Shown here: positions 1-64,000 of the stretch, in pieces
Numbering within the stretch: position 1 is the first letter of the stretch
How the letters are laid out: every line of letters starts with the position of its first letter
Origin: Clostridia bacterium
GTDB taxonomy: Bacteria; Bacillota; Clostridia; CAKSNL01; HGM11501
Length of the DNA stretch: 64,000 nucleotides
Direction of reading: 5' to 3'
NCBI GenBank assembly: GCA_045545475.1
Contig: JAZQAZ010000023.1
Span: 72,387-136,386 of the forward strand
Notes under the pieces: generated by a model
Databases searched by the model: none
Told to the model about the DNA's origin: nothing
Seen by the model: only the letters and a program-made list of their open reading frames with translations
Translations under genes and position numbers: made by a program

Positions 1-453
1 CGTGCCTGCGGAATCGGTTACATAGGAAAGAGCGGTCACATCCTTGCTCCCAAGTACGGTCCTTACATCCGTTATGCATTCATCGTAACAGATGCTCCTT
101 TGGAAACAGACGAGCCTTTATCCGAATCCATCTGCGATAACTGCGGACTTTGCGAGAATGCCTGCCCCGGTAAGGCAATTTCCGACGAGGGAATTGACAC
201 CTGGCAGTGTGCAGTTTACTATAAGGGTGCACACAAATCCAACCCCCTTATGAATGACGAATTCTTAAAAGGCAATCCCGACCGTGAAGCAATATTAAAT
301 GGTGAATACCATTTCGATGCCGAAAGTGCAAGAAAGATTTATCCCGAGCTTAAGAAGTTCCTTCCCGAGTTCAAGGGCTATGCACCTTGCCTTTGCGGTA
401 AAAAGTGCGACAAGGCATGCTTTGATCACTTAAAGGAGGTGGGCAGAATATGA
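1..453 (+). CDS. Epoxyqueuosine reductase/reductive dehalogenase-like 4Fe-4S protein, 5'-partial
   Basis: Frame open from base 1 (RACGIGYIGKSGHILAPKYGPYIRYAFIVTDAPL), then CDNCGLCENACP ferredoxin motif and CGKKCDKAC; paralog of the next gene. Confidence 0.75.
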   Translation, partial: RACGIGYIGKSGHILAPKYGPYIRYAFIVTDAPLETDEPLSESICDNCGLCENACPGKAISDEGIDTWQCAVYYKGAHKSNPLMNDEFLKGNPDREAILNGEYHFDAESARKIYPELKKFLPEFKGYAPCLCGKKCDKACFDHLKEVGRI

Positions 454-1385
454 AGACAGCTTTAACAGAATTTGCGAAAAAGGTTGGTGCTGACGGCGTT
501 GGCTTTGCTCCAGTTGACCGTTTCGGTGAAAACTCCGTTATAAAGGAAATTATGCCCGAAGCAAAAACAGTTATCGGTCTTTTGTTCCGAGTTCTCCGCG
601 GCTCTTACCGTGGTGTTGAAGAAGGAACAACCTATTATCAGTATTCCACCATGGGCGTTGAAACTATTGAAGAAACAGTTATGCCCATGACAAGCCTCCG
701 TGTTTGTAACTTCCTTGAAGAAGAAGGCTTCCTTGCCCTTCCTCAGCGAAGAATCCAGACCGTTATGGCAGCAGATGACGACACAAATCCCGAAATGGAC
801 TACACCTCAATTTACAAGGGCGTTAAGAATGAGCTTCAGATGGACTTTGACGAAGCGGCTGTTCTTACAGGTCTTGGCGAAAGAGGACTTCACGGCAAGG
901 TGCTTAACGAAGAATACGGTCCCTTCATCCGTTACTGCTTCGTATTGACCGACGCCGAAATCGAAGGCGACGAGGTAAAAACTCCCTCCCTTTGCGATAA
1001 GTGCGGTAAATGTATCGCTGCCTGCCCCGGTAAGGCAATCGACAAGGACGGTAAACTCGATAACTGGAAGTGCACAGTTTACTATAACGGTGCCTGCGGT
1101 CTTAAAAACCCCTTTATGCCTCCCGATGCTTTTTCAGACCTTCCCGACAGACTCCAGATCATTGCCGGCGAAGCTGACATAACACCCGAGCGTGCAAAGG
1201 AAATACTGGAAGAAATCCACTTCTATCCTGCAATCAAACACAACTACTCTCCCTCAATCTGCGGCAGAGCCTGCGATATGGCTTGCTATGTCCACTTAGA
1301 AGAAAAGGGCGTACTTAAGAAAAAGTTCAATACACCCTTCAGAAAGAGAGAAGAGTGGAGGTTTGACTTAAATGATTTTCGCTAA
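450..1385 (+). CDS. QueG-like 4Fe-4S dicluster protein
   Basis: GADGVGFAP, AAVLTGLGERG..YGPFIRY, CDKCGKCIAACP and CGRACDMAC motifs. Confidence 0.75.
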   Translation: MKTALTEFAKKVGADGVGFAPVDRFGENSVIKEIMPEAKTVIGLLFRVLRGSYRGVEEGTTYYQYSTMGVETIEETVMPMTSLRVCNFLEEEGFLALPQRRIQTVMAADDDTNPEMDYTSIYKGVKNELQMDFDEAAVLTGLGERGLHGKVLNEEYGPFIRYCFVLTDAEIEGDEVKTPSLCDKCGKCIAACPGKAIDKDGKLDNWKCTVYYNGACGLKNPFMPPDAFSDLPDRLQIIAGEADITPERAKEILEEIHFYPAIKHNYSPSICGRACDMACYVHLEEKGVLKKKFNTPFRKREEWRFDLNDFR

Positions 1386-3078
1386 TTTTTACGGCATAAA
1401 TGACAGAGGCGAAGTAGTTGACGCCATAATCACTCAGAAGGACAATGTGGTAACCCTTACCATTCCCAAGGAAAGGGTTATGCCCTGTCAGTATCTTGAT
1501 ATACATTCTCCCTATTTCACCGCGAAAGCAGGAGAAGAAGGCTATTTCTTTTCTTCTCCCATTCAGCGACAGGGCATTATAACCCGATTTAAATCGCAGG
1601 GAGATTTTACTCTCTGTTCCGATGAGAATCCCACCCTTTTAATCGGTGCAAAGCGTGATAATTTCAGCATAATTGCCTATCCCGAGGGCATGAGATATGA
1701 TATGTCAGAGGCTCTCTGGACAAAGGATAACGAATATAACCTTTGCTACAGAGTCCGCCTCGGCGGAGATTCTCCCTATGAAGATATATCCGTTAACTTC
1801 TACCTCTTACCTAAAGGAACGGAATATTCCGAAATGGCAGTTTATTACAGAAATCTCCTTCTTTCAAAGGGGATAATAAAGCCTATAACGGAGAAATCAA
1901 AAGAAAGAGCAGCCGTTGCCTATGCAAAGGATGCTCCCGAAATCAGAATCCGTATGGGGTGGAAGCCTGCTCCCTCTCCCGTTGCAGATCAGACATTGGA
2001 GAACGAACCTCCTATGCACGTTGCCTGCACCTTCCGAGATGTTATGAAGTTTATTGACGAGCTGAAAAAAGCAGGCGTAGACAAAGCACAGCTTTGTCTG
2101 GTTGGCTGGAACAAATCCGGTCACGACGGAAGATGGCCCGATGCCTTTCCCGTTGAGCCTCTTTTAGGCGGAGAAGAAGGTCTTCGTGAGCTTATAAGCT
2201 ATGCTAAAGCAAATGGTTATGCCATAGTATGTCACACAAACTCCACCGATGCTTATCCCATCTCTCCCAAAACCGAGGGAAATCTGGTTTTGAATGAGCA
2301 GGGCAAGGAACACGAAGGCGGTGTATGGAGTGGCGGAAGAGCAAGAAGACTTTGCCCCAAAAAAGCTTTGGAATTCGGCAAGGAAATCCTTCCGAAAGTT
2401 GCCGATTTAGGATTTTCGGGACTTCACTACATTGACGTTTTAGCCGTAATTTCACCAATGAAATGTGCAAATCCCGCACATCCCGTATCAAGAAGAGAAA
2501 CCGTTTCCTACTATAAGGAGCTTATGGGTATGTGTCACGAGCTTTTCGGTGGCTTTGCATCGGAAGGTGCTTATGACTTTGCCGAAGAATATGTTGACTA
2601 CGGATTTTACATTTCAAATAACCGTCCTCCCCATCCTCTGGCAGATGAATACATCCCCCTCTGGGAGCTTATCTACCACGGATTTATACTCTACAATGTT
2701 TCAACCTCAACGGTAAATGTAAACATAAGAGATATTAACGACCAGTTGATGTTCACAGAATACGGCGGAAGGTTAAGCTATTATGTTTATCAGAAATTCA
2801 TCACCGCCACAGCTTCAAACACCAACTGGCTTGGCAAGGATGACCTTACATTAGACGGCGAAGAAATGGCAAAAACCGTTGCCGTTATCAAGGAAGGCTA
2901 TGAGAAACACAAAAAGTATTTCAGCCTTCAGGAAGTTACTATGGATAAGCACGAAATAAAGGGCGATGTCCGCATTGTAACCTTCGGCAACGGCACAAAA
3001 TTAATCGTAAACTACGGCGATAATGAATACGTTGACGGAAATATAACCGTCGGTGCAAAGGATTATCTGTACGTATGA
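1372..3078 (+). CDS. Putative glycoside hydrolase (DUF5696/GH101-GH129-like TIM barrel)
   Basis: GWNKSGHDGRWPD, HTNSTDAY, GLHYIDV, SEG and IPLWELIYHG motifs. Confidence 0.65.
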   Translation: MIFANFYGINDRGEVVDAIITQKDNVVTLTIPKERVMPCQYLDIHSPYFTAKAGEEGYFFSSPIQRQGIITRFKSQGDFTLCSDENPTLLIGAKRDNFSIIAYPEGMRYDMSEALWTKDNEYNLCYRVRLGGDSPYEDISVNFYLLPKGTEYSEMAVYYRNLLLSKGIIKPITEKSKERAAVAYAKDAPEIRIRMGWKPAPSPVADQTLENEPPMHVACTFRDVMKFIDELKKAGVDKAQLCLVGWNKSGHDGRWPDAFPVEPLLGGEEGLRELISYAKANGYAIVCHTNSTDAYPISPKTEGNLVLNEQGKEHEGGVWSGGRARRLCPKKALEFGKEILPKVADLGFSGLHYIDVLAVISPMKCANPAHPVSRRETVSYYKELMGMCHELFGGFASEGAYDFAEEYVDYGFYISNNRPPHPLADEYIPLWELIYHGFILYNVSTSTVNVNIRDINDQLMFTEYGGRLSYYVYQKFITATASNTNWLGKDDLTLDGEEMAKTVAVIKEGYEKHKKYFSLQEVTMDKHEIKGDVRIVTFGNGTKLIVNYGDNEYVDGNITVGAKDYLYV

Positions 3079-3080
3079 CA

Positions 3081-3106
3081 AAAAGCACCGCTACGGCGGT
3101 GCTTTT
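3081..3106 (+). terminator. Rho-independent terminator
   Basis: AAAAGCACCGC-tacg-GCGGTGCTTTT directly after the stop at 3078. Confidence 0.8.
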
Positions 3107-3153
3107 ATCTGCTTGTGCAGAAGCTTGACGGAATATGGTATTCTTTCGTTTTT

Positions 3154-3186
3154 ATAAAAAAGAGGGCTAAAAGCCCTCTTTTTTAT
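3154..3186 (-). terminator. Rho-independent (bidirectional) terminator
   Basis: ATAAAAAAGAGGGC..GCCCTCTTTTTTAT next to the stop of 3190..4065. Confidence 0.75.
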
Positions 3187-3189
3187 ATT

Positions 3190-4065
3190 TTACTCTAAAA
3201 CAGGTTGTCTCCACATTGTTCCGTCAGCGAATAATACATCGGTTATGCCTAAAAAGCGTATATATTCACAATTTATTCCCGTAAGATCATCTGTGAGATC
3301 TACATAGTAACCTTCAGCCACCTCATATGGAGCTAAATTTTCTCCTGTTACTTCCGCACCAGTATATCCTTCTCTGTCTTTTACAGGATTTTTGTACGAA
3401 TCATAGTAATCTAAAGTGAATCTGAAAGCGGTTATTTGTCGTCCCGTCTCATTTACCAAATCATACTCAAACAATAAATCACCGTTATTCATTTCAACGA
3501 ACTCTTGATTTATAAGTGAAATAGGTGCATAATCTGTATCAGCTGTAATATAAAGGGTATTATCAACAAAGGTATTGGTCCATCCAAATTGGCGTGTCCA
3601 GCTCCACGTCATAGGAAAGTAGAGTACATTATTGCAATTGTAAACAGGATATTGCTCAAATGCATTCACAAAAAGAACGCCGCCGACTGTTATTCTTCCG
3701 GTTGCAAGCGTTGCTTTTGCTGTCAACGGTTTCGCACTTCTACTTATATTCGGAAGATATTCTGCACAGTCATAACCGTATGTAATAGCATTACCTTCTG
3801 TGCTTGTCCATGTGTTCATAAGCCCGAGGGTTGCGCAATCATTATATGTCATAGGAAAGTAGGTTATATCATTGTAAACATAAAACGGATATTCTCTGTA
3901 TTTGTTTGCTTCCGTATCAACAACATATCCGTTGATAACTATGTCAAAGGATGGACGTGTGAACGTAACAGTTTGTTCGGGAGCGGCTTTTACTGTAAAA
4001 CATGATATTGCAATGGTAGCAGCCAAAACCGTTGCGGCTGTAAGAATTTTCGAAAAAATTTTCAT
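3190..4065 (-). CDS. Secreted/surface protein with copper-amine-oxidase-N-like repeats
   Basis: Signal peptide; two YP..YN.I.YFPMT repeats. Confidence 0.65.
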   Translation of the reverse strand: MKIFSKILTAATVLAATIAISCFTVKAAPEQTVTFTRPSFDIVINGYVVDTEANKYREYPFYVYNDITYFPMTYNDCATLGLMNTWTSTEGNAITYGYDCAEYLPNISRSAKPLTAKATLATGRITVGGVLFVNAFEQYPVYNCNNVLYFPMTWSWTRQFGWTNTFVDNTLYITADTDYAPISLINQEFVEMNNGDLLFEYDLVNETGRQITAFRFTLDYYDSYKNPVKDREGYTGAEVTGENLAPYEVAEGYYVDLTDDLTGINCEYIRFLGITDVLFADGTMWRQPVLE

Positions 4066-4237
4066 TTCATTCCCTCCAATAATATATTTTTGTTAGCTTT
4101 ACCGCACGTACTGCGATAATCAATATTCTAAATAAATATTAGCACATATGTATTTTTTTGTCAACAACAGATGGGATTAAATCGCAAAAATGTTTTATTT
4201 CCGAATTTGCAAATTATAATTCTGCGGTGCTTTTTTC

Positions 4238-4266
4238 TTGACATATCTCATCTTTTGCATTAAAAT
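4238..4266 (+). promoter_or_regulatory. Sigma-A promoter
   Basis: TTGACA-17 bp-TAAAAT upstream of 4297. Confidence 0.7.
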
Positions 4267-4296
4267 ATACTGTAATATTTTTAAGGACGGTTTTTT

Positions 4297-5154
4297 ATGC
4301 ACGAAATTTTGCACATTCTGGAGCATGCTTTTATTGACACATTAAAGGTGCTCCCATCACTTTTTTTAATTTATCTTTTAATTGAATATTTAGAGCATAA
4401 GAATAACAACAAAGCTCACCACCTTTTTATGAAATCGGAAAAGGCAGGTCCCTTATTTGGCGGACTTTTCGGATGCATCCCCCAATGCGGATTTTCCGTT
4501 ATCGCATCGGAGCTTTACTCAAAGCGATTTATCTCCCTCGGCACATTGCTTGCTGTATTCATCGCAACAAGCGACGAGGCAATCCCCCTGCTTCTTTCAG
4601 AGCCTTCCTTATGGGCGAAAATGCTTATGCTGATATTGGCAAAATTTATTTTTGCAGTGCTTTTCGGCTTTCTAATTGATTTATTCATAAGAAAAAAGCA
4701 GCACGTCCATCATCACCACTGCGAGGAAGAACACCATGAGCATCACCACTATCACGGCAACTGCGAAAGCTGTCACGACGGAATACTTAAATCCACACTT
4801 ATCCACGTGGTTAAAATTTTCGCATTTATTTTCCTGATTTCCGTAATCTTAGGTTTTATGATGGAATATGTTCCAAAGGAAATGCTTTCCGTAAATAAAT
4901 TTCTTCAGCCCTTTATCGCACCCGTCATCGGTCTTATCCCCAACTGTGCGGCATCGGTGCTTTTGACCGAGCTTTACATAGAAGGAATAATAACCCTTTC
5001 ATCCTTAATCGGCGGTCTTTGTGCCGGTGCAGGAGTCGGCTTGATTGTTCTTTTCCGCCTTAACAAAAACTTAAAGGAAAACCTTTCTGTAGTATTGCTT
5101 CTTTATTTAATTGGTACACTTACCGCAATGGTTCTCACATTTTTCGGAATATAA
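4297..5154 (+). CDS. Putative heavy-metal (Mn/As efflux-type) permease
   Basis: G.IPQCGFS and GLIPNCAAS repeats, ATSDEA, His-rich loop, multiple TM helices. Confidence 0.75.
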   Translation: MHEILHILEHAFIDTLKVLPSLFLIYLLIEYLEHKNNNKAHHLFMKSEKAGPLFGGLFGCIPQCGFSVIASELYSKRFISLGTLLAVFIATSDEAIPLLLSEPSLWAKMLMLILAKFIFAVLFGFLIDLFIRKKQHVHHHHCEEEHHEHHHYHGNCESCHDGILKSTLIHVVKIFAFIFLISVILGFMMEYVPKEMLSVNKFLQPFIAPVIGLIPNCAASVLLTELYIEGIITLSSLIGGLCAGAGVGLIVLFRLNKNLKENLSVVLLLYLIGTLTAMVLTFFGI

Positions 5155-5188
5155 CAATTAAAATCGCTGTTATCAAGGAGGATTCATA

Positions 5189-6544
5189 ATGAAAAAACTT
5201 TTTTCGTTGCTCGTTGCTGTTTTAATTTTAGCAAGCTCGTTTCAAATAGTTACTTCTGCAGGCGAAAACGTGAATGTTATAATAGACGAAGATGTTCTTT
5301 CTTTTGATGTTGCCCCCCAAATAATAAACGGTCGCACTATGGTTCCGCTCCGAGGAATTTTTGAGTATTTCGGAGCTGAGGTTACCTGGAATCAGAACTT
5401 ACAGTCAATCCGTTCAACTTTGGGCAATGTTTCAATTTTCATGCAGGTAGGAAATCAAGAGGCCGTAATAAACGGTAATTCTGTTATTCTTGACTCACCT
5501 CCCATCATAACAAACGGAAGAACTTTAGTCCCGGTTCGTGTCATCGCCGAAGCTTTTTCTGCCAAGGTTTCATGGGATGGGGAAACAAAAACCGTAATAA
5601 TAGAAACACCTTATCCGAAAAGCAAAAACAAACCGGCTTCAGACTTTGACAAATATCACCTTCGCACATCCTATGGAGATTTCGAATATTTTGACATCTC
5701 CATAAGTGCAAACAAGCTTAAAATATCCGGTAAACTTAAAGACCAGACCAAGGACAGCATACTCATAAAAATCGGAGAAATAAATGAATCCATCGAAAAG
5801 GGAAATAAGGGAATATTTAACGCCACGTTAAATTTAGACAAGGCTAAAATATCAGACTTTGCACTTCTTTCAATATACACAAACATTCCGGGAACATATC
5901 AATATATCTCCTACACTTTTGATACAATTAAAATAATAAATTCCGGAAAAGATTATTTCTTTGAAGAGCCCCTGGTTTATGACAATAATTTATCTTTATC
6001 GGGAAAGTGGGCAACTCCCCTTGCCTATACAAACTATGAAATCGACGAACGCATAGTTACACTTTCCAATGAGATATGTAAAGACGCCGAAACCGACTAT
6101 GAAAAGCTTTTGGCTCTCCACACCTGGGTTTGCGAAAACATATATTACGATTTTGACTATTATTATGACAAATCCAACAATCTTTATTATTCGGATGTTG
6201 AAGTTTTAGATGCAAAGCGAACCGTTTGTGCCGGATATACTAATATATTACTTTCGCTGATTCGTGCACAGAAAATTCCCGCAAGAAGCATTTCGGGTTA
6301 TGCCCTGGGGCTTGGCAGCAGCGTTCATTTCTGGGAAGACACTTCTGCTGATGTGAAAACTTCCAACCATGCATGGATTCAGGCCTATGCTGACAATCGC
6401 TGGATTAATATTGATGCAACATGGGACAGTGGCAACAAGTACGAAAACGGCCAGTTCAAATACGGAGGCATTGAAAACTATCTCCATTTCGACATATCCG
6501 ACGCCATGCTGGCAATGGATCACAAATTCATCAGAGTTGAATAA
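5189..6544 (+). CDS. Copper amine oxidase N-terminal + transglutaminase-like domain protein
   Basis: Signal peptide, INGRTMVPLR/GRTLVPVR, VCAGY..HAW..W..IDATWD catalytic triad. Confidence 0.85.
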   Translation: MKKLFSLLVAVLILASSFQIVTSAGENVNVIIDEDVLSFDVAPQIINGRTMVPLRGIFEYFGAEVTWNQNLQSIRSTLGNVSIFMQVGNQEAVINGNSVILDSPPIITNGRTLVPVRVIAEAFSAKVSWDGETKTVIIETPYPKSKNKPASDFDKYHLRTSYGDFEYFDISISANKLKISGKLKDQTKDSILIKIGEINESIEKGNKGIFNATLNLDKAKISDFALLSIYTNIPGTYQYISYTFDTIKIINSGKDYFFEEPLVYDNNLSLSGKWATPLAYTNYEIDERIVTLSNEICKDAETDYEKLLALHTWVCENIYYDFDYYYDKSNNLYYSDVEVLDAKRTVCAGYTNILLSLIRAQKIPARSISGYALGLGSSVHFWEDTSADVKTSNHAWIQAYADNRWINIDATWDSGNKYENGQFKYGGIENYLHFDISDAMLAMDHKFIRVE

Positions 6545-6580
6545 AAATAAGCTGAAGGCGAAAGCCTTCAGCTTATTTTT
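6543..6580. terminator. Bidirectional terminator
   Basis: AAAAATAAGCTGAAGGC-gaaa-GCCTTCAGCTTATTTTT between convergent genes. Confidence 0.85.
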
Positions 6581-6961
6581 TTATTTTCTTTGTTTAATAA
6601 CTTCTTCCGTGTATGCCAGTATAGCGTTTGCAACCTCTCTTCTGAAAGGTCTTTCAACGGAAACCGTTCCTTCGTAAAATAGCGGAAATCCATTTTGCTC
6701 TGCCAGCCTGTTTAAAACATTTACCGCTGTTATGACGCTGTCATGATTCATGGTTCTTTTTTTATCCATTTCCATAACCATCGATTGATAGTCACTAAGG
6801 CCGAGAATTTCGGAATTATAAATCTTCACCTTGGTTTCCATAGCATAAATGGCTCTGTGATAATCTTCAAAGGTCTGAAGCTGATCGAAAATTATTTCCA
6901 GCATCATCTTATCGTCCTTATATACATTTATGAGTTTATCTAAAGTCTCCTTATTTATCAT
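6581..6961 (-). CDS. Hypothetical protein (DUF3232-like)
   Basis: D..R...HD..I..V..LNRLA motif; RBS GGAGG; co-oriented with fbp. Confidence 0.6.
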   Translation of the reverse strand: MINKETLDKLINVYKDDKMMLEIIFDQLQTFEDYHRAIYAMETKVKIYNSEILGLSDYQSMVMEMDKKRTMNHDSVITAVNVLNRLAEQNGFPLFYEGTVSVERPFRREVANAILAYTEEVIKQRK

Positions 6962-6972
6962 ACTTTACCTCC

Positions 6973-8928
6973 TTATTTTGTACGCTCAGATATGTATCCT
7001 TTTTTATATGCCTCAAGCAGTTCTTTAAGAATCTCTCTTCGCTCTGCTATCCTTTTACCGTTATCTGTATCTCCCACCATCATTCTTTTCGGGAACTCCT
7101 CAATCATAATTTTATCCGAATGCAGGTCAAAATCCTTTTCAATTACATCTGCAATTGAAGTAAAGCTCTGATGCTCCGTTATGGAAAATCCGTAGGAATT
7201 ACTTATCAGCGTATAGCCTGCAATACCGGTGGTTTTTCTGTAAGCTTTAGAAAAGCCTCCGTCAATTACATAAAGCTTTCCGCCTGCTTTTATGGGGCTT
7301 TCCCCTTTTTTACGTTTTACGGGAACATGACCGTTTATTATATGTCCGCTGTCAGGATTAAGCGAAAACTCGGACAAAATCATGCGGCATATTTCCTCGT
7401 TATCATTATAACGGTAATACGGATTTTTCTCCTCACTAAGAAGTTGTTTTTCGCCTGTAAAATATGTTTCAAAGGCAGCAGATTTCTCCTTTCCGTAAAG
7501 CGGTGAAAGCTTACCGCACCAAAGATACCACAAAAAGTCAGTTTTTTCTTCTTCCTTTGAAAAATACGCTTCCCTCACAAGTTTATCCGCTTTGTCAAGG
7601 TAGGCTTTTCCGCTTAATATTTCTTCTCCTATCTTAAATTTTGAAAGTCCGCCCGCTTCATTCATGGGAATACAGCCGTGGAACAAAAGATTTCCGTTGA
7701 ATATTTTATACATTCCGCCGTTGTTTATCATGAATCTTATGTGCTTTTGCAACTTCTCACTGTGAAGAAACGAACGCTTAAGAGACTTCATCACCTTCTC
7801 TTCTTCCTTCGTCAGTTTAAGAGGATTTTCCCTGTCAACAGTGGGAAAGCTTTTATCTGTAAGGGAATATGTTTTTCCGCCAATGGCAATTTCGCCATTT
7901 TCATAATCAATTTTTTTAAGCATTACCCTGTCGGACATATCATATTCGGGATGTTTTTCAATTATCTTTCCCTCAAGCTTGAACTGTATAACCGATATAG
8001 CTTTATGCATTTTTGCGGTAAGTCCCGCATCTCGTCCTTTCATCACATGTTTTTCGGAATCAAGTGGCATAAAGTTTTCACAAAGGTCATCTTTATAAAC
8101 TTCCGTGGCAAAGGAAGAAAGCATTCTTGTGTTTATTCCGTAGCCTATTTCAATTACGTCAAAATTATTATATCTTAAAGAATTTCTTACCACATTACAA
8201 ATCAGTGCCTCGTTTCCAGATGCCGCACCGATCCACTCAATATCATGATTTCCCCACTGCATATCAATGGAGTGATAGCCAATAAGTTCTTCCATTATTA
8301 TATCGGCTCTGGGGCCTCTGTCAAAAACATCTCCTAGAATGTGCAAATGGTCTACAGAAAGCCTTCTTATAAGCACGCACAAGGCAATAATCATTTCCTC
8401 TGCAAACCCTGTTTCAATTACGGAACGGATAATTTCCGCATAATACTCATGCTTGTTTATCTCTGCTTCCGGAGTGTGCAAAAGCTCCTCCATAATATAA
8501 GAAAATTCTCTGGGCATAGCCTTTCTTACTTTTGAACGGGTGTATTTTGAAGAAACGAGTCGGCAAATGGCAGAAAGCCTTTCTAAGGTGGTTTCATACC
8601 ACTCGGGAGTAATAACCTTCTTTTGCTTTAAGTAATAAAGTTTTCTTTCCGGATAATAAACCAACGTGGCAAGCTGCTCTTTTTCCTTGTCACTCATTTC
8701 AGATGCAAAAAGCATGTTGATTTTTGTTTTTATAACTCCGGATGCATTTTTAAGAACGTGCAGAAACGCTTCATACTCGCCGTGTAAATCACTTACAAAA
8801 TGCTCAGTCCCCTTTGGAAGGTTAAGGATTGCAGAAAGGTTTATAATTTCCGCTCCCACCGCTTTAATTGTAGGATAATCCTTTGACAAAAGAGTTAAAT
8901 AATCAAGCTTTTCTGTTATCTCATTCAT
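6973..8928 (-). CDS. fbp: Fructose-1,6-bisphosphatase class III
   Basis: LNLPKGTEHFVSDLHGEY, GDVFDRGP, QWGNHD, INGHVPVK, VIDGGFSKAY. Confidence 0.95.
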   Translation of the reverse strand: MNEITEKLDYLTLLSKDYPTIKAVGAEIINLSAILNLPKGTEHFVSDLHGEYEAFLHVLKNASGVIKTKINMLFASEMSDKEKEQLATLVYYPERKLYYLKQKKVITPEWYETTLERLSAICRLVSSKYTRSKVRKAMPREFSYIMEELLHTPEAEINKHEYYAEIIRSVIETGFAEEMIIALCVLIRRLSVDHLHILGDVFDRGPRADIIMEELIGYHSIDMQWGNHDIEWIGAASGNEALICNVVRNSLRYNNFDVIEIGYGINTRMLSSFATEVYKDDLCENFMPLDSEKHVMKGRDAGLTAKMHKAISVIQFKLEGKIIEKHPEYDMSDRVMLKKIDYENGEIAIGGKTYSLTDKSFPTVDRENPLKLTKEEEKVMKSLKRSFLHSEKLQKHIRFMINNGGMYKIFNGNLLFHGCIPMNEAGGLSKFKIGEEILSGKAYLDKADKLVREAYFSKEEEKTDFLWYLWCGKLSPLYGKEKSAAFETYFTGEKQLLSEEKNPYYRYNDNEEICRMILSEFSLNPDSGHIINGHVPVKRKKGESPIKAGGKLYVIDGGFSKAYRKTTGIAGYTLISNSYGFSITEHQSFTSIADVIEKDFDLHSDKIMIEEFPKRMMVGDTDNGKRIAERREILKELLEAYKKGYISERTK

Positions 8929-9018
8929 AATAATTCCTCCGTTCTTTTTTATAATAACACAAAGTAATAATTTTTTCTACATATTAATGAAAAATTTTTA
9001 AATAAATTGTTTTTATTA

Positions 9019-9047
9019 TTGACTTTTTCTTTAAAAACATATATTAT
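9019..9047 (+). promoter_or_regulatory. Sigma-A promoter of the pot operon
   Basis: TTGACT-17 bp-TATTAT. Confidence 0.5.
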
Positions 9048-9166
9048 GATATAATAGTGTATGGTGCGGATATTATGTAAACTTACAAATTCGCTTCATA
9101 TAATATACCATCGGAACAGCGTTTGTTTTTATTACTGTTCCGATAAGAAAAAAGGGGGCAGATACA

Positions 9167-10216
9167 TTGGAAGAGGCTATCATTGAATTAGTTAATGTGT
9201 CTAAGGATTTTGATGGCGAGGGTGTTTTAAAAAACATCAATCTCAAGATTAATAAACACGAATTTTTAACGCTTTTAGGTCCTTCAGGTTGCGGAAAAAC
9301 CACAACTCTCAGAATTATTGCAGGATTTGATACTCCCACAAGCGGAAACGTTTTATTTGAAGGCAAGGATATAAAGGAGATTCCTCCCTACAAAAGAAGA
9401 GTAAACACCGTTTTTCAGAAGTATGCACTTTTCCCGCATCTCAATGTTTTTGAAAACATTGCTTTCGGCCTCAGGATTAAAAAGCTTGACAAAGAAATAA
9501 TAAAAGAAAAGGTATTAAAAATGCTGGCTCTTGTTAACTTAAAGGGCTTTGAAAAGCGTGATGTTGACTCTCTTTCGGGCGGTCAGCAGCAGCGTGTTGC
9601 AATTGCAAGAGCTTTGGTTAACGAGCCTGAGGTTCTTCTTCTGGACGAGCCATTAGGTGCTCTTGACTTAAAGCTTCGTAAGGACATGCAGCTTGAACTC
9701 AAACGGATTCAGCAGGAAACCGGCATCACCTTTATTTACGTTACTCATGACCAGGAAGAAGCACTCACCATGAGTGACAGGATAGTGGTTATGAACAGCG
9801 GTAAAATTCAGCAGCTGGGTACTCCCGTTGATATTTATAACGAGCCTGAAAACGCCTTTGTTGCAGACTTTATCGGTGAAAGCAACATAATCGACGGAAT
9901 TATGAAAAAAGACTGCCTTGTTTCCTTCCTTGACAGAGATGTTCCCTGCGTCGATGTAGGATTTTCGGAAAATGAACCTGTGGATGTTGTTATCCGTCCT
10001 GAAGATATTAAGCTCGGTAAAGTCGGCGAAGGAATTATTGACGGCGTTGTGAAAAGCGTAACCTTCAAAGGCGTGCATTACGAAATGATTATAGAAGCAG
10101 GCTCTTTTCCCTTTATGGTTCACAGCACCCTTAAGGAAGAAATAGGTGCCGAGGTAAGCATTTCTGTCATTCCGTTTGATATTCACATTATGAAGAAGGT
10201 GGCCGAAGATGAGTAA
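9167..10216 (+). CDS. potA: Spermidine/putrescine ABC transporter ATP-binding protein
   Basis: [37 protein letters not shown]-terminal TOBE-like region. Confidence 0.93.
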
Positions 10217-11048
10217 GAAGACCACCTATCTTGCCCTTCCTTATTTTGCCTGGGCTATTATCTTCACCGTATTGCCGCTTTTACTTGTTTTTATGTTTGC
10301 GGTATTTAAATATGACGGCGAAGGCTATTATTTCACCACGGAATATCTTTCCCAGCTTGTCTCCGGCAAAGATGAAATCATAGCTTCTCTTATAAGAAGC
10401 TTAAAGCTTTCCGCAATTGCAACGGTTGTATGTCTCATTCTGGGCTATCCTCTTGCATACATTCTTGCAAACAGCAAGTCCAAATACAAAAGCCTTCTTA
10501 CAACTCTTATAATTCTTCCCATGTGGATGAACTTTCTTGTAAGAACATATGCACTTTTGTCCCTTATGGAAAATTCCGGCCTTATAAATCAGTTTTTGGG
10601 CCTCTTCGGAATTGACCGAATCCAGTTCCTCTATAAGGAAAGCTCTATAGCGGTGGGAATGATATACAACTATCTCCCCTTTATGGTTCTTCCCATCCAT
10701 TCGGTTTTATCAAAAATGGATAACCGCCTTATCGAAGCGGCAGAGGATTTGGGTGCAAATAAGCTTAAAGTTTTCACAAAAGTAATTTTTCCATTAAGCC
10801 TGGGCGGAGTTATAAGCGGTATTGAAATGGTTTTCATTCCTTCAATCACAACCTTTGCTCTTTCCCAGATTCTAGGTGGAAGCAAAACTCTTTTAATCGG
10901 CGATATGATTGAACGCCAGTTTTTAGAGTTTAATAACTGGGGATACGGCTCTCTTTTATCCGTAATCGTAATTGTTATTGTACTTCTTTGTATGTTCATA
11001 ACAAGCAGATTCGGTTCTTCGGACAATGAAGGGGGGCTCTTGGGATGA
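10209..11048 (+). CDS. potB: Polyamine ABC transporter permease
   Basis: [31 protein letters not shown]. Confidence 0.9.
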
Positions 11049-11824
11049 AAGCATTAAAAAGATTATATGTCGCAGTCATTTATATTCTTTTATATGCACC
11101 GATTGCAATACTTATTCTTTACTCGTTTAATGAAAACTCCAACAGAAGCAAATTTACCGGCTTTTCATTAAGATGGTATAAGGAGCTTTTTTCCGACAGC
11201 GAAATTTTATCGGCACTTATTTATACCCTTCTCTGTGCCGTGCTGGCATCTCTCATTGCCACTGTTATCGGAACTATAACAGCAGTAGGAATAAATAAAA
11301 TGAGACGTGGTCCGAAAAACACGCTGATGAATCTGGCACATATCCCGATGCTCAATCCCGAAATTGTAACAGGCGTATCATTGATGCTCCTTTTTGTGTT
11401 CATCAATCTGGAGCGTGGATTTTCCACCATGCTCCTTGCCCACATAACCTTTAACATTCCATATGTTATAATTTCAGTTTTGCCAAAGCTTCGCCAGATG
11501 AATCCTCATCTTTATGAAGCGGCTCTGGATTTGGGGGCTCATCCCCTATATGCATTCATGAATGTGGTTATGCCCGAGATTAAAAGCGGCATTATAACAG
11601 GATTTTTGTTTTCAATGACCATGAGTATAGATGACTTCGTAATAAGCTTCTTTACCACAGGTAACGGTGTACAAAATCTCTCAATTTATATATACAACGC
11701 TGCAAAGCGTGGTATAAGCCCCAAGGTTAATGCACTATCGGCACTTATGTTTGCCGTTATGCTGGTTCTTTTGTTAATCGTAAACAGCCGTGATGATTCA
11801 AAGAAAGAACCCATAAAAAAATAA
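11045..11824 (+). CDS. potC: Polyamine ABC transporter permease
   Basis: LYAPI..YSFN, GFSLRWY, EAALDLGA, SIDDFVISFF. Confidence 0.9.
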   Translation: MKALKRLYVAVIYILLYAPIAILILYSFNENSNRSKFTGFSLRWYKELFSDSEILSALIYTLLCAVLASLIATVIGTITAVGINKMRRGPKNTLMNLAHIPMLNPEIVTGVSLMLLFVFINLERGFSTMLLAHITFNIPYVIISVLPKLRQMNPHLYEAALDLGAHPLYAFMNVVMPEIKSGIITGFLFSMTMSIDDFVISFFTTGNGVQNLSIYIYNAAKRGISPKVNALSALMFAVMLVLLLIVNSRDDSKKEPIKK

Positions 11825-11841
11825 AGAAAGGACTGACTATT

Positions 11842-12393
11842 ATGTCAAAAAAGAAAAACGCTCACATCGAAAGAAACACTCAGAAAAAGATGGAGAGACA
11901 GGCTCTTCATCAGAAACTTGAAAACTTCATTGTAAAACACACAGGTATCGCTTTAATACTTGCTGTTCTTTTCACAGTTTTCGGCAACTATAAAGATGTA
12001 TTCACCAACGGAATGCCCATTTTATTCAACATTTTAATCTGGGCAGGCGTTGCAGCTGTTTTGGTTTTCGCAATACTCGGTACAGTTAAGAAAAATCCCT
12101 CACTCTATAAATGGTGTGCAGTAGGTGCGGCAAATTCAGTACTTTGGTACATTTTCATGAACCTCGGCGCTAACTTCGGAGCATACACCTCCGGTGTTGC
12201 TCACTGCTATTATGCAATTGCACTTTATTTCCTTTTCTGCCTTGCTTTCTATTTTCTTGCATACTACGGTGCATGGAACAAAAAAGCTGTAAGAATAACA
12301 TTTTACGTTCTTGCCGCAGTTTTTGCTCTCCTTTGGCTTACAAGTGCTTCCGTATTTTTATACAAGCAGGTAGCTCCCTATATTTTTAACTGA
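11842..12393 (+). CDS. Hypothetical membrane protein
   Basis: About 5 hydrophobic segments; RBS AAAGGA. Confidence 0.65.
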   Translation: MSKKKNAHIERNTQKKMERQALHQKLENFIVKHTGIALILAVLFTVFGNYKDVFTNGMPILFNILIWAGVAAVLVFAILGTVKKNPSLYKWCAVGAANSVLWYIFMNLGANFGAYTSGVAHCYYAIALYFLFCLAFYFLAYYGAWNKKAVRITFYVLAAVFALLWLTSASVFLYKQVAPYIFN

Positions 12394-12408
12394 AAAGAGG
12401 TTTAATTT

Positions 12409-13827
12409 ATGGAAGAAAATAAGAATTTAAATCCCGAAAACGGAGAGGAAAATGTTTCTCCCGTTTCCGAAACAGAAGAAATCACCGAAGAAGCCTCTGC
12501 AGAAGTGATTGAAGAAACAGAAGAAGAAATCGTTGAGGAAATTTCAGAGGAAGAAGCTTCCAAAGAAGAAGCAGCAGAAGAAGAAGAACCCAAAAAGAAA
12601 AAGAGCGGTTTAATTGCCGCTATAATAGCATTGGTAGTTGCTGTTATAGCTATAATAGCCATTGTTTCAACATTCTTTTCTGGACACAACGGAACAGAAG
12701 GAACAGGCAACCTTTACGCTCATGGTTTTGCAACAATAAAAGGCGGAGAAGTTTTCCATGTTAACTTTGCCGACTATAAAATGTACAGAACTAATTTAAG
12801 AACAAAAGAAAGCACTCTCGTTTCCGAGACAGATAATGTTGTATATATTACAAATTATAAAAACAACGTATATTATTTAAGCTATACTTTCACTGAAGAT
12901 TCTCCCGAAACAGCTTACAGCTACAAAAAATACGTTGACGGAGAAAACGATATAGTTCTGTTCTCAGATGTCATCAGTTCTCCTCAGATTTCTGACGGCT
13001 ATATCTATTATCTCAAGTCTTATGAGGACCTTTATTCAGGAAACTCCAGCCGTATATACAGAGCTAAGCTTCAGGAGGGTGCTACTCCCGAGCTTTGCTG
13101 CGATGTATTATGTGCATCCTTCCTTGTAGACGGTAAGGACCTTTATTACTGCGAAGGTCTTAATACATCTCTCATGAAAACCACTGTTTCCGCTGCAATG
13201 AAGGCTATCGCAGAAAATCCCCTCCCCGACGGAGAAACCCGTTCTTCAGCAGAGCTTGGTGCTGAAACAGTTATGTCTTCTGCAATCGTTGCTTGTCCCA
13301 CTATCGTTGGTGACACACTTTACTATCTTGATTCCCTTAATCAGTATGAGCTTCGCCAGTTCAATCTTAAAACAGGTGAAGACAGTGCCTTTAATACAGG
13401 AATCTACGCAACAGCATTCAACATCTATGGCCACAGAATTTACTATCACAATCAGGCAGATTACTGCGTATACAGCATGAATTTTGACGGAAGCGACGTG
13501 GCAAAAATGACTGCTCCCAACTACGGACTTACAGCAATTTCTCACGACAAGTTCATGTCCATGGAATTTGCAGAAGACGGCACTCAGTATATTGCTGTAT
13601 GTGACCTCGAAGGCAACAAAATTTTCGACATAACCTTCAAAGAACAGTATCACGAACTTTACTCTTTATACGAAGATGAATTCGGAACCGAAGAAGAAGC
13701 AACAGAGGATACAGAAACGACAGGGGAAGAATCTTCTGTAGAAACAACTGAAGAATCTTCTGAAGAAACCGCAGAGACCGAAGAATCAGAAGAATCCATA
13801 GAAACAATCGTTGACATGGAAGAATAA
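12409..13827 (+). CDS. Membrane-anchored beta-propeller protein (DUF5050-like) with acidic termini
   Basis: Glu-rich ends, one TM helix, repeated IYY/LYY propeller blades. Confidence 0.65.
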   Translation: MEENKNLNPENGEENVSPVSETEEITEEASAEVIEETEEEIVEEISEEEASKEEAAEEEEPKKKKSGLIAAIIALVVAVIAIIAIVSTFFSGHNGTEGTGNLYAHGFATIKGGEVFHVNFADYKMYRTNLRTKESTLVSETDNVVYITNYKNNVYYLSYTFTEDSPETAYSYKKYVDGENDIVLFSDVISSPQISDGYIYYLKSYEDLYSGNSSRIYRAKLQEGATPELCCDVLCASFLVDGKDLYYCEGLNTSLMKTTVSAAMKAIAENPLPDGETRSSAELGAETVMSSAIVACPTIVGDTLYYLDSLNQYELRQFNLKTGEDSAFNTGIYATAFNIYGHRIYYHNQADYCVYSMNFDGSDVAKMTAPNYGLTAISHDKFMSMEFAEDGTQYIAVCDLEGNKIFDITFKEQYHELYSLYEDEFGTEEEATEDTETTGEESSVETTEESSEETAETEESEESIETIVDMEE

Positions 13828-13943
13828 TACAGTAAAAAAATAAACCGCCGTTTCGGCGGGTACTCTTAAAACAGTTAATCGGTACACTACATTAACCTAC
13901 TGTACCGATTCTTGATTAAAATATAAGAGGAGGATAAAAGAAA

Positions 13944-14459
13944 ATGTGGCTATTTGTTATTGGAATTGCATTTGTTGTATTTTGTATTATATTCACTCAG
14001 TGCGATGATGCTATAAAAGAACAGAATAGCAGAGCTTTTGCGAATGCGAAATACAGGGAAAAGTATGGCTGTTCTCTGGAAGAAATGCGCGAAAAAGTAA
14101 AAAACTCCTCCAATATAAAAACAATCGCAGATAAAATTAAAGAAATTCATCCATGTGCGTTTTGTGTTAACTGGGCAGGAGTTTACGCACTCTATGGTGA
14201 TTTGAGCAACCTTTCCGGCCGCCACTGGACACGCAATTCCAGCCCCTTGTTCCTTTTTTCCCACCTTGGTATCTCAGAAATTCCAGACTTCTGCCTTGAT
14301 GAGTTTATGGTTGCGTTGGAAAAAGCGTTGGAGCTGCCCGACTTAGGAAAGAAATCGTTTATTCCGTACGAACTTACATATTATGATGACGGGCGTTGTT
14401 TCTTGCGGAAAGACCTCCTTGAAGCACCAAAACCAAAACTCAAAGGCCAAGATTGGTAA
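13944..14459 (+). CDS. Hypothetical protein with N-terminal TM
   Basis: RBS GAGGAGG; standalone ORF. Confidence 0.55.
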   Translation: MWLFVIGIAFVVFCIIFTQCDDAIKEQNSRAFANAKYREKYGCSLEEMREKVKNSSNIKTIADKIKEIHPCAFCVNWAGVYALYGDLSNLSGRHWTRNSSPLFLFSHLGISEIPDFCLDEFMVALEKALELPDLGKKSFIPYELTYYDDGRCFLRKDLLEAPKPKLKGQDW

Positions 14460-14536
14460 TTGCAAGATTGAAATTACTCCATCAAGAGTGCACTTCTATA
14501 CATTGCATTCTGCCATGTAGTGCGAATAATGATAAA

Positions 14537-14564
14537 AGCCAAGTTGCATCGTGCAGCTTGGCTT
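14537..14564. terminator. Hairpin/terminator
   Basis: AAGCCAAGTTGCA..TGCAGCTTGGCTT between convergent genes. Confidence 0.55.
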
Positions 14565-14604
14565 AACTGTTTTATGAACTCCGCCAAACGAACGGTTTAT
14601 TTTT

Positions 14605-15993
14605 TTAAAGATTTCTAAAATTACAAAGCCTGTGGAACGTCGAATAATTTGCATTGTGATAATCGTTTGCACCGTTTATGGATGTTCTTGAAAGATAGAT
14701 AAGGTCATCTCCATCAAAAGCAAAGTCCACATACTGGAACCCCACTTTAGAAGGATCGTCGTGACGGTAATCAATTAGGTCGGCAACAATGGTCCAGTTA
14801 TCAAGATCGCTTGATTGTAAAAGTGCCAGATAGTTTCTTGCCCTAAGCTCATTTTCGTCGTATATGATGCTGGCAAGAGTATAATAATTTCCACTTACTT
14901 CATCACGCTTTATAATGAACTTTGAACGGTTTCCGGGGAATTTAATTACTCTGTCAAATGAAACAGGTGCATCCGGATCATCTTCATTTACTTTATAACG
15001 CATAATGAGACCGTATTTAGGCTCTGACGTTTCCATAAGCTCATAGCGCATAATTTCAGCAAGCTTGCCATCCGGAGTTTCTACTATGCATCCCTCTAAA
15101 ACTCCGCCGTTTACACCCTTTGCCACACCTTCCCATTCTTCACTGATGGGACATGGCTCGGATATTGACCAGTTTTCAGAAACAAGTAAGTCATCATCCA
15201 CCTTACAGCTTATAATCATCGGAGAGTGACGGTATGGAAGGAATGACCAGGCACCCCAGTCACAGGTAAGATATATTCTTCCGTTATGAATAACTGTTGT
15301 CATAGGCGCCTTCTGAGTTCCCGCACCCGTCGGATCGGATGAGCCTCGGAGCAGCACTGTGGGAGTTTGCCATGTTTTTCCTCCGTCTGAAGATTTTCCG
15401 ATGAGCAAATCACCGTATTCGGTGGAAGAGGCCATCATATAAACATCTCCGTTATGATAGAAAAGTTCTCCCCAATAGCAAGGCATAAGCTCTGAATAGT
15501 GATACCAGGTTTTCCCCTTGTCGTCGGAACGGAAAATGAGCGTCAAGTTCTGAGGCTGACCGGGAGCAAACAAATCCATCGATGCAAGATAGTAGCCTTC
15601 AGGATGAACAAGAAGCGAGGGCGAACATAAATAGCGTCCCGAAAAGCTATACGCTCTGTCCTCCGGATGAAGGTAATTAACTACTGTTCCTACGCTTTTC
15701 CCGCATCTTGCAAGGCGGATACGGCTCTTATTTTCTCCCGAAGTTACATAAAATTCATAGTCGGTTTCCGTTTTAAGTTTTTCAATATCAAAGTTCGTTT
15801 CGTCGGTCTCTCCCGCCTTTACAAACTCTTCTGTTCCTGATTCACGGTAATAGACAGAGTATGGAGCTTCTACTTCAAACCACTCAAAATGAATAGAGTT
15901 TTCATAGGGTACTACCCTTGAAACATAGGGGCATCCCGTTTCAAACAAAAAGGGTTTATAGGGAGAATAGCTCCAGGTATTTATTCCTTTCAT
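14605..15993 (-). CDS. Sialidase-like (BNR/Asp-box) protein with FN3-like N-terminus
   Basis: Asp-boxes RSDDKGKTW, SSDGGKTW, SSDLDNW. Confidence 0.75.
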   Translation of the reverse strand: MKGINTWSYSPYKPFLFETGCPYVSRVVPYENSIHFEWFEVEAPYSVYYRESGTEEFVKAGETDETNFDIEKLKTETDYEFYVTSGENKSRIRLARCGKSVGTVVNYLHPEDRAYSFSGRYLCSPSLLVHPEGYYLASMDLFAPGQPQNLTLIFRSDDKGKTWYHYSELMPCYWGELFYHNGDVYMMASSTEYGDLLIGKSSDGGKTWQTPTVLLRGSSDPTGAGTQKAPMTTVIHNGRIYLTCDWGAWSFLPYRHSPMIISCKVDDDLLVSENWSISEPCPISEEWEGVAKGVNGGVLEGCIVETPDGKLAEIMRYELMETSEPKYGLIMRYKVNEDDPDAPVSFDRVIKFPGNRSKFIIKRDEVSGNYYTLASIIYDENELRARNYLALLQSSDLDNWTIVADLIDYRHDDPSKVGFQYVDFAFDGDDLIYLSRTSINGANDYHNANYSTFHRLCNFRNL

Positions 15994-16004
15994 AAATTGT
16001 CTCC

Positions 16005-16940
16005 TTAAAGTTTATCTATATATGTCTTGCAAAGTGCCCTCATCTGAGAAACGCAGTCCTTTACATAGTCCGTCATTTCACAATCCTTGCGATTTCTTGC
16101 CGTAAGGACTGTTTCAAGACCCTCAAGGCACATATGATACTTTGCGGTAAGAGGGTATGGTAATCCGTTTTCAGTAAAACCGCAGGTGCCGATTAAATTT
16201 TGGATTTCCTCTGCCTTCTCGGGGACTTTTCTATAGTTTTCGCAAAGCCAGGCATAAAGCTCGGGATGGAAGTTTGCCATTATTCCGCAATATCCTGCCC
16301 CTCCATCTTTAAGACTTTGAAGCAATGTCTGACAGTTTGCATTAAGTAAATTAAAGTGTGTACCCTTTATAATATCGAGACGTTCTTTTATCATTTTCGC
16401 ATCACAGCAGGTATCCTTCATATAATAAAATCTGTCAGTTTCTATACACCACTTAAGAATTTTTGGGGTAACAAGTCTTTTGTAAGGATGAGGACATTCG
16501 TAAAGTCCTAGGTTTACATCTTCGGGAAGCATGGATAAAAGCCTTTCGGCATTTTTAATCCATACATCATCCCCCTCATTATTTAAATCCAGACGGTTAG
16601 TTATTAAAATAAGAGCATCTGTACCGGTTTCGATAACTTTATTAAGCTCATATGCCTGATCCTCAATAGAATCTGCCACATGCCCTGAGGAAACTATTGT
16701 AAAGGCTTTTCCGCTCTTTTTCTTAAGTTCCTGCGCTTTTGCATAAACTCTTCTGTTAAGCTCTGCTCTTTCTTCAACAGTAAGATAAAAAATTTCACTG
16801 GACTGACAAATTGCAAAAATTCCCGCACAGCCCTTTTCAAAATACCATTCCACATACCTTTCCGCCATATCATAGTCAACGCTGCCATCCGCTTTATACG
16901 GTGTTATCATTGTAGGATATGCTCCAAATCTGTATTCCAT
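16005..16940 (-). CDS. Dihydrodipicolinate synthase/N-acetylneuraminate lyase family aldolase
   Basis: MITPY..DGSVDY, CQSSE, GLYECP, KDT Schiff-base Lys. Confidence 0.85.
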   Translation of the reverse strand: MEYRFGAYPTMITPYKADGSVDYDMAERYVEWYFEKGCAGIFAICQSSEIFYLTVEERAELNRRVYAKAQELKKKSGKAFTIVSSGHVADSIEDQAYELNKVIETGTDALILITNRLDLNNEGDDVWIKNAERLLSMLPEDVNLGLYECPHPYKRLVTPKILKWCIETDRFYYMKDTCCDAKMIKERLDIIKGTHFNLLNANCQTLLQSLKDGGAGYCGIMANFHPELYAWLCENYRKVPEKAEEIQNLIGTCGFTENGLPYPLTAKYHMCLEGLETVLTARNRKDCEMTDYVKDCVSQMRALCKTYIDKL

Positions 16941-17038
16941 ATAATCACTCCTTTATCTTATATCATCATAATACTACCAATTTTGATTTTTTCAATATAA
17001 AACAGGGACATTTTTTTATGAAACCGAGACATTAATTA

Positions 17039-17067
17039 TTGACTTAGGATGAAATCTATTGTAAAAT
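17039..17067 (+). promoter_or_regulatory. Sigma-A promoter
   Basis: TTGACT-17 bp-TAAAAT. Confidence 0.55.
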
Positions 17068-17098
17068 ATTTTCAATGCTTTCCAAAGGAGAAGTTTTT

Positions 17099-17980
17099 AT
17101 GCCTTTAAAAAACAGCACAAAGACTACCAGGCAACGGCTGAACAAGCTTTTTATCCCGGATATAACAGAGCCATATCATATAAAAGTACATTGGATACGT
17201 GCCGTTTTTCCGCCGGATGGTCTGGTCACTATAAGTAATGAACTGCATATCCATACCTTTTTTGAGCTTCATTTAATTACAGATGGAGAATTTCACTACC
17301 GCTCTGAAAATAACCGGTTGTATACCATCAGCAGAGGAAGTGGCTTGTTAATTCCTGCCGAAAAAAGTCATATGCTGGAGAAATACAGCGAAACAGCATG
17401 TAAAATTTCAGTGGCGTTCTCCCCTGATAAAGGTTCTTTTTTATATAAAAAGCTTAAGGAAAGCGGTATTTTTTCCTTTGCCGTTTCAGATTCTATGCTT
17501 TCTATACTTTCTTTCATAATTAATGAAGGCGAGATAAACAGCATTTCCTCACCATATCTTATAAGGAACAGGATATTTGAACTGATTTGTCTCATCCAAC
17601 GCACTATGGGCATGGAAGAGGAAAACGGAAAACCGCATAATGAGACGGAGGACCGTCGCATCACTGCCGCAAAGCTTTTCATAAAAAGCAATAGTCAAAG
17701 ACTGCTTACCTGCAACGAAGTCGCATCCTTCTGCGGCCTTAGCACCAAGCAGACAGAAAGACTTTTTTTCGCATCCACCGGACGCCATTTATCAGAATAT
17801 ATTAAAAGCATGCGTCTTTCAGAGGCTGAACGGTTGCTCTCGGAAACAAGAATGCCTATAAAAGAAGTCAGCGAAGCACTGGGCTTTTCCAATGTGTATA
17901 ATTTCACTAATTTTTTCACTAAAAGGGCCGGAATCACACCCGGAGCCTACAGGAAATCTGATATGAGGAAGGAAAATTGA
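17099..17980 (+). CDS. AraC family transcriptional regulator
   Basis: Cupin LHIHTFFELH; C-terminal HTH EVSEALGFSNVYNFTNFF..G.TP..YR; start at 17099 chosen by AAGGAG RBS. Confidence 0.9.
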   Translation: MPLKNSTKTTRQRLNKLFIPDITEPYHIKVHWIRAVFPPDGLVTISNELHIHTFFELHLITDGEFHYRSENNRLYTISRGSGLLIPAEKSHMLEKYSETACKISVAFSPDKGSFLYKKLKESGIFSFAVSDSMLSILSFIINEGEINSISSPYLIRNRIFELICLIQRTMGMEEENGKPHNETEDRRITAAKLFIKSNSQRLLTCNEVASFCGLSTKQTERLFFASTGRHLSEYIKSMRLSEAERLLSETRMPIKEVSEALGFSNVYNFTNFFTKRAGITPGAYRKSDMRKEN

Positions 17981-18870
17981 TTATGTCAACATACCATATA
18001 CTCTACAATCCAATGGCCGCCAGTGGCGAAGGAATGAAAAAAGCTGAATCCTTAAGACAAACATTAAGCGGAAATCTTGCTTTTCACGATATAACAACCC
18101 TTGACGTAAATGATTTTATTTCTTCAACTATGCCTGACGATAAAATTGTTGTTTCCGGCGGAGACGGAACAATAAGCCGATTTGTCAACGATATTTACGG
18201 AAATCCCCCTGAAAGAGAGTTGTTTTACCACGCTTCCGGCAGTGGCAACGATTTTGCCAAGGATATAAATCTTTCAAAAGCTTCCTTGACATCTCTTACC
18301 CCGTATCTTAAAAACCTTCCCACCGTATTTGTAAAGGGTAAAAAGCACAAATTCTTAAACGGAATAGGCTACGGCATTGACGGCTATTGCTGTGAAGTCG
18401 GCGAAAAACTCCGAGAGAAAGGGAAAAAAATAAACTATACCACAATTGCGATAAAAGGCCTTCTGTTCTTCTTTAAGCGTACAAATGCAACCATTACGGT
18501 GGACGGTGTAACAAAAAGCTATAAAAACGTATGGATGATACCCACAATGTTCGGCCGTTATTATGGCGGAGGTATGATGGCCTGCCCCCTGCAGTCCAGA
18601 GAAAATGAGTATGGTTCCTTATCCGTTATGGCCGTTCATTCAAAAAGCAAACTCAAATTGCTATATATCTTCCCTAAAATTTTCACAGGCAAACATATAA
18701 AATTCAAAAGCGTTATAGATACCCTGACTGGCCATGAAATAACCGTTTCTTTTGACAAACCCACCGCTCTTCAGATTGACGGTGAAGCCGTAACAGAGGT
18801 GCTTTCATATACGGTTAAATCAGCAAAAGTACTTAATGCAGAAAAATCGGAAGTGAAGGAGACGGTTTAA
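17977..18870 (+). CDS. Diacylglycerol/lipid kinase family protein
   Basis: YNPMA, GGDGT, GSGNDF, YYGGG, QIDGE. Confidence 0.88.
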   Translation: MIMSTYHILYNPMAASGEGMKKAESLRQTLSGNLAFHDITTLDVNDFISSTMPDDKIVVSGGDGTISRFVNDIYGNPPERELFYHASGSGNDFAKDINLSKASLTSLTPYLKNLPTVFVKGKKHKFLNGIGYGIDGYCCEVGEKLREKGKKINYTTIAIKGLLFFFKRTNATITVDGVTKSYKNVWMIPTMFGRYYGGGMMACPLQSRENEYGSLSVMAVHSKSKLKLLYIFPKIFTGKHIKFKSVIDTLTGHEITVSFDKPTALQIDGEAVTEVLSYTVKSAKVLNAEKSEVKETV

Positions 18871-19856
18871 TGTTTGGAAGAATCAATGCAAAGGAATACG
18901 GTTTTGCAGGAGACGGTATTACCAGAAACGACGCCGTAATGAAAAAGTATATTGAAAAAGACTATACCACTCCCATCTTTTTCCCGACAGGAATTTATGT
19001 ATTCTCAGAAGGCTTCAATTTCCCCGACCAGTGCTATATTGAGCTTGAGGCCAATGCCGAGCTTAAGCTGGACAGCGACGAAATTCAGGAATATTTCATA
19101 ACACTCCGCCGTGGCAGAACAGGCGGAGGCTATACCTTTAACTCCTTTATCAGAGGTGGCTTTATAAATGCCAATAACAAAGCAAAAAACGGCATCGGAG
19201 TTTATAAAACAAGACACTGCGTTTTCGAGAATTTTATCTTAAAGAATGTTCTTGAAAAGGGAATTGTCACAAGAACGGAGAAAATTCCGGACGGACACGC
19301 ATTTTTCAGAAACATCCTGGTTGAAAACGATTTCGGATTAAAAGGAACCATCGGAGTTTTCGACAATTCCTTTGACACCCACTTCGAAGAGGTTGAAGTG
19401 GTAAACTTTGAAACCGGCTTTTACACCATATGCGGAAGATTCTGCCGTTGCTCTGCGTGGCTCCGCGACAATTCCATAATGGAAAATTCAACCTTTGCAT
19501 TTATTGACGGCTATGACATCATATTTGAATCTCCTGCCGTTGATACTTACCGCTACGGCTTTAAGATTGACCGTCCCGGCTACAGCGTGGGAATTTCCAA
19601 TATGCTCTGGATAACAAACGGCGGCGTTTACACAAAAGAGCTCAGGGATAAATTTGACGCCACAATTTTCAACGCCTCAAGCGACGAATGTATTTACAAC
19701 GTATGCGGACTTAAGATAAATTACGAGGAAAACTTAAGCTTTTCCAACATTCCCCTTCCCTCCTCGTCTTTCCTTAATCTCCGCTATCCCAAAACCTTTG
19801 ATCCGCACGGGGAATATAAGCACTTCAGAGATGATAACGAAAATTTGAAAAAGTAA
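18870..19856 (+). CDS. Pectate-lyase-like beta-helix protein
   Basis: N-terminal NAKEYGFAGDGITRND..IFFPTGIY motif. Confidence 0.6.
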   Translation: MFGRINAKEYGFAGDGITRNDAVMKKYIEKDYTTPIFFPTGIYVFSEGFNFPDQCYIELEANAELKLDSDEIQEYFITLRRGRTGGGYTFNSFIRGGFINANNKAKNGIGVYKTRHCVFENFILKNVLEKGIVTRTEKIPDGHAFFRNILVENDFGLKGTIGVFDNSFDTHFEEVEVVNFETGFYTICGRFCRCSAWLRDNSIMENSTFAFIDGYDIIFESPAVDTYRYGFKIDRPGYSVGISNMLWITNGGVYTKELRDKFDATIFNASSDECIYNVCGLKINYEENLSFSNIPLPSSSFLNLRYPKTFDPHGEYKHFRDDNENLKK

Positions 19857-19858
19857 TT

Positions 19859-19896
19859 AAAAGGACTATGTGAGCCTAAGCTCACATAGTCCTTTT
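19859..19896. terminator. Bidirectional terminator
   Basis: AAAAGGACTATGTGAGC-ctaa-GCTCACATAGTCCTTTT. Confidence 0.85.
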
Positions 19897-20541
19897 TCAC
19901 AGTATCTGTTTTAATTCTTCCGCTATTTTTTTATGTATTTCTCCGTTTTCGCCTTTTGCTCTGCTTTCCTCATAACGGATAAGCCTAAGTGCATATTCAG
20001 AAAAATATTCACCTTTTTTATTTATTATAACCGGACCTGCCACCATTTCCAGAGGCGTGTATTCTGCCTTTCCCGGCACGGCCTTTATTATAGCATAAAT
20101 TCTCCCCATATCGGAAACCAGGATTTCATCTTCTATCTTAAGTCCGAGACACATAAGCGTTTCCCGAAGCGTATCTGCCTTACTCATAGGCTGCAGAATA
20201 AAACACTTAATTTTTGATATATCGTCTTTTTCAAGAATATAGGAAATGACATCCCCGCCAAGTCCTGCTATTATAACGGTTTCCACCTTATCGTGGGCAA
20301 AGGAAAGTCCGTCGGAAAGCACGGGGATAACTTTATCCCCACATCCGAATCTTTCTATGTTTTCCTTCGCAGTAAGCAGCGGTGATTCATTTATATCGCA
20401 GGCGTAAATTTTTTCAGCCAGGCCTTCACGGGCAAGATAAATCGACAAAAGTCCATGATCTGCTCCGATATCCGCCGCCGTTTCCGACTTTGGAAACAGA
20501 GAGGCTATTGCTTTCATTCTTTCAGTAAAATGTATTTTCAT
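19897..20541 (-). CDS. trmK: tRNA (adenine22-N1)-methyltransferase
   Basis: ADIGADHGLL, CDINESPL, SDGL, IAGLGG, ILQPM; downstream of sigA; start moved to the ATG at 20541. Confidence 0.9.
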   Translation of the reverse strand: MKIHFTERMKAIASLFPKSETAADIGADHGLLSIYLAREGLAEKIYACDINESPLLTAKENIERFGCGDKVIPVLSDGLSFAHDKVETVIIAGLGGDVISYILEKDDISKIKCFILQPMSKADTLRETLMCLGLKIEDEILVSDMGRIYAIIKAVPGKAEYTPLEMVAGPVIINKKGEYFSEYALRLIRYEESRAKGENGEIHKKIAEELKQIL

Positions 20542-20556
20542 AAAATCACCTATATA

Positions 20557-20584
20557 AAACGGGCAACCAAGGAGTTGCCCGTTT
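20557..20584 (-). terminator. Hairpin downstream of sigA
   Basis: AAACGGGCAAC-caagga-GTTGCCCGTTT. Confidence 0.6.
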
Positions 20585-20586
20585 AT

Positions 20587-20912
20587 ATTTTTCTTTGGTT
20601 TGCAAATCGCTTGAACGCTTTTTGCAAACTCTCGCATAAAATTTCTTTGTTGAAATTTTACTCATCATGCGTTTCTTTTTTTCGCTCTGCTTTACGAAAA
20701 AATGCTGTTCGCATTTTTCTTTGGTTTGCAAATCGCTTGAACGCTTTTTGCAAACTCTCGCATAAAATTTCTTTGTTGAAAATTCACTCATCATGCGTTT
20801 CTTTTTTTCGCTCTGCTTTGCGAAAAAATGCTGTTCGCATTTTTCTTTGGTTTGCAAATCGCTTGAACGCTTTTTGCAAACTCTCGCATAAAATTTCTTT
20901 GTTGAAATTTTA
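20587..20912. repeat. 126-bp tandem repeat, about 2.6 copies, palindrome-rich
   Basis: Units start at 20587, 20713 and 20839, near-identical; contain TTTGCAAA..TTTGCAAA and TTTTTTCG..CGAAAAAA hairpins. Confidence 0.92.
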
Positions 20913-21998
20913 TGCTAAGAAATCCTTAAGTTTTCTGCTTCTGGATGGATGGCGTAACTTACGAAGAGCCTTTGCCTCTATCTGACGGATACGCTCTCTT
21001 GTTACGTTGAACACCTTTCCCACTTCTTCAAGTGTGCGGCTTCTTCCGTCATCAAGACCGAAACGGAGTCTTAAAACTCTTTCCTCTCTTGGTGTAAGAG
21101 TATCAAGCACGTCCACAAGCTGCTCTTTAAGAAGCATAAAGGAAGCTGCCTCACTGGGTGCGGGAGCATCCTCGTCGGGAATGAATTCGCCAAGACGTGT
21201 ATCTTCCTCTTCGCCTATGGGCATTTCAAGGGATACAGGTTCCTGAGCTATCTTCATAATCTCACGTACCTTTTCGATGGACATATTCATTTCCTTTGCA
21301 ATTTCTTCCGGAGTTGCATCTCTGCCGTATTCCTGAAGAAGCTGACGTGAAACTCTGATAAGCTTGTTGATTGTTTCAACCATATGCACAGGAACACGGA
21401 TTGTTCTTGCCTGGTCTGCAATCGCTCTTGTTATGGACTGACGAATCCACCATGTGGAATAAGTAGAAAACTTATAACCTTTTGCGTAGTCAAACTTTTC
21501 AACTGCTTTTATAAGACCAAGGTTACCTTCCTGGATAAGGTCCAGGAACAAAAGTCCTCTTCCCACATATTTTTTAGCAATGCTTACAACAAGACGGAGG
21601 TTTGTTTCAATAAGCTTCTGCTTTGCTTCTTCGTCTCCCTCTGACATTTTTCTTGCAAGTTCGTATTCTTCATCTGCAGTTAAAAGCGGAACTTTACCTA
21701 TTTCTTTTAAGTACATTCTTACATGATCATCCACATTTGTGCCGTCAGGAAGATTCATGTCTATTTCTTCTTCTACCTGAACAGGTTCAATCTGTTCAAG
21801 TTCCTTTTCAAGATCTCCGACTACTTCAATTCCTTCACGGTCGAGTGAGTCATAAACCTTTTCCATCTGCTCTTCTTCAAGCTCAAATTCAGCCAATGCA
21901 TCGGCAATTTCTTTATATGATAAAAGCCCTTTCTTCTTTCCCTTTTCCACCAATTCCTTAATTGCGATTTTTCTCGCGGACATGATATTTTCGCTCAT
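20910..21998 (-). CDS. sigA: RNA polymerase primary sigma factor
   Basis: [60 protein letters not shown]; start moved to 21998. Confidence 0.97.
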
Positions 21999-21999
21999 A

Positions 22000-23769
22000 T
22001 CACATACCCTCTTTCCGTTTCTTTTCAGCCTTCTTTTTAATAAGTTCATTAAGCTTGGCTATGTTTTTTTCCTCAATATACTTTTTGCTCAGGATATTGA
22101 AACGCTCATCCTCAATTGTATTAAAGGCATCCTGTGCGGCCTTTAAGTTATCGCCGTAGTCATCATCTGAAAATACCGATGCTGCTTCACCCGAAAACTC
22201 GGACGGCAACATGGTTATTATAACAGATGCTTCCGGAACCCTTCCTTCAGAAAGGGTTCGGTAAATAACTTCCGCCAGGCTCTTAAGTGCTTCCGTTGAA
22301 TACTCCTCTGCCTTCATTTCGTCTGAGTATTTCTCATATACCCTTTTATCTCTCGCCATGAGGCTTAAAAGTATCTTTTCTGCTTCATAGCCTTTACCCG
22401 AAAGAAATTCTCCCTCCGGAGCTTTTCTCTCAAGCACAGGACGGGCAAAAATTTTCTTTTCCTCCCGCTTCCTGTAGGATGCATCCTTCTTCATAATTTC
22501 CGCCTTTATGGAATCTTCTGAAATTCCCGTGTCGTCGGAAACCTTTTTGATGTATGCTTCCTGCTCAATGGGGTTTTTAATTTTAAGTAGCACCTCTGCC
22601 GCCGATTTAGTAAATTCCACCTTCTGTTCGACATCTTTTATGTCGTATTTTTCTTTCAATTTTGAAATTCTATAATCGGTGACAACCCTTGCATTCTTAA
22701 TGACACCCTCGAAGGCTTCTTTTCCTTTGAGTTTTATATATTCATCCGGATCTTTACCCTCGGGCAGACTCAAGATCTTGACCTTTATATCCAGCGGCAT
22801 AAATATTTCTATCGCCGCTTCTGTTGCCTTTTGGCCCGGGCCGTCTGAGTCGTAACAAAGATAAACCTCCGAAGAATATTTCTTAATAACTCTCGCCTGT
22901 TCACTTGTCAAAGCTGTTCCCATTGAAGCAACAGCTCCGGTGTATCCTGCCTGATGAAGACTTATTACGTCCATATACCCTTCGCAGAGAATTATTCTTT
23001 TATCAGGCGAGTTTTTTGCATAATTAAGAGCAAACAACTCTCTTCCTTTGAAAAACACAGGACTTTCGGGAGAGTTCATATACTTCGCTTTTTCATCGGG
23101 CGAAAGTGCTCTTCCTCCAAATCCTATTATATTTTTCCTTATATCTATTATCGGAACCATGAGACGGTTTCTGAACCGCTCAATATAGTTTCCACGCTCT
23201 GTTCTCATAATGAGTCCCAGATTAAGAAGTACATCTTTTCCGATACCGTTCTTTTCTGCAAAGCTTAAAAGTGCTCCTCCGTCCGGAGCATACCCCATTC
23301 CGAATCTGGCAACGGTATTATTTTCAAGCTTTCTTTTTAAAAGATACTCTCTTGCCCCGCTTCCGGCATCACTTGATAACATATCACGGTAAAACTTGGC
23401 AACTGCAAGATTTGCCTCATACATTTTCTTTTTCATATCGTGACGCTCTTTATCACGGGACACCTCGTTTGGCTCGGGTAATATTATCCCCGAATTGTCC
23501 GCAAGATATTTAAGGGCTTCCACGAAATCCAGATTTTCTGCCGCCATTACAAAATGGATGGCATTTCCTCCCACATTACATCCGAAGCAGTGATAAAGCT
23601 GCTTGTCCTCGGAAACATGGAATGAAGGTGACTTTTCCTTATGGAAGGGACAAAGTCCCATGTAACCACGGCCGGAACGCTTAAGATGTACATAACTTCC
23701 CACAAGGTTTACGATATCCGTGGCGGATAAAACTTCCTGTATAACCTCTTCAGGATAAAGTGCGGCCAT
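22000..23769 (-). CDS. dnaG: DNA primase
   Basis: CPFH..CFGC zinc finger, [29 protein letters not shown]. Confidence 0.97.
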
Positions 23770-23821
23770 AGTTCACCATCCTTTCAAAACGCTCAGCAAA
23801 AAGAGCATCCCATACTTTAAT

Positions 23822-23849
23822 ATTTCGACAATTTATCCGAAAATCCTTT
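23822..23849 (-). promoter_or_regulatory. SigH-like promoter of dnaG-sigA
   Basis: Minus strand AAAGGATTT-11 bp-GTCGAAAT. Confidence 0.55.
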
Positions 23850-23863
23850 TTATATTATTAAAA

Positions 23864-24862
23864 TTATCTTTTATGCCATGACTCCGGAACAAAAAGTTCG
23901 TTGTACTTATATACGCAGAAAACGTCTGTCATTCCTGATATGTAATCGCATACGCTGATTTCAGGATTTTCCTTATCATAGCCGGGTTCATTTTTAAGAA
24001 GTTCATGGTTTTCCATGAAATATTCATAGAGTGCCTTTACAATTCCGAAAACTTTTTTCTCTTCCGTCTTCGCTTCAGAATCAAGGTATACATTGGCAAA
24101 CATGAACTTTTCCAATTCCATCATCGCTCCATATACCTCTGTGCTTAAAATGATATCTTCCCCGCTCATTTTTATGCAATCTCTTACTATCGTATCAATT
24201 CTTTTCCCGTGAGAATGTCCCAAAGTCTTGGTGCATTCGGAAGGAAGTGCTTCTTCTGTCAAAATTCCCGCACGGCATGCATCATCAATATCATGGTTTA
24301 TATATGCAACTTTATCTGCCAAGCGACACACTCTGCCCTCCAATGTTTCGGGATAGTTTTGCCCTACATGATTAAGTATCCCGTCCATTACCTCGTAAGT
24401 AAGATTTATACCGCATCCGCCCTCCAAATATTTAACTATGCGAAGGCTCTGCTCATTGTGACGGAATCCTTTTTTGGTGAGCTCTGCCAAAGCACGTTCG
24501 CCTGCATGTCCGAAAGGCGTATGCCCAAGGTCATGTCCCATAGCAATTGCCTCAGTCAGGTCTTCGTTGAGGCAAAGAGCACGGCTTATGCTTCTCGCAA
24601 TCTGCCCAACCTCCAATGTATGAGTGAGTCTTGTTCTGTAATGGTCGCCCAATGGTGCTATAAAAACCTGAGTTTTATGCTTAAGGCGACGGAAAGCCTT
24701 GGTATATATTATCTTATCTCTGTCTCTTTGAAAATCTGTTCGCAAATCGCAGGGGGTAATCTCCCTCTCTCTGCCCTTTGATTTTTCAGATAATGCGGCA
24801 TAGACAGATAAGGTTTCCCTTTCCCTTTTTTCAAGCATTTCTCTTACTGTCAATAGAATCAC
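23864..24862 (-). CDS. dgt: dGTP triphosphohydrolase (HD domain)
   Basis: RTDFQRDRDKI, FRRLKHKTQV, RTRLTHTLEV, HDLGHTPFGHAGE. Confidence 0.93.
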   Translation of the reverse strand: MILLTVREMLEKRERETLSVYAALSEKSKGREREITPCDLRTDFQRDRDKIIYTKAFRRLKHKTQVFIAPLGDHYRTRLTHTLEVGQIARSISRALCLNEDLTEAIAMGHDLGHTPFGHAGERALAELTKKGFRHNEQSLRIVKYLEGGCGINLTYEVMDGILNHVGQNYPETLEGRVCRLADKVAYINHDIDDACRAGILTEEALPSECTKTLGHSHGKRIDTIVRDCIKMSGEDIILSTEVYGAMMELEKFMFANVYLDSEAKTEEKKVFGIVKALYEYFMENHELLKNEPGYDKENPEISVCDYISGMTDVFCVYKYNELFVPESWHKR

Positions 24863-24875
24863 TCCTTAAAAATGA

Positions 24876-25319
24876 TTATAAAAACATCAAAAGACCTATT
24901 GCTATACCTAAAACGCAGCCAACTATAACCTCAAGCACGGTATGTCCCAAAAGCTCCTTTAAATACACCGGAACTTCTCCGTGAAGCATTTCCTGCAAAT
25001 CGTTTATAACCTTTGCCTGCTCACCTGCTGCTTTTCTTACACCGGATGCATCGTACATAACTATAAACGAAAGGACAAAGGCTATGGCAAAAAATGTTGA
25101 ATCAAACCCCTCCACAATGCCCACTGACGTCGTCATAGCACCTACAAAGGCACTGTGAGAGCTTGGCATACCGCCTGAACCAACGATACGGCTGATATCC
25201 AATTTTCTTTCGGTAAGTAAAATGTACACTACTTTAAGCACCTGTGCTATTATCCATCCGAGTATTGCCGCAAGCAACACTTTATTACATATTATTTCTT
25301 CCCAAAATCTCATTTTCAA
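24876..25319 (-). CDS. Divergent PAP2 family (DUF212) protein
   Basis: GGMPSSHSA, VMYDASGVR, LGHT. Confidence 0.9.
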   Translation of the reverse strand: MKMRFWEEIICNKVLLAAILGWIIAQVLKVVYILLTERKLDISRIVGSGGMPSSHSAFVGAMTTSVGIVEGFDSTFFAIAFVLSFIVMYDASGVRKAAGEQAKVINDLQEMLHGEVPVYLKELLGHTVLEVIVGCVLGIAIGLLMFL

Positions 25320-26182
25320 GTCCTTCTTTTCAAAAGATACATGGCAAATTCCTTTAAGAATTCGCCGTTTTCAAATTTTTCCAACGCCGATATGGCTTTT
25401 TTTGTTGTTGCTTCCAGCATTTCTTCCGTTTTTTCGATACCATATAAGGTAATGAATGTGGTTTTTTCGTTTTTGGCATCGCTTCCGATATTTTTCCCAA
25501 GTTCTTCTGCCGTCGAAGTTTCGTCCAGAATATCGTCCTTAAGCTGAAAAGCAAGGCCTAAATTTTCAGAATAGTCTGAAAGCAGATTTTCGTTCACGCC
25601 GGAAAGAGCACATCCCATTTCAGTTGCCGCTTTTATCAGTGCCCCTGTTTTCATGGCATGCATCTTCGTAAGTTCTTCTGCAGAGAGTTTTCTTTTCTCT
25701 CCTTCCAGATCCACAACTTGTCCGCCTATCATTCCAAGATAGCCTGATGCCTTTCCCATAAGCGAAACCGCTTTTAGTTTATTCTCCGTATCGAATGGAG
25801 CCCCTAATGCCGTTTCAAAAGCAAGATTTAAAAGTGCATCGCCTGCGAGTATTGCCATTGCTTCTCCATATACAACGTGGTTTGTAGGCTTACCTCGTCT
25901 TAAATCGTCATTGTCCATTGAAGGAAGGTCATCATGAATTAAAGAATATGTGTGAATCATTTCAAGTGCCGCAGCAAAAGGCAGAACCTTTTCCTCAGAA
26001 AGTCCGAAAACCTCGCATGTTGCCATCATCAACACAGGACGGATTCTCTTTCCTCCCGCAAGAAGACTGTAATTCATCGCTTCAGTAATTCTTTTCTGCA
26101 AGAGGCCTTCGCCTTTTATAACACTTTCAAGATAATTGTTGATTTTTTCCTGCTTAGCTGAAAGCTCTTTCAAAAAATCCAT
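25316..26182 (-). CDS. ispA: Farnesyl diphosphate synthase
   Basis: GGKRIRP, HDDLPSMDNDDLRRG, FQLKDDILD. Confidence 0.93.
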   Translation of the reverse strand: MDFLKELSAKQEKINNYLESVIKGEGLLQKRITEAMNYSLLAGGKRIRPVLMMATCEVFGLSEEKVLPFAAALEMIHTYSLIHDDLPSMDNDDLRRGKPTNHVVYGEAMAILAGDALLNLAFETALGAPFDTENKLKAVSLMGKASGYLGMIGGQVVDLEGEKRKLSAEELTKMHAMKTGALIKAATEMGCALSGVNENLLSDYSENLGLAFQLKDDILDETSTAEELGKNIGSDAKNEKTTFITLYGIEKTEEMLEATTKKAISALEKFENGEFLKEFAMYLLKRRT

Positions 26183-26186
26183 ACAA

Positions 26187-26411
26187 TCACGCTTCCTCTA
26201 CGTCAAAGGGCACTTCTTTGACATTACCGTCAGAATCAGTTGTAATCTTTACTATTTTCTGCTGTGCCTCACTTAAAAGTTCGCTGCACTTTTTTGTAAG
26301 CTCCACTCCCTTTTCAAAAAGTGCCATAGAATCGGCAAGTGAAAGCTCCCCGCTTTCAAGTTTTTCAGTTATTTCAGAAAGTTCTTCCATCATCTTTTCA
26401 AAATCGTTCAT
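26187..26411 (-). CDS. xseB: Exodeoxyribonuclease VII small subunit
   Basis: FE..M.EL..I..KLESGELSL; follows xseA. Confidence 0.93.
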   Translation of the reverse strand: MNDFEKMMEELSEITEKLESGELSLADSMALFEKGVELTKKCSELLSEAQQKIVKITTDSDGNVKEVPFDVEEA

Positions 26412-26413
26412 TT

Positions 26414-27634
26414 TTAACCCTCGCTTTCAGAAGATAAAACTTCTTCAATACGTGCCTTTACACTTCCGTCGGACAATTTAATTCCGACTTTCATACCTTT
26501 ATCAAGATCTTTAACGCTTTTTATAACGCTATCCTTATAATCTGTTACGATACCGTAGCCTCTGGCAAGAACGCCAAGCGGAGAAAGCGAATCAAGCTTT
26601 GCGGCATTTACTGCAAGTGCCTTCTCTTTTTTATTCAATATTGAACCTATGCTTTTTATCATATACTGATTTTTTGTATCAATAAGTATCATAAGATTAT
26701 TAAGCTTGTCCGAAAATCTTTCTGCAGAAAGCATCTTTTTCGCATAATTAAGACGATCAGTCCTTTGTCTCAGCGACTGAATCAGAGCATTTTTCATACG
26801 CTCTTTTCCTACAGAAAGTCTTTCATAGAGTTCCTCAGACGAAGGAACCGCAAGCTCCGCCGCAGCCGAGGGCGTAGGAGCACGCATATCCGCCACAAAG
26901 TCTGCTATGGTAAAGTCTATTTCATGTCCCACTGCAGAAATTATCGGAATTTCACTTTTAAAAATCGCACGGGCTGTTATTTCCTCATTAAATGCCCATA
27001 AATCCTCAATGGAGCCGCCGCCTCTGCCTGCAATTATAACGTCAACACTTTTCGTTTCGTTAAAATATTCTATTCCTCTGCAAACATTTTCGGCCGCACC
27101 CTCTCCCTGAACCTTGGAGGGATATAAAATTATATCTGCATAGCGAAAGCGTCTTTTTATTACGTTTATAATATCTCTTACTGCAGCACCTGTATCGCTT
27201 GTTATAACGCCGACTCTTTTGGGATACGTAGGAATAGGCTTCTTAAATTCTTCGTCAAACAAGCCTTCTGTCCTCAGCTTTTCCTTAAGCTGATTGAATG
27301 CCGCATAAAGCTCTCCGAGACCATCTAAAACTAGTTCCTCTATGTATAGCTGATAGCTTCCGCCGGGTTCATAAACCGTAACACGCCCACGAGCCAGAAC
27401 CTTCATTCCATCTTCAGGACGAAAGGTAAGGTTTTGATTTGCTCCTCGGAACATACAAGCCTTAAGCACGCTCTTTTCATCCTTTAAGGTCAGATACATA
27501 TGGCCTGACGGGAGATTTACCTTGAAGTTGGATATTTCGCCCTGTATCCATATATCTTTAAGTCCTGCTCTGGAATCCAACAGTTTTTTCATATTGGAAT
27601 TAAGCTCGGATACCGTCATTTTAAGCTGATCCAT
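26414..27634 (-). CDS. xseA: Exodeoxyribonuclease VII large subunit
   Basis: GEISNF, RGGGSIEDLWAFN, SAVGHEID, RAPTPSAAAE. Confidence 0.96.
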   Translation of the reverse strand: MDQLKMTVSELNSNMKKLLDSRAGLKDIWIQGEISNFKVNLPSGHMYLTLKDEKSVLKACMFRGANQNLTFRPEDGMKVLARGRVTVYEPGGSYQLYIEELVLDGLGELYAAFNQLKEKLRTEGLFDEEFKKPIPTYPKRVGVITSDTGAAVRDIINVIKRRFRYADIILYPSKVQGEGAAENVCRGIEYFNETKSVDVIIAGRGGGSIEDLWAFNEEITARAIFKSEIPIISAVGHEIDFTIADFVADMRAPTPSAAAELAVPSSEELYERLSVGKERMKNALIQSLRQRTDRLNYAKKMLSAERFSDKLNNLMILIDTKNQYMIKSIGSILNKKEKALAVNAAKLDSLSPLGVLARGYGIVTDYKDSVIKSVKDLDKGMKVGIKLSDGSVKARIEEVLSSESEG

Positions 27635-28062
27635 TAGCTTTCCAGTTCCTTTCGGATATATTCTCCAAGAATTCCGTTTACGAATTTTCCTTCTTCATCT
27701 CCGGCATATTTCTTTACAATTTCCACAGTTTCCGATGCACTTACCTTTATCGGAATATCTTCCATATAAAGAATTTCATATATGCAAAGTCTCAGTGCCG
27801 CAAGACAAACTCTGTTTATTCTGTCTATTGTCCAGTTCTTAAGATACTTTTTGATGATTTCATCAAGAAGTTCCTCGTTCTCGGAAACTCCCGGGCAAAC
27901 CTTTTCTATATAAGCCTTATCTTCTTCATTTGCTTCCTTGCCTGACCATATTTCAGAATCCTTTGCTTCCTCATAATAACCATCGGGAATTCTCTCGTCT
28001 CCCTTTGTTATCATTGCAAAAATCATTTTGAAAGCGTTTTCTCTTGAAGTTTTTCTGCTCAT
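27634..28062 (-). CDS. nusB: Transcription antitermination factor NusB
   Basis: N-terminal R..SRE, W.IDRI, FVNGILG. Confidence 0.9.
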   Translation of the reverse strand: MSRKTSRENAFKMIFAMITKGDERIPDGYYEEAKDSEIWSGKEANEEDKAYIEKVCPGVSENEELLDEIIKKYLKNWTIDRINRVCLAALRLCIYEILYMEDIPIKVSASETVEIVKKYAGDEEGKFVNGILGEYIRKELES

Positions 28063-28082
28063 CTTTATCCCCTTCTCTCAAG

Positions 28083-29120
28083 TTATTTTATCAGTTTCAT
28101 TATATCGGACCAGGTTATAACAACCGCAAGAAGCATTAAAAGGATAAATCCTGTCGCATGAACAGCTGCTTCAAATTTTTGCGGAACCTTTTTTCTTATC
28201 ACCATTTCGACAAAGGTAAATAAAACTCTTCCGCCGTCCAGTGCCGGAAGCGGCAAAAGATTCATCACTCCGAGATTTGCTCCGATCAATGCCATGAGAT
28301 TCAATATATTAAGGAGCAATATATAATATCGCTCACCCTTGTTTTCAATTTCCATAGTGGCATCCACCACATCGTCAACCACCGTCGCTATTCCGACTGG
28401 GCCGGACACACTTTCAAGCCCTATTGTTCCTGTTATCATCTGCTTAATTGTCCAGAATACGCTTTTAACGCTGAATGCAGTTTCGTAAAAACCGTTTCTC
28501 AGCGCCATAAGTGGTGTATTTTCCTTTACTGCCGGAGAAAAGCCGAATTTATAACCCGTTTCAGTTGCATAAGGAGTCAGCGTAAATGTCATCTTTTCTC
28601 CATTACGAAGTACGGTAATATCCACCGCTTCTCCTTTGTTTTCCATCATTTTAAGTTGAATGTCAGAGTATATGTTTATCCCCGTATTATCCATTTTTAT
28701 AATTTCGTCGCCAACGGATAAAACCGAAGCAGGAACATCGTCATTCAGAATTGCTCCAACCTCTGTGGAATATACATATTTCTGAGAAAAGCATATAATC
28801 ATGAAAAGGACAAGGGCAAGAAGAATGTTCATCGCCGCTCCGGCTACCAAAATTACAAGCCTTTTCCATGGTTTTAATGCAGAAAAGGACCTTTCTTCCT
28901 CCACTTCCTCGTTTTCTCCCCTCATAGCACAGTAGCCGCCGATGGGGAAAAGCCTTAATGAATAAAGAGTTTCCTTTCCTTGTTTTTTAAGTATTGCCGG
29001 CCCCATGCCGAGGGCAAACTCCTCAACATATACGCCGAAGCTTTTTGCCGCAATGAAATGACCGAACTCATGTATAAAAATCATTACGCCAAGAATTAAA
29101 ACTGTCCAGATAATGTTCAT
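28083..29120 (-). CDS. rseP: RIP metalloprotease RseP/RasP
   Basis: HEFGH, NLLPLPALDGG, PDZ-like region. Confidence 0.93.
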   Translation of the reverse strand: MNIIWTVLILGVMIFIHEFGHFIAAKSFGVYVEEFALGMGPAILKKQGKETLYSLRLFPIGGYCAMRGENEEVEEERSFSALKPWKRLVILVAGAAMNILLALVLFMIICFSQKYVYSTEVGAILNDDVPASVLSVGDEIIKMDNTGINIYSDIQLKMMENKGEAVDITVLRNGEKMTFTLTPYATETGYKFGFSPAVKENTPLMALRNGFYETAFSVKSVFWTIKQMITGTIGLESVSGPVGIATVVDDVVDATMEIENKGERYYILLLNILNLMALIGANLGVMNLLPLPALDGGRVLFTFVEMVIRKKVPQKFEAAVHATGFILLMLLAVVITWSDIMKLIK

Positions 29121-29137
29121 AAAAAGATCCTTTCAAA

Positions 29138-30283
29138 TCACAGGTTAAATTTTGTTTTAACAAACTCCCTTGCCTCTCTGTCTGCATCAAAGATGTCAGC
29201 CAGTGTGGGATTTTCCTTTATCTTATGATTTTCCATTGCTCCTTCTACCATATCAGCTATGTCAAGAAAACGGCATTTTTCCATTAAAAATGCAGAAACC
29301 GCTTCTTCGTTAGCACCGTTTAAGATTGTGGGCATAGTTCCGCCCAGTTCTGATGATTTAAATGCAAGGGCCAGCATGCGGAAAGTGTCGGTATCCGGTT
29401 TTTCAAATGTCAAATTTCCTTTTGCGAAAATATCAAGCTCGCTTCCGGAAATTTCGCTCCTCTCCGGGTAGTTTAGTGCCACGCTGATGGGAGTTCTCAT
29501 ATCCGCAGAGCCAAGCTGTGCTATTACGGCACCGTCAACAAATTCCACCATGGAATGAACTATACTCTGGCGGTGTACAACAACTTCTATTTTATCAGCC
29601 GGAACACCGAAAAGGTGTGTTGCTTCAATAACTTCAAGTCCTTTATTGGCTAAGCTTGCACTGTCTATGGTAATCTTTGCACCCATTGACCATGTCGGAT
29701 GCTTTAAGGCATCTTTCGCTGTTACATTTTCAAGTTCTTCTTTCTTTTTCCCGAAAAAAGGGCCGCCTGATGCTGTCAAGTATATTCTCTTAAGAGTGTT
29801 TCTTCCGTCAAGACACTGAAAAATGGCACTGTGTTCAGAGTCCACAGGAAGAATCTTCACATTTTTTTCCTTCGCCCTTGCCATTACAATATCTCCTGCG
29901 GTAACAAGTGTTTCCTTATTTGCAAGAGCTATGTCCTTACCTGACTCAATTGCCGCCAAAACAGGCTTTAATCCTGCAATTCCCACAATTGCTCCCACCG
30001 TAATATCGGCATCTTCCACCGAAGCTGCGGCACATAATCCGTCTTCACCGGAAAGGACTTTTATGTTTGTATCCGCAAGTCTTACCTTTAAGTCTTTTGC
30101 CGCCGTTTCAGATGCAACAGCAACAATTTGGGGGTTAAATTCCCTTGCCTGCTCCTCCAAGAGAGCAACATTGCTTCTTGCCGCAAGAGCAGAAACAGAA
30201 AAGCTTTCGCGGTCTCTTCTTATGATGTCAAGGGTTTGTGTTCCGACAGAGCCGGTGGAACCCAGAACGCTTACTTTCTTCAA
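29138..30283 (-). CDS. dxr: 1-deoxy-D-xylulose-5-phosphate reductoisomerase
   Basis: LGSTGSVG, LANKE, PVDSEHSA, TASGGPF, HPTWSMGAKITIDSA. Confidence 0.97.
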   Translation of the reverse strand: MKKVSVLGSTGSVGTQTLDIIRRDRESFSVSALAARSNVALLEEQAREFNPQIVAVASETAAKDLKVRLADTNIKVLSGEDGLCAAASVEDADITVGAIVGIAGLKPVLAAIESGKDIALANKETLVTAGDIVMARAKEKNVKILPVDSEHSAIFQCLDGRNTLKRIYLTASGGPFFGKKKEELENVTAKDALKHPTWSMGAKITIDSASLANKGLEVIEATHLFGVPADKIEVVVHRQSIVHSMVEFVDGAVIAQLGSADMRTPISVALNYPERSEISGSELDIFAKGNLTFEKPDTDTFRMLALAFKSSELGGTMPTILNGANEEAVSAFLMEKCRFLDIADMVEGAMENHKIKENPTLADIFDADREAREFVKTKFNL

Positions 30284-30298
30284 GGCAAAGCCCTCCTT

Positions 30299-31132
30299 TT
30301 AAGCAAATACAGGAAAATAGTGAACAAAATAGTATACAACGGGAGATGCAAAAATTATGCTGTCAAGTCTGTCAAGAATTCCACCGTGGCCGGGAATTAA
30401 GTTGCCGTAGTCTTTAATTCCGGCTTCTCTCTTTATGGCAGAAAGGGACAAGTCTCCTATCTGAGAAAAGATTGATGTTAAAAATCCCAGCATAGCAAGA
30501 TGCAAGTAGTTTGCCGTTATATCTTTGTTTATAAGAGTAACGATAAAGCCGTATATCATCATCATTAAAACAGAACCGATTAAGCCGGAAACAGAACCTT
30601 CCACCGTTTTCTTGGGACTGATTTTCGGAGCCAGCTTTCTCTTTCCGAAAAGCTTTCCGCCGAAAAGGGCAAAAGTATCCGTGAAACAGGCACCCACGAG
30701 TATTGCCCAGATAAGATATGCACCGAGCTCTTTTTCTGTCCTTATTTTTACCGCATATGACAGGAAGTAAACCAAAAGACAGCTTATTAAAAGAGCAGAA
30801 AACATATCCCTTACTTTAACATTTTCGTTAAAAATAAGCATAAGTACAAAACCGAGCAGAATATATGCTGTAAGAATAAGCGACAGCAAATCAAGCCCTG
30901 TTTTATCGATAATTACTCCGGACTTTACAATAAATACTATCGGAACCGACAGCATTATATACATAAGCACCGGTAGCTTTTCCTTTATGTTGAATCCGTA
31001 TGCCGCACATATTTCATATACGGACATACACGCAACTAATGCAGCCGCAATTACAAGCACAGTTTTTCCTGCCAGCAGCAAAAGTACCACCGCAGGGACC
31101 ATAATTGTTGCGGCAATAATTCTTTGTTTCAT
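30299..31132 (-). CDS. cdsA: Phosphatidate cytidylyltransferase
   Basis: SPKKTVEG, KDYGNLIPGHGGILDRLDS. Confidence 0.95.
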   Translation of the reverse strand: MKQRIIAATIMVPAVVLLLLAGKTVLVIAAALVACMSVYEICAAYGFNIKEKLPVLMYIMLSVPIVFIVKSGVIIDKTGLDLLSLILTAYILLGFVLMLIFNENVKVRDMFSALLISCLLVYFLSYAVKIRTEKELGAYLIWAILVGACFTDTFALFGGKLFGKRKLAPKISPKKTVEGSVSGLIGSVLMMMIYGFIVTLINKDITANYLHLAMLGFLTSIFSQIGDLSLSAIKREAGIKDYGNLIPGHGGILDRLDSIIFASPVVYYFVHYFPVFA

Positions 31133-31134
31133 AA

Positions 31135-31878
31135 TTATACTCCACCAAAGCGTCTGTTACGCTTCTGATAATCATAAATCGCCTTTATTAAATCATCACC
31201 GGTAAAATCAGGCCACAGAATGTCGGAAAACCAGAATTCCGAATATGCACTTCCCCAAAGAAGGAAATTGCTTAAGCGGTATTCTCCGCTGGGCCTTATG
31301 ATAAGATCGGGATCTCCCGCTTCAGGGTTATACATAAGGGATGAAAGAAGTGCTTCGTCAATGTCCGAAGAATCTATCTTTCCTTCCTTAACCATTTCGG
31401 CGGCCTTACGTGCCGCTGAAACTATTTCAAGCCTTCCGCCGTAGTTTAATGCTATCTGCACAAGCATTGATTTTCCGTCTTTTGTCTTTTCCTCGATGTT
31501 TTCTATGCCTTTTCTTATGCTTTCGGGAAGGGAGGCCATATCCCCTATTATCTTAACACGGGTATCCTTACCGGCAAGCTTTTTAAGACCGTTTTCAAGA
31601 TAGTCATTTAATAAAACCATCAAAGCATCCACTTCTTCTTTTGGGCGGTTCCAATTTTCAGTTGAAAAAGCGTAAACCGTAACCACCTTTATTCCGAAGT
31701 TTCCCGCAAAGTCAATTATCTCATCGAACTTTTTTGCACCGGCACTATGACCGAAAGAGCGGGGCATGCCCCGCTTTTTCGCCCAACGGCCGTTGCCGTC
31801 CATTATAATTCCTATGTGGGAGGGAAGATGCTCCATATCGATTAAAGACCTTAAGTCTTTCTTCTTCCGGCCGAACAT
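31135..31878 (-). CDS. uppS: Undecaprenyl diphosphate synthase
   Basis: IMDGNGRWA, AFSTENW, RLSNFLLW; start likely 31878. Confidence 0.95.
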   Translation of the reverse strand: MFGRKKKDLRSLIDMEHLPSHIGIIMDGNGRWAKKRGMPRSFGHSAGAKKFDEIIDFAGNFGIKVVTVYAFSTENWNRPKEEVDALMVLLNDYLENGLKKLAGKDTRVKIIGDMASLPESIRKGIENIEEKTKDGKSMLVQIALNYGGRLEIVSAARKAAEMVKEGKIDSSDIDEALLSSLMYNPEAGDPDLIIRPSGEYRLSNFLLWGSAYSEFWFSDILWPDFTGDDLIKAIYDYQKRNRRFGGV

Positions 31879-31879
31879 T

Positions 31880-32428
31880 TTATATAGCCATAATTGCCTT
31901 TTCTTTGTTTGCGGCAATTGTTTCGATTTCCTTTATAGCGTCGTCTGTAACCTTCTGAACGTCCTTTTCAACGTTCTTCATATCGTCCTCTGTAAGTGTT
32001 CCTTCCTTCTTCTGCTTTTTAAACACTTCAAGAATATCACGACGGATATTTCTCACATTAACCTTTGCATCCTCTGTCTTTTTATTAAGAGTCTTAACAA
32101 GGTCTTTTCTGGATTCCTCTGTAAGAGAGGGGAATACAAGACGGATAACCTTACCGTCGTTCTGAGGATTGATTCCAAGTTCTGACTTCTGGATTGCTTT
32201 TTCGATTTCCTTTAAGGTTGTAGCATCCCAGGGCTGAATTGTAAGGGTGTGAGCATCTGTTGCAGAAACTGTTGCCATCTGATTGATGGGTGTATCTGTT
32301 CCGTAGTAGCTTACCATAATTCTATCAAGTACGCTGGGAGAAGCCTTACCAACTCTGATTGTTGCCAAATCCTCTTCAAAATACTTTATGCTCTTTTCAA
32401 TTTTTGTTTTCATTTCGTTCATTGCCAT
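31880..32428 (-). CDS. frr: Ribosome recycling factor
   Basis: IR.GKASP, IQPWD, GINPQNDG, LTEESRK. Confidence 0.96.
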   Translation of the reverse strand: MAMNEMKTKIEKSIKYFEEDLATIRVGKASPSVLDRIMVSYYGTDTPINQMATVSATDAHTLTIQPWDATTLKEIEKAIQKSELGINPQNDGKVIRLVFPSLTEESRKDLVKTLNKKTEDAKVNVRNIRRDILEVFKKQKKEGTLTEDDMKNVEKDVQKVTDDAIKEIETIAANKEKAIMAI

Positions 32429-32445
32429 TTTTATATTCCTCCTTA

Positions 32446-33144
32446 TTATTTATGTACTAATGTACCAATTTCTTCTTCCATTATTGCTCTTCTGATGTTT
32501 TCGGGATCAGCTAAACCAAACACTCTTATGGGCATTTCGTTATCCATGCAAAGTGTTGTTGCTGTTGAATCCATTACGCCAAGGCCGCGGTCCAGAACTT
32601 CCATATAGGTAAGGTCTGTAAATTTCTTGGCATCGGGATTTTTCGCAGGGTCGGAATCGTAAACCGCATCAACCTTCTTTGCAAGTAAGATGATGTCCGC
32701 ATCAATTTCAACCGCACGGAGTGCTGCCGCAGTATCTGTTGAGAAGAAGGGGTTTCCTGTTCCGCATCCGAAGATAACAACTCTTCCCTTTTCTAAGTGT
32801 CTTACGGCTCTTCCTCTTATATAGCTTTCCGCAATTTTGTTCATTTCAATCGCGGTCTGCACTCTTGTGGGAATTCCGTGTCTTTCAAAGGAATCCTGAA
32901 GTGCAAGGGCGTTTATAACGGTTGCAAGCATTCCCATGTGGTCTGCTCTTGTTCTGTCCATCTTTTCGCCACTTCTTCCTCTCCAGAAGTTACCGCCGCC
33001 TACAACGATTGCAATTTCAACGCCTTTTTTAACACAGTCGGCAATGACATTCCCGATTTCGCCAACGATTTCCTCGTTGATGCCAGTACCCTTGTCTCCT
33101 GCCAGAGCCTCGCCGCTTATCTTAAGTAAAACTCTTTTATACAT
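32446..33144 (-). CDS. pyrH: Uridylate kinase
   Basis: [31 protein letters not shown]. Confidence 0.97.
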
Positions 33145-33186
33145 CAAAGACAGTCCTTTCATTTATATTTATACTTTATTAAATAA

Positions 33187-33213
33187 ATTCGACGTAAAAC
33201 ACAAAAATCCTTT
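33187..33213 (-). promoter_or_regulatory. SigH-like promoter of the pyrH operon
   Basis: Minus strand AAAGGATTT-11 bp-GTCGAAT. Confidence 0.6.
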
Positions 33214-33397
33214 ATTATAATGTAAGAAAAAGATAACCTCAAACGTTCTTGCTCCTGCAGTGTTAATCTTTATTGCAATTAGCCTCTGAGGCGAAATCCT
33301 TCTTGACTTTTCTCGCTTTTTTGTCATAATATAACTTGTAAGTAAAATGTGCGTTTAACTTATAAAAAACTTGAAAAAAAGAAAGGAACAGATTATA

Positions 33398-34015
33398 ATG
33401 GAAAGTAAAGAATTTAAGGAGCTTAAATCTCCCGGTTATGTAATTTATATTAATTCGGGAGATGCTGATTCTGTATTGGAGCTGCAAAAACAATTAAACA
33501 AGTGGGGCTACACCGACGGACACGGAAGAAAGCTTGCCGAGGACGGCGATTACGGCATAAATACATATAACGCCGTAATAAAATATCAGCGTGACCACGG
33601 CTTATACGAGGACGGGAAAGTCGGGGACAAAACCTGGGAGTCAATGTACCAGACAATAAAAGACGAAGAATTAAACTCCGCTGCAGAGTCCGGAAACACT
33701 CACGCTTATTATGCCGAATCCGAGCTTAACATTGGCGGAATGGATAAATCTACATACCCTAAAACAAGCAGCAAAAAGAAAACCGATGGCTTCAATATCG
33801 GAAAAGCCTTCGGTGCCTTCAGGGATTATACTAAAATGTATGAAGATTTAAATGATAAGGTAGAATCTGACGGCGAGGTGCAGAATGCCCAGGAGCAAGA
33901 AGCCGAATCTGCAGATAATAATGCTCTTTTAGAGCCGGCTGTTAAAATGCCCACCGAGGAAGAGGCGGAAGAAATGGGAGATATGGCAGCCCAAACATTA
34001 GGTTATTATGATTAA
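33398..34015 (+). CDS. Peptidoglycan-binding domain protein (possibly a truncated effector)
   Basis: V.ELQKQLNKWGY..DGDYG.NT..AV..YQ..HGL..DG.VG..TW (PG_binding_1); start by GAAAGGA RBS. Confidence 0.75.
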   Translation: MESKEFKELKSPGYVIYINSGDADSVLELQKQLNKWGYTDGHGRKLAEDGDYGINTYNAVIKYQRDHGLYEDGKVGDKTWESMYQTIKDEELNSAAESGNTHAYYAESELNIGGMDKSTYPKTSSKKKTDGFNIGKAFGAFRDYTKMYEDLNDKVESDGEVQNAQEQEAESADNNALLEPAVKMPTEEEAEEMGDMAAQTLGYYD

Positions 34016-34071
34016 AGTTTTGCAAATACACTACTCCTAATGATGTAACTATTTATGGGGAGGGCTCTTCT

Positions 34072-35364
34072 ATGTTGAAGATTTTAGGCATCCACTTTAT
34101 TGGTGGAATACTGGCTGTGACTACAAGAGAAATTGCTGTGTTAATTCCCGAAAACATAAAATTGGAATTACATATTGTAACAAGTATTATTATGGCAATA
34201 TATTTTATATGGGCAGGATACTTCTTAAGAAACGAAAGCCTTCATAAGACCATCGTGCTGTTGCAAATATTTGTATATTCAGGACATTTTCTGTTTTTTC
34301 TCGGTGAATCAGCATATAGATTTTTACGTGTTGCCACCGGCGGAAGCGTTGTATGGAATCGTATTCACGAGCAGGTTTTAACACTTGAAAAACTCTCATA
34401 CACGCTAACATATTTCCTGACTTTTTTCATTTTCCCTGTGCTTATTATTGCAGGCAGAACTATAGCGGGTAAGCCTCTTAAAATTAACATAAAAAAAGAT
34501 GTGGGCAATACCCTTAAAATTCTCCTCTGCACTTTTACGGCAAGCACTGTTTATCCTGTTTCCTCTTTCTTTATGGACCGGTTTGATGAATCGGGCGATA
34601 TTATTACAGCATACATTTCACTGTTTGCCGTAATCGCAATATTGTTCGTTGGCGGAATTGCCTTAAGAAAGATTGAATGGTCAAAAATCTGTTTTATAAT
34701 GTTCATCTCTTCCCTCGTCGGCATCACATTTACAATGTACATAACAAAAAGCCTTGCCAATGCACTTTCCGGCGGAGGAATGGTGATAAATTTATTTTTT
34801 GAAACAGTTATCGGCATAGAAACCAACTATACCGAAATGCCTTTACTTCCGCTGATTTTTGTTCTTGCCGGACACTTTACAGGCAACCGTATCTTAGCTA
34901 ACACCGCTTTTGAAAAAAGATCACCCGGAAAACTCAAGCATATATCTCAGGCAGTATTAATGCAGCTTGCAGGAGGTTTAATTGTTTTCTATATGAGAGA
35001 GTTGGCTCTAATGATAACCTCCGAAAGCATAAGAATGGCAGCCTTTATCGTTATCAGTCTTTTTATGCTCCTTTATTATGTATGGATTGGTCATTTTTTC
35101 AAAGGAAAATCCTTTTATTCGGCTTGTTCTGTAATCCTGATAATGACATTTATCGGATTTTCAACTGAAATATTTACAACCGAAATATACCGATATTCAA
35201 CCTGCCTTACCGGCAGCGGTTCTATATGGATTGGCGTTTTGAACAGATTGTTCTCGGGCATAAGATATCATTATCATATCGTAATTTCATTGATGATTTT
35301 ATGTATGGCTTTCGGCTATATAATTAGCAACAAGAGAAATAAAGATGCAAAAGAAGGCCGGTAA
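34072..35364 (+). CDS. Polytopic membrane protein with three internal ~140-aa repeats
   Basis: About 12 TM helices; repeats 1 and 3 share GG....RE.A..I..E.I, Y..W.G.F, and TG.(G)S..W. Confidence 0.65.
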   Translation: MLKILGIHFIGGILAVTTREIAVLIPENIKLELHIVTSIIMAIYFIWAGYFLRNESLHKTIVLLQIFVYSGHFLFFLGESAYRFLRVATGGSVVWNRIHEQVLTLEKLSYTLTYFLTFFIFPVLIIAGRTIAGKPLKINIKKDVGNTLKILLCTFTASTVYPVSSFFMDRFDESGDIITAYISLFAVIAILFVGGIALRKIEWSKICFIMFISSLVGITFTMYITKSLANALSGGGMVINLFFETVIGIETNYTEMPLLPLIFVLAGHFTGNRILANTAFEKRSPGKLKHISQAVLMQLAGGLIVFYMRELALMITSESIRMAAFIVISLFMLLYYVWIGHFFKGKSFYSACSVILIMTFIGFSTEIFTTEIYRYSTCLTGSGSIWIGVLNRLFSGIRYHYHIVISLMILCMAFGYIISNKRNKDAKEGR

Positions 35365-35369
35365 AAACC

Positions 35370-35397
35370 ACACCCCGAAGCAAAAGCTTCGGGGTGT
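35370..35397. terminator. Bidirectional terminator
   Basis: ACACCCCGAAGC-aaaa-GCTTCGGGGTGT; inverted copy at 39714..39741. Confidence 0.85.
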
Positions 35398-35403
35398 TTA
35401 ATT

Positions 35404-36279
35404 TTATTCATCCATCAGGCTCGCAAGATACTTTGCGGTTTCTGCTTCAAACTTCAAAAACATTTCGGAAAGATGGAGAGGCATTTTAGAAAAGCCCGTT
35501 GCACCCGACTCTAAAGATAAAACGCCTTTGTAGCCGATTTCCTTAAGTGCATCCATAAATTCATACCACACACACGAACAAAGGAAGGGCACCTGATGGG
35601 TGTCGTCCCACGCCCCTCGGTTGTCGTGAACGTGAAGGCAGAAAAGCTTTTCATTTGCCACCTTCACAGCCTCGGGAAGATTAAGCTTCATTGATAAAAC
35701 GTGTCCCGTATCAAGGCAGATTCCCACGTTAGGCATATTAATTTCATCAACAAGCTTTCTTAAGTTTTCCGTTCTTGCAAGGGAGATATTTCGAAATGGC
35801 AGGTTTTCTATTGCCACATTTATTCCGCACTCCTTTGCATAAAGACCAACTTCGGTAAATACCTTTACGTTCATGCTAAAGGCAAAAGCTTCATCCGTTT
35901 CCGTGCCCCAGCCCTCGGGCATTACGGGGTGATAAACAACGGTATCTGCCCCAAGTAAGCTTGCCCCGTCTATGCACTTTTTCATATGCATAACATTTTT
36001 CGGGCGGTCTTCTTCAATTTCGTCGTGTACGGGCCAGGGGCCGTGCACCTGATTTATATGTATTTCCGCTTTTTCCGCAAGGTGTCTTTCTTCCGTGAGA
36101 AATTCCTTAAATTCTTCATCGGAGGCTTCGGCGATTAAAAAGCTTTTATAGTATGCAAGTTGCTGAAAGTCGGATGCACCATAACCTAAAGCCTTCATTT
36201 TCTCATAGTCGGTGTGCCGTCTTTTTCCGTCTTCCCTTTCTTTTTCAAGAAATTCGCTGTTTGTTTTTCCGATTATCAT
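35404..36279 (-). CDS. Sugar phosphate isomerase/epimerase (AP endonuclease 2 TIM barrel)
   Basis: AIENLP, CLDTGH, LHVHDN, D.HQ.P, SLE. Confidence 0.85.
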   Translation of the reverse strand: MIIGKTNSEFLEKEREDGKRRHTDYEKMKALGYGASDFQQLAYYKSFLIAEASDEEFKEFLTEERHLAEKAEIHINQVHGPWPVHDEIEEDRPKNVMHMKKCIDGASLLGADTVVYHPVMPEGWGTETDEAFAFSMNVKVFTEVGLYAKECGINVAIENLPFRNISLARTENLRKLVDEINMPNVGICLDTGHVLSMKLNLPEAVKVANEKLFCLHVHDNRGAWDDTHQVPFLCSCVWYEFMDALKEIGYKGVLSLESGATGFSKMPLHLSEMFLKFEAETAKYLASLMDE

Positions 36280-36297
36280 GAATTTTCCTCCTTTTGT

Positions 36298-36348
36298 CTT
36301 CATTTTAGCATAAGTGATGCCTTAACACAAGCATTTTTACATAAAAAC
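36298..36348 (-). promoter_or_regulatory. Sigma-A promoter, copy 1 of a 51-bp direct repeat
   Basis: Minus strand TTGTGT-17 bp-(TG)cTAAAAT; 49/51 identical to 39665..39715. Confidence 0.7.
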
Positions 36349-36469
36349 TTTCTTGATTTGTCGTCGCTATACTGGTAAAATATATGGTATAAATGATATG
36401 GTGCTACCTGCTCCATCCCCTATTTATTTAATTGCAGATGCACGATAGATGGATTAAGGAGGAATTTTA

Positions 36470-36796
36470 ATGTACGATGCTACAAAAGACCCCAATGCTT
36501 TCAAGCCTATAACCGAAAATCCTATTATTCTGGATTTTACAGGATGTAAACATTGGCACGAAATTCACTTAATCTTAAAAACAAAATTCGGTTTGCCCGA
36601 TTATTACGGAAAAAACTGGGATGCTCTATGGGATTGTTTAAGGGACTTATGGATAAATGATGGATATACAAAAGTAAACATATACGGCTTTATGTCCCTT
36701 CCGGAGGATTTAAGAGAATATTGCAAAGCCATGCTTGAAATTTTTGAAGATGTTCACGAAGAAACACCAAATGTGGTTTTCGAGCTTATTTCTTAA
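36470..36796 (+). CDS. Barstar family RNase inhibitor (orphan)
   Basis: FGLPDYYGKNWDALWDCLRD signature. Confidence 0.9.
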   Translation: MYDATKDPNAFKPITENPIILDFTGCKHWHEIHLILKTKFGLPDYYGKNWDALWDCLRDLWINDGYTKVNIYGFMSLPEDLREYCKAMLEIFEDVHEETPNVVFELIS

Positions 36797-36801
36797 GACA
36801 T

Positions 36802-36830
36802 AAAAAGCGGATGCATCTGCATCCGCTTTT
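36802..36830 (+). terminator. Rho-independent terminator
   Basis: AAAAGCGGATGCA-tc-TGCATCCGCTTTT. Confidence 0.8.
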
Positions 36831-36851
36831 CCTTATTTATCTGGCAAAGTT

Positions 36852-36911
36852 GACAAAAAAGGTACGTCCCCTTTTGTCCTTCTCGTCCCCTTTTGTCCTT
36901 CTTCTTTTGTC
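36852..36911. repeat. 27-bp palindromic REP-like element plus partial copies
   Basis: GACAAAAAAGGTACGTCCCCTTTTGTC followed by CGTCCCCTTTTGTC and CTTTTGTC. Confidence 0.9.
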
Positions 36912-36917
36912 TGTGCG

Positions 36918-37427
36918 CTAAATTGTTGAAAATGCCAGCAAGGAAATCAAATCATTATAGTATATCCAGTAAAACATATTAATTTTGATTGATTCAGTCA
37001 CTTCATCCAAAACTTTTTGCCTATCGTTATCACCTATGTTAATTATAACTTGTCCAAAACACTTACTTTTCTCTTCCGGTTTATATTCATAATAAGAATA
37101 GAAATCCATACCGTTCTTGAAATAAACAACATCATATTTAGGAATATCAAGCCAATAATCCTCTATAAAAAGCATTTTTGATGTACTGTTTTTTATTTCG
37201 AACCTATAAGCAATAATTAAAAATTTTTCTGGTTCTTCTAAAATCTTTTGCGTCTTGCTGTTTTTGGGCAACGAGTAACCATAGTAATTCTCATAATCTT
37301 GCAGCAATATTTCTTCACAAGATACACTTATTCTTTTCAATGGATACAACCAAGCTGTAGATATAATTGTCAAACAGACAATCAAAACAAAAATAATCAA
37401 ACCTAAAACTATTTTTTTATATTTCAT
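36918..37427 (-). CDS. Hypothetical membrane-anchored protein (putative immunity)
   Basis: N-terminal signal/TM; AT-rich; lies in the cassette array. Confidence 0.6.
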   Translation of the reverse strand: MKYKKIVLGLIIFVLIVCLTIISTAWLYPLKRISVSCEEILLQDYENYYGYSLPKNSKTQKILEEPEKFLIIAYRFEIKNSTSKMLFIEDYWLDIPKYDVVYFKNGMDFYSYYEYKPEEKSKCFGQVIINIGDNDRQKVLDEVTESIKINMFYWIYYNDLISLLAFSTI

Positions 37428-37564
37428 TTTGCATCATCCTTAAGTTTTACTACTATAAGTGAATCATCCTTTAATATATCATCATTTACCGGGGCATTTA
37501 TTCTATCTTTAGAATGGGCAGAATATAGTATTGTCCCATCTTCTGCAAAGCTCACATTATAAAT
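37424..37564 (-). pseudogene. C-terminal gene remnant, amidase-domain-like
   Basis: Startless frame IYNVSFAEDGTILYSAHSKDRINAPVNDDILKDDSLIVVKLKDDAK*; its TGA overlaps the ATG at 37427. Confidence 0.5.
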
Positions 37565-37592
37565 CTATCAAGGTTTCCAAGTGGCACCTGTT

Positions 37593-37686
37593 AAGACACG
37601 AAAACCGTCCTCTGTCTTTTTAAGTTGACAAAAAAGGTACGTCCCCTTTTGTCTTCGTTACTTTTGTCTTCTTTTATACCCTTTGT
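37593..37686. repeat. REP-like element cluster
   Basis: AAGACACGAAAACCGTCCTCTGTCTT (37593), exact 27-mer at 37627..37653, plus CTTTTGTC partials. Confidence 0.88.
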
Positions 37687-38253
37687 CTATTTGTCTTCGC
37701 CTATAATCCAGTTTCTTTCCCATAAAACGAAATTAAACCTGGTTCCATAGTAAATTTCATCCAAAAGAGCAACTAACAAAGCAATCAGTTGTTTGTCCAT
37801 TTCATAACATTCTACAGTATATGTATATCCTCCCATAACAGACAAGTTTGATCTTTGAGCATTTAATATCAGCTTATCATTCTTTTTTAATGAAAATTTA
37901 TTTCCGCTATGAAAACAAGGTTTGTACTCCTCTTCTCCTATCAATATATTTTTCTTATTTTTACAAAAGCCTGCCAAAGATTTCCCAATTTCAGTATCAT
38001 TCTGAAAAATCCTGTATACAGGATAGGAGCGCAACGGATATATAGGCACAATCATCCCCAAGGGAGCCAGAATACATTTTAATAATTTATTTGTCTGTTT
38101 GCAACTATATGATATTGTTTGATTATTATCTGTGACCTTAAATTTCTTACACAGCATTCCAAATGTATAATTGCTTTTTATCGTGTATTCTTCGCTTCCG
38201 ACAGTATACACGATACCCTTTACTCCCAATTTCTTTTCTATGACAAACATCAT
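37687..38253 (-). CDS. Hypothetical protein (possible LURP-one/Tubby-like fold)
   Basis: Start moved to the ATG at 38253 (GGAG RBS); beta-rich with C-terminal helix LIALLVALLDE. Confidence 0.55.
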   Translation of the reverse strand: MMFVIEKKLGVKGIVYTVGSEEYTIKSNYTFGMLCKKFKVTDNNQTISYSCKQTNKLLKCILAPLGMIVPIYPLRSYPVYRIFQNDTEIGKSLAGFCKNKKNILIGEEEYKPCFHSGNKFSLKKNDKLILNAQRSNLSVMGGYTYTVECYEMDKQLIALLVALLDEIYYGTRFNFVLWERNWIIGEDK

Positions 38254-38299
38254 AATACTTTTCTCCTGTAATCCGGTTTTTCCGTTAGTAACAAAAGTG

Positions 38300-38324
38300 G
38301 ACAAAATAAGTGCATCCCCAAGTG
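38300..38324. repeat. Degenerate REP-like element
   Basis: GACAAAATAAGTGCATCCCCAAGTG directly after the stop at 38331. Confidence 0.55.
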
Positions 38325-38330
38325 ATCTTC

Positions 38331-38675
38331 TTATTCAGCCAATCCTATGTCAATCACTTTTCCATCCCTTTTTCGAAATTCCACATATATTACGCCACCA
38401 CTCGTAACCCACATGGTTCCTTCCTCTGTACAGCCTGTAGTCTGCACTACATTACGAACTCTCCATGTTTTACCAAGGTCTTCTGCGTCATAGGTAAATC
38501 CATAATTAAAGGAGTCAGGAAAACGTTCTTCCAATAAGGCCATTCCAATTTTCAGTGCTGTTTCTTTGCTATCTATAACATTATATTCTTCTCCATTTTT
38601 ACTTACTGTAAAAATAACAGCTGCAGCAACCACAAATATACTCACTATACATATAATCAACCATCTTTTTTTCAT
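38331..38675 (-). CDS. NTF2-fold immunity protein (YbbC/YhhH-like)
   Basis: Signal/TM; ETALKIG..W.V..GG.IYVEF.K.DGKVI pattern. Confidence 0.7.
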   Translation of the reverse strand: MKKRWLIICIVSIFVVAAAVIFTVSKNGEEYNVIDSKETALKIGMALLEERFPDSFNYGFTYDAEDLGKTWRVRNVVQTTGCTEEGTMWVTSGGVIYVEFRKRDGKVIDIGLAE

Positions 38676-38740
38676 ACAAGCACCTCACTTTCCGCTTTAT
38701 CAGAAAAAATCACCTTAATTCTTTCTTCAGTACCATTTTA

Positions 38741-38765
38741 ACAAAAAGTTATGTCCCCTTTTGTC
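38741..38765. repeat. REP-like element
   Basis: ACAAAAAGTTATGTCCCCTTTTGTC overlapping the stop at 38764. Confidence 0.75.
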
Positions 38766-39198
38766 ACTTCATCCCCGTGTACCATTCAGTAACCATTCCT
38801 GTCGCTGATGATACAGTCACAATAGTAGGACCTCCTATTGTAGGAGACTCAGTTTCCTGTGTTGTACACCAGAGCTTTTCTTTTGAATCATAATAAACAA
38901 TTATCTTATCAATACTATCGTCATTCGGCTGCAACAACCAATAATAATGCCGTTCCACCAGTCTCGCCACTTGTTTAGGCGTTTTAGCTATTTCTCCAAC
39001 ATATTCATCCCATATACCACCATATGTATGACAAACTTCTAAGAATTCAGAAGAATCGAATTCTCCTCTTATGTATTCATATCTAAGGCCGGGAATAAGT
39101 TCATCTGTTACCCAATTCTTATAGTACCATATGCCGCTCCCAAAAGCCAACACCATAACAATAGCTACAATTGTAATAAGCTTAAAATGTTTTTTCAT
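38764..39198 (-). CDS. Membrane-anchored protein, NTF2-fold-immunity-like C-terminus
   Basis: Signal/TM; ..YYD....W...GG..IVTVS..TG.V similar to the neighbouring gene. Confidence 0.55.
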   Translation of the reverse strand: MKKHFKLITIVAIVMVLAFGSGIWYYKNWVTDELIPGLRYEYIRGEFDSSEFLEVCHTYGGIWDEYVGEIAKTPKQVARLVERHYYWLLQPNDDSIDKIIVYYDSKEKLWCTTQETESPTIGGPTIVTVSSATGMVTEWYTGMK

Positions 39199-39267
39199 AA
39201 ATATCCCTCCTATAATTTCGATACTATTTAAGAGCCTACTTTTTCCGGTATCTTTTTATGTTCTGCA

Positions 39268-39645
39268 TCACCTAGTTGCTATAGAACGAAGAAATCTCCC
39301 TTGTTTCAAATAAACCTCCGAAACATCATAAAGTTTATCATCTATAATTTCGATTTCAATGTTTTCATTTATTTTTGTGCTTATATCATCTGCGCAAAGC
39401 ATAATATATAGCTTGTTATTTCGCACCACATATTTGTACCCGGTATAATCACCATACGTACTATTGCCTATAACATAGCCTGAAAATAAAAGCTTATTAT
39501 CAACAAGTTCCACGTTATTTATGTGCATTACTCTCGGACTCATAATATATTTATATTCATTATAGGTTTTAATTTTAATAAAGTTTATACATACAATCAC
39601 AATCAAAATTGCAGAAATGAACATCAATAATAATTTTCGTTTCAT
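39268..39645 (-). CDS. Hypothetical secreted protein (putative immunity)
   Basis: N-terminal TM, AAGGAG RBS, first gene after the duplicated promoter. Confidence 0.6.
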   Translation of the reverse strand: MKRKLLLMFISAILIVIVCINFIKIKTYNEYKYIMSPRVMHINNVELVDNKLLFSGYVIGNSTYGDYTGYKYVVRNNKLYIMLCADDISTKINENIEIEIIDDKLYDVSEVYLKQGRFLRSIATR

Positions 39646-39664
39646 AAATATCTCCTTCCGTTAA

Positions 39665-39715
39665 CTTCATTTTAGCATAAGTGATGCCTTAATACAAGCA
39701 TTTTCACATAAAAAC
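39665..39715 (-). promoter_or_regulatory. Sigma-A promoter, copy 2 of the 51-bp direct repeat, heading the immunity array
   Basis: Minus strand TTGTAT-17 bp-(TG)cTAAAAT. Confidence 0.7.
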
Positions 39716-39741
39716 ACCCCGAAGCTTTTGCTTCGGGGTGT
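39714..39741 (-). terminator. fba terminator
   Basis: ACACCCCGAAGC-tttt-GCTTCGGGGTGT, followed by T-tract on the minus strand. Confidence 0.85.
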
Positions 39742-39749
39742 TAAATCAA

Positions 39750-40778
39750 TTAACCAAAAATTGTCTTTCCTGCGCTCTCTAAGTCGTTACAAGCTTCAAC
39801 AACACGGGAAGCCATACCCTCTTCGCCCTTCTTTAAGTAAGAACGGGGATCGTACATCTTCTTGTTACCAACTTCGCCTTCAATCTTAAGCATACCATCG
39901 TAGTTTTTGAACATATGGTCAACTACGGGCTTGGAGAAAGCGTACTGTGTATCTGTGTCGATGTTCATCTTGATTACGCCATAGCCAAGAGTTTCCTTGA
40001 TTTCTTCCTTGGAAGAACCGGATCCGCCGTGGAATACTAAGAAGAATCCCTTATCAGCGCCGTATTTAGCCTTTAATGCATCCTGTCCGTTTTTAAGGAT
40101 GGAGGGATTAAGCTTTACGTTACCGGGCTTATATACGCCGTGAACGTTACCGAAGGTTGCTGCAACGGTGTATGTTCCCTTAATATCCTTAAGAGCATCA
40201 TAAACCTTTAACATATCTTCGGGAGTTGTGTATAACTTATCGTTAGATACGCCTTCGTTGTTCTGACCGTCTTCTTCGCCGCCTACAACGCCGGTTTCAA
40301 CTTCCAAAACGATGTCGTTTGCTGCACAGCGAGCGAAAAGCTCCTTTGCAACAGCGATGTTTTCATCAAGAGTAATGTCGCTTCCGTCGAACATATGGCT
40401 GTTGAAAAGATTGGGACGGCCTTCTGCTCTTCTTCTTTCGGTTTCAGCAATCAAGGGAAGCATAAAGGATTCAAGCTTGCCCTTTGTGCAGTGGTCTGTG
40501 TGAAGTGCAACATATACGTTGTACTTTTCAGCCATTAATCTAACGTGGTCGGCAAGGCTTATTGCACCAAGTACCTTATCCTTTACGTTAAGACCGGATG
40601 CAAACTCAGCTCCGCCAACGGAAACCTGCACGATACCGTCAGACTTAGCGTCAGCAAGACCCTTAAGTACTGCGTTTGCAGTTTCCATAGAGGAAACGTT
40701 TACAGCGGGATATGCATAGTGATTGTCATATGCCGCTTTCATCATATTCAAATACTGTTCATAATTTACTACAGGCAT
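39750..40778 (-). CDS. fbaA: Fructose-bisphosphate aldolase class II
   Basis: LHTDHC, SHMFDGS, GVVGGEEDG, FGNVHGVYKPG, VFHGGSG, KMNIDTD. Confidence 0.95.
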   Translation of the reverse strand: MPVVNYEQYLNMMKAAYDNHYAYPAVNVSSMETANAVLKGLADAKSDGIVQVSVGGAEFASGLNVKDKVLGAISLADHVRLMAEKYNVYVALHTDHCTKGKLESFMLPLIAETERRRAEGRPNLFNSHMFDGSDITLDENIAVAKELFARCAANDIVLEVETGVVGGEEDGQNNEGVSNDKLYTTPEDMLKVYDALKDIKGTYTVAATFGNVHGVYKPGNVKLNPSILKNGQDALKAKYGADKGFFLVFHGGSGSSKEEIKETLGYGVIKMNIDTDTQYAFSKPVVDHMFKNYDGMLKIEGEVGNKKMYDPRSYLKKGEEGMASRVVEACNDLESAGKTIFG

Positions 40779-40809
40779 GGTAAAACCTCCAAATAAAAAA
40801 TTTCGATTA

Positions 40810-40838
40810 ATTATAACACAATTTCTAAATTATGTCAA
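40810..40838 (-). promoter_or_regulatory. Consensus sigma-A promoter of fba
   Basis: Minus strand TTGACA-17 bp-TATAAT. Confidence 0.85.
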
Positions 40839-40859
40839 TTATTTAACCATATTATTCTT

Positions 40860-40888
40860 TCATATCTTTTCCCGTTTTCGCATAAAAT
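40860..40888 (+). promoter_or_regulatory. Possible SigE/SigK-type promoter of tspO
   Basis: TCATATC-14 bp-CATAAAAT. Confidence 0.4.
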
Positions 40889-40920
40889 AACCTCAGAAAC
40901 TGTGTAAAAGGAGTCTTTTT

Positions 40921-41397
40921 ATGTGGAAAAAGTATAAACCCTATATAATATCATGTGCTATTGCCTTAGCTGTTGGCGGACTTTCTGCCCTTTTAACCAA
41001 AGGAAATATGGACCTTGCCAAGGATACCGTAATGCCGCCATTATCGCCGCCTGCCTTTTTATTCCCCATAGTCTGGAGCATTTTATACATCCTTATGGGA
41101 ATTGCCTCAGCAATAGTTTATTTAAGAAGGACGGCTCTGCCCAATGAAGCAAGGTGCGCGCTCACGGTTTATGCCGCATCGCTTGTCTTCAACTTTTTCT
41201 GGAGCATAATCTTTTTTAACCTCCGTGCCTTTTTGGCATCCTTTATCTGGCTGATCATTTTGTGGGTTTTAATTATCCTCTGCATAAAAAAGTTTTATCC
41301 CTTTTCAAAAACGGCGTCCTACCTTATGGTTCCCTATCTTTTGTGGGTAACTTTTGCAGGCTATCTTAACCTTATGATTTATATCTTAAACAGATAA
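40921..41397 (+). CDS. tspO: TspO/MBR family protein
   Basis: PPAFLFPIVWSILY.LMG, NFFWSIIFF, PYLLWVTFA.YLN. Confidence 0.92.
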   Translation: MWKKYKPYIISCAIALAVGGLSALLTKGNMDLAKDTVMPPLSPPAFLFPIVWSILYILMGIASAIVYLRRTALPNEARCALTVYAASLVFNFFWSIIFFNLRAFLASFIWLIILWVLIILCIKKFYPFSKTASYLMVPYLLWVTFAGYLNLMIYILNR

Positions 41398-42793
41398 TTT
41401 TCTTTAAGTTTTCCTCTGCCTTTTTTGCATCTGCCCTGCCCTTTGTTTCCTTCATTATTTTTCCGATAAGCGGAGCTATTGCCTTTTCCTTTCCTGATAA
41501 AAAGTCGGAAATTGCCTTTTCGTTTCCGATTATTACATTTTCTGTTATTTTTATAAGCTCATCGTAGGAAATGGGTGCAAAATCTTCTTCATTGAAAAGC
41601 TCTGTAAAAGGCTTTCTTTCCTCAAACATTTTATCGAAAATTTTCTTATCGAATCGCTTTTCGATTTTCCCCTTTGCCATAAGTGAAAGGACATATAAAA
41701 CATCGGATGCTGTAGGTAGAATTTCGCCGTTTTCCCTTGTTTCCTCATCCATAAACTTAAAGGCGGACGAAAGGATAATTTTCGATAAATGAACGGCATC
41801 GCCATAGCCCGATAAAAGGCTGTCAAAATATATGGAAAGCGATTTGTATTTTGATATTGTAAAGGCATCCTCCATCGATATGCCAAGTGATGCATAGTGC
41901 ATTTTCTTCTCCCTCGGAAGAGGGGGAAGATTTTCTTTTAAGGCGGAAATTTCTCTATCCGATATGTAAACCGAGGGAATGTCAGGCTCCGCAAAATAGC
42001 GGTAGTCCGATGCACTTTCCTTTCCGCGCATAGCTTCGGTAACTCCCGTTTCACTATTAAAGCGGCGGGTTTCCCTTACTATTTCTTTTCCTTCTTCAAG
42101 CATTGATGCAAGCCTTTTTGCCTCATAATCAATTGCCTTTTTTATAAAGGAAAAGGAGTTTACGTTTTTAATTTCAACCCTCTCGCTTATCTTTCCTGTC
42201 ACTTTATCTTTAAGGGATATATTTACGTCACAGCGAAGGGAGCCTTCCTGCATTTTACAGTCGGAAATTCCAAGGCGTTTCATGGTAAGTGCCAGGTCGG
42301 TAAGGTATTCTGCCACTTCTTCCCCTGTTGCAAAGTCGGGCTTTGTAACTATCTCAATCAATGGCACTCCCGCACGGTTGTAGTCGATTAAAATTTTTCC
42401 GTCCTTTTTTATGAGCTTACCTGCATCCTCCTCGATGTGGATACGCTCAATTCTTATCCTTCGCCCGTCTGTAAGAGTTACGCTTCCGCCAATGCAAAGT
42501 GGCACTTCGCCCTGAGTTATCTGATATGCCTTCGGAAGATCGGGATAGATATAGTTTTTCCTTGCCATATAGGAATAGTTGTTTATTTCTGAGCCAAAGG
42601 AAAGCCCAGCCATTGCACCGAAAAGCACAACCTCGTGATTAAGGTGCGGCAAAGCGCCGGGGTGTCCCATACAAACCTCACAGCATTTTGAGTTAGGCTC
42701 TCCGCCGAAGGAGTTTTCACAGGAGCAGAAAATTTTGCTTTTTGTAAGCAGTTCAACGTGGGTTTCAAGCCCGATTATGGCTTCAAAATTCAA
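41372..42793 (-). CDS. gatB: Asp/Glu-tRNA amidotransferase subunit B
   Basis: IGLETHVEL, YPDLPKAYQITQ, IHIEEDAGK, DYNRAGVPLIEIV, DYRYFAEPD; TTG start 42793. Confidence 0.93.
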   Translation of the reverse strand: MNFEAIIGLETHVELLTKSKIFCSCENSFGGEPNSKCCEVCMGHPGALPHLNHEVVLFGAMAGLSFGSEINNYSYMARKNYIYPDLPKAYQITQGEVPLCIGGSVTLTDGRRIRIERIHIEEDAGKLIKKDGKILIDYNRAGVPLIEIVTKPDFATGEEVAEYLTDLALTMKRLGISDCKMQEGSLRCDVNISLKDKVTGKISERVEIKNVNSFSFIKKAIDYEAKRLASMLEEGKEIVRETRRFNSETGVTEAMRGKESASDYRYFAEPDIPSVYISDREISALKENLPPLPREKKMHYASLGISMEDAFTISKYKSLSIYFDSLLSGYGDAVHLSKIILSSAFKFMDEETRENGEILPTASDVLYVLSLMAKGKIEKRFDKKIFDKMFEERKPFTELFNEEDFAPISYDELIKITENVIIGNEKAISDFLSGKEKAIAPLIGKIMKETKGRADAKKAEENLKKIICLRYKS

Positions 42794-44201
42794 ATTTTTC
42801 CGCCCCCTTTTTATAAATTTCGCCCTGCATTGCATCTTCAAAGGCGTATGCCGCACGAAGTATAACATCCTCATTCATCCACTTTGCTGTTATGAGCATA
42901 CCTAAGGGAAGTCCGTTTTCAGAAAATCCCATCGGAACAGAAAGGGATGGAAGATGGAAAACCGACGCCGCCGTTAAAAAGTAGTCCGTTAAAAGTTCAT
43001 CTGTTTCTCCCAAAAGCGGTGCTGTATGAAATGCTGAGGGCGAAATAAGTATGTCAAATTTATCAAATACCTCTTTGAAGCTTTCTGCAAGACGGCACCT
43101 TTCCGCCTCCGCCTTTTTCCTTAAGGAAAGCTCCTTTTCAGAGGTCAGTATGGCGTTTCCCAGAAGGATTCTCATTCTCACTTCGTCGCCAAAGCCCTCT
43201 CTTGTATCAATGACGCTGTTTCGTCTTTCGCCGTATCTTACGCCGTCGTACCTTGCCAAATTGCTTGCCGCATCTGAGGTTGCAATTACGGAATATATGT
43301 CATCCGCCTTGTCCCAAGTGGGAATTTTCACATCCGTCACTTCCGCTCCAAGCAATCTATAAGTTTCTGCGGCTCTTTTTATGTATTTCTTCGTTTCATC
43401 GTGGGCTTTATCCGTCACATCCAAAATTATTCCGACCTTAAACCCCTTTATGCCATCTGAAAGATTGCCGTAAGTTTTTTTCCTGTCGCCCTTTAAGGAC
43501 GTCATATCCTTTTCATCAAAGCAGTTTACCGCATCGAAAACCGCCGACACATCTGAAACCGAGCCTGCGATTATCCCCACTCTGTCAAGCAGGGACGAAT
43601 GGGCAATAAGTCCGCGTCTGCTTAAGGCTCCGTAGGTGGGGCAAAGACCGACGGTACCCGTATAGGATGCGGGAAGCCTTATGCTTCCGCCGGTATCTGA
43701 ACCCAAGGCATAAACCGCACAGCCGGATGCAACAGCTGCTGCACTTCCGCCGGAGGAACCACCGGGAGACCTTTTTTCATCAAGAGGATTTATAACCGCA
43801 CCCTTAAACGAAGTGTCACTTGATGCACCCATTCCGAACTCGTCCATATTGTTTTTGCCGAGAAGCACCGCACCTTCCTTTTTAAGGCAGGCGTAAGTAT
43901 GGGCATCATAAGTAGGATAGTAATCAGACAGAACTCTGCTTCCCGCTGTGGTTAAAATTCCGCAACTTAAAAGATTATCCTTAAGGCTCATGGGAATGCC
44001 GGAAAGCAGTGTGTCCTTCCCTTCATCAAAAAGCTTTTCTGCATATCGGGCATTTTCAAGTGCTTCTTTTTCCGTAACCGTAATGAATGCATTAAGGTCC
44101 TCTTTTTCCTTTATTCTTTCAAGATACTTTTCTAAAAGAAGCGAAGGCGAAATTTCTTTATTTTTAAGAAGCGCATTTATCTTTTCAATTTTTCCCTTCA
44201 T
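42783..44201 (-). CDS. gatA: Asp/Glu-tRNA amidotransferase subunit A
   Basis: SLKDN, NMDEFGMG, PGGSSGGS, SDTGGSIR, SNLARYDGVRYG; start 44201. Confidence 0.92.
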   Translation of the reverse strand: MKGKIEKINALLKNKEISPSLLLEKYLERIKEKEDLNAFITVTEKEALENARYAEKLFDEGKDTLLSGIPMSLKDNLLSCGILTTAGSRVLSDYYPTYDAHTYACLKKEGAVLLGKNNMDEFGMGASSDTSFKGAVINPLDEKRSPGGSSGGSAAAVASGCAVYALGSDTGGSIRLPASYTGTVGLCPTYGALSRRGLIAHSSLLDRVGIIAGSVSDVSAVFDAVNCFDEKDMTSLKGDRKKTYGNLSDGIKGFKVGIILDVTDKAHDETKKYIKRAAETYRLLGAEVTDVKIPTWDKADDIYSVIATSDAASNLARYDGVRYGERRNSVIDTREGFGDEVRMRILLGNAILTSEKELSLRKKAEAERCRLAESFKEVFDKFDILISPSAFHTAPLLGETDELLTDYFLTAASVFHLPSLSVPMGFSENGLPLGMLITAKWMNEDVILRAAYAFEDAMQGEIYKKGAEKFEF

Positions 44202-44439
44202 AATACGCCTCCGAAACTGAAATAAAGCCGTCCTCTGTCGCCTTTGCATTTTTAACGGCAACAAAATTGTCAAGTGACGGCTTTGCCTCATCTTCCCTTA
44301 GTGAAGTGTCCTTGTATGTAACATCCCCGTCTGTAAGTGAGTTTTTAAGTATCTTTTTAATCCTTGATTCAAATTTTTCCTTTTCGCCCTTTCTTTCCTT
44401 AAGTGCCGAAAGGTGTAAAAGCTCTTCGTATGTGTACAT
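44185..44439 (-). CDS. gatC: Amidotransferase subunit C (divergent)
   Basis: Upstream of gatA; LREDE and DGFISV motifs; start 44439. Confidence 0.6.
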   Translation of the reverse strand: MYTYEELLHLSALKERKGEKEKFESRIKKILKNSLTDGDVTYKDTSLREDEAKPSLDNFVAVKNAKATEDGFISVSEAYYEGKN

Positions 44440-44463
44440 AAAACCCCATCCTTTATGATATAC

Positions 44464-44492
44464 AGTATATACTATAAAGGGCAAATTTTCAA
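44464..44492 (-). promoter_or_regulatory. Sigma-A promoter of gatCAB
   Basis: Minus strand TTGAAA-17 bp-TATACT. Confidence 0.55.
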
Positions 44493-44496
44493 GCAA

Positions 44497-44523
44497 AAAA
44501 GGCGATGCAATGCATCGCCTTTC
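44497..44523 (-). terminator. Terminator of the sugar ABC operon
   Basis: AAAAGGCGATGCA-a-TGCATCGCCTTTT. Confidence 0.75.
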
Positions 44524-44593
44524 TGTTTTCAAGGTATATCTCTTATTTTTCTTAATAAACTTGTCTTTTTGCGTTCCGGGCATTTTTAACGCT

Positions 44594-45454
44594 TCACCCT
44601 TTTACCGCACCTGCGGCAACACCCTTTATTATATGCTTCTGACAAAGAAGATAAAATACAATAACCGGTACAATGCTTATCATAATCATCGCCATCGTTG
44701 CACCCATATCCACCGTACCGAAGCTTCCACGAAGGTACTGAATATGAATGGGAATGGTGCGGTACTCGTTTATATCAAGTACAAGATAAGGAAGGAGATA
44801 GTCGTTCCATATCCACATAATTTCAAGCACACCCACGGAAATAAGGGTTGGCTTGAGCATAGGAAGCACCACAAGAAAGAAGGTCTTAACAGGCCCGCAT
44901 CCGTCAATGGACGCCGCTTCCTCAATTTCTGAAGGTATGGATTTTATAAAGCCCGAAAACATAAATATCGCAAGTCCTGCACCAAATCCAAGGTAAATTA
45001 TGGGAATGGTAAAAGGCGTATTTAAGTTAAGTGTGTCCGCCGTTCTTGAAAGAGTGTACATAACCATCTGGAAGGGCACAACCATTGAAAAAACGCATAA
45101 GTAGTAAACACTCTTCCCTATTATTCCGCCCACCCTTTCAATGTACCACGCCGCCATTGACGTGCATAAAAGTATCAGTGCAGTGGAAGTTACGGTAATT
45201 ATAAAGCTGTATAAAACCGACATAAGAAAAGGATAGTTTCCGAAGGTCATACCCTTTATATAGTTATCCGCCCCCACAAAGCTTTCGGCATTTGGCAGAC
45301 TGAAGGTTTCCATATTTATGGCATTGTTGCTCTTGAATGAATTAATCAACACCAGGAGAACCGGCATAACATAAAATATACTGATGACGGAAAATATCAC
45401 CGTGAGTACTGTTTTCACAGCTCTTTCCCGCCTTAACGAAGAGAGATTTTTCAA
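44594..45454 (-). CDS. Carbohydrate ABC transporter permease
   Basis: EEAASIDGC EAA motif, WNDYLLP, GAVKG. Confidence 0.92.
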   Translation of the reverse strand: MKNLSSLRRERAVKTVLTVIFSVISIFYVMPVLLVLINSFKSNNAINMETFSLPNAESFVGADNYIKGMTFGNYPFLMSVLYSFIITVTSTALILLCTSMAAWYIERVGGIIGKSVYYLCVFSMVVPFQMVMYTLSRTADTLNLNTPFTIPIIYLGFGAGLAIFMFSGFIKSIPSEIEEAASIDGCGPVKTFFLVVLPMLKPTLISVGVLEIMWIWNDYLLPYLVLDINEYRTIPIHIQYLRGSFGTVDMGATMAMIMISIVPVIVFYLLCQKHIIKGVAAGAVKG

Positions 45455-46368
45455 TTTTTTACCTCCCTTGATTTTGTTCCGAATAGCTGCAGCAGTCCTA
45501 TTCCCACAACCAGTATGCAGAATAGCACCGCTTTTGCCTGACCGACGCCACGATTCGTAACATTGGAGCTGAAGGAATTTACAATATTAAGTGCCATAAG
45601 CTCCGTGGTTCTTATCGTGCTTCCGTCGGCAAGCATTTGGAAGGGCCTTCCCGCCGTAAGAGCTAAGTTCTGATCATAAAGCTTAAATGAATTGGTTAAT
45701 GTCAGAAAAGTGCATATTGTAATTGACGGCATCATGTTGGGGATGATAATTCTCCTCAGTGCCTGAAAGCCGGTGGCTCCGTCAATTTTGGATGCTTCAA
45801 GCATATCCTCCGGCACAGACTGAAATCCTGCGATATATATAATCATCATATACCCCACCTGCTGCCAGCACATTAAAATCACAAGTCCGATAAATCCAAG
45901 TCTTCCGTCCAGCATTATGGATGTACTGTAAAATGACAGAATGTAGTCAAATATCATAGACCAGATATAGCCAAGCACAATACCTCCGATTAAGTTTGGC
46001 ATAAAGAAAACTGTTCTGAAAATATCAGCTCCCCTTATTTTACTGGTAAGGGCGTAGGCCACAGCGAATGCAATAAGATTTATCAGAATAAGCGACACAA
46101 AGGTGAACAGTGCCGTATTTTTGAAGGCGTTAACAAAGGACGCATCCGAAAACGCTTGAATATAATTGTCTATTCCACTCCATTCCCAATCGCTTGTAAG
46201 CCTGAACTTTGTAAAAGACAGGAAAAGTCCCTGCATAAACGGCCATATAAAGCCTATAAAAAAGGCAATCAATGTAGGCAAAAGGAAGAGCCAGCCCATG
46301 CGGGCAACGGGCTTCCTTATAAGACTTGACGACAAACCGCCTCGCTCCCTGCGGATTTTTTTAATCAC
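45451..46368 (-). CDS. Carbohydrate ABC transporter permease
   Basis: FRTVFFMPNLIGG, EASKIDGA. Confidence 0.92.
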   Translation of the reverse strand: MIKKIRRERGGLSSSLIRKPVARMGWLFLLPTLIAFFIGFIWPFMQGLFLSFTKFRLTSDWEWSGIDNYIQAFSDASFVNAFKNTALFTFVSLILINLIAFAVAYALTSKIRGADIFRTVFFMPNLIGGIVLGYIWSMIFDYILSFYSTSIMLDGRLGFIGLVILMCWQQVGYMMIIYIAGFQSVPEDMLEASKIDGATGFQALRRIIIPNMMPSITICTFLTLTNSFKLYDQNLALTAGRPFQMLADGSTIRTTELMALNIVNSFSSNVTNRGVGQAKAVLFCILVVGIGLLQLFGTKSREVKN

Positions 46369-46396
46369 TTAAAATCACACTCTTCCTTTAATGTTT

Positions 46397-47677
46397 TTAC
46401 TGATTTTCCAATGTATACTGCTGTTCCCAACCGGCAATAAACGCTTTTTCTACTTCGGACCAGTCGGAAAGTCCCGCACTGTATTTAGTAAGAGCGTCAG
46501 TAACTCCCATACGCCACATTTCAACTCCGGGCGTAAAGTTAAAGTCCCAGCTTACAGAATACTTTCCTTCATTAATATATTCCGATGCATTTCTTATAAA
46601 GAGATTGGTATCCTCAGGTGCTCCTTCGTAAGGAATAGCACCAAATTCCTCGGTCATAACCTTTGTTCCCTCCTCAGATGTTACAAGCCAGTCCATGAAA
46701 TCAAGAGTTGCCCTTATATCTTCTTCGGAAGCGTTTTTATTTACCGCCCAACAGTTTTCCGTACCGGAGCAAAGTCCGGCATTTTCCTCTCCCGGAACGC
46801 CGGTATATATGGGAATCATCTTAAGTTCGTCATCCGTAAAGCCTGCTTCCTTAAGCTTGTGATATTCCCATGAGCCATTTTGATAAAACACTGCCTTACG
46901 CTCGGTAAATTCTGCGGTTGCCATATCAGCCGTGGCTGTTGCAAGGCTTGCACCCGTAACAGATGAGTTATTTATATACAAGTCCCATATGTTTTTAAAT
47001 GCATAAAGGTGACTTCCCGTAAGCTTCGGCACCTGAAAATTAACTCCTCTGTCCTTAAATTCATAATAAAGAGGCATGTTTGCCAGATGTCCTGAAAAAC
47101 GCCACGAAGAAGATGCGTCCAATCCCGATGAAGTGAAAGCGTCAAACCCAAGCTCTCCGCTTCTTTGGTGAATGTCAGAAGCCACAGCGGATAAAGTTTC
47201 AAAGTTGTAAATATCGTCAATTGCATAGCCTGCTTTTTCCAGTAAATCCGTATTTACAATTATTCCGAAGCACTCATAACAATATCCAATGGATGCCGCA
47301 CTTCCGTCCTCGTTATAAAGGATTATATCCTGATTGAGTTTTTCAAATACCCTTGTTCCCCTAAGATCATAGCAATAGTCCCCCCAGGTTTTAAGTGATT
47401 CCATATTTCCCACAACAAACAAGGTAGGAGCATTTTTCTTGTCCATCTCGGCGATGAGAGCCGTGTTATATCCGCCGGATGCCGCAGTTACCACTTTAAC
47501 GTCTACGCCGGTTTGATTTTTGTAGCTCTTGGCAATATTTTGAAGTGCAGCATCTGCTTCGGGTTTAAAGTTAAACCAGTATACACTTCCTGCCTTTTCT
47601 TCCTTTGTGCAACAGGTAAGGGATAAAATTATTATCGTGGCAAACATAAATGCAAATATTTTTTTCATATAAATCAT
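46397..47677 (-). CDS. Carbohydrate ABC transporter substrate-binding lipoprotein
   Basis: Lipoprotein-type signal, VYWFNFKPE, FYQNGSWEY. Confidence 0.9.
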   Translation of the reverse strand: MIYMKKIFAFMFATIIILSLTCCTKEEKAGSVYWFNFKPEADAALQNIAKSYKNQTGVDVKVVTAASGGYNTALIAEMDKKNAPTLFVVGNMESLKTWGDYCYDLRGTRVFEKLNQDIILYNEDGSAASIGYCYECFGIIVNTDLLEKAGYAIDDIYNFETLSAVASDIHQRSGELGFDAFTSSGLDASSSWRFSGHLANMPLYYEFKDRGVNFQVPKLTGSHLYAFKNIWDLYINNSSVTGASLATATADMATAEFTERKAVFYQNGSWEYHKLKEAGFTDDELKMIPIYTGVPGEENAGLCSGTENCWAVNKNASEEDIRATLDFMDWLVTSEEGTKVMTEEFGAIPYEGAPEDTNLFIRNASEYINEGKYSVSWDFNFTPGVEMWRMGVTDALTKYSAGLSDWSEVEKAFIAGWEQQYTLENQ

Positions 47678-47792
47678 CCTTTCAATAAAGATAGTATATC
47701 TATTATTCCCAATCTGAATACAAAAAAGTAAATTTATTTTTTAAATGTGTTTTTATTTGCTAATATCGACATTTTTGACGTTCCGTAAAAAA

Positions 47793-47821
47793 ACCCAAGG
47801 ACGCATTTCGCGTCCTTGGGT
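47793..47821 (-). terminator. Terminator (identical copy at 50557..50585)
   Basis: ACCCAAGGACGC-atttc-GCGTCCTTGGGT with an adjacent A-tract. Confidence 0.85.
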
Positions 47822-47826
47822 GCTAA

Positions 47827-48180
47827 TCAACCTAATGGATTTTTTACATTTCCTTCTTCATCAAATATAACTTTTTTCCCGGTTTTACTATGATAAAAGT
47901 TACGTGTGCCATCTTTGCCTTCAGCAAAAGTCAATTCTGTCCCTACCGGCATATCAAATATAGATAAAACTGCAGGCTCGATTTCAAACATTGTCCCAAA
48001 ATCACATACTGTCATATTTTTAGGGTTGCTCAAAAAATCATTGGTGTCAATATCTGATAAAAATACCCACCCATTATCAACATCATGTTTACTTTTTTCC
48101 CTTATACACCATCTTAATTTTCCTTTTCCATTCAACAAATTGTTAGAGAGTATCGACCCTCCCATTCCCATGCTCGCCAT
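47827..48180 (-). CDS. Immunity protein (DUF2185/Imm33-like)
   Basis: RE.....DNGWVFLS..DT.DF..NP.N..V, EPAV..IFDMPVGT. Confidence 0.75.
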   Translation of the reverse strand: MASMGMGGSILSNNLLNGKGKLRWCIREKSKHDVDNGWVFLSDIDTNDFLSNPKNMTVCDFGTMFEIEPAVLSIFDMPVGTELTFAEGKDGTRNFYHSKTGKKVIFDEEGNVKNPLG

Positions 48181-48196
48181 TTCTAAACTCCTCCTT

Positions 48197-48298
48197 TTAT
48201 TCGTATTTATGACTCCGATTGGTTTTTGGTAATTCCGGGCGATAATTAGCAGGATTCCTATACCAATCTAAAAACTCTCTTCTGCTCAGTGCTCCCAT
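48197..48298 (-). pseudogene. GH-E (HNH/EndoVII) nuclease toxin C-terminal remnant
   Basis: MGALSRREFLDWYRNPANYRPELPKTNRSHKYE* resembles the GH-E C-terminus; directly precedes the immunity gene. Confidence 0.7.
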
Positions 48299-48307
48299 AG
48301 CAAACAA

Positions 48308-48349
48308 GACAAAAGGGGACGAGACAAAAAAGGTACGTCCCCTTTTGTC
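48308..48349. repeat. REP-like element (partial inverted copy plus full 27-mer)
   Basis: GACAAAAGGGGACG then GACAAAAAAGGTACGTCCCCTTTTGTC (48323..48349). Confidence 0.9.
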
Positions 48350-48391
48350 CACGATCATTTGTTTCTCTCCTTAGATAAAAAATATGTTATT

Positions 48392-49297
48392 CTAGTCTTT
48401 TTCTTGGATTTTGGCATATTCTGTTGGTGGTATACCCGTCACTTTTTTAAAAAGTCTTGAAAAATAATGAACGGAGTTAAATCCGAGTATGTCAGAAATC
48501 TCGCTGAAATTATATTTGTTAAGACAAATGAGCTTTTTTGCTTTTTCGATTTTCAGTATGTTAAAATAGGCAACAGGGCCATTGCCGGTAAAATTTCGGA
48601 AAAGATATTTAAGCTTTGAAACGCTCATAGCTCCTGCAAGAGCAAAATCCTCCAAAGTAAATTTTTTGCTGATATTATCTTCCATAAATTTTACAATCTG
48701 TTCAAATTCGTCAGTCAGGATACTATGTTTCTTTTCTTCCCGTTGATTCATTTGTTGCGTTTTTGAAATATCTGAAAGGAAAAGCTCCAATCGTTTTTTA
48801 AAATATAATATTTTGTATTCGGAAATATCCTTTTTTAATGTCATTCTGGAAACGCCGTTAACTGTTTTTCTTGTAAAGTATTTTATACCTGTTTCTGCAA
48901 TTTCCAGAAAAATATTTTTTTGCATTGAATTAAGAGTAATCGGACGGTTATATATTTTCTGAAGCTCAGTACTGTCTGTATCAAAGCTCAATATATAGCT
49001 TGTGGCATCAGAACCTTTATCTCCCATCGTATGAAAATGCCCCGGAGCATAAATCATAATCTGACCGGGATTTAAGGTTATATTCTCATTGTTCAGTATA
49101 AGATTATGAACCCCCGATTTGATAAATATAAGCTCAGGAAAGTTGTGAGATTCTCCCTTTCCCGATACGGTAGTTTTAAAATCAATATAAAAACATGAAA
49201 AAATCCCGTTTACTTTGATAGCATCTTCAAAATTCAAAGCTTTATATTCCAAACCTATACTCTCCTTTGATTTTAATCTTTTTGTGCAAAAAATCAA
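48392..49297 (-). CDS. AraC family transcriptional regulator
   Basis: GESHNFPEL cupin; ISDILGFNSVHYFSRLFKKVTGIPPTEY; real start may be the TTG at 49252. Confidence 0.9.
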   Translation of the reverse strand: MIFCTKRLKSKESIGLEYKALNFEDAIKVNGIFSCFYIDFKTTVSGKGESHNFPELIFIKSGVHNLILNNENITLNPGQIMIYAPGHFHTMGDKGSDATSYILSFDTDSTELQKIYNRPITLNSMQKNIFLEIAETGIKYFTRKTVNGVSRMTLKKDISEYKILYFKKRLELFLSDISKTQQMNQREEKKHSILTDEFEQIVKFMEDNISKKFTLEDFALAGAMSVSKLKYLFRNFTGNGPVAYFNILKIEKAKKLICLNKYNFSEISDILGFNSVHYFSRLFKKVTGIPPTEYAKIQEKD

Positions 49298-49401
49298 CCA
49301 TTTAATCTAAATACAAAACACATTTTTATTGTTAAAATAGGCATAGATAAATGATATCCTAATTTTTACTTTTTGTCAACAATATGGAGGAGGAAGAAAG
49401 T

Positions 49402-50475
49402 ATGAATAAATTAAAACTTGGTCTTATAGGCTGTGGAAAAATGATGGCTCAGCATGTTAATGGTGTGAAAAAGAGTGAAAATGTAGAAATCGTTGCTGTT
49501 TGCGATATTATTGAGGAAAATGCAAGGGTAGTTGCAGAAGAATTGGGAAACAATGCAAAGATTTTTACAGATTACAGAGATTTGGTTTCTGAGGTTGATG
49601 CTGTTTTAATAGCTCTGCCTCACGATCTTCATTTTCAGTGTGGAATGTATTTTGCAATGCATGATAAACACATTCTGATGGAAAAGCCTCTTTGCAATTC
49701 AGAAAGGGAATGTGAAATTCTTATTGAAACTTGCGAAAAGCGTAACCTTAAGCTTATGTCTGCTTATCCGGTTCGTTTCTGGCCTGGTGTTGTTAAGCTT
49801 AAAGAACTGGTTGATTCGGGGGAATTCGGAGAAATTATTCAGATGTCAATATGGACCGAACAGCTTACCGGTGCGGATATGACATATCTTGATATTGAAA
49901 GAAACTGGCTTGTCACAAGCAGGTTAGGCGGAGGACAGCTTTTCAGCCATGGCTGCCATTATATTGATATTCTGCTTTGGTTCCTGGGAGAGCCTGTGAC
50001 AGGGGCACATATGGGTACAAGAAACGGAACTCCATGGATGATTGAAGAGGGCACAAGTGCTCTTGTAATGAAATTTGAAAACGGTGCTGTCGGTTATCAT
50101 GGTGCAACATGGGGGGCAAGGGGAACCCGACTTGGCTATGATTTCCAAATTCAAACAGAAAAGGCTCTTTTGGAATATGATCACTCCGGTGGTGAGGTAA
50201 GAATTTACAGGAAATCTGCCGTTCATACTCCTGGGCAAGAGGATAAAAAAGAAAATTACGAGGTTGTATGGAAAAGAACAGAGGAAAAATCAAAAAACAC
50301 CCAGTATGAAATCAATCACTTTACAGACTGTGTTCTTAACGATAAAACACCTCTTACAAATGGTAGAGCAGCACTTCAGGGATTAAGAGTAATCTGGGAA
50401 CTGTACTTGGCAGAGAAAAACAACAGGCTTGCAAATCTTAAAGGTCTTGGCTTAGGTGCTGTTGAAAACAAATAA
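49402..50475 (+). CDS. Gfo/Idh/MocA oxidoreductase
   Basis: GLIGCGKM, ALPHDLH, LMEKP, GGG.LFSHGCHYID. Confidence 0.92.
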   Translation: MNKLKLGLIGCGKMMAQHVNGVKKSENVEIVAVCDIIEENARVVAEELGNNAKIFTDYRDLVSEVDAVLIALPHDLHFQCGMYFAMHDKHILMEKPLCNSERECEILIETCEKRNLKLMSAYPVRFWPGVVKLKELVDSGEFGEIIQMSIWTEQLTGADMTYLDIERNWLVTSRLGGGQLFSHGCHYIDILLWFLGEPVTGAHMGTRNGTPWMIEEGTSALVMKFENGAVGYHGATWGARGTRLGYDFQIQTEKALLEYDHSGGEVRIYRKSAVHTPGQEDKKENYEVVWKRTEEKSKNTQYEINHFTDCVLNDKTPLTNGRAALQGLRVIWELYLAEKNNRLANLKGLGLGAVENK

Positions 50476-50497
50476 ACAATTTTGGGGACGGGGCAGT

Positions 50498-50535
50498 GAC
50501 AAAAGGGGACGTACCTTTTTTGTCTCCCTTTTGTC
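50498..50535. repeat. REP-like element, inverted relative to 48323
   Basis: GACAAAAGGGGACGTACCTTTTTTGTC is the exact reverse complement of the 27-mer. Confidence 0.9.
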
Positions 50536-50556
50536 TCAGGCGAACCGCAAAAAAAC

Positions 50557-50585
50557 ACCCAAGGACGCATTTCGCGTCCTTGGGT
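50557..50585 (-). terminator. Terminator (copy of 47793..47821)
   Basis: ACCCAAGGACGCATTTCGCGTCCTTGGGT. Confidence 0.8.
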
Positions 50586-50630
50586 ACTTATAAGAAGAAC
50601 TAAATTGTTACGATGTTGTCTATACTATGA

Positions 50631-50659
50631 TACCAAAAAATGTACGTCCCCAAGTGGTA
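50631..50659. repeat. REP-like element variant
   Basis: TACCAAAAAATGTACGTCCCCAAGTGGTA, 6 bp past the stop of the small immunity gene. Confidence 0.75.
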
Positions 50660-50665
50660 TTTCAA

Positions 50666-50845
50666 TTATTCGTCAATATCGTTGTGGTATTTACAGCTTT
50701 TACACCTTTGGCGTTGTTCTTCATTCCATTTGATACCTTCTGGTAAAAGTGTGGATTTCACATAACCATCTGCTACATCACATACAATGTAGCAATCGGC
50801 ACCATTGATGTTGCCACCCTTTACCGGACAATATACTGTTTTCAT
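50666..50845 (-). CDS. Small Cys-rich putative immunity protein (59 aa, not in the ORF track)
   Basis: MKTVYCPVKGGNINGADCYIVCDVADGYVKSTLLPEGIKWNEEQRQRCKSCKYHNDIDE; ATG overlaps the toxin-CT TGA. Confidence 0.75.
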   Translation of the reverse strand: MKTVYCPVKGGNINGADCYIVCDVADGYVKSTLLPEGIKWNEEQRQRCKSCKYHNDIDE

Positions 50846-51423
50846 CTAAATACCCCCACTATTTTATCAGTTTTTGCATCAAAATCTTCTTTGGAGAAGA
50901 TAGTATTAACTTTGCCATCTTCATTCAAATATGCTGCACCATCCAAAGAATAATAATTGATGTGTTTTCCATCCCATTTGTTTCTCGTAATGCTGCATTT
51001 TGCCGATGCAATATATTTCTTCGCATCATCAATTGTGCATCCATGATTAAATGCATGGTCATTTAAAGCTTCAAGACCACTAATATCAATCTGCAATGGC
51101 GGAACTCTAATAATTCCAAATTCGCCTATATTTTTTATTTTGATATAAAGTTTATAATCCGTTTCAGTTGCATCAGGAACTCTCTGTTTATAATCCTTAT
51201 AAGTTTCTGCATTTAACTTTTCATATATATGATTTTTTTCTTCTTCCATTATACCACTTTCCCCGATGCTGTCAAGATAGTCGGTGGCTTCGATTAAGAG
51301 TTCTAAGTCCTGTCTGTTGCCGTTCTTCCGCTGCTCAAGACCATATTCGTATGCTTCTACTTCCTTTTCTCCGTCATACTGCAATCCCGTTGTACGGCTC
51401 ACCGCAACTGATATATCCTCCGC
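50842..51423 (-). pseudogene. Orphan toxin C-terminal cassette
   Basis: First ~59 codons near-identical to the junction of the 1015-aa toxin, then a different CT (NDHAFNH..INYYSLDGAAY..TIF); no convincing RBS/start. Confidence 0.8.
51248..51275 (-). promoter_or_regulatory. Intragenic sigma-A promoter at the toxin junction (copy 1)
   Basis: Minus strand TTGACA-16 bp-TATAAT with TG extended -10. Confidence 0.75.
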
Positions 51424-51429
51424 ATTTTG

Positions 51430-51522
51430 AGATTCTTCGGTTTTTGGCGTTTTGCCAAAACGCCTGTACCTCAGAATGACATACGGAAGAACAGCGTCCT
51501 ATTAGTCACGAGGAAGAATCTC
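51430..51522. repeat. GTCATTCTGAG...GAAGAATCTC-type palindromic element
   Basis: Outer inverted repeat GAGATTCTTC/GAAGAATCTC, inner GGCGTTTTG/CAAAACGCC; abuts the orphan cassette. Confidence 0.7.
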
Positions 51523-51556
51523 TATAGGGTTCGACATCTATGGCGAACCGCAAAAC

Positions 51557-51582
51557 AAAAAGGACGCAGGATGCGTCCTTTT
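51557..51582 (-). terminator. Terminator after the toxin-immunity pair
   Basis: AAAAAGGACGCA-gga-TGCGTCCTTTT. Confidence 0.8.
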
Positions 51583-51613
51583 TTGCCATTAAAATCAATT
51601 ATATCTTATTCAA

Positions 51614-51994
51614 CTAATTAATTTTTACTGCAATTGATTTGCACCCCCTCTGTATAGCCTCTTCAAACCAAGAACAGAGCAAATCATATACTGCATATGT
51701 TTCTTTGAAGTCAAATTCTTTAACTTTATAGCTAATTAAATCCTTAGCATATTCATACAGATTTGTAACAAAACCTTCTCCCTCTGTATCGAATGCCCCT
51801 TCACACTGGTTGTAATCTCTTGTAAACCCAATCCAGCCTCTGCCATCATCTGGAGGATTCCCAAATATATCGTCCCAAAACCCGTCCCAAATATGTAAAA
51901 TTTCCATATTAATATCTTTTGCGCATAATATAATTTCGGGTTCACCCTCGTAACCATCATAATACTTATAATTATTCATCTTTCCTGTGTCCAT
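51614..51994 (-). CDS. Cognate immunity protein (putative)
   Basis: Acidic 126 aa; overlaps the toxin 3' end; YYDGYEGEPEI..HIWDG motif. Confidence 0.7.
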   Translation of the reverse strand: MDTGKMNNYKYYDGYEGEPEIILCAKDINMEILHIWDGFWDDIFGNPPDDGRGWIGFTRDYNQCEGAFDTEGEGFVTNLYEYAKDLISYKVKEFDFKETYAVYDLLCSWFEEAIQRGCKSIAVKIN

Positions 51995-54900
51995 TATCTA
52001 ACCACTCCTTTTGCTGTTTTGTCGCTGTTCCGTTATGACGTGCATTTATAGCTTTTCTCCACTCGCTCTTAGCAATCCATAAGTTTTTGCCTACTAATAC
52101 CTCTTTTACTGCACCGCGATGATTTTCACCGTAGCCAATTCCGGGAATCCTTCTTTCCACAACCCAGGAAATGCCTTGTTCCTTCGGTGCTCCCGGAGTT
52201 CTGGTATGCCATCTGCTCGTATATTTATAGCCATCTCTTTCCCATGTGTACTTTATTTGGTTATATCCGTTTTTCTCTTGTATATCATATGTTGCATTTT
52301 CCGGAATTTCAACAGGTGAGCGCTTTGCTATTTCTCTCGCATTTTTCTCCAGATATTCAATACTCGGAATTTCTTTTGACGATTGTCTTTCTTCACCTTT
52401 CATTATACCACTTTCCCCAATGCTGTCAAGATAGTCGGTGGCTTCGATTAAGAGTTCTAAGTCCTGTCCGTTGCCGTTCTTCCGCTGCTCTAAGCCATAT
52501 TCGTATGCCTCTACTTCCTTTTCTCCGTCATACTGCATCCCTTTCGCTTGGCTTGCCGCAACTGATATATCTTCTGCTTTTGCTCCCGCTTTGGCAAATA
52601 TCCTCTCCGTTGCTGACATATTCCTTACCCTTGATGAGGCTTTTGCACTATACGGCTTTCTTACCACATTGGAATAATAATCGCCAAAGGTCATTTTCCC
52701 TGTCATTTCCACTTGCTCTTGCACTTCTGACTTGCCGTTAGTGTTATCGGAATATGTAGTTTTCGCTCCTTCCGGGCTTGTCTGCTGTACGGTTTCCGTT
52801 TCACTTATTCCCAAAAGCCAGTTATATGACTCTGCATCTATGGTGCCTTCCTCAAACATAGTTACCGCAAGCTCTCCGACATCGGCATTTGTGACCTTTT
52901 GCCCGGATTCTGCCTTTTCCACAAGCTTATTCACCTTTTGCCTTGTCTCGGTTTCCTTTGGCATTGACTTTGCGTACTCTATCAATTCATTCGCTTTTCC
53001 GCCTTCGGTTATTGCTTTTCCCACACTTGTGTTGCTGTTGTACTGTATACTTGCATCTGCTCCCCCGAAGAACAAACCTGATACAAAGCCGGATAAAGTT
53101 TCCATTCCTACTTCTCCTGCCATATCAACATATGCCATTCCGCTTGCTTCTTCATAGCTGAATCCTTCGCTCATATAACCTCTGACAAGCTTGTTAAACT
53201 GACTTTCTCCACCCATCGTTACATTGTCTGTAACGATATTGGCAAGACTTGTACAAAATTCTTCCGACGCTTCAATTCCTCCCTGCTTAAGTATGGTCAT
53301 AAATACATCGGTAAGGCTTTCTACAACTTTTGACTTAAAGAGGTTATCTATGCCTATTTTTTCAAATGCCGCTTCAAAAATACCTGCAGATATTCCTTTA
53401 ATCAATATCTGACTGTTGCTTCCTCCATCTATAGCTGTCTTTCGCCCTTCAGAAACCGCCGCATTCATTCCTAGAAATGCAACTCCGGCACCGCCCATCG
53501 GCATAACTGCTGCAGAATCCGCAATACTCATTCCCGTGTTGTACACAAAATTCCAAAAGGGATTTTCTATGTTTTCGCTTGTTGTTCCTCTGACAGCCTC
53601 GGAAGTGTACTGTGATTTAAAGCCAAGAGCGTAAGGATCAAAACGCTCTTCGCCCACCGATTCGGTTAAAAATGTGCCAAATGCTTTAGGTGCATTTACC
53701 AGATTAGAAACAACTGTTTCGGCGTTGGCCCCAAAAGGATTCTTTATAGCTTTTTCACGTGCTTTTTCGGTTTCTTTTTCGTATATCCGCTTGTTTAGTT
53801 CAGGTTCTAATGCCCTTAAATATAACGTACATTTCGAATATCCTCCGGTATTTTCTTTTGGACTTAGCAAAGCATAATAACGGAATATATTTTTCTCCTC
53901 TTCTGTCATTTCTGCTATTCTTTCAGCCCATTCTTCATAATAGGACGTATCAGTAGAATAAGATGCTAACGATACATCAGCAATTACATTGTTTATGTCT
54001 GCATGTCCGTTAATTATATCAAGAACCCATACATCATCAGGTGTGCCGAAATAACTACCGCTGTCCATAAGTCTTTTACGCTTATCTGCTATTATCCTTA
54101 GGTAAGCGGGGTCTTCTTTTGCCGGAGTTTCAAACTCTGCAATAAATTCCCTCTGCTTTGCTTCGTCTGCCAAGCCCTTCCAATAGTTCTGCTCTTCCGA
54201 AAAGCTTCTTGCTGCATTGAGCCTGGCCTGAACTGTCCCTGCACTGACACCCAATTTCACAGAATTAGGTGTAGCAATTCCATTCCCGGAATAATGCCGT
54301 ACATATCTCCACGCCTCATCCGCCTTCTCTCCGGCATTATCTGCTTTCCACCTAAGCACTTTTTCGTTTGATGTTTCATATCCTTTACCTTTGAGATATT
54401 CATACTCCTCCAGAAGGTCTGTATTGCCCGTAACGGCATATTCCTCCCACAGTTTGCTTGATGCGTTTCTGTAGCCCTCATGGTTCAAACCCGCATACTT
54501 TTCCTCAAATCCCTTTTCCGATGGGATGTATGTAATATCCTGTTCTTTTTTTGTTTCTTTCTGCGTTTTTTCTTTGTCTTCCGCTTTCTTTTTCTCCACA
54601 AAATACCCCATAGATTTATTAGCTGAAAGCGGCTCATTAAAATTCACCGGAGAATGACTTGTTGTTTTGTTATCAAACTTTGTTACCGTCCCGGAAGCCT
54701 TAGTTTTTATGACCTTTTCATCTGCATTTTTTTCCTTAGTAACAGGAACATTAAATACATCGGAGTATGACCTTTTCCACGGAGATTTTTCTTCTGCAGT
54801 TTCCTTTTCCTCCGTATTTACAGAAGTGGCATTTGTCTTTCTTCTTTTAGCACCTTCCTCATACCATAAAGCGTTGTTTTTTCCCGAGGAAAAGGAAGAC

Positions 54901-54995
54901 TCCTTATTCTCCGACGCCTCCTTTTCATACGAAGAATTGCTTTTTCGTCTTTTGTACCCTTCCGTATAATCCTCTGTTCTGACTTTTATACCCAT
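51972..54995 (-). CDS. Large polymorphic toxin (ejection/internal-virion-like body + Ntox30-like RNase CT)
   Basis: Ala/Gly-rich hydrophobic middle (EASEEF..), junction shared with the orphan cassette, CT with RWHTRTPGAP and a terminal His; start 54995 by GGAGGGG RBS (ORF track 55019). Confidence 0.75.
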   Translation of the reverse strand: MGIKVRTEDYTEGYKRRKSNSSYEKEASENKESSFSSGKNNALWYEEGAKRRKTNATSVNTEEKETAEEKSPWKRSYSDVFNVPVTKEKNADEKVIKTKASGTVTKFDNKTTSHSPVNFNEPLSANKSMGYFVEKKKAEDKEKTQKETKKEQDITYIPSEKGFEEKYAGLNHEGYRNASSKLWEEYAVTGNTDLLEEYEYLKGKGYETSNEKVLRWKADNAGEKADEAWRYVRHYSGNGIATPNSVKLGVSAGTVQARLNAARSFSEEQNYWKGLADEAKQREFIAEFETPAKEDPAYLRIIADKRKRLMDSGSYFGTPDDVWVLDIINGHADINNVIADVSLASYSTDTSYYEEWAERIAEMTEEEKNIFRYYALLSPKENTGGYSKCTLYLRALEPELNKRIYEKETEKAREKAIKNPFGANAETVVSNLVNAPKAFGTFLTESVGEERFDPYALGFKSQYTSEAVRGTTSENIENPFWNFVYNTGMSIADSAAVMPMGGAGVAFLGMNAAVSEGRKTAIDGGSNSQILIKGISAGIFEAAFEKIGIDNLFKSKVVESLTDVFMTILKQGGIEASEEFCTSLANIVTDNVTMGGESQFNKLVRGYMSEGFSYEEASGMAYVDMAGEVGMETLSGFVSGLFFGGADASIQYNSNTSVGKAITEGGKANELIEYAKSMPKETETRQKVNKLVEKAESGQKVTNADVGELAVTMFEEGTIDAESYNWLLGISETETVQQTSPEGAKTTYSDNTNGKSEVQEQVEMTGKMTFGDYYSNVVRKPYSAKASSRVRNMSATERIFAKAGAKAEDISVAASQAKGMQYDGEKEVEAYEYGLEQRKNGNGQDLELLIEATDYLDSIGESGIMKGEERQSSKEIPSIEYLEKNAREIAKRSPVEIPENATYDIQEKNGYNQIKYTWERDGYKYTSRWHTRTPGAPKEQGISWVVERRIPGIGYGENHRGAVKEVLVGKNLWIAKSEWRKAINARHNGTATKQQKEWLDNGHRKDE
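52402..52429 (-). promoter_or_regulatory. Intragenic sigma-A promoter at the toxin junction (copy 2)
   Basis: Minus strand TTGACA-16 bp-TATAAT with TG extended -10. Confidence 0.75.
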
Positions 54996-55035
54996 ATTAA
55001 GAAATTCCCCTCCTTGCATAGCTTAAGCTTTATTC

Positions 55036-56565
55036 TTAATAGTCAAACAGAGAAACTCCGGTATCCTTTTGTATCCATTCGTTTTTACTGTCGTTATATT
55101 GAAATCCGTAATCCGCAAGAATATCTATGTATTTATTGGAAAGTGCCCTGCCACTCTGATTGGATATGATAACGGCACTCATTGCCGCACTCAAGTCACC
55201 GGTTTCCTCTCCGCTGTAAGTTTTTGTTATAGCTGTACCGTCATAATAAAGTGTGCCGTTTTCATAGTCATAGCCATTATTTATAAGAAGCAGTATATCA
55301 TCCTCCTCAAGTTCGTTTCCTGCAAGATAATTTGTCATCGCTCTGTCATAAGGAGTACTTCCGCCCCAGCGATAATAGCCTTTTTCATCAAATATCATGC
55401 CCGATAGATCGTCATAATCATATCCGTATTCCTGAAGCACAAGCTGATTTTCCGGTTCCATCTCGTCCCATCCGTTGCTCTCATAGTCATTATACGCAAG
55501 CTGTAATTCATCATACTGCATATATGACTTTTCCACTATTTTGCCATCCTTGTAAAGGAGCCCGTTTTTAAATACATATTCTCCGCTATCTTCAATACGC
55601 ATCTTTTCCGAAGCGGTCAATTCTTCTCCCGCCTTATATCTGGCGACAAGCTCGTCTGTTGACTCTTCTCCTCTCCATGGATACTCTGCACCACCCTTTT
55701 CCAGTCTGCCTGTTTCTGCATTGTATCTGAACCCATTGGCATTAAGAATATCCTTGTCTTCTTCGCTTATATTCTCCCAGCCATATGCATCATAATTGTC
55801 ATATGCAGAAGTAAATCCCCTGTTTTCGCTGGCCAGTTCTCCTTCCGGTCCATACACACTTCCGTCTGCAATCCAGTATTCTCCGCTTGAATAAAGTGTC
55901 TCTCTTTCATCGGATGTAAGAGAATCCGCCCCGTAATCCTGTGCTTTTTGCAAAATGGAATTAAGTTCCCCTTCTTCCCATTTATCCTCTTCATCCATTT
56001 CCGCAATTTGAAAATTCCTTTCAAGCTCGTCCTGGTATTTATCATACGCAAGCTGTTCAAGTTCCGGAATGACGTCATTAAGTTCCTCCATATAGTCGTT
56101 ATAGCTTTCGGCTCCTGCGGCCACAGCGTAGCTTCCGGCAATGCCGCCTGTTTGTGCGGCAGTTTTGGCAATAGTATCTGTCATTGCCGACTTTCCGTTT
56201 CTCTTGGCTGATTCGAGATATTGCTGATATAAGGGATCTTCGTTTAAGTCATATTCAAATTCCATCGTTCTGTAGTTTTCTTCGCCCTTGGTGGTATTGC
56301 TCTTGTCACGATTCCCTGCATGGGCGTACGCTGCACTGTCCTCTCCCTCACCGGAAACTCTCATCTTTCCGTCGGTGTCATAATACACTTCGCCATTAGC
56401 TTTCTCTTTATTATTATTTTCGGTATCGCCTGCTGCTTTTTTCACAGTAGAGCTGGCCTTATTAAAAATATCATTTATATTTTTGTCTTTGAAAAGCTTT
56501 TCTTCTTCATCCTTTTCCTTATTTTTTACGTTTTCATAAACAGTCTTAATATTTCCGTATGCCAT
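55036..56565 (-). CDS. Putative phage internal virion protein with acidic C-terminal repeats
   Basis: FEYD...DPLYQQY...AMTDT...TGG..SYA..A motif; lies between portal and toxin. Confidence 0.55.
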   Translation of the reverse strand: MAYGNIKTVYENVKNKEKDEEEKLFKDKNINDIFNKASSTVKKAAGDTENNNKEKANGEVYYDTDGKMRVSGEGEDSAAYAHAGNRDKSNTTKGEENYRTMEFEYDLNEDPLYQQYLESAKRNGKSAMTDTIAKTAAQTGGIAGSYAVAAGAESYNDYMEELNDVIPELEQLAYDKYQDELERNFQIAEMDEEDKWEEGELNSILQKAQDYGADSLTSDERETLYSSGEYWIADGSVYGPEGELASENRGFTSAYDNYDAYGWENISEEDKDILNANGFRYNAETGRLEKGGAEYPWRGEESTDELVARYKAGEELTASEKMRIEDSGEYVFKNGLLYKDGKIVEKSYMQYDELQLAYNDYESNGWDEMEPENQLVLQEYGYDYDDLSGMIFDEKGYYRWGGSTPYDRAMTNYLAGNELEEDDILLLINNGYDYENGTLYYDGTAITKTYSGEETGDLSAAMSAVIISNQSGRALSNKYIDILADYGFQYNDSKNEWIQKDTGVSLFDY

Positions 56566-56568
56566 ACT

Positions 56569-58446
56569 TTAATCCCCCTTTATATTATTGGCTCTTTCCA
56601 CCAAAGCTTTACCGTAATCATTAAGTGCAGCTTTTTCAGCACCTTCTGAAGCAACTTTGACAGGATTTCCATTATTTGCGCTTCCACCCTTAAAAGAAAC
56701 GGGCGTTTGAGAAAACGCTTGAGTTTTCGCCGTGTTATCCGCCACCTTTACCGTTCCTGCTTTACCTGTACGAAGCTGAGCAATAAATCCTGTAAGCTGT
56801 TTTATTTCTGTCTCAAGCTTTTTTATTTTTTCGTTAAACGTCTGGCCTTCGGATATTTTTGCCATAATTTCATTCTTTCCCTCGAAATCCATCATAGAAA
56901 GCATTATTGTTGCCTGCTGGGCATTGTTTGGATTAAAAATTCCCATTTTATATAAGTTTCCTGCAGTTTCATTCTGGCTGAGCTTTGAATAGGGATTTGT
57001 TTTTTGTGCCTTTACACTTATGTCAAAAACAGGCTGTCTTTTAAGTACAGTGCCATCTGCATCTGTCATTACATTCCCTTCGCCGTCCCTTATCTCCTGA
57101 AGAGCAATTCCCTTATTGGAATAGGACACGAACTTTTCTCCTTCATTTGGTTTCACAATTCGGAATGTTCGCTCAGTGGTGTAGAACTGCCTTATAAGCT
57201 CAATTACCATTCTCACAACCTTAACATAAGCACGATAACTGGTTTTAATTGCGTCACGGCTGGTTTTGTTTCCGGCCTCTTGTAGTGTTGCGATGGCCGC
57301 ACCGCTTGTTACGCCGGAAAGCATTCCACCCGAATTAACATCTCTGTTTCCAATGGTTTCCTTAAGCTCGCCGATCTTTCTTTCCAGAAGCTTATTATAA
57401 ATTCCGTTTACGGGATTTAAGTTTATCTGCTGAAATCTTTCTTCTGTTATATCCCCTGCAACCGATACAAAAGGCTTCGACCAGTCAGCAAACTCAGATT
57501 CATTTATTCCCACATCTTTTTTCTTGAACCATCTGGGGTTAGTTGCTTTTTTTGTGTAATTCATCAAAAGAGCATCCAGACAGTCGATATAGCTCTGCGT
57601 ATCCTTTGTCACGCTTATAACGCCATAGCCTGTTGCCTGATCCTCTTCAGGATAAAGAGTGTCAAATACGACCGGATACATGCCGTGATCGTAATATCCA
57701 CGCTCCTTATATGACGAATCTTCCTCCGACGAATAAAGAAGAGTTTCCCCGGTAAACTTGCAGTAATGCAAAACTTTCTTTCCGTTTATGTTCTTCTTAT
57801 AGTACCAGTCCACAACCAGGCTTTGATTGCTTCTGTCCACATTATCGTCCTTTTCATACTCGGTAAGGTTAACCCTTTCTCCTGTTATCTCAGCATCAGG
57901 ATATTCTTCCTTAAGCGTTTCCGTGTCTACTGCCGCACATATAAATAAATTAGAACTGCTTTGTATATCCGCCGCAGTAGGATCCCAGAAAACACGGAGC
58001 AAATCAATGTTCTTTACAGATATATCTCCAATCCCTCCATCTGCCATTGGATCCCAGAATACTCCGTAACAGCTGGTGCCGTGTTTGAGCTTATACCAGA
58101 GTGCGGATGAATATGTATCCTCAAAATCCGAACGCTCCAGTATGGCAGGGACAATATCACTAAGCAGCAATGCTTCTTCCTTGTCCGACTGCTCTCTGGG
58201 TAAAAATGCAGGAATAGGATAGTTATCCATCATATCCGCATGCTTATTTACTACGGCGTTCCACATATAGGCAGAGCTTGAAGGCATAATCCCTGTTTCT
58301 TCATCCTTTTCTCGCCACATCTGCAGACGCCAGGCTTTTTCTTCTTCAACTATTCTTGCTTCAAGATTAGCCTTTCCTTGTTTATATCGTTCCAAAATAC
58401 CCTTTGCCACAGATATTTTTTCATTCATTTTCGTTTTTTTCTGCAT
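56569..58446 (-). CDS. Phage portal protein (podovirus-like)
   Basis: 625 aa directly after TerL; GVFWDP, HGMYPVVFD, SGAAIATLQEAG. Confidence 0.8.
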   Translation of the reverse strand: MQKKTKMNEKISVAKGILERYKQGKANLEARIVEEEKAWRLQMWREKDEETGIMPSSSAYMWNAVVNKHADMMDNYPIPAFLPREQSDKEEALLLSDIVPAILERSDFEDTYSSALWYKLKHGTSCYGVFWDPMADGGIGDISVKNIDLLRVFWDPTAADIQSSSNLFICAAVDTETLKEEYPDAEITGERVNLTEYEKDDNVDRSNQSLVVDWYYKKNINGKKVLHYCKFTGETLLYSSEEDSSYKERGYYDHGMYPVVFDTLYPEEDQATGYGVISVTKDTQSYIDCLDALLMNYTKKATNPRWFKKKDVGINESEFADWSKPFVSVAGDITEERFQQINLNPVNGIYNKLLERKIGELKETIGNRDVNSGGMLSGVTSGAAIATLQEAGNKTSRDAIKTSYRAYVKVVRMVIELIRQFYTTERTFRIVKPNEGEKFVSYSNKGIALQEIRDGEGNVMTDADGTVLKRQPVFDISVKAQKTNPYSKLSQNETAGNLYKMGIFNPNNAQQATIMLSMMDFEGKNEIMAKISEGQTFNEKIKKLETEIKQLTGFIAQLRTGKAGTVKVADNTAKTQAFSQTPVSFKGGSANNGNPVKVASEGAEKAALNDYGKALVERANNIKGD

Positions 58447-58469
58447 AAAGCTCCTTTCTGCAATTATGC

Positions 58470-59885
58470 TTAATTATATTTTTTCATAAAAAAATTATAC
58501 TGACCTATTTTGCGGTTATCGGAAAGCGGATCAAACATTTTCACCTCCGCACAGGTCCCCGAAACGGGAGCGATGGGGTGTGCCATGCACATATAGCGCA
58601 CCTCATCGGCTATGTGATCTTCGCCTTCCGTATCCAGATCTTCCGGATTGTTTTTAGAAAATACCAATGACGGCATCGTTCTTATAAATCCTTCGCAGTT
58701 TGAAAACACATACATCATCGGAATATTGTTTTCGTCAAACTGCATTCTGTAATGCACCTGCATCCATCCGGGAAGACGGTTGTTGTCTCCCTTATCAAAA
58801 TAAACTCCAAAGCTTTCTGCCACATCGGCAACGCTTGTTCCTCTCGATTTATCCCAAATGGATGGATCTGCAACTCCGAAGATATCCTTCCCTTTTAGCC
58901 AGGGGTGGCTTTTTTCCGTTTCAGAAACTCTTGCGAATATCTTTTCCGGAGTCCACTTAACACCGGTATTGGCCATAACTGCTCCGCTGCTGTCCTTTGC
59001 ACAACCATAAAGTTCCATTATGCGATATAATCTGCCGTCATAGTCAATCGCCCACCATCCCACAGAAAACGGACGGGCATATCCAAAGTCAAAACTTCTG
59101 TATATCGTCCATTCCAGAGGAGGTGTAAACGGTGTAATAATGTGCGTTCCTTTCCTGTCATCGTAATGCATCGGAACATTTTTGAATTCGGAGAAAAACT
59201 GACCGTCAAAAATATCCCATTCTCCGTATAAGAGGGCCTTTTTTTCATGCAGCGGCAAGCTCTCAAGTCTTTTTATGTAGCCTGGATCATTTTCCATAAG
59301 AAATTTGTTTTCCGTAACCGTTGCCGGAATAAAAAGAAAACTTGTCCCATCACGCTCAAATCTTTCTCCCGGGTTTTCCGGAGTTATAAACATTTCTTTT
59401 ACCCACCCATGCCCTCTTCCTCCCGGGTTGGTAGATGATTTAATCTGCTTAGGAAACTTATTTGCTCCTCTTAGTCTGCTTCGCATATATTTATATTGAT
59501 ATTCTGTAAAATGCGTAAGCTCGTCAAAACGTATAATGTCATACTCCGCCGACTGATAGCCTGAAACATCCGAGTCGGAAGCGAGGAATCCAAACTCTAT
59601 AAGAGAGCCATTTACAAAGTTCATTTTATGGCCCACCGAAGAATAGGAATAAAGTTCTTTCGGAAGTATAGCCTGGGCAGTAAGTATAATAGAACGGTTA
59701 AGTTCTGGGTAAGAATTACGGAAAATTATCTGCTTTATGCCGGGATACTTAAGTGCCTTAAGAAAAGCATCAATAATCTGCCCGTAACTCTTTCCTCCAC
59801 CTGCGGCTCCGCCATACAAAACTTCGTCCTCCTCAGCATTAATAAACGCCTGCTGTTTTCGGGTTATTCTGTATTCTATTTTCAT
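58470..59885 (-). CDS. Phage terminase large subunit
   Basis: Walker A LYGGAAGGGKS, Walker B FDELTHF, STNPGG.GHGWVK, nuclease DFGY..EDHIADEVRY. Confidence 0.93.
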   Translation of the reverse strand: MKIEYRITRKQQAFINAEEDEVLYGGAAGGGKSYGQIIDAFLKALKYPGIKQIIFRNSYPELNRSIILTAQAILPKELYSYSSVGHKMNFVNGSLIEFGFLASDSDVSGYQSAEYDIIRFDELTHFTEYQYKYMRSRLRGANKFPKQIKSSTNPGGRGHGWVKEMFITPENPGERFERDGTSFLFIPATVTENKFLMENDPGYIKRLESLPLHEKKALLYGEWDIFDGQFFSEFKNVPMHYDDRKGTHIITPFTPPLEWTIYRSFDFGYARPFSVGWWAIDYDGRLYRIMELYGCAKDSSGAVMANTGVKWTPEKIFARVSETEKSHPWLKGKDIFGVADPSIWDKSRGTSVADVAESFGVYFDKGDNNRLPGWMQVHYRMQFDENNIPMMYVFSNCEGFIRTMPSLVFSKNNPEDLDTEGEDHIADEVRYMCMAHPIAPVSGTCAEVKMFDPLSDNRKIGQYNFFMKKYN

Positions 59886-60045
59886 CTTGGCTCCGCTCCC
59901 CGCTGTTCTCGTCGCTTTCCTTCGGTCGCTCCTCCCTCGCTCAAGGCTCCGCCATACAAAACTTCGTCCTCCTCGGCATTAATAAACGCCTGCTGTTTTC
60001 GGGTTATTCTGTATTCTATTTTCATCTTGGCTCCGCTCCCCGCTG
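59805..60045. repeat. 140-bp-period duplication of the terL 5' end around a GC-rich mini-element
   Basis: 59805..59905 is nearly identical to 59945..60045; spacer TTCTCGTCGCTTTCCTTCGGTCGCTCCTCCCTCGCTCAA. Confidence 0.9.
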
Positions 60046-60057
60046 CTATCACATGTT

Positions 60058-60336
60058 TTATTCTTCCTTGCCCGATAGACTGTTTATCTTTGCCGCTACA
60101 AGAGCTTTCTGTCCAAGGGACTGTTCAATTATCTTTGCATATTTTCTCTTTATTTTAACCTGCTTACCTCTGGGAACAACCATTGCTGTACCATTTAAAA
60201 TAACTACAATATCATCCTTATATCTGCCGTCGTCCTTATGAAGTGTAATTTCAACTTCTTCATTAAGGTAATCGTTTTCTTTTGTTTCTAAAATTTCTTC
60301 TGTTGCCTTTGTTGTTTCTTTTTTATTTGTTGCCAT
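60058..60336 (-). CDS. Small phage protein downstream of the major capsid gene
   Basis: L.KD..RYKDD.VV.LNG....V.RG..V motif; AAGGAG RBS. Confidence 0.7.
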   Translation of the reverse strand: MATNKKETTKATEEILETKENDYLNEEVEITLHKDDGRYKDDIVVILNGTAMVVPRGKQVKIKRKYAKIIEQSLGQKALVAAKINSLSGKEE

Positions 60337-60355
60337 AATAAAACGCTCCTTTTCT

Positions 60356-60378
60356 GCGTGCAGGCAAAGCCTGCACGC
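60356..60378 (-). terminator. Hairpin after the capsid gene
   Basis: GCGTGCAGGC-aaa-GCCTGCACGC, no U-tract on the minus strand. Confidence 0.5.
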
Positions 60379-60397
60379 CTTTAATTTTTTAATTTAA

Positions 60398-61366
60398 TCA
60401 GTTTTCTTCATCATTAAAGCTTGATGCAGTTTCAACTCTTACCATATAGGGTTCAACAAGAATTTCCGCAGTATGATATGCCTTCCAACCAACAGTTGAA
60501 CGCTGATTCAAGGGGTCTCCGGTACCTGCAGAGCCCAATGCTTTAACTATAGTTGTAAGACCTCCGCCTTCAATATTGGTAATACCGTAGGCATCCTTTC
60601 CGAAAATGAGAGTAGCATACACACTTAACTCCCCTTCCTTCCAGATTTTTGCCTCCGTGGACTCAATCACCTTTACTCCTGCAATCTCGCCGATTTCGCC
60701 AAAATAAATTTTATTTACATTGGCACTCGTATACTTCTGTGCATCAATCCAATCTGGATCTGCCATAAGATCATATGCAACAGAAGGATGCATAATCGCA
60801 ATATAATACCCGTTGATTTTAGGCGTATTATTCATTTTGAGTGTACGAACCGCTCTTTTTAATACGTCTACAGTCATCTTATGTTCCTGAGTAATGCTTT
60901 CTCTTGCTTCAATGCTTCCGTCTGCATACTGAACGTTGGTTCCTGAAACCAATATATCTCTTTCCACAGTATCTATTGTCTGTGCAGCCTGATCGGAAAT
61001 AAGTCCGAGAGTTTCCGTAATTACAGGGTCAACTCCCGTAACATCAAGATTATCAGAAATTGTAACATAGCCTCCGTACTGGTGAATTGTCGCCGTAATT
61101 GTTGATACATCAAGATTCTGACCGTCGGGAGTTACGCCCTCTGTAAGGGGTGTTGTTGCCTTTCCGAGAGGAGTGAACTTACGGAACTCAATCTGATTAC
61201 CGCCATTTTTAGGAATATCTCTTTTCTGGCCGAACTGACCGTGTATAAGATTGGGTGTTGCCATATGTATAAGTGTTCTGTCGTAAAAAGTTTTGTCCTC
61301 AGACTTTAAATTGCCTGACATTGTATTGGTGTTAAGATTAAATGCTTTTAATGTTTCTGTACTCAT
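60398..61366 (-). CDS. Major capsid protein, N4-gp56 family
   Basis: FGQKRDIPKN.G..IEFRK, PLTEGVTP.G, GEIG...GV, DPLNQRSTVGWK. Confidence 0.9.
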   Translation of the reverse strand: MSTETLKAFNLNTNTMSGNLKSEDKTFYDRTLIHMATPNLIHGQFGQKRDIPKNGGNQIEFRKFTPLGKATTPLTEGVTPDGQNLDVSTITATIHQYGGYVTISDNLDVTGVDPVITETLGLISDQAAQTIDTVERDILVSGTNVQYADGSIEARESITQEHKMTVDVLKRAVRTLKMNNTPKINGYYIAIMHPSVAYDLMADPDWIDAQKYTSANVNKIYFGEIGEIAGVKVIESTEAKIWKEGELSVYATLIFGKDAYGITNIEGGGLTTIVKALGSAGTGDPLNQRSTVGWKAYHTAEILVEPYMVRVETASSFNDEEN

Positions 61367-61412
61367 AAAATACCTCCGTTAATTAATTTTTTCTGTTCAT
61401 TAAAATCTGTTT

Positions 61413-62099
61413 TTATGCCCCGAAAGTAATTTTTTCGCCTCTGCGAACTCTTTCGAGAATTTCTTCTATCTCGTCTCCGGTCAATGACTCCACGCTTTTT
61501 TTAGTCTTGACAGAAGCCGACCTTTCATTTCCTGCTTCTTTTATTCTTCCGTTTCCGGACCTGATGTTTTCCAGCGTTGCTTTTGATGCCTTATCGGAAA
61601 TCGACTTCGAAAGCTCATCAAAATGCATAGCTCTGTATAAAGAAGTCATAGGAATTCCGGATTTCAATCCTGCACGGAACTCAGAATTATTAAATTCCTT
61701 CTTAAAATCAAATGAAGGATATTTTTTCTTTGTTTCCTTTGCTTCTGAAAGCCATTTATCATATTGTTTTTTTATCAAAGCAGCATCGCCCTTGCTACTT
61801 TTCTCCTTCTTTTTCAACTCATCAAGAATACGCTTAACCAAAGAAACCGTATCCTTTTCGTTATAATGCTCCATCAATGGTCTAAGTGCTTCTTTAAGTG
61901 CTATAAGCTCTTCTTCGGTTTCCTTCATTCCCTTGTACCTTCTTCCGAACTCTCTGTTAAACCTGTCCTGAAACTGTTCTTTATAATCATTCTTTATAAG
62001 CTTGGAAAAGGCATCGTCTCTCTCTTCCTTACTCATATTACCGGCAAGTGCCTTATTTCTTTCCGGGGTTAACTTTTCTGCCCCTTTATAATTTTTCAT
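61413..62099 (-). CDS. Putative capsid scaffolding protein
   Basis: Charged helical protein directly upstream of MCP, ending RRGEKITF. Confidence 0.65.
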   Translation of the reverse strand: MKNYKGAEKLTPERNKALAGNMSKEERDDAFSKLIKNDYKEQFQDRFNREFGRRYKGMKETEEELIALKEALRPLMEHYNEKDTVSLVKRILDELKKKEKSSKGDAALIKKQYDKWLSEAKETKKKYPSFDFKKEFNNSEFRAGLKSGIPMTSLYRAMHFDELSKSISDKASKATLENIRSGNGRIKEAGNERSASVKTKKSVESLTGDEIEEILERVRRGEKITFGA

Positions 62100-62233
62100 G
62101 AAAAATCCTCCTTATCCGTAAAAATATACTTAAAAATCCTGCATTTCATTATTCTGTAATCGCATAAAACAGACCGGATGATTATTCATCCTTTGAAACC
62201 TCTATCAAATCAAACGCATCACCCCTTTCAAAT

Positions 62234-62827
62234 TCATACAATTTTAGACTGATATCTTTTTATAACAGTCTTTATATACTCAGCTTTCGGCCGTGCCTTC
62301 CCCGATAAAAACAATTCCCAGTTATTTATGTTGGAAAGGGTTATAACCCCATCGTCAAACATTTTAGTAACTACATTGTCACAGGAAACCTTCTTAATTT
62401 CATTAAAAGGAAAGTTTTTTCCCGGACAAAGGGTGGTGCCGTAATCCGAGTGCTTGGCTATTTCCAGCTTTCTTCCGTAACATTCCTGAATGTGACCGAT
62501 AAGAAGCTTTCCGGATTCTATCTGTGCTTTTTCCATAACATCTTTTTCGAAATTACCTTCGAAACACACCCCTACACTGTCTATATTATTTCCTTCAGCG
62601 TGAGCTCCCATTTTTTCTATGGGACGCCCTCTGTAAATACTTCCGTCTTTCCTTATATAAAAGTGATAGCCTATTCCGCTCCATCCGTTTTTCAGATGAG
62701 TATTATGTAAGCTTAAAACATCTCCGGCTCCTGCTCTGTGATGTATTATAATTTTCCGTGTCAGGGGTCTTGTCAAAAGATTTCCGGACCAGTTGAAATC
62801 CGTATCATAAATCTTCATATCCTTCAC
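62234..62827 (-). CDS. N-acetylmuramoyl-L-alanine amidase (Amidase_2) endolysin
   Basis: IIIHH, GWSGIGYHFYIRKDG, GAHA, GVCFEGNF, H.D...T.CPG. Confidence 0.92.
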   Translation of the reverse strand: MKDMKIYDTDFNWSGNLLTRPLTRKIIIHHRAGAGDVLSLHNTHLKNGWSGIGYHFYIRKDGSIYRGRPIEKMGAHAEGNNIDSVGVCFEGNFEKDVMEKAQIESGKLLIGHIQECYGRKLEIAKHSDYGTTLCPGKNFPFNEIKKVSCDNVVTKMFDDGVITLSNINNWELFLSGKARPKAEYIKTVIKRYQSKIV

Positions 62828-63263
62828 TCCTCTCTACTGACTTCAATTTTGCAACCTCTAGCCCCTTAATGAAAAATTCAGGAACCTCAACTTCCATCAA
62901 CACCAGGTTCTCGAGTATGCTCCTCACTTCATTTATAATAAATGTAGCCAGGGTAAACCACCCGAAAAGCTCAGTAAAGCCAAGATCTGCCCCAATCAGT
63001 ACACCTATTTTTGTGAAACACACCGCCACAAAAAACGCAAGCATAATGCACACCCAATATCCTAGTTTTTTTACGATTCCTTTTACTCCTTTGCAGGAAT
63101 TTTCAACGCCGAAAAACCTTGCCTTCAATATGCCTGTAACATAATCTGTCACATTAAGCACCAAAAAGGCACAGAATAAATACCAAAACTGCCCAAATAT
63201 TCCCGAAAGCAGTGCAACAATGGCTCCGCCTATCAGATTAACCTTATGTAATATTTTTTCCAT
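62805..63263 (-). CDS. Phage holin family protein (toxin secretion/phage lysis holin)
   Basis: DYVTG, KGIVKK, NEVRSILENL, VPEF; start 63263. Confidence 0.9.
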   Translation of the reverse strand: MEKILHKVNLIGGAIVALLSGIFGQFWYLFCAFLVLNVTDYVTGILKARFFGVENSCKGVKGIVKKLGYWVCIMLAFFVAVCFTKIGVLIGADLGFTELFGWFTLATFIINEVRSILENLVLMEVEVPEFFIKGLEVAKLKSVERSEGYEDL

Positions 63264-63403
63264 AACATCACCTCGCATCTTTATTCAAACACTTATACCA
63301 TCGCCCGGCTCCGCCCCCGCTGTTCTCGTTCGCCTTCTCAGGCTCTCTCCCTCGCTCAAGGCTCCGCCTATCAGATTAACCTTATGTAATATTTTTTCCA
63401 TAA
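63222..63403. repeat. 138-bp-period duplication of the holin 5' end around the same mini-element
   Basis: 63222..63265 = 63360..63403; spacer contains GGCTCCGCCCCCGCTGTTCTCGT..CTCCCTCGCTCAA. Confidence 0.9.
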
Positions 63404-63430
63404 AAAATTCTCCTTCAAATAAATGTGAAA

Positions 63431-64000
63431 TTAATTACTCATTTCCAATTTCTTAAGCTTCTCGTCAATATCCCGAAGCACCTCGTCAATCACCTTAGCC
63501 AGTTCCGCCCTTGTTATCGGGCTATCTGGCTTAAACGTCCCGTCGGGATAGCCTTCCATCAATCCTGCGAAGTATACGTTCCTTATGCATTTCTCCGCCC
63601 AATGTCCATCCGTATCAGAAAAGGGCAACTTCACTTTGTCCGCAAGTACAAGATACGTATCATCCAGACTCTTTGTAGTAATGGGAATCCTGTGATAGCC
63701 TCCGTCGCAGTATTCCTTTCCGTATGAATTTTGCAATATAAAGTTTTCTTCATCCCATCCCACAATTAATTCACAATGCCGTGTGGAAGTATTTCTCACC
63801 GTCACAAGAGGAAGGTTAAACTGATATAACGCCTTCTTAACATCCGATACGAAATTGGAATTCTGCCTCATCTTGTAAAAGCTTCCCACCTTAAAAGCCA
63901 TAGCATGGGGAAACCTTTGGGCGTAGTCCTTCGCCTTCTCTATTGCTTCGGGCACTTCTAAATTTTCGGGAGCAATCGTGCGAAAGCTTGTCCCAATCTC
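63431..64000 (-). CDS. Papain-like (C1) peptidase + SLH domain protein, 5'-partial
   Basis: HCELIVGW..QNSYG (catalytic His/Asn), FSDTDGHWA..GYPDGTFKPDSPITRAE; frame open to the window end. Confidence 0.75.
   Translation of the reverse strand, partial: EIGTSFRTIAPENLEVPEAIEKAKDYAQRFPHAMAFKVGSFYKMRQNSNFVSDVKKALYQFNLPLVTVRNTSTRHCELIVGWDEENFILQNSYGKEYCDGGYHRIPITTKSLDDTYLVLADKVKLPFSDTDGHWAEKCIRNVYFAGLMEGYPDGTFKPDSPITRAELAKVIDEVLRDIDEKLKKLEMSN

Follow-up and report, generated by a model that had tools for sequence, protein, structure and literature searches.

We found that a 27-nt imperfect hairpin in this Clostridia genome is probably (at roughly 0.6, judged by sequence comparison) a non-autonomous site of a TIRYT-type HUH/Y1 transposase, placed at the junctions of exchanged gene cassettes. 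The window, the whole stretch of 64,000 nucleotides that was analysed, holds at 36852..39715 an array of five small genes, which a preliminary description had presented as an integron-like stockpile of immunity cassettes with a 27-bp palindrome as cassette end. The hairpins held up as cassette ends, while the integron and the immunity stockpile did not.

The hairpin and the gene array

The exact sequence GACAAAAAAGGTACGTCCCCTTTTGTC was located in the window on the plus strand at 36852, 37627 and 48323 and on the minus strand at 50498 (4 copies seen and 0 expected, with matches in 0/100 shuffles), together with three diverged copies (Table 1). The repeat is real, but the palindrome is imperfect: read on the gene strand as GACAAAAGGGGACGTACCTTTTTTGTC it forms 11 pairs, two of them G.U/G.T, and only on the gene-sense strand. 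The copies differ in what lies 5' of them, and the conserved motif is GGGGACG within the hairpin. Genome-wide (2.74 Mb) the exact 27-mer occurs five times and hairpins of all GGGGACG types about 12 times. The single exact copy outside the window lies among surface-protein genes (contig C3), and related doublets were found on contigs C4 and C41, the latter between housekeeping genes, a correction to the earlier account, which saw none in housekeeping DNA. With so few copies in 2.74 Mb, a high-copy REP was rejected; a repeat scattered genome-wide beside an invariant array, which the preliminary description had named as its refutation, is not what was seen: the repeat is not spread over the genome, and the array is variable. 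Beyond this genome, the exact 27-mer was present in 6 other assemblies, and the hairpin was found in 5/14 genomes of the taxonomic family, with 1-7 copies per 27-mer-bearing genome.

The array consists of five co-oriented ORFs on the minus strand, AT-rich as described before (32.8% GC, against 40.2% for the window). Four of the five have a hydrophobic N-terminal anchor, and a hairpin copy follows 0-40 nt 3' of 4/5, both also in agreement with the earlier account. The promoter-like TTGTAT-17 nt-TAAAAT with its TG (39665-39700) was recognised by reading the sequence and was not listed by a simple promoter scan; terminator prediction found none inside the array, and a single predicted promoter for the whole array is plausible. 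Pfam searches of g125, g144, g169 and g205 gave zero matches, and the immunity role of these four is therefore only putative. The NTF2-fold likeness claimed for one gene was recovered in g114, but as a weak match below the cut-off. No relatives of g205 were found beyond its own cluster, a single one in 5.8 billion proteins, and the broken coding sequence at 37424..37626 is possibly a toxin remnant.

Among the neighbours of the array, the Barstar-family gene has a paralogue (87.5%) on contig C26 beside a type-B hairpin, and the isomerase RBS region GACAAAAGGAGG (36290-36298) resembles the left arm of the hairpin. Together, the copies at 48323 and 50498 make up a perfect inverted repeat of 29 nt that encloses an AraC regulator and a Gfo/Idh/MocA oxidoreductase. 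The claim that further copies are confined to toxin/immunity islands stands in so far as this pair sits within such an island, but what the pair brackets is a metabolic module, which recurs at 99.07% identity over 2147 nt with different flanks in a metagenome contig (L040) and is missing from the remaining 13 genomes of the taxonomic family.

Table 1. Features of the window discussed in the text (positions of the window; g, array gene)
Position	Strand	Feature	Details
36286..36348	-	Second promoter copy, before isomerase gene	Joint at 36293
36470..36830	+	Barstar-family gene, convergent on array	PF01337, E 5e-22; own terminator 36803-36830
36852..36910	-	Exact hairpin + arms	36852-36878 exact; arm 36884-36897 cut directly after GGGGACG; another degenerate arm (D3, I22)
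36918..37427	-	g169, anchored, without family	ORF; no Pfam match
37424..37626	-	Broken coding sequence, ~200 nt	By eye; 44-codon ORF overlaps g169 start; stops in other frames
37627..37690	-	Exact hairpin + arms	37627-37653 exact; gene-strand 5' side: degenerate left-arm repeats GAAGACAAA(A)G
37687..38304	-	g205, no anchor, orphan	ORF; likely start ATG near 38253
38300..38327	-	Hybrid-looking hairpin	Left arm type-B-like (CACTTGGGGA), right arm type-A-like (TTTTGTC); direct repeat D10
38331..38675	-	g114, 114 aa, anchored	Weak NTF2-fold immunity likeness, PF15631, E 0.0017, 18.9 bits (cut-off 26)
38741..38767	-	Degenerate type-A hairpin	5 mismatches to 27-mer; folds at -9.3 kcal/mol; breakpoint 38765/38767
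38764..39198	-	g144, anchored, without family	Stop TGA overlaps hairpin
39268..39645	-	g125, small anchored protein without family	ORF; no Pfam match; hydrophobic N-terminus; other order in L039
39653..39715	-	Array head: promoter-like TTGTAT-17-TAAAAT (TG-extended) + 5'UTR	Copy 1 of 63-nt direct repeat D5, 89% to 36286-36348
47827..48180	-	Imm33-family immunity gene adjoining AraC/oxidoreductase module	PF09951, E 3e-16
48308..48349	-	42-nt compound palindrome	Left arm cut after GGGGACG + exact hairpin (I2, I22)
48392..50475	.	Cargo module: AraC-family regulator (-) + Gfo/Idh/MocA oxidoreductase (+)	Pfam
50498..50535	+	Exact hairpin + inverted partial arm	Right end of AraC/oxidoreductase module
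50631..50658	-	Type-B hairpin ACCACTTGGGGACGTACATTTTTTGGT	3' of 59-aa toxin-island gene

The Y1 transposase of related genomes

No Y1 transposase was found in the window, as had been noted before, and none of the family described here was found in this genome (G000, 95% complete), G001 or G002, despite 5, 7 and 2 hairpin copies, respectively. The trans-acting HUH/RAYT-like enzyme that the preliminary description had postulated has its candidate in other genomes: in related Clostridia (L004 and L008/L033) the exact 27-mer lies, inverted, on both sides of a 245-aa ORF, and exact or 1-mismatch copies stand at both ends of the transposase gene in L008/L033 and L004/L052. This ORF matches PF01797 (Y1_Tnp, E 1e-16), and the best NCBIfam score belongs to 'REP-associated tyrosine transposase' (68-80 bits, against 20-29 bits for IS200). 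The HUH residues (H60, H62) and Y120, N124 and P125 of Y---NP are invariant in 17/17 aligned transposases, and about 120 extra C-terminal residues end in a conserved SIRQxERxTGISRGxI, with weak matches only to helix-turn-helix families (HTH_5 in 4, HTH_23 in 3 and HTH_28 in 2 of the 17 members).

Hairpin and enzyme vary together. Homologues at 57%, 42% and 43% identity have different stems and keep GGGGACG, and the type-B hairpin, as at 50631..50658, flanks the 57%-identical transposase in L034. The family was present in 105/400 sampled Clostridia genomes, mostly with 1-3 copies per positive genome (n = 105) and with six in G157, G209, G309 and G346, those in G309 being near-identical copies of one member. 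An upstream hairpin with a GGGAC[GA] core lay within 300 nt of the transposase gene in 31/31 loci (mostly 58-93 nt from the start); an inverted downstream hairpin was seen in 27/31, and the best inverted repeat contained this core in most of 32 loci. Across 50 flanking hairpins GGGACG is invariant, 71.4% of the stem cells are paired (55.4 +/- 1.5 shuffled; slid controls 45-53%) and 85 cells changed on both sides (37.5 in shuffles), values of pairing and co-variation that 0/500 shuffles attained. These comparisons support the 27-mer as the putative recognition hairpin of a TIRYT-type single-strand DNA transposase family missing from this genome.

Enzyme and hairpins of the relatives match, on sequence features and on the accessible parts of the three papers, the class called TIRYT or 'TIRtron' (Di Nocera et al. 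2013, PMC3733652), which is TnpA-REP subclass 2.1 (Quentin et al. 2018, PMC6006769) and RAYT group 1 (Bertels et al. 2017, PMC5581495). In those parts, TIRYT genes have flanking inverted repeats with a common GGGGWSAS (PMC3733652) and subclass 2.1 a C-terminal HTH (PMC6006769). As there, the Y1 HUH protein exceeds classical RAYTs in length and contains the Y---NP motif, and its C-terminal extension may be HTH-like (weak Pfam HTH matches only); the gene lies between inverted repeats at fixed distances with a common G-rich motif; and low copy number, a patchy distribution including Clostridia, and partial and dimeric copies are shared. The motif here is GGGGACG(T/G), or GGGGACAG in two loci, and differs from GGGGWSAS in having G, not A, at position 7. 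Moreover, the repeats here form clear hairpins with co-varying stems, whereas the available text of Quentin et al. (PMC6006769) reports no REP-like structure for subclass 2.1. Gene cassettes, chimeric sites and cargo modules are not described in the accessible portions of PMC3733652, PMC6006769 and PMC5581495, nor is a biochemical test of any member of the class.

Cassette exchange and breakpoints

Five genomes of the genus share the promoter and the isomerase RBS, but what lies between the two is different in each of the five, with inter-genome homology resuming at 36286..36348, and the cassette set of the aldolase-isomerase island differs in each genome seen. G001 has the g205 cassette at 97.6% identity but with other neighbours, and the homology of this cassette both starts and ends within hairpins: it begins inside the hybrid-looking hairpin, at 38319 (joints at 38319 and 38328), and stops at 37661, in the exact hairpin with its arms. 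At 36852..36910 a joint was placed at 36906, with loose ends at 36846/36879. Other cassette orders occur in L039, where the g144 homologue is directly behind the promoter, and in four gut runs, examined as k=31 contigs and not as reads, one of which, X11, has g169, then a hairpin, then g114. Order and content thus differ between genomes and samples with breakpoints in or beside hairpins, which is how the hairpins hold up as cassette ends.

In total, 9/14 breakpoints lie at most 8 nt from a hairpin or arm, the partial arms in this count having been defined after the data had been seen, while hairpins and arms make up 7.3% of the stretch; the genomes are related, and the exchange events are therefore not independent. 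G001 has a chimeric site made of a type-A left arm and a type-D right part, the only clear chimeric hairpin. The window holds two arms cut directly after GGGGACG, and beside transposase genes the partial arms end directly after GGGACG in 7/19 cases and within 2 nt in 11/19. Hybrid hairpins and arms cut after GGGGACG suggest, as far as aligned sequences can indicate it, that the joining occurred within the hairpin.

A distinctly less probable reading, although one of some weight, is that the hairpins are passive passengers, selfish REP/TIR-type repeats or transposase leftovers in permissive, fast-turnover islands, and that homologous recombination and horizontal transfer shuffle these islands through any short shared sequence, hairpins included. 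Breakpoints away from hairpins fell in signal-peptide coding (39599/39602 and 38664), in RBS/start regions and in the 63-74-nt promoter and aldolase-3' copies, and because there are several of them ordinary homologous recombination acts here too. In addition, the enzyme is missing from most hairpin-bearing genomes, and G005 encodes the cognate enzyme, yet its aldolase island is a single gene without a hairpin, varying without any copy. The genes adjoining the transposase elsewhere are ordinary ones: among 97 ORFs adjoining 29 family members elsewhere in Clostridia, none matched an immunity or polymorphic-toxin family. However, types A and D have only a 7-9-nt core in common, too short for RecA-type exchange, and yet the chimera was joined there; partial arms preferentially stop directly after GGGGACG; and the 27-mer is 100% identical between species while its flanks are 73-95% identical. 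The 0/97 count, the G005 island and hairpins that are not immunity-specific also speak against the proposed stockpiling of immunity genes. We see no dedicated immunity-collecting function, and the immunity association is most simply a property of the variable islands of this lineage.

Under the favoured transposase-site reading, the 27-mer would take a terminal inverted repeat or REP role. In this genus the hairpins mark small-cassette junctions in hypervariable toxin/immunity islands and surround one metabolic module. A cassette unit starts with the right half of a hairpin, comprises a 5'UTR and one gene, and ends with the left half of the hairpin that follows. Since the cassettes run from half-hairpin to half-hairpin, past exchanges would have occurred within the hairpin, either at the conserved GGGGACG or directly behind it. 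We presume that a Y1 enzyme in trans, of an ancestor or a donor, nicked the hairpins 3' of GGGGACG and rejoined them on single-stranded DNA, and that the hairpins left in this genome are inert remnants at present, barring the arrival of an enzyme.

Few Y1 HUH proteins are as common as those of TnpA-REP subclass 2.1 (TIRYT), and we know of no role for them. The locus offers a testable role proposal for these proteins, with a 27-nt substrate and a predicted nick after GGGGACG, and related genomes hold natural 'before and after' arrangements resembling the products of hairpin-to-hairpin exchange. If true, the proposal would account for the turnover of orphan toxin/immunity cassettes in gut Firmicutes and would place beside integrons, and beside the recombinase-linked immunity arrays known from Bacteroidales, a counterpart that relies on HUH enzymes and single strands; if false, the locus is still a clean case of low-copy REP-like relics outliving their transposase in hypervariable islands. 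As a speculative extension, which we consider doubtful, TIRYT-type Y1 HUH enzymes may nick GGGGACG hairpins in the loop on single-stranded DNA and join loop to loop as a second integron-like route of cassette capture and shuffling by a different superfamily, through which toxin and immunity modules, and small metabolic ones, would be turned over in gut Clostridia; such arrays would then be its products, reshuffled when an enzyme copy enters the cell.

Other readings and known systems

That the hairpin works only in RNA, as a 3'-UTR stem-loop, terminator or mRNA stabiliser travelling with each cassette, is very improbable. Copies lie mostly directly 3' of stop codons in sense orientation, the two wobble pairs form on the sense strand only, and REPs are known to act in this way (PMC3733652, in the portion available). 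However, the 7 terminators predicted in 35300-40000 do not include any hairpin copy, by which a plain terminator was rejected, and separate canonical GC-rich terminators stand 3' of the hairpin in L002, in L007 and, behind the 50498..50535 copy, at 50551-50591. The stem has two G-C pairs, both at its top, and no free U-tract; an Rfam search gave no match close to the gathering score; the hairpin occurs in both orientations around the transposase gene; and identity across species and unrelated genes is not expected of a terminator.

More improbable again is an integron-like or Xer/dif-module-like system, in which the 27-mer would be the core site of a tyrosine recombinase with 10-11-nt arms and a 5-7-nt spacer. 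The geometry resembles such core sites and cassettes start and end within the site. On paper the array is also like integron cassettes in having promoterless one-gene units behind one promoter, with a hairpin site from the stop codon, boundaries inside the site, and order and content that vary between strains. Integron cassettes recombine attC x attC on folded single strands, attC sites being about 57-141 nt long with an R''/L''-L'/R' arrangement and extrahelical bases; the repeat here has 27 nt and a different conserved motif. IntI and attI are lacking at the array, the repeat does not look like an attC site, the enzyme is of another superfamily and hairpins extend beyond one array. All five PF00589 genes that the genome encodes are on other contigs (C8, C10 twice, C20 and C40), and a hairpin copy adjoins none of them, whereas the gene that co-occurs and co-varies with the hairpin encodes a Y1 HUH enzyme. 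The rAID-1 arrays of Bacteroidales (Ross et al., bioRxiv 10.1101/471110) are similar in that orphan immunity-type genes of gut bacteria form AT-skewed arrays, and in them a conserved XerD-family tyrosine recombinase accompanies repetitive intergenic sequences described as 'reminiscent of integrons'. Here no such recombinase stands at the array, the cognate Y1 transposase is found in other genomes, the phylum is another, and the documentation of immunity is confined to Barstar and Imm33, with a weak case in one NTF2-like gene.

Just as improbable is that the GACAAAAGGGGAC units are operators binding a regulator of toxin/immunity islands: they are iterated, direct and inverted, the transposase C-terminal region has weak HTH matches and the upstream hairpin abuts the transposase promoter, but most copies lie 3' of genes and not before promoters, they mark homology breakpoints, and no co-occurring regulator gene was found in this genome.

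Among Y1-associated repeats, REP, BIME and REPIN elements with their RAYTs (E. coli TnpA-REP; Pseudomonas REPINs) are likewise extragenic imperfect palindromes, mostly just 3' of genes, with a single-copy Y1 gene between inverted copies, doublets, and repeats that outlast gene loss. Here there are 5-12 copies per genome, not hundreds, concentrated in variable islands; the 5' GTAG (GT[AG]G) tetranucleotide is absent, and the conserved motif occupies the loop together with the top of the 5' arm. IS200/IS605 and its palindrome-associated derivatives share the Y1 HUH enzyme, imperfect hairpins on one strand and non-autonomous derivatives, and the six near-identical copies in G309 are a further likeness, but their end hairpins are on the same strand; membership was rejected on the inverted hairpins, the mostly 1-3 copies per genome and the far higher scores of the REP-associated model. 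The TnpA-REP near hypervariable prochlorosin genes of marine picocyanobacteria (bioRxiv 10.1101/2020.03.09.984088) differs in subclass, phylum and cargo. In the part of that study available, a role in diversifying recombination is proposed and a later note by the authors leaves causality unresolved; there too, a TnpA-REP-type enzyme is found with rapidly diversifying, antagonism-linked genes.

Copies of the 27-mer and the transposase family that they flank

Four exact copies of the 27-mer (type A; GACAAAAAAGGTACGTCCCCTTTTGTC) are present in the window, and diverged copies were recovered by repeat finding (Table); shuffling of the window sequence gave no exact copy in 100 shuffles. The gene-strand form of the repeat, GACAAAAGGGGACGTACCTTTTTTGTC, folds into 11 pairs, including two G.U, around the loop ACGUA, and on the opposite strand two A-C mismatches take the place of the G.U pairs. 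Within the array the repeat starts at the stop codon or a few bases past it. Moreover, surplus left arms precede complete hairpins, namely GACAAAAGGGGACG followed by AGAAG before the 36852 copy and GACAAAAGGGGACG followed by A before the 48323 copy.

Outside the host genome (G000), the exact 27-mer was found in nine stretches of six other Clostridia assemblies, and in two of these (L004 3207-3944, L008 4026-4763) a 245-aa ORF is flanked on both sides by inverted 27-mers; the HUH/RAYT-like transposase that the preliminary description had postulated was thus found in relatives. Its product is a Y1_Tnp protein (E 1e-16) that scores 68-80 bits on the NCBIfam model 'REP-associated tyrosine transposase' (cut-off 80); the IS200 model gives it 20-29 bits. 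The HUH histidines H60 and H62 and Y120 of RYIHQNP are invariant in a 17-sequence alignment, and a C-terminal extension of about 120 residues terminates in the conserved HTH-like SIRQxERxTGISRGxI, for which Pfam HTH matches are weak. The hairpins flanking genus homologues of 57%, 42% and 43% identity keep the core and differ in their stems (GCCACTTGGGGACGTACTTGTTTTGGC, ACACAAGGGGACGGTTCTATTGTGT, GTGTCAAGGGGACGGTTCTCTTGACAC), and a second window hairpin type (type B, at 50631 and also on contig C26) matches GCCACTTGGGGACGTACTTGTTTTGGC.

Of 400 Clostridia genomes sampled evenly, 105 encode the 245-aa family, usually in one to three copies and in up to six; the family comprises at least 1,514 protein clusters at E <=1e-30, under source names such as 'transposase', 'IS200-like' and 'RayT'. 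All 31 loci examined have a GGGAC[GA] hairpin no more than 300 nt upstream (mostly 58-93 nt before the start), and 27 of them have an inverted downstream hairpin (mostly 20-40 nt past the stop). In the ungapped alignment of 50 flanking hairpins GGGACG is invariant, and in the 10-pair stem 71.4% of cells are paired (55.4 +/- 1.5 in shuffles) and 85 cells are altered on both sides (37.5 +/- 4.3 in shuffles), with slid partners paired in 45-53% and none of 500 shuffles reaching either observed value; these co-variation figures overstate the number of events because two copies per locus and related genomes are non-independent. We put at about 0.9 the probability that this Y1 enzyme family has the 27-mer as its cognate site.

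Previous studies described comparable units. RAYT-like genes with flanking inverted repeats were termed TIRYTs, and the units TIRtrons, by Di Nocera et al., whose available text gives GGGGWSAS as common to many TIRYT repeats (PMC3733652). In the accessible sections of Quentin et al. (PMC6006769), TIRYTs form subclass 2.1, the second-largest subclass, with a C-terminal HTH-like domain; 291 of the 292 sequences that Bertels et al. had placed in RAYT group 1 fall in it, and those sections give no REP-like structure for it in their searches. Bertels et al., in the portion available, placed RAYT group 1 in Clostridia, with flanking 16-mers of low abundance (PMC5581495). Therefore, the enzyme-repeat unit is of an already known kind and, judged from its sequence, is a member of TIRYT/subclass 2.1, with a clear co-varying hairpin and a G at motif position 7 as details of this branch. 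Copy number and the GTAG test set it apart from classical REP/RAYT systems, and hairpin orientation from IS200/IS605. What appears new is that TIRYT hairpins mark the junctions between cassettes of toxin/immunity islands, together with the hybrid sites and the putative loop nick; a literature search on the hairpin motif gave no relevant report among the matches listed, and one combining polymorphic toxins, transposases and palindromes gave nothing on this element. The two nearest functional parallels are the rAID-1 arrays of Bacteroidales, with an XerD-family recombinase and integron-like intergenic repeats (bioRxiv 10.1101/471110), and TnpA-REP with prochlorosin genes, an association left unresolved in the available text of that study (bioRxiv 10.1101/2020.03.09.984088).

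Distribution in the host genome

The host assembly (2.74 Mb, 50 contigs, 95% complete) holds seven matches to the 27-mer with up to five mismatches. Of the five exact ones, four fall in the window and contig C3 has the fifth; the other two are a 3-mismatch variant on C4 and a degenerate window copy; all hairpins with a GGGGACG core number about a dozen. The repeat is not scattered genome-wide after arbitrary genes, and with merely seven matches in 2.74 Mb we rejected a genome-wide REP. A metagenome scan with the exact 27-mer gave only two loci. A plain terminator was also rejected: none of seven predicted terminator-like sites in 35300-40000 coincides with a hairpin copy, and canonical GC-rich terminators stand separate from the hairpin, 3' of it (50551-50591, and also in L002 and L007). 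The likeness to an integron, proposed in the preliminary description, exists on paper only, since the integrase genes of this genome are located elsewhere, which led us to reject an integron or tyrosine recombinase. A known RNA family was dismissed, as the four Rfam matches are weak and all far below gathering scores.

Four of the 14 taxonomic-family genomes contain homologues of the 245-aa protein (G004, G005, G006 and, as a fragment, G009). The search found none in G000, G001 and G002, which carry five, seven and two hairpin copies, respectively. A hidden cognate transposase in the host genome was rejected, as the one match of a PF01797 search is a 169-aa protein on C30 from a different Y1 group; tblastn with five family members reached a best E of 8e-4, to short Y1 paralogues. 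Three paralogous Y1 HUH proteins of 168-178 aa, of another group, are encoded at C30:129615-130124, C30:22369-22905 and C47:22264-22770; they are about 20% identical to the 245-aa family, and no GGGGACG hairpins adjoin them.

Other hairpin arrangements were observed in this genome. An approximately 85-nt doublet of a GCCAAAAGGGGACGTGCCTTTTTTGGC hairpin and an inverted hairpin of another type occurs twice on C4 (12774-12860, 14180-14270), each time 3' of a small gene of another toxin/immunity-type island. The C3 hairpin (16901-17081) is accompanied by a 147-nt fragment of a toxin gene region, which also abuts a hairpin in L001 and G002, and it starts a 633-nt segment duplicated at 85% on C3; the search for its empty site returned many paralogous matches and no clean empty site.

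Cassette content and breakpoints of the aldolase-isomerase island

The five array genes have a GC content of 32.8%, lower than that of the window (40.2%) or of the adjacent aldolase and isomerase genes (about 44%), and four of their products carry a hydrophobic N-terminal anchor. The 114-aa product of g114 has a weak, sub-threshold match to an NTF2-fold immunity family (E 0.0017), the products of g125, g144, g205 and g169 have no Pfam match even at E up to 5, and the 190-aa protein (g205) has no relatives outside its own cluster among 5.8 billion proteins. The preliminary label of orphan immunity cassettes is reasonable from context, not demonstrated, because family matches of the array proteins are absent or weak.

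Features of the window and joints in animal-gut run contigs (window coordinates)
Feature	Coordinates	Strand	Remark
Exact 27-mer	36852, 37627, 48323 (+), 50498 (-)
Diverged 27-mer	38743-38765		91% over 23 nt
Diverged 27-mer	38302-38329
Diverged 27-mer	50634-50661
Inverted repeat	48321-48349, 50498-50526		perfect, 29 nt; repeat finding
Array gene g125	39268-39645	-
Array gene g144	38764-39198	-
Array gene g114	38331-38675	-
Array gene g205	37687-38304	-
Array gene g169	36918-37427	-
Barstar-family gene	36470-36796	+	E 5e-22
Imm33 gene	47827-48180	-	E 3e-16
186-aa ORF	50842-51402
1015-aa ORF	51972-55019		no Pfam match
Promoter/5'UTR copies	36276-36348, 39642-39715		direct, 63-74 nt, 86-89% identical
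30-nt terminator hairpin	35370-35399, 39712-39741		100% complementary, 4.3 kb apart
GC-rich terminator hairpin	47787-47827, 50551-50591, 51550-51590		three related copies (93%, 63%)
Gut-run joint	36293 to 38328		30 other letters between
Gut-run joint	38319 to 39602
Gut-run joint	38767 back to 36906		yields order g169, hairpin, g114
Gut-run joint	39839 back to 36369
Gut-run loose ends	36846/36852, 36879, 37626

In five genus genomes the array is bordered by the same aldolase terminator, promoter and first codons and, at its far side, by the same isomerase RBS; the content in between differs in all five, so that the array is not invariant. We found no empty site; all five genomes having the isomerase gene contain an insert of some kind. 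The order in G001 is promoter, 106-aa gene (its likeness to g125 limited to the signal peptide), hairpin, 63-nt duplicate, hairpin, g205 cassette (97.6% identity), chimeric site, terminator, promoter, truncated ORF, two hairpins and polytopic membrane gene, and that in L039 is g144, hairpin, another gene, hairpin, aldolase-3' fragment with promoter, g125, hairpin and g114. Homology to G001 over g205 begins within the upstream hairpin (38319) and stops within the left-arm repeats that belong to the downstream hairpin (37661); the cassette therefore opens at its 5' end with a right half-site and closes at its 3' end with a left half-site. The host hairpin upstream of g205 joins a type-B-like left arm to a type-A right arm, and the G001 site downstream of it (GACAAAAGGGGA joined to TGGTTCTCTTGAC) consists of a type-A left arm and a type-D right part, unable to fold.

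Four animal-gut runs from four studies supplied contigs that, with array parts without cover left uncounted, contain at most about half of the array's sampled words and give further joints (Table). Nine of 14 breakpoints, or seven of 11 with near-duplicates merged, are no more than 8 nt away from a hairpin or arm, and these sites with their margins make up 7.3% of 36200-39840 (binomial P ~1e-7 and ~3e-6, respectively, for partial arms defined post hoc, after data inspection, and for related genomes). The other breakpoints fall in signal-peptide codons, RBS/start regions and promoter copies. We consider it somewhat probable that exchanges inside hairpins shaped these arrays.

Among 19 partial left arms beside transposase genes, seven end exactly after GGGACG and 11 within 2 nt, and usually another left arm begins directly after. 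The two window partial arms share this end point, and in the chimeric sites the junction is at the core. Partial-arm ends and chimeric joints thus suggest, as the favoured nick, a position immediately 3' of GGGGACG, which would lie in the loop; the second joint would be the 5' foot of a hairpin. Hairpin-stimulated template switching in replication could be the source of some joined products, and that the enzyme drives a true cassette-shuffling mechanism seems rather unlikely from the sequences at hand.

Direct promoter/5'UTR copies form the ends of a 3.37-kb block (Table), and in other genomes (L039 482-653, L020 180-220) the array includes a repeated fragment of the aldolase 3' end together with terminator and promoter. 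These copies look like the result of single-crossover circle integration or local duplication, which would be a second mechanism besides the hairpins. In G001, tandem duplications of a hairpin with 63 nt and of a hairpin with 14 nt (L005 4001-4117, 5118-5185) are probably real, because they are shorter than usual assembly k-mers. The 30-nt terminator hairpin ends the plus-strand gene 34072-35364 and the aldolase gene. On C26 (16356-17425), a second Barstar gene (87.5% identical in DNA) and the gene of a 188-aa anchored protein run convergently, separated by a type-B hairpin; this is the same architecture as 36470-37427, here among sugar-metabolism genes.

Cargo and neighbours beyond immunity genes

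The preliminary description had confined the repeat to toxin/immunity islands, which holds for copies in the window and fails for others: the C3 hairpin lies among surface-protein genes with its toxin-gene fragment, and a G001 hairpin lies 3' of a methyltransferase gene (L031). In the window, one pair bounds a metabolic module. Nor is housekeeping DNA free of hairpins, as two inverted type-C hairpins (GACAAGGGGACGGTTCTATTGTC) about 40 nt apart form a REPIN-like doublet between housekeeping-type genes at C41:51325-51410; the enzyme type cognate to them is found in G004 and absent from G000. Among 97 ORFs adjoining 29 family members elsewhere in Clostridia, none matched an immunity or polymorphic-toxin family (E <=1e-5), about half were matchless, and toxin-antitoxin genes (ParE, AbiEii) were present at two loci. 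G005 has the cognate enzyme, with a toxin-region gene on one side of the insertion and an immunity-type gene on the other, and the aldolase island of that genome holds one hairpin-less gene only, despite the enzyme. The non-immunity sites, the neighbour ORFs and the hairpin-less island argue against the dedicated stockpiling of immunity genes that had been suggested.

The metabolic module consists of an AraC-family regulator and a Gfo/Idh/MocA oxidoreductase, bracketed by the 48323 and 50498 copies. It is absent from all 13 other genomes of the taxonomic family, and the corresponding place of the G001 toxin island has a single hairpin. Metagenome contig L040 matches window 48393-50535 (AraC, oxidoreductase, right hairpin) at 99.07% identity over 2147 nt; around the module L040 carries a GH28-like gene, a different AraC gene and a DapA-like fragment, and one of its flanks has just 86.7% identity to C3. 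At one L040 boundary the hairpin interior is flipped in place (3001-3027 vs window 50498-50524), the 7-bp stems being fixed and the module otherwise 99% identical, and the other boundary is a perfect palindrome of two left arms joined at ACGT.

The 1015-aa ORF has a pre-toxin region in common with a G001 protein that carries a terminal deaminase toxin domain, and the downstream 186-aa ORF repeats 195 nt of its interior (52388-52581) at 89%, which at the sequence level is the pattern of a putative orphan toxin (C-terminal) module with a recombination handle. In addition, two of the three GC-rich terminator copies bracket Imm33 and the AraC/oxidoreductase module.

Follow-up and report, generated by a model that had tools for sequence, protein, structure and literature searches.

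The window, the whole 64,000-nt stretch of DNA analysed here, ends in a continuous run of phage-type genes followed by toxin and immunity genes (positions 50631-64000). Every gene listed in the initial annotation was recovered there at the same coordinates, and all features of this run lie on the minus strand. The run begins with the C-terminal 189 aa of an SLH-domain protein (63431..64000; PF00395, 4.9e-14), whose 5' end is cut by the contig end. Full-length homologues of 293-331 aa additionally show a weak papain-like Peptidase_C1 match (SLH plus Peptidase_C1 in L019:6317-7198 and L143:3693-4688, E 0.0086 and 5.9e-5), and a second copy of the gene, 96% identical, is located at the right end of contig C25. 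This gene is the first of a lysis block that continues with a holin (62805..63278; PF05105, 2.1e-28; phrog_199) and an N-acetylmuramoyl-L-alanine amidase (endolysin; 62234..62827; PF01510, 4e-17; phrog_35436, 3.6e-34). The next gene (61413..62099; phrog_13908, 7.2e-36, a family without known function) is a scaffold candidate because of its place before the major capsid protein (MCP), a position it keeps syntenically in the related loci examined. The MCP itself is of the N4-gp56 / Phage_capsid_4 type (60398..61366; PF25209, 4.5e-12; phrog_1357, 1.8e-80), and its homologues are labelled 'N4-gp56 family major capsid protein' by their sources. A conserved 92-aa protein (60058..60336; phrog_15239, 9.4e-15, no known function) comes next after the MCP in most related loci; calling it a connector or decoration protein is only a guess. 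It is followed by a large terminase (TerL; 58470..59885; PF04466 and PF03237; phrog_979, 1e-48) and a P22-type portal (56569..58446; PF16510, 2.6e-36; phrog_156, 2.3e-79). The ribosome-binding site and first 27 codons of TerL are tandemly duplicated (59805..60045; two 101-bp copies, 140 bp apart). The holin start (63222-63403) shows a comparable duplication, and the junction motif common to both occurs at only those two sites in the genome.

Downstream of the portal lies p509 (55036..56565), a 509-aa aromatic-repeat protein and candidate internal or ejection protein. Pfam and PHROGs searches returned nothing significant for it beyond one sub-cut-off DUF6576 match (E 0.0043); the Atlas clusters closest to it are viral for the most part (score 0.93; low recognition), and in related prophage loci it is placed after a nozzle homologue. 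The 1015-aa carrier-toxin p1015 (51972..55019) ends in a 136-aa toxin domain (51975..52382), and the gene end is overlapped by a 126-aa immunity candidate (51614..51994). Then follows an orphan cassette without carrier body, consisting of a pre-toxin remnant and a second toxin end (50842..51427; ORF 50842-51402), whose stop is overlapped by the start of a cysteine-rich 59-aa ORF, the orphan's immunity candidate (50666..50845). As read from the sequence, a terminator-like hairpin followed by GCGGTTCGCC closes this second cassette (50540..50600), and its twin at ~51555-51600 closes the first; the pattern was found only twice genome-wide. An Imm33 gene is located 2.5 kb further left (47827-48180).

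The N-terminus of p1015 is K/E-rich with a repeated EG-x-KRRK-S/T-N motif; it is followed by a conserved core (residues ~370-720), a pre-toxin stretch (~770-880) and the toxin domain (880-1015). A Pfam scan of p1015 assigned no family and no MuF domain (PF04233), and an HMM search for LPD22, which the Atlas results had hinted at, was negative. The last 136 residues match 309 representative proteins, and among the best 150 of these hits the match sits at the C-terminal end in nearly all, on carriers ranging from 101 to 2478 aa. When we scanned the 67 carriers of at least 300 aa among the 150 listed, we found 7 with LXG, 4 with WXG100, 3 with RHS repeats, 3 with PT-HINT, 3 with PT-TG and 1 with PT-VENN domains. 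Residues R936, W937 and H938 are conserved, and the AF2 model of the domain reaches a pLDDT of 95.9. Judged by these homologies, p1015 does end in a polymorphic-toxin domain, for which an immunity partner is predicted and which is common mainly to LXG, Rhs and HINT toxins and not to phage proteins. This bears out the initial annotation, which had described a ~1000-aa protein with a toxin-like C-terminus and no MuF domain. The 126-aa immunity candidate has 47 homologues and no Pfam family. Its modelled complex with the toxin domain scored 0.88, compared with 0.00 for the best of three controls. Of 80 solved complexes, 58 reach the mark attained by this pair, as do 2 of 110 mismatched pairs. Three runs agreed in at least 96% of contacts with a partner pLDDT of at least 90, and the modelled interface covers the conserved R57 and H59. 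The model thus predicts that the 126-aa protein binds the p1015 toxin domain.

The two cassettes share a 194-nt stretch, 89% identical, just upstream of their variable ends (52388-52581 and 51234-51427). The orphan toxin end, also of polymorphic-toxin type, shares 80% identity with the C-terminal end of a full-length, LysM-containing carrier of 985 aa in a related genome (G010), and 73% with that of a PF04233 MuF protein (residues 402-517 of 517). Six of its nine longer homologues carry PF04233 (Phage_Mu_F), with C-terminal identities to PF04233 proteins of 46-73%, so the second toxin and immunity cassette noticed at the outset has an end that also occurs on classic MuF toxins. The 59-aa ORF matched no family; a 60-aa ORF after a related orphan in another genome (G009) is 33% identical to it.

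Contig C23 terminates at the last base of the window (64000), and in this draft genome (G000; 50 contigs) the element, interrupted at a repeat, appears to go on to contig C25. The earlier statement that tail adaptor and nozzle genes are absent is therefore true of the window and not of the element. Just upstream, on C25, we found a 651-aa protein whose model (pLDDT 85.9) gave Foldseek matches to podovirus nozzles and hubs (Pa223, E 1.2e-14; T7 gp12, 6e-14 to 1e-12; P22 gp10, 8e-12; the T7 gp12 and P22 gp10 matches span 1e-14 to 1e-10 overall), and which by its predicted fold is a T7/P22-type tail nozzle. Next to it are encoded a 460-aa collagen-like fibre matching tail-fibre PHROGs and a divergently transcribed CI-like repressor (HTH_3 plus S24); the host's own LexA is encoded elsewhere. 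The join of the C25 left end to the C23 right end, with ~0.3-0.5 kb unassembled, is suggested by the gene order in G002, where counterparts of the C25 repressor, nozzle and fibre are followed on a single contig by SLH, holin, amidase, scaffold, MCP, small protein, TerL, portal and p509. The G000 element would accordingly run from the divergent repressor through nozzle, collagen-like fibre and a 249-aa protein to the contig break, and from there through SLH-peptidase, holin, amidase, scaffold, MCP, 92-aa protein, TerL, portal and p509 to the p1015-toxin and immunity gene, ending in the orphan toxin end with its own immunity gene. On this reading, positions 50631-64000 are the downstream two-thirds of a ~19-20 kb podovirus-derived element; we hold it, jointly with the rest of the explanation given below, to be somewhat more probable than its negation.

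In line with the initial annotation, no integrase was found, either in the window part (Pfam and PHROGs, which also revealed no MuF domain) or, along with any replication gene, in the reconstructed element; likewise, no TerS was found in the window part or in this gene order. A 50-contig assembly in which the element breaks at a repeat might simply have left such modules of a complete, active temperate podovirus unassembled. This is hard to reconcile with two related genomes (G007 and G009), whose elements are wholly contained in contigs of 78.5 and 41.8 kb and are bounded by host genes after ~10 kb, and with the finding that, in five genomes, the element and its surroundings out to ~20 kb are free of tyrosine integrases. 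We consider an active podovirus highly improbable; the podovirus-derived element appears to have shed its genes for integration and replication as well as, in this gene order, TerS.

We analysed 14 genomes of the family of uncultured gut Clostridia to which G000 belongs, G000 included. TerL was found in 14 of 14. The portal was matched in all 13 others, with some of the matches partial or lying on contig fragments; outside the family, 6 of 47 genomes gave a portal match. Some genomes carry extra or decaying copies; that at G011:C2 is a TerL fragment only. In G007 and G009, an 11-gene block of ~10 kb plus the divergent repressor gene sits directly between host TspO/FBA and Mrp, and TspO and FBA flank the element in G000 too (39756-41391). 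The repressor side adjoins one and the same host block (a 907-aa marker and others) in G002, G005, G008 and G011, as well as in G000 if the contigs are joined as inferred. Across 13 genomes, TerL and the 907-aa host marker rise and fall together in their identity to G000 (Spearman 0.90), with identities taken to this single reference among mutually related genomes. Compared with G002, ten element genes show dN/dS values of 0.026-0.23 (0.026 for the 92-aa protein, 0.033 for the MCP) at dS of 0.8-3.1, which is strong purifying selection at saturated dS. The spread of TerL and portal, the common flanks, the co-divergence, the purifying selection and the finding of no integrase in or beside the element together support a domesticated, GTA-like element, as originally proposed with synteny and dN/dS across relatives as the check. 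By these comparisons, it appears to be host-owned and vertically inherited within this family and not a sporadic prophage.

Beyond ~5 kb of further genes, G000 also harbours a complete prophage, on C40/C25, with integrase, TerS, ParB and its own head genes. The initial annotation had named an ordinary integrase-bearing prophage upstream as evidence against domestication; the one found is a separate though related phage, and G002 lacks it at this place yet keeps the element. Its lysis block is 59-96% identical to that of the element. A 640-bp stretch shows 96% identity between element and prophage, and some family genomes hold extra or decaying element copies, so exchange of DNA between the element and true phages is ongoing. 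Such a neighbour, only a few kb away and so similar in its lysis genes, could also serve a satellite that depends on a helper, like the capsid-forming PICIs, and would build its own heads while borrowing functions such as TerS, integrase or replication from the prophage. However, the element has its own nozzle and fibre, lacks the integrase, primase and replication genes that define known satellites, persists in G002, and occupies common chromosomal sites while diverging in step with its host. We therefore regard a satellite as very unlikely and retain the domesticated element as the preferred reading.

The core of p1015 is 32% identical to residues 623-965 of a 3163-aa MuF_C-bearing protein of the co-resident prophage, on C25, and also matches ORFs of >2000 aa located after nozzle and p509 in related full prophages. 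By this homology, the core is related to the giant polyvalent proteins downstream of the nozzle in these prophages. Together with the orphan end found on Phage_Mu_F proteins, it provides a link to capsids; p1015 is probably an injected protein, encoded by the last structural gene of the cluster, and may travel inside the capsid. The p1015 family is present in only 7 of the 14 family genomes, all of one clade. In G007 and G009, the element lacks p1015, and genes with the same pre-toxin stretch sit elsewhere: in G009 a 794-aa protein and an orphan cassette are surrounded by host genes, away from any phage gene, and in G007 the gene is on a separate short contig. The carrier could thus be released without a capsid. 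Such placements would fit a grounded, defective prophage remnant beside an independent toxin island, with p1015 as an ordinary exotoxin that is absent from capsids, secreted or freed by lysis and, in homologues such as those in G010, held at the wall by LysM; the prevalence of its toxin domain on LXG, Rhs and HINT carriers and the Imm33 gene near the cassettes fit this as well. Against it, the core of p1015 has homologues inside the structural operons of related prophages, the orphan end is common to MuF head proteins, and a remnant would not keep ten genes intact across species, with dN/dS of 0.03-0.23 at saturated dS. We judge the remnant with an exotoxin to be unlikely, if worth keeping in mind. 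The locus instead appears to be a family-kept, phage-derived cluster whose last structural gene, probably coding for an injected protein, has a swappable toxin and an antidote gene; the domestication and toxin parts of the original interpretation stand, and its missing nozzle and tail do not.

In the scheme that we infer for induction, particle formation, packaged content and encapsidation of p1015, DNA damage would, in a few cells, cause the repressor to cleave itself. Heads would assemble around the portal, taking in p509 and p1015 as internal proteins, and TerL would package DNA into them, probably largely irrespective of sequence. A short tail would form once nozzle and fibres were added, and the particles would be released by holin, amidase and SLH-peptidase. 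On a related cell, a particle would eject its internal proteins along with the DNA, and the C-terminal toxin of p1015 would harm cells without the matching 126-aa immunity protein. Recombination at the common pre-toxin stretch could swap the toxin end for the stored orphan.

By MCP, the closest cultured phages are Bacillus megaterium podophage Page and its relatives (Pagevirus, ~40 kb; 41% identity over 92%). Page resembles the element in having a portal of podovirus type and a large protein (1679 aa), encoded ahead of the lysis genes, but in tblastn only the MCP and, weakly, the holin match, and Page, as a complete phage, possesses TerS and replication genes. Podoviruses eject internal core proteins (T7 gp14-gp16; P22 gp7, gp20 and gp16), which p509 and p1015 resemble by position: in related prophages, their genes directly follow the nozzle, the largest coming last with an enzymatic end. 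PBSX-type phage-like bacteriocins are chromosomally fixed, repressor-controlled, lysis-releasing defective Firmicute phages that cannot propagate themselves; their tail is contractile, and PBSX is not known to carry a polymorphic toxin. The element would likewise be a fixed, repressor-controlled, lysis-released and non-propagating defective phage of a Firmicute.

The PBSX of Bacillus subtilis is named as an earlier Gram-positive GTA-like system in the report of FpGTA from Faecalibacterium prausnitzii (Borodovich et al., Nat Commun 2026, PMC12946183), a podovirus-like phage-derived cluster that is near-ubiquitous in its genus and, by analogy, is the closest precedent. As far as the published descriptions can be compared, both occur in gut Clostridia and comprise TerL, portal, scaffold, MCP and conserved hypotheticals without integrase or replication genes. 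FpGTA has its fibre and lysis genes in a second operon, as may the type II clade here, where a fibre homologue lies on another contig. In G000, by contrast, the element is a single locus with a rearranged gene order in which TerS was not found, flanked by a CI-like S24 repressor and ending in a polymorphic toxin with immunity and orphan cassettes; the main text of the FpGTA report has no word beginning 'toxin', 'repressor' or 'nozzle'. The MuF polymorphic toxins of temperate Firmicutes phages, as outlined by Jamet et al. (BMC Biol 2017, PMC5576092), similarly place a variable C-terminal toxin on a head/packaging-module protein, with immunity genes, in gut Firmicutes. The carrier p1015 differs in lacking PF04233, in belonging to another family related to giant polyvalent proteins, and in not residing in a temperate phage. 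Polyvalent proteins are characterized by Iyer et al. (J Bacteriol 2017, PMC5512222) as large, multidomain, encoded beside portal and terminase, and predicted to be packaged and injected; the MuF_C domain of the 3163-aa C25 paralogue is the PBECR RNase domain of that account. Unlike these proteins, p1015 has no LPD22 detectable by HMM and is short, with one effector end, a cognate immunity gene and an orphan cassette. Its design follows interbacterial polymorphic-toxin logic rather than that of anti-host early proteins.

All thirteen reading frames that the initial annotation had assigned to the element (50631–64000) are present on the minus strand in the expected places, and profile searches backed their identities. 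From the right end, they comprise an SLH protein fragment (63431–64000), a holin (62805–63278), an amidase (62234–62827), a scaffold candidate (61413–62099), a capsid protein (60398–61366) whose homologues carry the source name 'N4-gp56 family', a conserved 92-aa protein (60058–60336), TerL (58470–59885) and a P22-type portal (56569–58446). These are followed by p509, a 509-aa candidate internal or ejection protein (55036–56565), p1015, a 1015-aa carrier-toxin (51972–55019), and two small ORFs 3' of p1015 with a second C-terminal cassette between them. Neither p509 nor p1015 had a significant family match in Pfam and PHROG scans. The RBS and first 27 codons of TerL (59805–60045) and the RBS and first 14 codons of the holin gene (63222–63403) are tandemly duplicated, with the copies joined by a common ~50-nt junction sequence that occurs at only these two sites in the genome. 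In each case the upstream copy forms a short ORF, the TerL one stopping in overlap with the true start (ATGA); the TerL duplication is absent from the related genome G002. A tandem duplication of the RBS and first codons is also seen in the fibre gene on contig C25 of the source genome (locus L118, 2170–2570). With 56 SLH-domain matches across its genome, the host is rich in S-layer-anchored wall proteins, which is relevant since the lysis block of the element uses an SLH domain.

The initial annotation had also taken tail genes to be absent, which proved wrong on looking beyond position 64,000. This base is the end of contig C23 in a draft assembly of 50 contigs, so the genes thought missing could lie outside the window. 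Its last 640 bp recur at the right end of C25 with 96% identity, a shared repeat that explains an assembly break at this point. In G002, a single contig carries an opposite-strand repressor gene, genes for a 716-aa and a 676-aa protein, and then SLH, holin, amidase, scaffold, capsid, small protein, TerL, portal and p509 homologue, in this order. The first three of these have counterparts at the left end of C25 (62–91% identity), where a 249-aa gene comes next. From the G002 gene order we infer that the left end of C25 is joined to the end of the window, with ~0.3–0.5 kb unassembled. The 651-aa product of C25:2814–4769 bears the PHROGs label 'internal virion protein', and its model (mean pLDDT 85.9) matched podovirus tail nozzles and hubs in more than 20 entries (Foldseek probability 1.00, E values of 1e-14 to 1e-10), among them Pa223 (1.2e-14), T7 gp12 (6e-14 to 1e-12), P22 gp10 (8e-12) and Sf6 gp8. 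Judging from this model, the element probably encodes a nozzle or tail-hub protein of the T7 gp12/P22 gp10 fold. A 460-aa C25 protein matches many tail-fibre PHROGs and has a paralogue with collagen repeats on contig C40. The repressor combines HTH_3 and Peptidase_S24 domains, and the host's own LexA is encoded on another contig. Nozzle, fibre and HTH_3/S24 repressor together point to a short tail and a switch of the DNA-damage-responsive kind, both hidden from the window.

The initial annotation had named a complete ordinary prophage with integrase in the flank as evidence against domestication, and a complete integrase-bearing prophage does lie close by. At its right end, C25 has another SLH–holin–amidase block, then a 627-aa nozzle paralogue, a 382-aa p509 relative and a 3163-aa MuF_C protein, and the left end of C40 carries integrase, ParB, TerS (GP3_package), TerL, portal, scaffold, capsid, fibre and a 234-aa protein. 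The two ends make up a full-size temperate phage, podovirus-like and of the same broad family as the element. This prophage spans C40:1–23100 and C25:10773–25102 (loci L116, L117 and L005) and also encodes a DUF3846/Myb protein; its 3163-aa polyvalent protein has a MuF_C (PBECR) domain and its fibre is collagen-like. Around 5 kb of other genes separate it from the element, and at that place G002 has kept the element and is missing the full prophage. The prophage is a separate neighbour, and the finding that the initial annotation had named as counting against domestication did not materialize. The near-identical SLH stretch suggests that prophage and element may have exchanged lysis-gene sequence.

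The element itself is spread throughout the host family. The portal had a match in each of the other 13 genomes of the family, 11 of 11 within the genus, and in 6 of 47 from other families of the class, and TerL was found in 14 of 14 family genomes. In G007 and G009, two of these relatives, the element is a compact block of 11 genes (~10 kb) with a divergent repressor gene alongside: nozzle, SLH-peptidase, holin, amidase, Prp-like peptidase, scaffold, capsid, small protein, TerL, portal and a 324-aa p509 relative. Host genes directly border this block, TspO/FBA at one end and Mrp at the opposite end; in the source genome, TspO and FBA lie at 39756–41391 of the window, ~9 kb to the left of the element. 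On the repressor side, the element borders one and the same host block, which includes a 907-aa marker, in G002, G005, G008 and G011, and likewise in the source genome provided that the inferred contig joins are correct. The Prp-like cysteine peptidase, encoded between amidase and scaffold in G007 (L019, 4973–5278) with a matching gene in G009, was recognized through PF04327 (1.4e-4, below the curated cut-off) and phrog_4478 'peptidase'; it is not at the corresponding place in the window and may process the scaffold or capsid protein.

No tyrosine integrase (PF00589) was detected on or within ~20 kb of the element in five genomes. Pfam and PHROG scans, run on the element as well as on its relatives and with an integrase search that covered the tyrosine type, detected genes for phage structure and lysis and none for integration or replication, as expected of a gene transfer agent (GTA). 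TerL identity to the source genome ranges from 90 to 48% and tracks that of the 907-aa host marker (94 to 60%), with a Spearman coefficient of 0.90 over 13 mutually related genomes and this single marker. Compared with G002, dS is saturated (0.8–3.1), and dN/dS amounts to 0.026–0.044 for small protein, capsid, repressor, TerL and portal and 0.056–0.23 for the other five genes. Taken together, presence, shared flanks, the lack of a tyrosine integrase, co-divergence and selection are better explained by an old element that belongs to the host and is passed on vertically than by repeated infection. The check by synteny and dN/dS that had been proposed for the domesticated-element idea came out in its favour (shared host flanks, dN/dS 0.03–0.23, TerL in 14/14), and vertical inheritance in the host lineage at conserved sites under purifying selection, another GTA trait, appears likely from these comparisons.

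Two gene orders exist, one per host clade. Genomes of the first clade have TerL directly 5' of portal, as in the window. In the second (type II) clade, TerL comes only after a short ORF resembling TerS (observed in G005 and G011), the portal, the nozzle and a p509 relative, and the fibre homologue is on another contig. The holin of the source-genome type had no match in 5 type II genomes, in a search run without a positive control. That TerS is missing in the gene order of the window may hint at packaging without preference for the element's own genes, a pointer that is only suggestive. Extra copies of the element also occur, some of them decaying, with only a TerL fragment left on one contig (G011:C2).

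Turning to the carrier, a Pfam scan of p1015 returned 0 families at E ≤ 0.01, the MuF/SPP1 gp7 domain (PF04233) being among those absent, in agreement with the initial annotation, which had recognized no MuF domain on this protein. The core of p1015 (approximately residues 370–720) has 32% identity to part of the 3163-aa MuF_C protein and also matches ORFs of >2000 aa located 3' of p509 in two other prophages. One effector end is recognizable on p1015; polyvalent proteins combine several unrelated effector domains in one virion-associated polypeptide. Language-model features (Atlas search) place the p1015 body beside viral clusters that bear LPD22, which serves as a lead only; searched against the genome with a cut-off as loose as E ≤ 1, the LPD22 HMM matched nothing, and we discarded this assignment. 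At its N-terminus, p1015 has two copies of the motif (Y/W)-x-EG-x-KRRK-(S/T)-N (residues 18–29 and 52–63; window ~54830–54970). The motif is found again in carriers of 730 and 794 aa from other strains, and could be a packaging or targeting signal common to the carrier family.

The last 136 residues of p1015 (880–1015) matched 309 representative proteins; among the 150 matches listed, nearly all lie at the C-terminal end of proteins ranging from 101 to 2478 aa. A scan of the 67 listed matches of at least 300 aa revealed LXG (7), WXG100 (4), RHS repeats (3), PT-HINT (3), PT-TG (3) and PT-VENN (1) domains, and the remainder showed no family at E ≤ 0.001. Ntox30 was weakly detected on 3 of the 67 (best E 2.6e-4). 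By sequence, the same C-terminal domain sits on carriers with unrelated N-terminal trafficking domains, as is characteristic of polymorphic toxins. The domain has conserved residues R936, W937 and H938, and its model (pLDDT 95.9) found no Foldseek match at E ≤ 0.001. Candidates from a wide VIA search, the toxin-immunity complex entry 8owu_C (Z 5.5, rmsd 3.0, 75 residues) and 7zhm_D (Z 4.0), were too weak to name a fold. Neither toxin end matched PDB sequences below E 0.1, and both toxin ends and both immunity ORFs were without a Pfam family at E ≤ 10.

A 126-aa ORF overlaps the stop of the p1015 toxin and encodes a protein with 47 homologues and no family. Modelled as a complex with the toxin domain, it scored 0.88, and the best of three controls scored 0.00. 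Of 80 solved complexes, 58 attain this mark of 0.88, as do 2 of 110 mismatched pairs. Contacts agreed to at least 96% across runs, the partner had a pLDDT of at least 90, and the interface covers the conserved arginine and histidine. The model supports a toxin-immunity pair, with a predicted cognate immunity protein encoded immediately 3' of the toxin, as is typical of polymorphic toxins. The second, orphan cassette consists of a toxin end and a 59-aa ORF. Just 5' of their variable ends, both cassettes have 194 nt in common (89% identity), so that the orphan appears to keep a recombination stretch in common with the main gene, again as polymorphic toxins do. Each cassette closes with a GC-rich hairpin and T-run followed by GCGGTTCGCC (window 50540–50600 and 51555–51600), a combination that occurs only twice in the 2.7-Mb genome and may be a cassette border mark or recombination site. 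Approximately 2.5 kb left of the last cassette, beside an AraC regulator, lies an Imm33 gene (PF09951, 3.3e-16; 47827–48180). The 41 nt beside it (47787–47827) have 93% identity to 50551–50591, the terminator region after the last cassette, and this gene may be another stranded immunity cassette.

In G010, a full-length carrier of 985 aa that bears LysM domains has a C-terminus 80% identical to the orphan toxin end. Six of the nine longer homologues of this toxin end carry PF04233 (Phage_Mu_F), and the last 116 residues of one such protein align to it with 73% identity, which indicates that the stored spare toxin end is also used by classic MuF head-protein toxins. This common end is the strongest, if indirect, argument that the carrier family may be a capsid-associated vehicle like MuF. 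The toxin end differs among species. G002 retains the toxin at 93% identity, together with an immunity gene that is identical; both lie where another contig begins, again next to these ABC-transporter genes. Where the carrier-toxin would be expected in G010:C8, there is an IS200-like transposase (PF01797, 3.2e-16; L032, 6282–7480), followed by a retained homologue of the 126-aa immunity gene (61% identity), so the immunity gene outlived the toxin here. The elements of G007 and G009 are without toxin, and genes with the same pre-toxin stretch are found elsewhere in these genomes. Overall, 7 of the 14 family genomes, each belonging to the first clade, were found to contain the carrier family or its pre-toxin stretch.

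Outside the family, the capsid family comprises 338 confirmed loci in the contigs searched and at least 7996 protein clusters. Other gut Clostridia usually have TerL and portal first, next scaffold, capsid and small protein, and lastly fibre N-terminal domain, nozzle, p509 and a giant protein. With 41% capsid identity, the Page group of 40-kb podophages from Bacillus megaterium is the closest among cultured phages. In searches for annotated phage relatives, the only nozzle matches were 10 faecal 'Bacteriophage sp.' scaffolds without annotation, and p1015 matched two Listeria phage records, solely via its toxin end. The 12-kb faecal scaffolds MT836150 and MT836159 were considered as small complete genomes; they have no terminal repeats and hold the module only in part, and are fragments. 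In public DNA data, the head module is covered by contigs of at least 90% likeness in three runs, each from a different study and one perhaps the source sample. The p1015 body (~53.0–54.5 kb) is hardly covered in these runs, which proves nothing since the data come from contigs. Contig joints at cassette borders (51549>50551 and, in one table only, 52892>50551 and 52681>51580), found in metagenomes at 90% likeness and located on repeats, are a weak hint of a different cassette order in other strains. One metatranscriptome run has contigs on portal, TerL and the holin start, where DNA carry-over is possible.

The interpretation best supported by these data, and one we consider somewhat favoured, is a domesticated particle with a swappable toxin borne on an internal protein of non-MuF type, the loading of the toxin being putative. 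This retains the core of the initial interpretation and gives up its premise of missing tail genes. A fuller version, which we put forward tentatively and with more doubt than confidence, is a host-owned, SOS-controlled, GTA-type podovirus-like particle with the swappable toxin on an ejected non-MuF protein; it would deliver toxin (and DNA) in a contact-independent, kin-discriminating manner, with toxin ends drawn from the pool of MuF phages, LXG and Rhs. That a conserved element ends in toxin, immunity gene and spare cassettes suggests a concrete benefit to the host, namely killing or excluding non-kin. If true, phage-borne polymorphic toxins would extend beyond the MuF carrier, three toxin pools would be linked by the same C-terminal ends on MuF, LXG/Rhs and this carrier, and a candidate contact-free route would exist for toxins into thick-walled, S-layer-bearing anaerobes.

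Among known systems, MuF toxins were defined, and their delivery by phages proposed, by Jamet et al. 2017 (PMC5576092), and polyvalent proteins have been predicted to be packaged and injected (Iyer et al. 2017, PMC5512222). Unlike MuF polymorphic toxins, p1015 is without an N-terminal PF04233 domain, and like them it combines a variable C-terminal toxin and an immunity gene within a phage head and packaging module. Podovirus-like GTA-type elements in gut Clostridia were first described in 2026 with FpGTA of Faecalibacterium, which has a 10.5-kb head operon and a second fibre-lysis operon and forms 40-nm particles containing 8.4–8.9 kb of host DNA; GTA-like packaging was reported there for Ruminococcaceae, Oscillospiraceae and Christensenellaceae as well (Borodovich et al. 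2026, PMC12946183). For FpGTA, that study refers to two stretches of CP030777 (2536737–2546346 and 2672270–2677176) and to the proteins RCH50849.1 and RCH50851.1. The main text of that paper contains no word beginning 'toxin', 'repressor' or 'nozzle', none of the 120 capsid protein matches listed, out of at least 7996, is named Faecalibacterium, and in a literature search for 'gene transfer agent' and 'polymorphic toxin' neither term stood in any matching title. In conclusion, the finding joins two known kinds, an FpGTA-type element, likened to FpGTA by description and here through genes alone, and a phage-borne polymorphic toxin.

Follow-up and report, generated by a model that had tools for sequence, protein, structure and literature searches.

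A candidate sigma-A-type promoter within the constant–variable junction of a phage-borne polymorphic toxin family in gut Clostridia

The window analysed here is a 64,000-nucleotide stretch of a Clostridia genome assembly (GCA_045545475.1, contig JAZQAZ010000023.1), and the features of interest, all on its minus strand, are collected in Table 1. The main toxin gene is the second gene past a P22-like portal (56569..58446), with a 509-aa gene in between, and phage genes extend to the contig end. The 1015-aa toxin protein matches no Pfam family at E <=0.01 and matches phrog_22978, a family of unknown function, at E 1e-08. A paralogue on contig C25, a 3168-aa virion protein, has the carrier region alone in common with it and carries no junction, and a stub on contig C3 likewise has none. 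In the toxin gene, the constant part ends with the peptide LDSIGESGIM (residues 864-873), which we refer to as the junction, and behind it follow the tip CT1, a putative immunity gene and an intrinsic terminator. An orphan cassette of the same layout comes next; its stub, recovered as the second tblastn match (83-90% identity), repeats the end of the constant part and precedes a different tip, CT2. A third cassette persists as a relic. The hairpin of terminator 2 recurs at 47821..47793.

Table 1. Features of the toxin locus, in coordinates of the window
Feature	Position	Strand	Basis and remarks
Polymorphic toxin gene, 1015 aa (phage virion-type carrier, pre-toxin region, junction, tip CT1)	51972..55019	-	ORF
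Pre-toxin repeat copy 1, end of constant part	52388..52581	-	direct repeat D1, 88% identical to 51234-51427
Candidate junction promoter P1	52402..52429	-	-35 52429..52424, TG 52410..52409, -10 52407..52402; encodes LDSIGESGIM
Toxin tip CT1, 142 aa, no assigned family	51975..52400	-	no Pfam match
Putative immunity gene 1, 126 aa	51614..51994	-	overlaps toxin stop; AAGGAG 10 nt before ATG
Intrinsic terminator 1	51549..51582	-	hairpin AAGGACGCA-TCC-TGCGTCCTT plus T-run; RNAfold -19.8 kcal/mol; also in hairpin/T-run scan
Orphan stub, pre-toxin repeat copy 2	51234..51427	-	no ribosome site in front; 194-nt repeat
Candidate junction promoter P2	51248..51275	-	-35 51275..51270, TG 51256..51255, -10 51253..51248
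Orphan toxin tip CT2, 134 aa, no assigned family	50845..51246	-	no Pfam match
Putative immunity gene 2, 59 aa, four Cys	50666..50845	-	phrog_27009, E 9e-13
Intrinsic terminator 2	50547..50586	-	RNAfold -28.0 kcal/mol; also in hairpin/T-run scan
Relic third cassette, no junction	47793..48358	-	GH-E nuclease tip 3' fragment, Imm33 gene, terminator
GH-E nuclease tip 3' fragment	48197..48358	-	PF14410, E 1.3e-12
Imm33 gene of relic cassette	47827..48180	-	PF09951, E 3.3e-16

At the gene-sense 3' end of each repeat copy, direct reading of the minus strand gives cTTGACAgcattggggaaagTGgTATAATg (52429..52402) and cTTGACAgcatcggggaaagTGgTATAATg (51275..51248), both with the architecture TTGACA-16 nt-TGgTATAAT: the spacer is 16 nt, a single base separates TG from the -10 that follows, and the last two bases of TATAAT belong to an ATG. 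These are the elements of a sigma-A/sigma-70 promoter (-35 TTGACA, -10 TATAAT, a 16-18 nt spacer and an optional TG). The codons after the ATG differ between the copies (AAA GGT GAA GAA AGA versus GAA GAA GAA AAA AAT), so real homology stops at the -10/ATG. An earlier note, made by a model from the DNA letters, had pointed out the paired hexamers with extended TG, the end of homology at the -10 and the overlapping Met codon, and all of these are confirmed. From the usual 6-8 nt distance, transcripts are predicted to start at about 52396..52394 (P1) and 51242..51240 (P2).

The two junction sites are the sole 12/12 sites found by a promoter scan of 46000..64000, and the exact TG-bearing pattern is present at two places in the window as a whole and in none of 100 dinucleotide shuffles, the two copies counting as one duplication rather than as independent events. 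An A/T-rich upstream element is absent, which counts against reading them as promoters. Since a perfect 12/12 site without TG also lies inside the fructose-1,6-bisphosphatase (FBPase) gene of the window, and others occur elsewhere, a lone perfect site is no proof, and it is the relatives that carry the weight.

Perfect TTGACA-N16-18-TATAAT occurs at 130 sites in the 2.74 Mb genome against about 3.5 expected by arithmetic at 40.8% GC, so the host uses this consensus. One hundred of these sites lie outside any open frame of at least 150 codons; the 30 of 130 inside long open frames set only a maximum on intragenic sites, since stop-to-stop frames take in 5' leaders, and were not used as a rate. 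The spacer is 17 nt in 104 of the 130 and 16 nt, the junction's length, in only 18. Given the junction peptide and the genome's codon usage, the chance of encoding the promoter is about 0.002 for the junctions described so far (type 1) and about 0.02 for a second class (type 2, below), so the promoter is not a forced outcome of the peptide.

Comparison at the DNA level covered a narrow group, made up of this genome, three MAGs and a single metagenome contig, in which homologous loci are given L numbers (proteins, P numbers). All 17 junctions visible in the relatives (three other genomes and the metagenome contig) contain a promoter-like site scoring 11/12 or better, and 15 of them score 12/12. 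Junctions were also listed by in-frame DYLD in all loci, blind to codon choice, giving 13 distinct segments and one at a locus edge: TTGACA is present in 14 of 14, and TGgTATAAT follows at 16 nt in 12. In one listed junction a 1-nt insertion breaks the frame yet TATAAT stays, at 17 nt; another is cut after SIGE, and a new complete TTGACA-16-TGaTATAAT lies 31 nt further on.

Among the 11 intact distinct type-1 junctions, none of the 14 promoter positions varies, as opposed to 40 of the 67 others (Fisher p 2e-05), and at third codon positions the corresponding counts are 0/5 and 21/22 (p 7e-05), tests that overstate independence because the sequences are related. The regex behind these variation counts demanded the hexamers and so was not blind; it dropped solely the indel copy and the truncated copy. 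Seven of the 14 non-TG spacer positions vary in type 1, SIGE becoming RTGE, RTGD or RNPD. Bases around the elements vary as well (C/G just ahead of the -35 and G/A just behind it, G/A at the base separating TG from the -10, and G/A behind the -10), so that residues change (L/V, S/R/K, S/N, G/D, M/I) while the elements remain constant. The promoter is still present in L001, where the tip is frameshifted, and in L009, where it is deleted. L033, the metagenome contig, was not selected for this feature and has a more diverged pre-toxin region; both of its junctions are perfect, one with ATA in place of ATG. The check that the earlier note had proposed, suppressed synonymous variation at the hexamers among homologues, speaks for its reading, in that peptide and spacer change and hexamers and TG do not, and the third-position counts support its suggestion of selection on the junction at the DNA level. 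At the peptide level DYLD and SGIM are well conserved; L-D and G-I-M may also be under protein constraint.

Type-2 junctions, which came to notice through promoter scanning, build the elements from a different peptide. The L010 junction is gTTGACAaaacggcaaacaaTGaTATAATg, encoding VDKTANNDIM, and the L008 junction encodes VDKLKVNDII with the hexamers kept. L011 and L001 have TTGACA-17-TATACT, encoding VDKTANxEYT. Codon-by-codon comparison places the stretch homologous to the type-1 junction inside the type-2 proteins (YGEANPDSEVN), where the hexamers are lost and the spacer-coded NPDS is kept. At the protein level, where it is represented by sequence of that kind only, variant P0013 is without the VDK residues. 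We considered the junction ATG as a conserved internal start and rejected it: the codon is ATA in L033a and L008 and is absent from the TATACT type.

Eleven different tips stand behind the junction across the loci, and more in proteins P0004-P0026; Pfam assigns some in relatives to Toxin-deaminase, NucA/NucB, WHH and Ntox50. The CT1 tip also follows the junction in L002, P0002, P0019 and P0026, with homologues of immunity gene 1 (56-100% identity) behind related tips in L002, L003 and L004. CT2-related tips occur in L010, L001 and P0004, the one in L010 being followed by a 60-aa ORF similar to immunity gene 2. Each tip is succeeded by an ORF of 59-212 aa, some of them SUKH/SMI1_KNR4, DUF2625 or Imm33 (putative immunity). 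Orphans retaining a stub of constant-part sequence are found in the window, L006, L007, L008, L010 and L033. The family shows three traits of polymorphic toxin systems with orphan cassettes: a constant carrier with variable tips behind a junction, an adjacent small putative immunity ORF and stub-bearing orphans.

A terminator-like hairpin lies 3' of the immunity ORF in 14 of the 15 cassettes whose end is visible, and 14 of 15 have the order stub, promoter, tip, immunity gene, terminator. With a junction at its start and its own terminator at its end, each cassette has the form of an independent transcription unit, and because an upstream terminator and its own downstream one bracket each cassette, an orphan immunity gene requires its own promoter. 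A scan of the cassettes found no other site of at least 11/12 inside any of them. In the first 89 codons, none of 15 tips has an in-frame ATG, GTG or TTG preceded by a Shine–Dalgarno (SD) sequence; in 6 of the 15 the first such start comes at codon 90 or later, and CT1 and CT2 of the window contain no in-frame ATG. These results fit two further proposals of the earlier note: that every cassette carries its own immunity promoter, given the bracketing, and that the transcript would serve mainly the immunity gene, given the lack of early toxin starts. In some cassettes the immunity gene overlaps the stop of the toxin gene; this points to a possible translational coupling, which the junction transcript would not give.

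A search of sequencing runs returned one metatranscriptome (X20, share 0.05) and 19 DNA-type runs with matches. One assembled RNA contig (Logan) bridges 51240-51284 with unlike flanks, which places a related junction in that library; being assembled, it is blind to starts, ends and levels, and its run across the junction shows neither a start nor the absence of one. IMG/VR gave no relatives with either a protein pattern or a codon-blind junction pattern, tblastn found no match in GenBank phages, and the protein pattern gave no confirmed hit in JGI metagenomes, where the codon-blind DNA pattern found one contig, L033. A search of 47000-56000 against Rfam (E <=0.1) returned nothing, so the conservation between cassettes is not accounted for by any known RNA element.

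The anatomy of these cassettes and the pattern of their conservation are plain to see. Our reading of them, to which we give a probability of roughly 0.7, is that the final ten codons of the constant part are a functional sigma-A-type promoter kept by selection at the DNA level, so that each cassette would have its own immunity transcription unit; what we infer is that the promoter fires constitutively from the predicted start and has a protective role. Attached or orphan, a cassette would start with the junction and finish with its own terminator. Transcription would begin about 7 nt past the -10, within the variable tip and beyond the junction ATG, and the RNA would open with about 260-525 nt of untranslatable tip sequence, ahead of an immunity gene that has its own ribosome site. 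Immunity proteins could then still be made while the phage late operon is off, orphan cassettes isolated by terminators from upstream transcription would still yield theirs, and any new cassette recombined at the junction would acquire a promoter for free.

Three other explanations deserve weighing. The conserved island might chiefly be a substrate for cassette swapping, by homologous or site-specific recombination, with promoter activity incidental. A given tip can stand behind more than one carrier and pre-toxin type (CT1 does so in the window, P0002, P0019 and P0026), a block of about 42 identical nt sits amid diverged DNA in L005/L028 and L033, and metagenome contigs branch at the junction, the orphan cassette being missing in some strains. 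Recombination, however, needs contiguous identity rather than two hexamers around a free spacer, and this spacer differs at half of its 14 non-TG positions in type 1 and almost wholly between types 1 and 2. In addition, the deletion joints of other strains (50524>51578, 50659>51612) fall in the terminator regions between cassettes rather than at the junction, and no adjacent recombinase gene was found. We regard this explanation as unlikely, and its substrate role is in any case compatible with a promoter role. Alternatively, the promoter-like appearance could be a coincidence with no transcriptional role, hitch-hiking on a linker or processing-site peptide in recently diverged sequences. Perfect sites in ordinary genes such as FBPase, the narrow clade from which all sequences come, the conservation of DYLD and SGIM as peptide, and the lack of an observed start site in assembled RNA contigs all speak in its favour, but the spacer and every flanking base vary while the 14 promoter bases never do. 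The residues coded by the hexamers change (L/V, S/R/K, G/D, M/I) with the hexamers untouched, the frameshifted L001 copy retains TATAAT, type-2 junctions rebuild the same elements from a different peptide, and the chance of a promoter given the peptide is small (0.002 to 0.02), all of which makes coincidence distinctly improbable.

A real promoter could also have the intracellular toxin tip together with the immunity protein as its main product, forming a toxin–antitoxin (TA)-like module for prophage addiction. There is a model for this in Salmonella, where internal promoters in the conserved region of main and orphan rhs genes give toxic internal products (PMC7043789). At the present locus the predicted start falls after the junction ATG, the tips offer no SD-preceded in-frame start before codon 90 and later ones in a minority, CT1 and CT2 are without an in-frame ATG, and the promoter is kept in L001 and L009 despite their frameshifted or deleted tips. 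We consider this the least probable of the three, and favour a junction promoter that serves the immunity gene.

Polymorphic toxin loci need immunity to be on while toxin and delivery are off, for every cassette that is captured or orphaned, and the comparative pattern suggests how a phage of Clostridia from the ruminant gut may achieve this: one and the same sequence serves as recombination junction and as promoter. Such an arrangement offers a possible explanation for the conservation of a junction motif and an example of selection acting on protein and promoter codes that overlap, and it bears on how prophages may protect lysogens against the toxins of sibling virions. More tentatively, and at somewhat less than even odds, the motif that demarcates the tip may be the footprint of a portable promoter rather than a protein motif, with LD....SGIM and VD....NDIM as by-products of the hexamers; captured cassettes would be transcribed at once, and lysogens would hold an expressed library of orphan immunity genes against toxins injected by related phages. 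If so, the junction motifs of other Gram-positive polymorphic toxin families deserve to be re-read at the DNA level.

Several known systems share parts of this arrangement. In integrons, a constant platform with the Pc promoter and attI expresses any captured cassette. The resemblance, a constant part that supplies a promoter to what is captured, is one of analogy only: there is no integrase or attC here, and the promoter lies within coding sequence, each cassette having its own copy. CDI systems (VENN motif) and Rhs orphan CT/immunity arrays have a conserved junction, a variable tip and an immunity gene, and their orphans retain a stub of the constant part; there the motifs are regarded as landmarks in the protein or for recombination, whereas the one described here matches promoter elements base for base.

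MuF toxins provide the phage counterpart: in Firmicutes temperate phages, a head/packaging protein carries variable C-terminal toxin domains, with a small immunity ORF behind it (Jamet et al., BMC Biol 2017, PMC5576092). The present family is similar in all three respects. Protection of lysogens by the prophage immunity gene is assumed rather than addressed in the MuF paper, whose text contains no occurrence of 'promoter', 'orphan', 'motif' or 'transcri' (PMC5576092). Neither the 1015-aa nor the 509-aa protein matches any Pfam family at E <=0.01, the MuF domains PF04233 and PF06152 included. MuF genes lie immediately downstream of the portal in a prophage; the toxin gene here is second after it.

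The closest precedents are the colicin immunity promoters and the internal P2 promoters of Salmonella Rhs. The colicin immunity promoter sits inside the colicin gene. In nuclease colicin operons the immunity gene is served by an additional constitutive promoter beside the tightly regulated toxin promoter, and cells are thereby protected with the toxin gene off (PMC9742991). We predict the same here. Colicin operons are, unlike these cassettes, plasmid-borne, single and under SOS control, with no swappable tips, orphans or junction motif.

For Rhs, Starsta et al. (2020, PLoS Genet, PMC7043789) describe promoters P2A and P2B within the conserved region of main and orphan rhs genes of Salmonella Typhimurium, active in all conditions tested and giving toxic internal products; transcripts start 89 nt upstream of the PxxxxDPxGL motif, so that internal translation of a toxic product is possible (PMC7043789). 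The implied newness of the earlier note is reduced accordingly, since conserved internal promoters upstream of a variable tip are already published there (PMC7043789). The proteins analysed here have no Pfam RHS or YD match, and their junction peptide differs from PxxxxDPxGL. The TA-like property of Rhs, translation of the toxic tip from an internal transcript, is predicted over the first 89 codons for 0 of our 15 tips. In these clostridial cassettes, unlike in Rhs, the promoter would be the demarcation motif itself, with the predicted start inside the tip and no usable toxin start after it, and the carrier belongs to a phage of Gram-positive gut Clostridia rather than being a T6SS Rhs protein. 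What the two have in common is a promoter within the constant coding part, just upstream of the variable tip, in full-length and orphan genes and ahead of many tips. Rhs P2 is described as active while the delivery part is barely expressed; the corresponding activity here is a prediction, under which the finding of internal promoters in Rhs would extend to Gram-positive, phage-borne toxins.

At the end of the contig, which is also where the window ends, the minus strand carries the end of a phage whose genes are visible up to that point (Table). The 1015-aa protein encoded after them matched no family in a Pfam search and gave a weak match to one unnamed PHROG. It ends in ...EATDYLDSIGESGIM, of which residues 864-873 read LDSIGESGIM (the junction, where the constant part of the protein stops), followed by a variable 142-aa tail, CT1. 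A 126-aa ORF overlaps the gene's stop codon and precedes a strong hairpin with a T-run (terminator 1). Behind this terminator the final stretch of the constant region recurs as a 194-nt copy, 88% identical and not preceded by a ribosome site. It leads into a tail of 134 aa that differs from CT1 (CT2), after which come a Cys-rich ORF of 59 aa and a second terminator. Of a third, relic cassette there remain the final 32 residues of a GH-E HNH/EndoVII nuclease domain, followed by an Imm33 immunity gene and by a third terminator that has exactly the same hairpin as the second. Taken together, these parts make up a polymorphic toxin locus that has an orphan cassette and an older relic.

Features of the window and related elements elsewhere in the genome
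Feature	Position	Strand	Remark
Holin	62805..63278	minus	PHROGs/Pfam
Amidase	62234..62827	minus	PHROGs/Pfam
Major head protein	60398..61366	minus	PHROGs/Pfam
Short ORF upstream of terminase	59882-60052	minus	
Hairpin-like motif near terminase start	59848-59864 / 59988-60004		140 nt apart
Terminase large subunit	58470..59885	minus	PHROGs/Pfam
P22-like portal	56569..58446	minus	PHROGs/Pfam
509-aa gene	55036-56565	minus	between portal and toxin gene
1015-aa toxin gene	51972..55019	minus	after 509-aa gene
Junction site P1	52402..52429	minus	
Junction site P2	51248..51275	minus	
Palindromic element	about 50497-50524	plus	
GFO/IDH/MocA oxidoreductase gene	49384..50475		between relic and array
AraC-type regulator gene	48392..49297		between relic and array
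Relic third cassette	47793-48358	minus	GH-E fragment, Imm33, terminator
Palindromic element	48333-48346	minus	
Five small ORFs	36918-39645	minus	114-205 aa
Palindromic element	about 37650	minus	
Palindromic element	about 36875	minus	
Promoter-like site in fructose-1,6-bisphosphatase gene	8297-8324	minus	gene 6973..8928
Palindromic element	contig C3		
3168-aa open frame	contig C25:10773-20279		

Several further features were noted. The 509-aa gene has internal G-[YF]-x-[YF]-type repeats. The short ORF upstream of the terminase repeats the latter's first ~27 residues (MKIEYRITRKQQAFINAEEDEVLYGGA), which, together with the recurring hairpin-like motif, suggests a tandem duplication of the terminase's 5′ end. 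On contig C25, the long open frame matches residues 371-725, in the carrier part of the toxin, at 31% identity and has GSGGGL repeats at its end; it resembles a giant virion protein from a second phage. A 27-nt palindromic element (GACAAAAGGGGACGTACCTTTTTTGTC) is present in five copies in the genome, four of them on the window's contig. Both here and among the relatives it lies at toxin-stub edges, reading QKGTYLFC or RGRTFFV in translation, and it may mark points of truncation or insertion. Two copies adjoin the five small same-strand ORFs, in which no Pfam family was found and which may be another cassette island.

The toxin family is rare. A word-indexed protein search returned two relatives besides the window's own protein, and a full HMM search of 1.84 billion representatives 24 proteins. 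Among 185,579 species genomes scanned, three MAGs (Acutalibacteraceae or Clostridia; one from goat colon) contained 11 loci; searching these MAGs and the window's own genome gave 21 places. No relative came from IMG/VR, from GenBank phages or from scanning JGI metagenomes with a protein pattern; a codon-blind DNA pattern for D-Y-L-D-x4-S-G-I-M found one metagenome contig (L033), and the public runs with partial matches were bovine, sheep and other animal gut metagenomes. CT1 and CT2 matched no Pfam family. Among the relatives, eleven different tails follow the same junction, and those recognized by Pfam are a BURPS668_1122-type deaminase, a NucA/NucB DNase, a WHH nuclease (with a SUKH immunity protein next) and Ntox50. 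Because relatives carry these toxin domains and different carriers share the junction (e.g., the LysM-bearing protein P0002 and the first ORF of locus L005), the polymorphic-toxin reading is secure. In the metagenome protein P0013, the C-terminal ~35 residues resemble those of the 509-aa gene and directly follow a pre-toxin stub of the second type described below, implying that non-toxin tails are also exchanged at the junction.

The earlier note had observed promoter hexamers within the DNA encoding the junction, and we confirmed this at both sites: each carries a perfect promoter, cTTGACA-16 nt-TGgTATAATg read on the coding strand, and the homology between the two copies does end at the ATG overlapping the −10. 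In the 2.74-Mb genome (40.8% GC), perfect TTGACA-N16-18-TATAAT occurs at 130 sites, versus about 3.5 expected from base composition by our own arithmetic, and 100 of the 130 are not covered by an open frame of at least 150 codons; this consensus is thus the organism's housekeeping promoter. TG is present at 55 of the 130 sites, and the spacer is 17 nt in 104 and 16 nt in 18; RNA polymerase would be expected to bind to a perfect, TG-bearing copy even with the less common 16-nt spacer. Within 46-64 kb, the junction pair are the only 12/12 sites, and the pattern with TG is confined to them in the whole window (0 in 100 shuffles). Taken alone, however, these sites would not be decisive against coincidence, since the two copies amount to one duplication and chance perfect sites are met across many windows. 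A further perfect TTGACA-16-TATAAT, without TG, lies in the sense orientation inside a Firmicute-type fructose-1,6-bisphosphatase gene and may be chance or an internal promoter.

We therefore turn to the relatives for conservation of the LD....SGIM junctions (type 1). To keep codon choice out of the selection, all loci and the window were translated in six frames and each in-frame DYLD was listed, which yielded 13 distinct segments of 81 nt and a further one at the edge of a locus. TTGACA (CTT GAC A..) is intact in all 14, and TGgTATAAT follows at 16 nt in 12. In the junction of locus L001, a 1-nt insertion puts the tail out of frame and TATAAT is retained, now at 17 nt; that of L008 breaks off after SIGE, with a complete gTTGACAaattgaaggtaaaTGaTATAATa, encoding VDKLKVNDII, 31 nt beyond the break. 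The suppressed variation at the hexamers that the earlier note had proposed looking for was indeed found: among 11 distinct intact sequences, 0/14 promoter positions vary versus 40/67 others (Fisher p = 2e-05), as do 0/5 versus 21/22 third codon positions (p = 7e-05), p-values that overstate independence because the sequences are related. The regex behind this set required the hexamers, and it left out only the indel copy and the truncated copy. In a closer sequence set, 0/14 promoter, 7/14 non-TG spacer and 42/148 upstream positions vary. Spacer changes alter the protein (SIGE to RTGE, RTGD or RNPD), and in one copy (L033a) a change in the base after the −10 turns ATG into ATA (Met to Ile). 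Locus L009 contains a degenerate cassette (1060-1200) with an intact junction promoter and a tail that stops after 7 codons; 56 nt downstream, a second near-consensus promoter (TTTACA-17-TGaTATAAT) precedes a membrane-protein-like ORF.

A different mode of joining the tails is seen in a diverged pre-toxin type (type 2, VDK...), which shares about 39% identity with that of the window and has ...SEFAEETAVDKTAN.. at its end. Ahead of the NucA/NucB tail of L010 the junction is gTTGACAaaacggcaaacaaTGaTATAATg, encoding VDKTANNDIM, and ahead of the WHH tails of L011 and L001 homology ends inside the spacer, the tail itself supplying TATACT at 17 nt (11/12), read as E-Y-T. By our count the two types have 6/16 spacer bases in common, versus 14/14 promoter bases, and the residues that those promoter bases encode differ (L/V, S/R/K, S/N, G/D, M/I). 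In our comparison, the type-2 segment homologous to the type-1 junction is now internal (Y-GEANPDSEVN vs Y-LDRNPDSGIM), having lost the hexamers and retained the spacer-coded NPDS. Given the peptide and the genome's codon usage, a perfect promoter has a chance of about 0.002 in type 1 and of about 0.02 in type 2, so the peptides do not force the promoter. Each of the 17 visible junctions has, in place or no more than 31 nt away, a site scoring 11/12 or higher (12/12 in 15, TG in 14). In relatives known as proteins, [LV]D is invariably followed by S, R or K, each of which has A-first codons, and tails start with ..SGIM, ..NGIM, ..DDII, or ..SEYN and ..MLYD, the last two of which could give TATAAT or TATGAT when read in another frame; P0013 has no VDK. 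As far as protein sequence can indicate, these fit the same promoter rule.

When the cassettes were scanned in a simple way for sites of at least 11/12, hairpins with T-runs and ORFs, each locus showed one arrangement: terminator, stub, junction promoter, tail, small ORF, terminator. Of the 15 cassettes with their end in view, 14 have a terminator-like site behind the small ORF; the remaining one stops 77 nt short of the end of its locus. Inside the cassettes there is no second site of at least 11/12, the few others being intergenic, and between terminator 1 and the second immunity gene of the window the next-best site scores 9/12. An orphan immunity gene is thus shielded from transcription coming from upstream, which leaves the junction as its one good predicted promoter. 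Metagenome contigs from other strains join 50524 to 51578 and 50659 to 51612, and so lack exactly one cassette, terminator to terminator.

A transcript from the junction would start 6-8 nt past the −10, beyond the junction ATG. No tail in the 15 cassettes has, within its first 89 codons, an in-frame start (ATG, GTG or TTG) accompanied by a Shine-Dalgarno match (6 have one at codon 90 or later only), and CT1 and CT2 have no in-frame ATG. Most immunity ORFs have a Shine-Dalgarno of their own (e.g., aaggag, gaggagg or gggaggag), and the immunity starts lie 260-525 nt from the −10. These observations favor reading the predicted transcript as a long-leader immunity mRNA rather than as a toxin message.

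The earlier note's interpretation, that the junction DNA doubles as a sigma-A promoter driving the immunity gene, is largely supported by this comparative anatomy, and we put the probability of a functional, selected promoter serving immunity genes at roughly 0.7; the promoter's activity, its start site, its constitutive expression and the silence of the late operon are predictions. The remainder is split among coincidence, a TA-like role and a role primarily in recombination, each of them unlikely. The promoter reading is cheaply testable.

The principle of such promoters is already published. Salmonella rhs main and orphan genes have internal promoters, P2A/P2B, in their conserved region, 89 nt upstream of the sequence coding for PxxxxDPxGL, which were confirmed by 5′RACE and reporters and were active under all conditions tested (Starsta et al., 2020, PMC7043789). 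Nuclease colicin immunity genes have their own constitutive promoter (PMC9742991). The paper defining phage-borne MuF toxins assumes that prophage immunity genes protect lysogens, and its text does not contain the words promoter, orphan, motif or transcri- (PMC5576092); a literature search on orphan cassettes, cdiI and promoters or transcription starts gave nothing further of relevance. The predicted arrangement resembles the colicins in that the immunity gene would have a promoter of its own, and differs from Rhs in that the junction transcript is read as an immunity rather than a toxin message. Three points are new here: the setting is a Gram-positive phage toxin family, the demarcation motif coincides exactly with the promoter elements, and comparison of the sequences gives evidence that it is the DNA, and not the peptide, that is kept.
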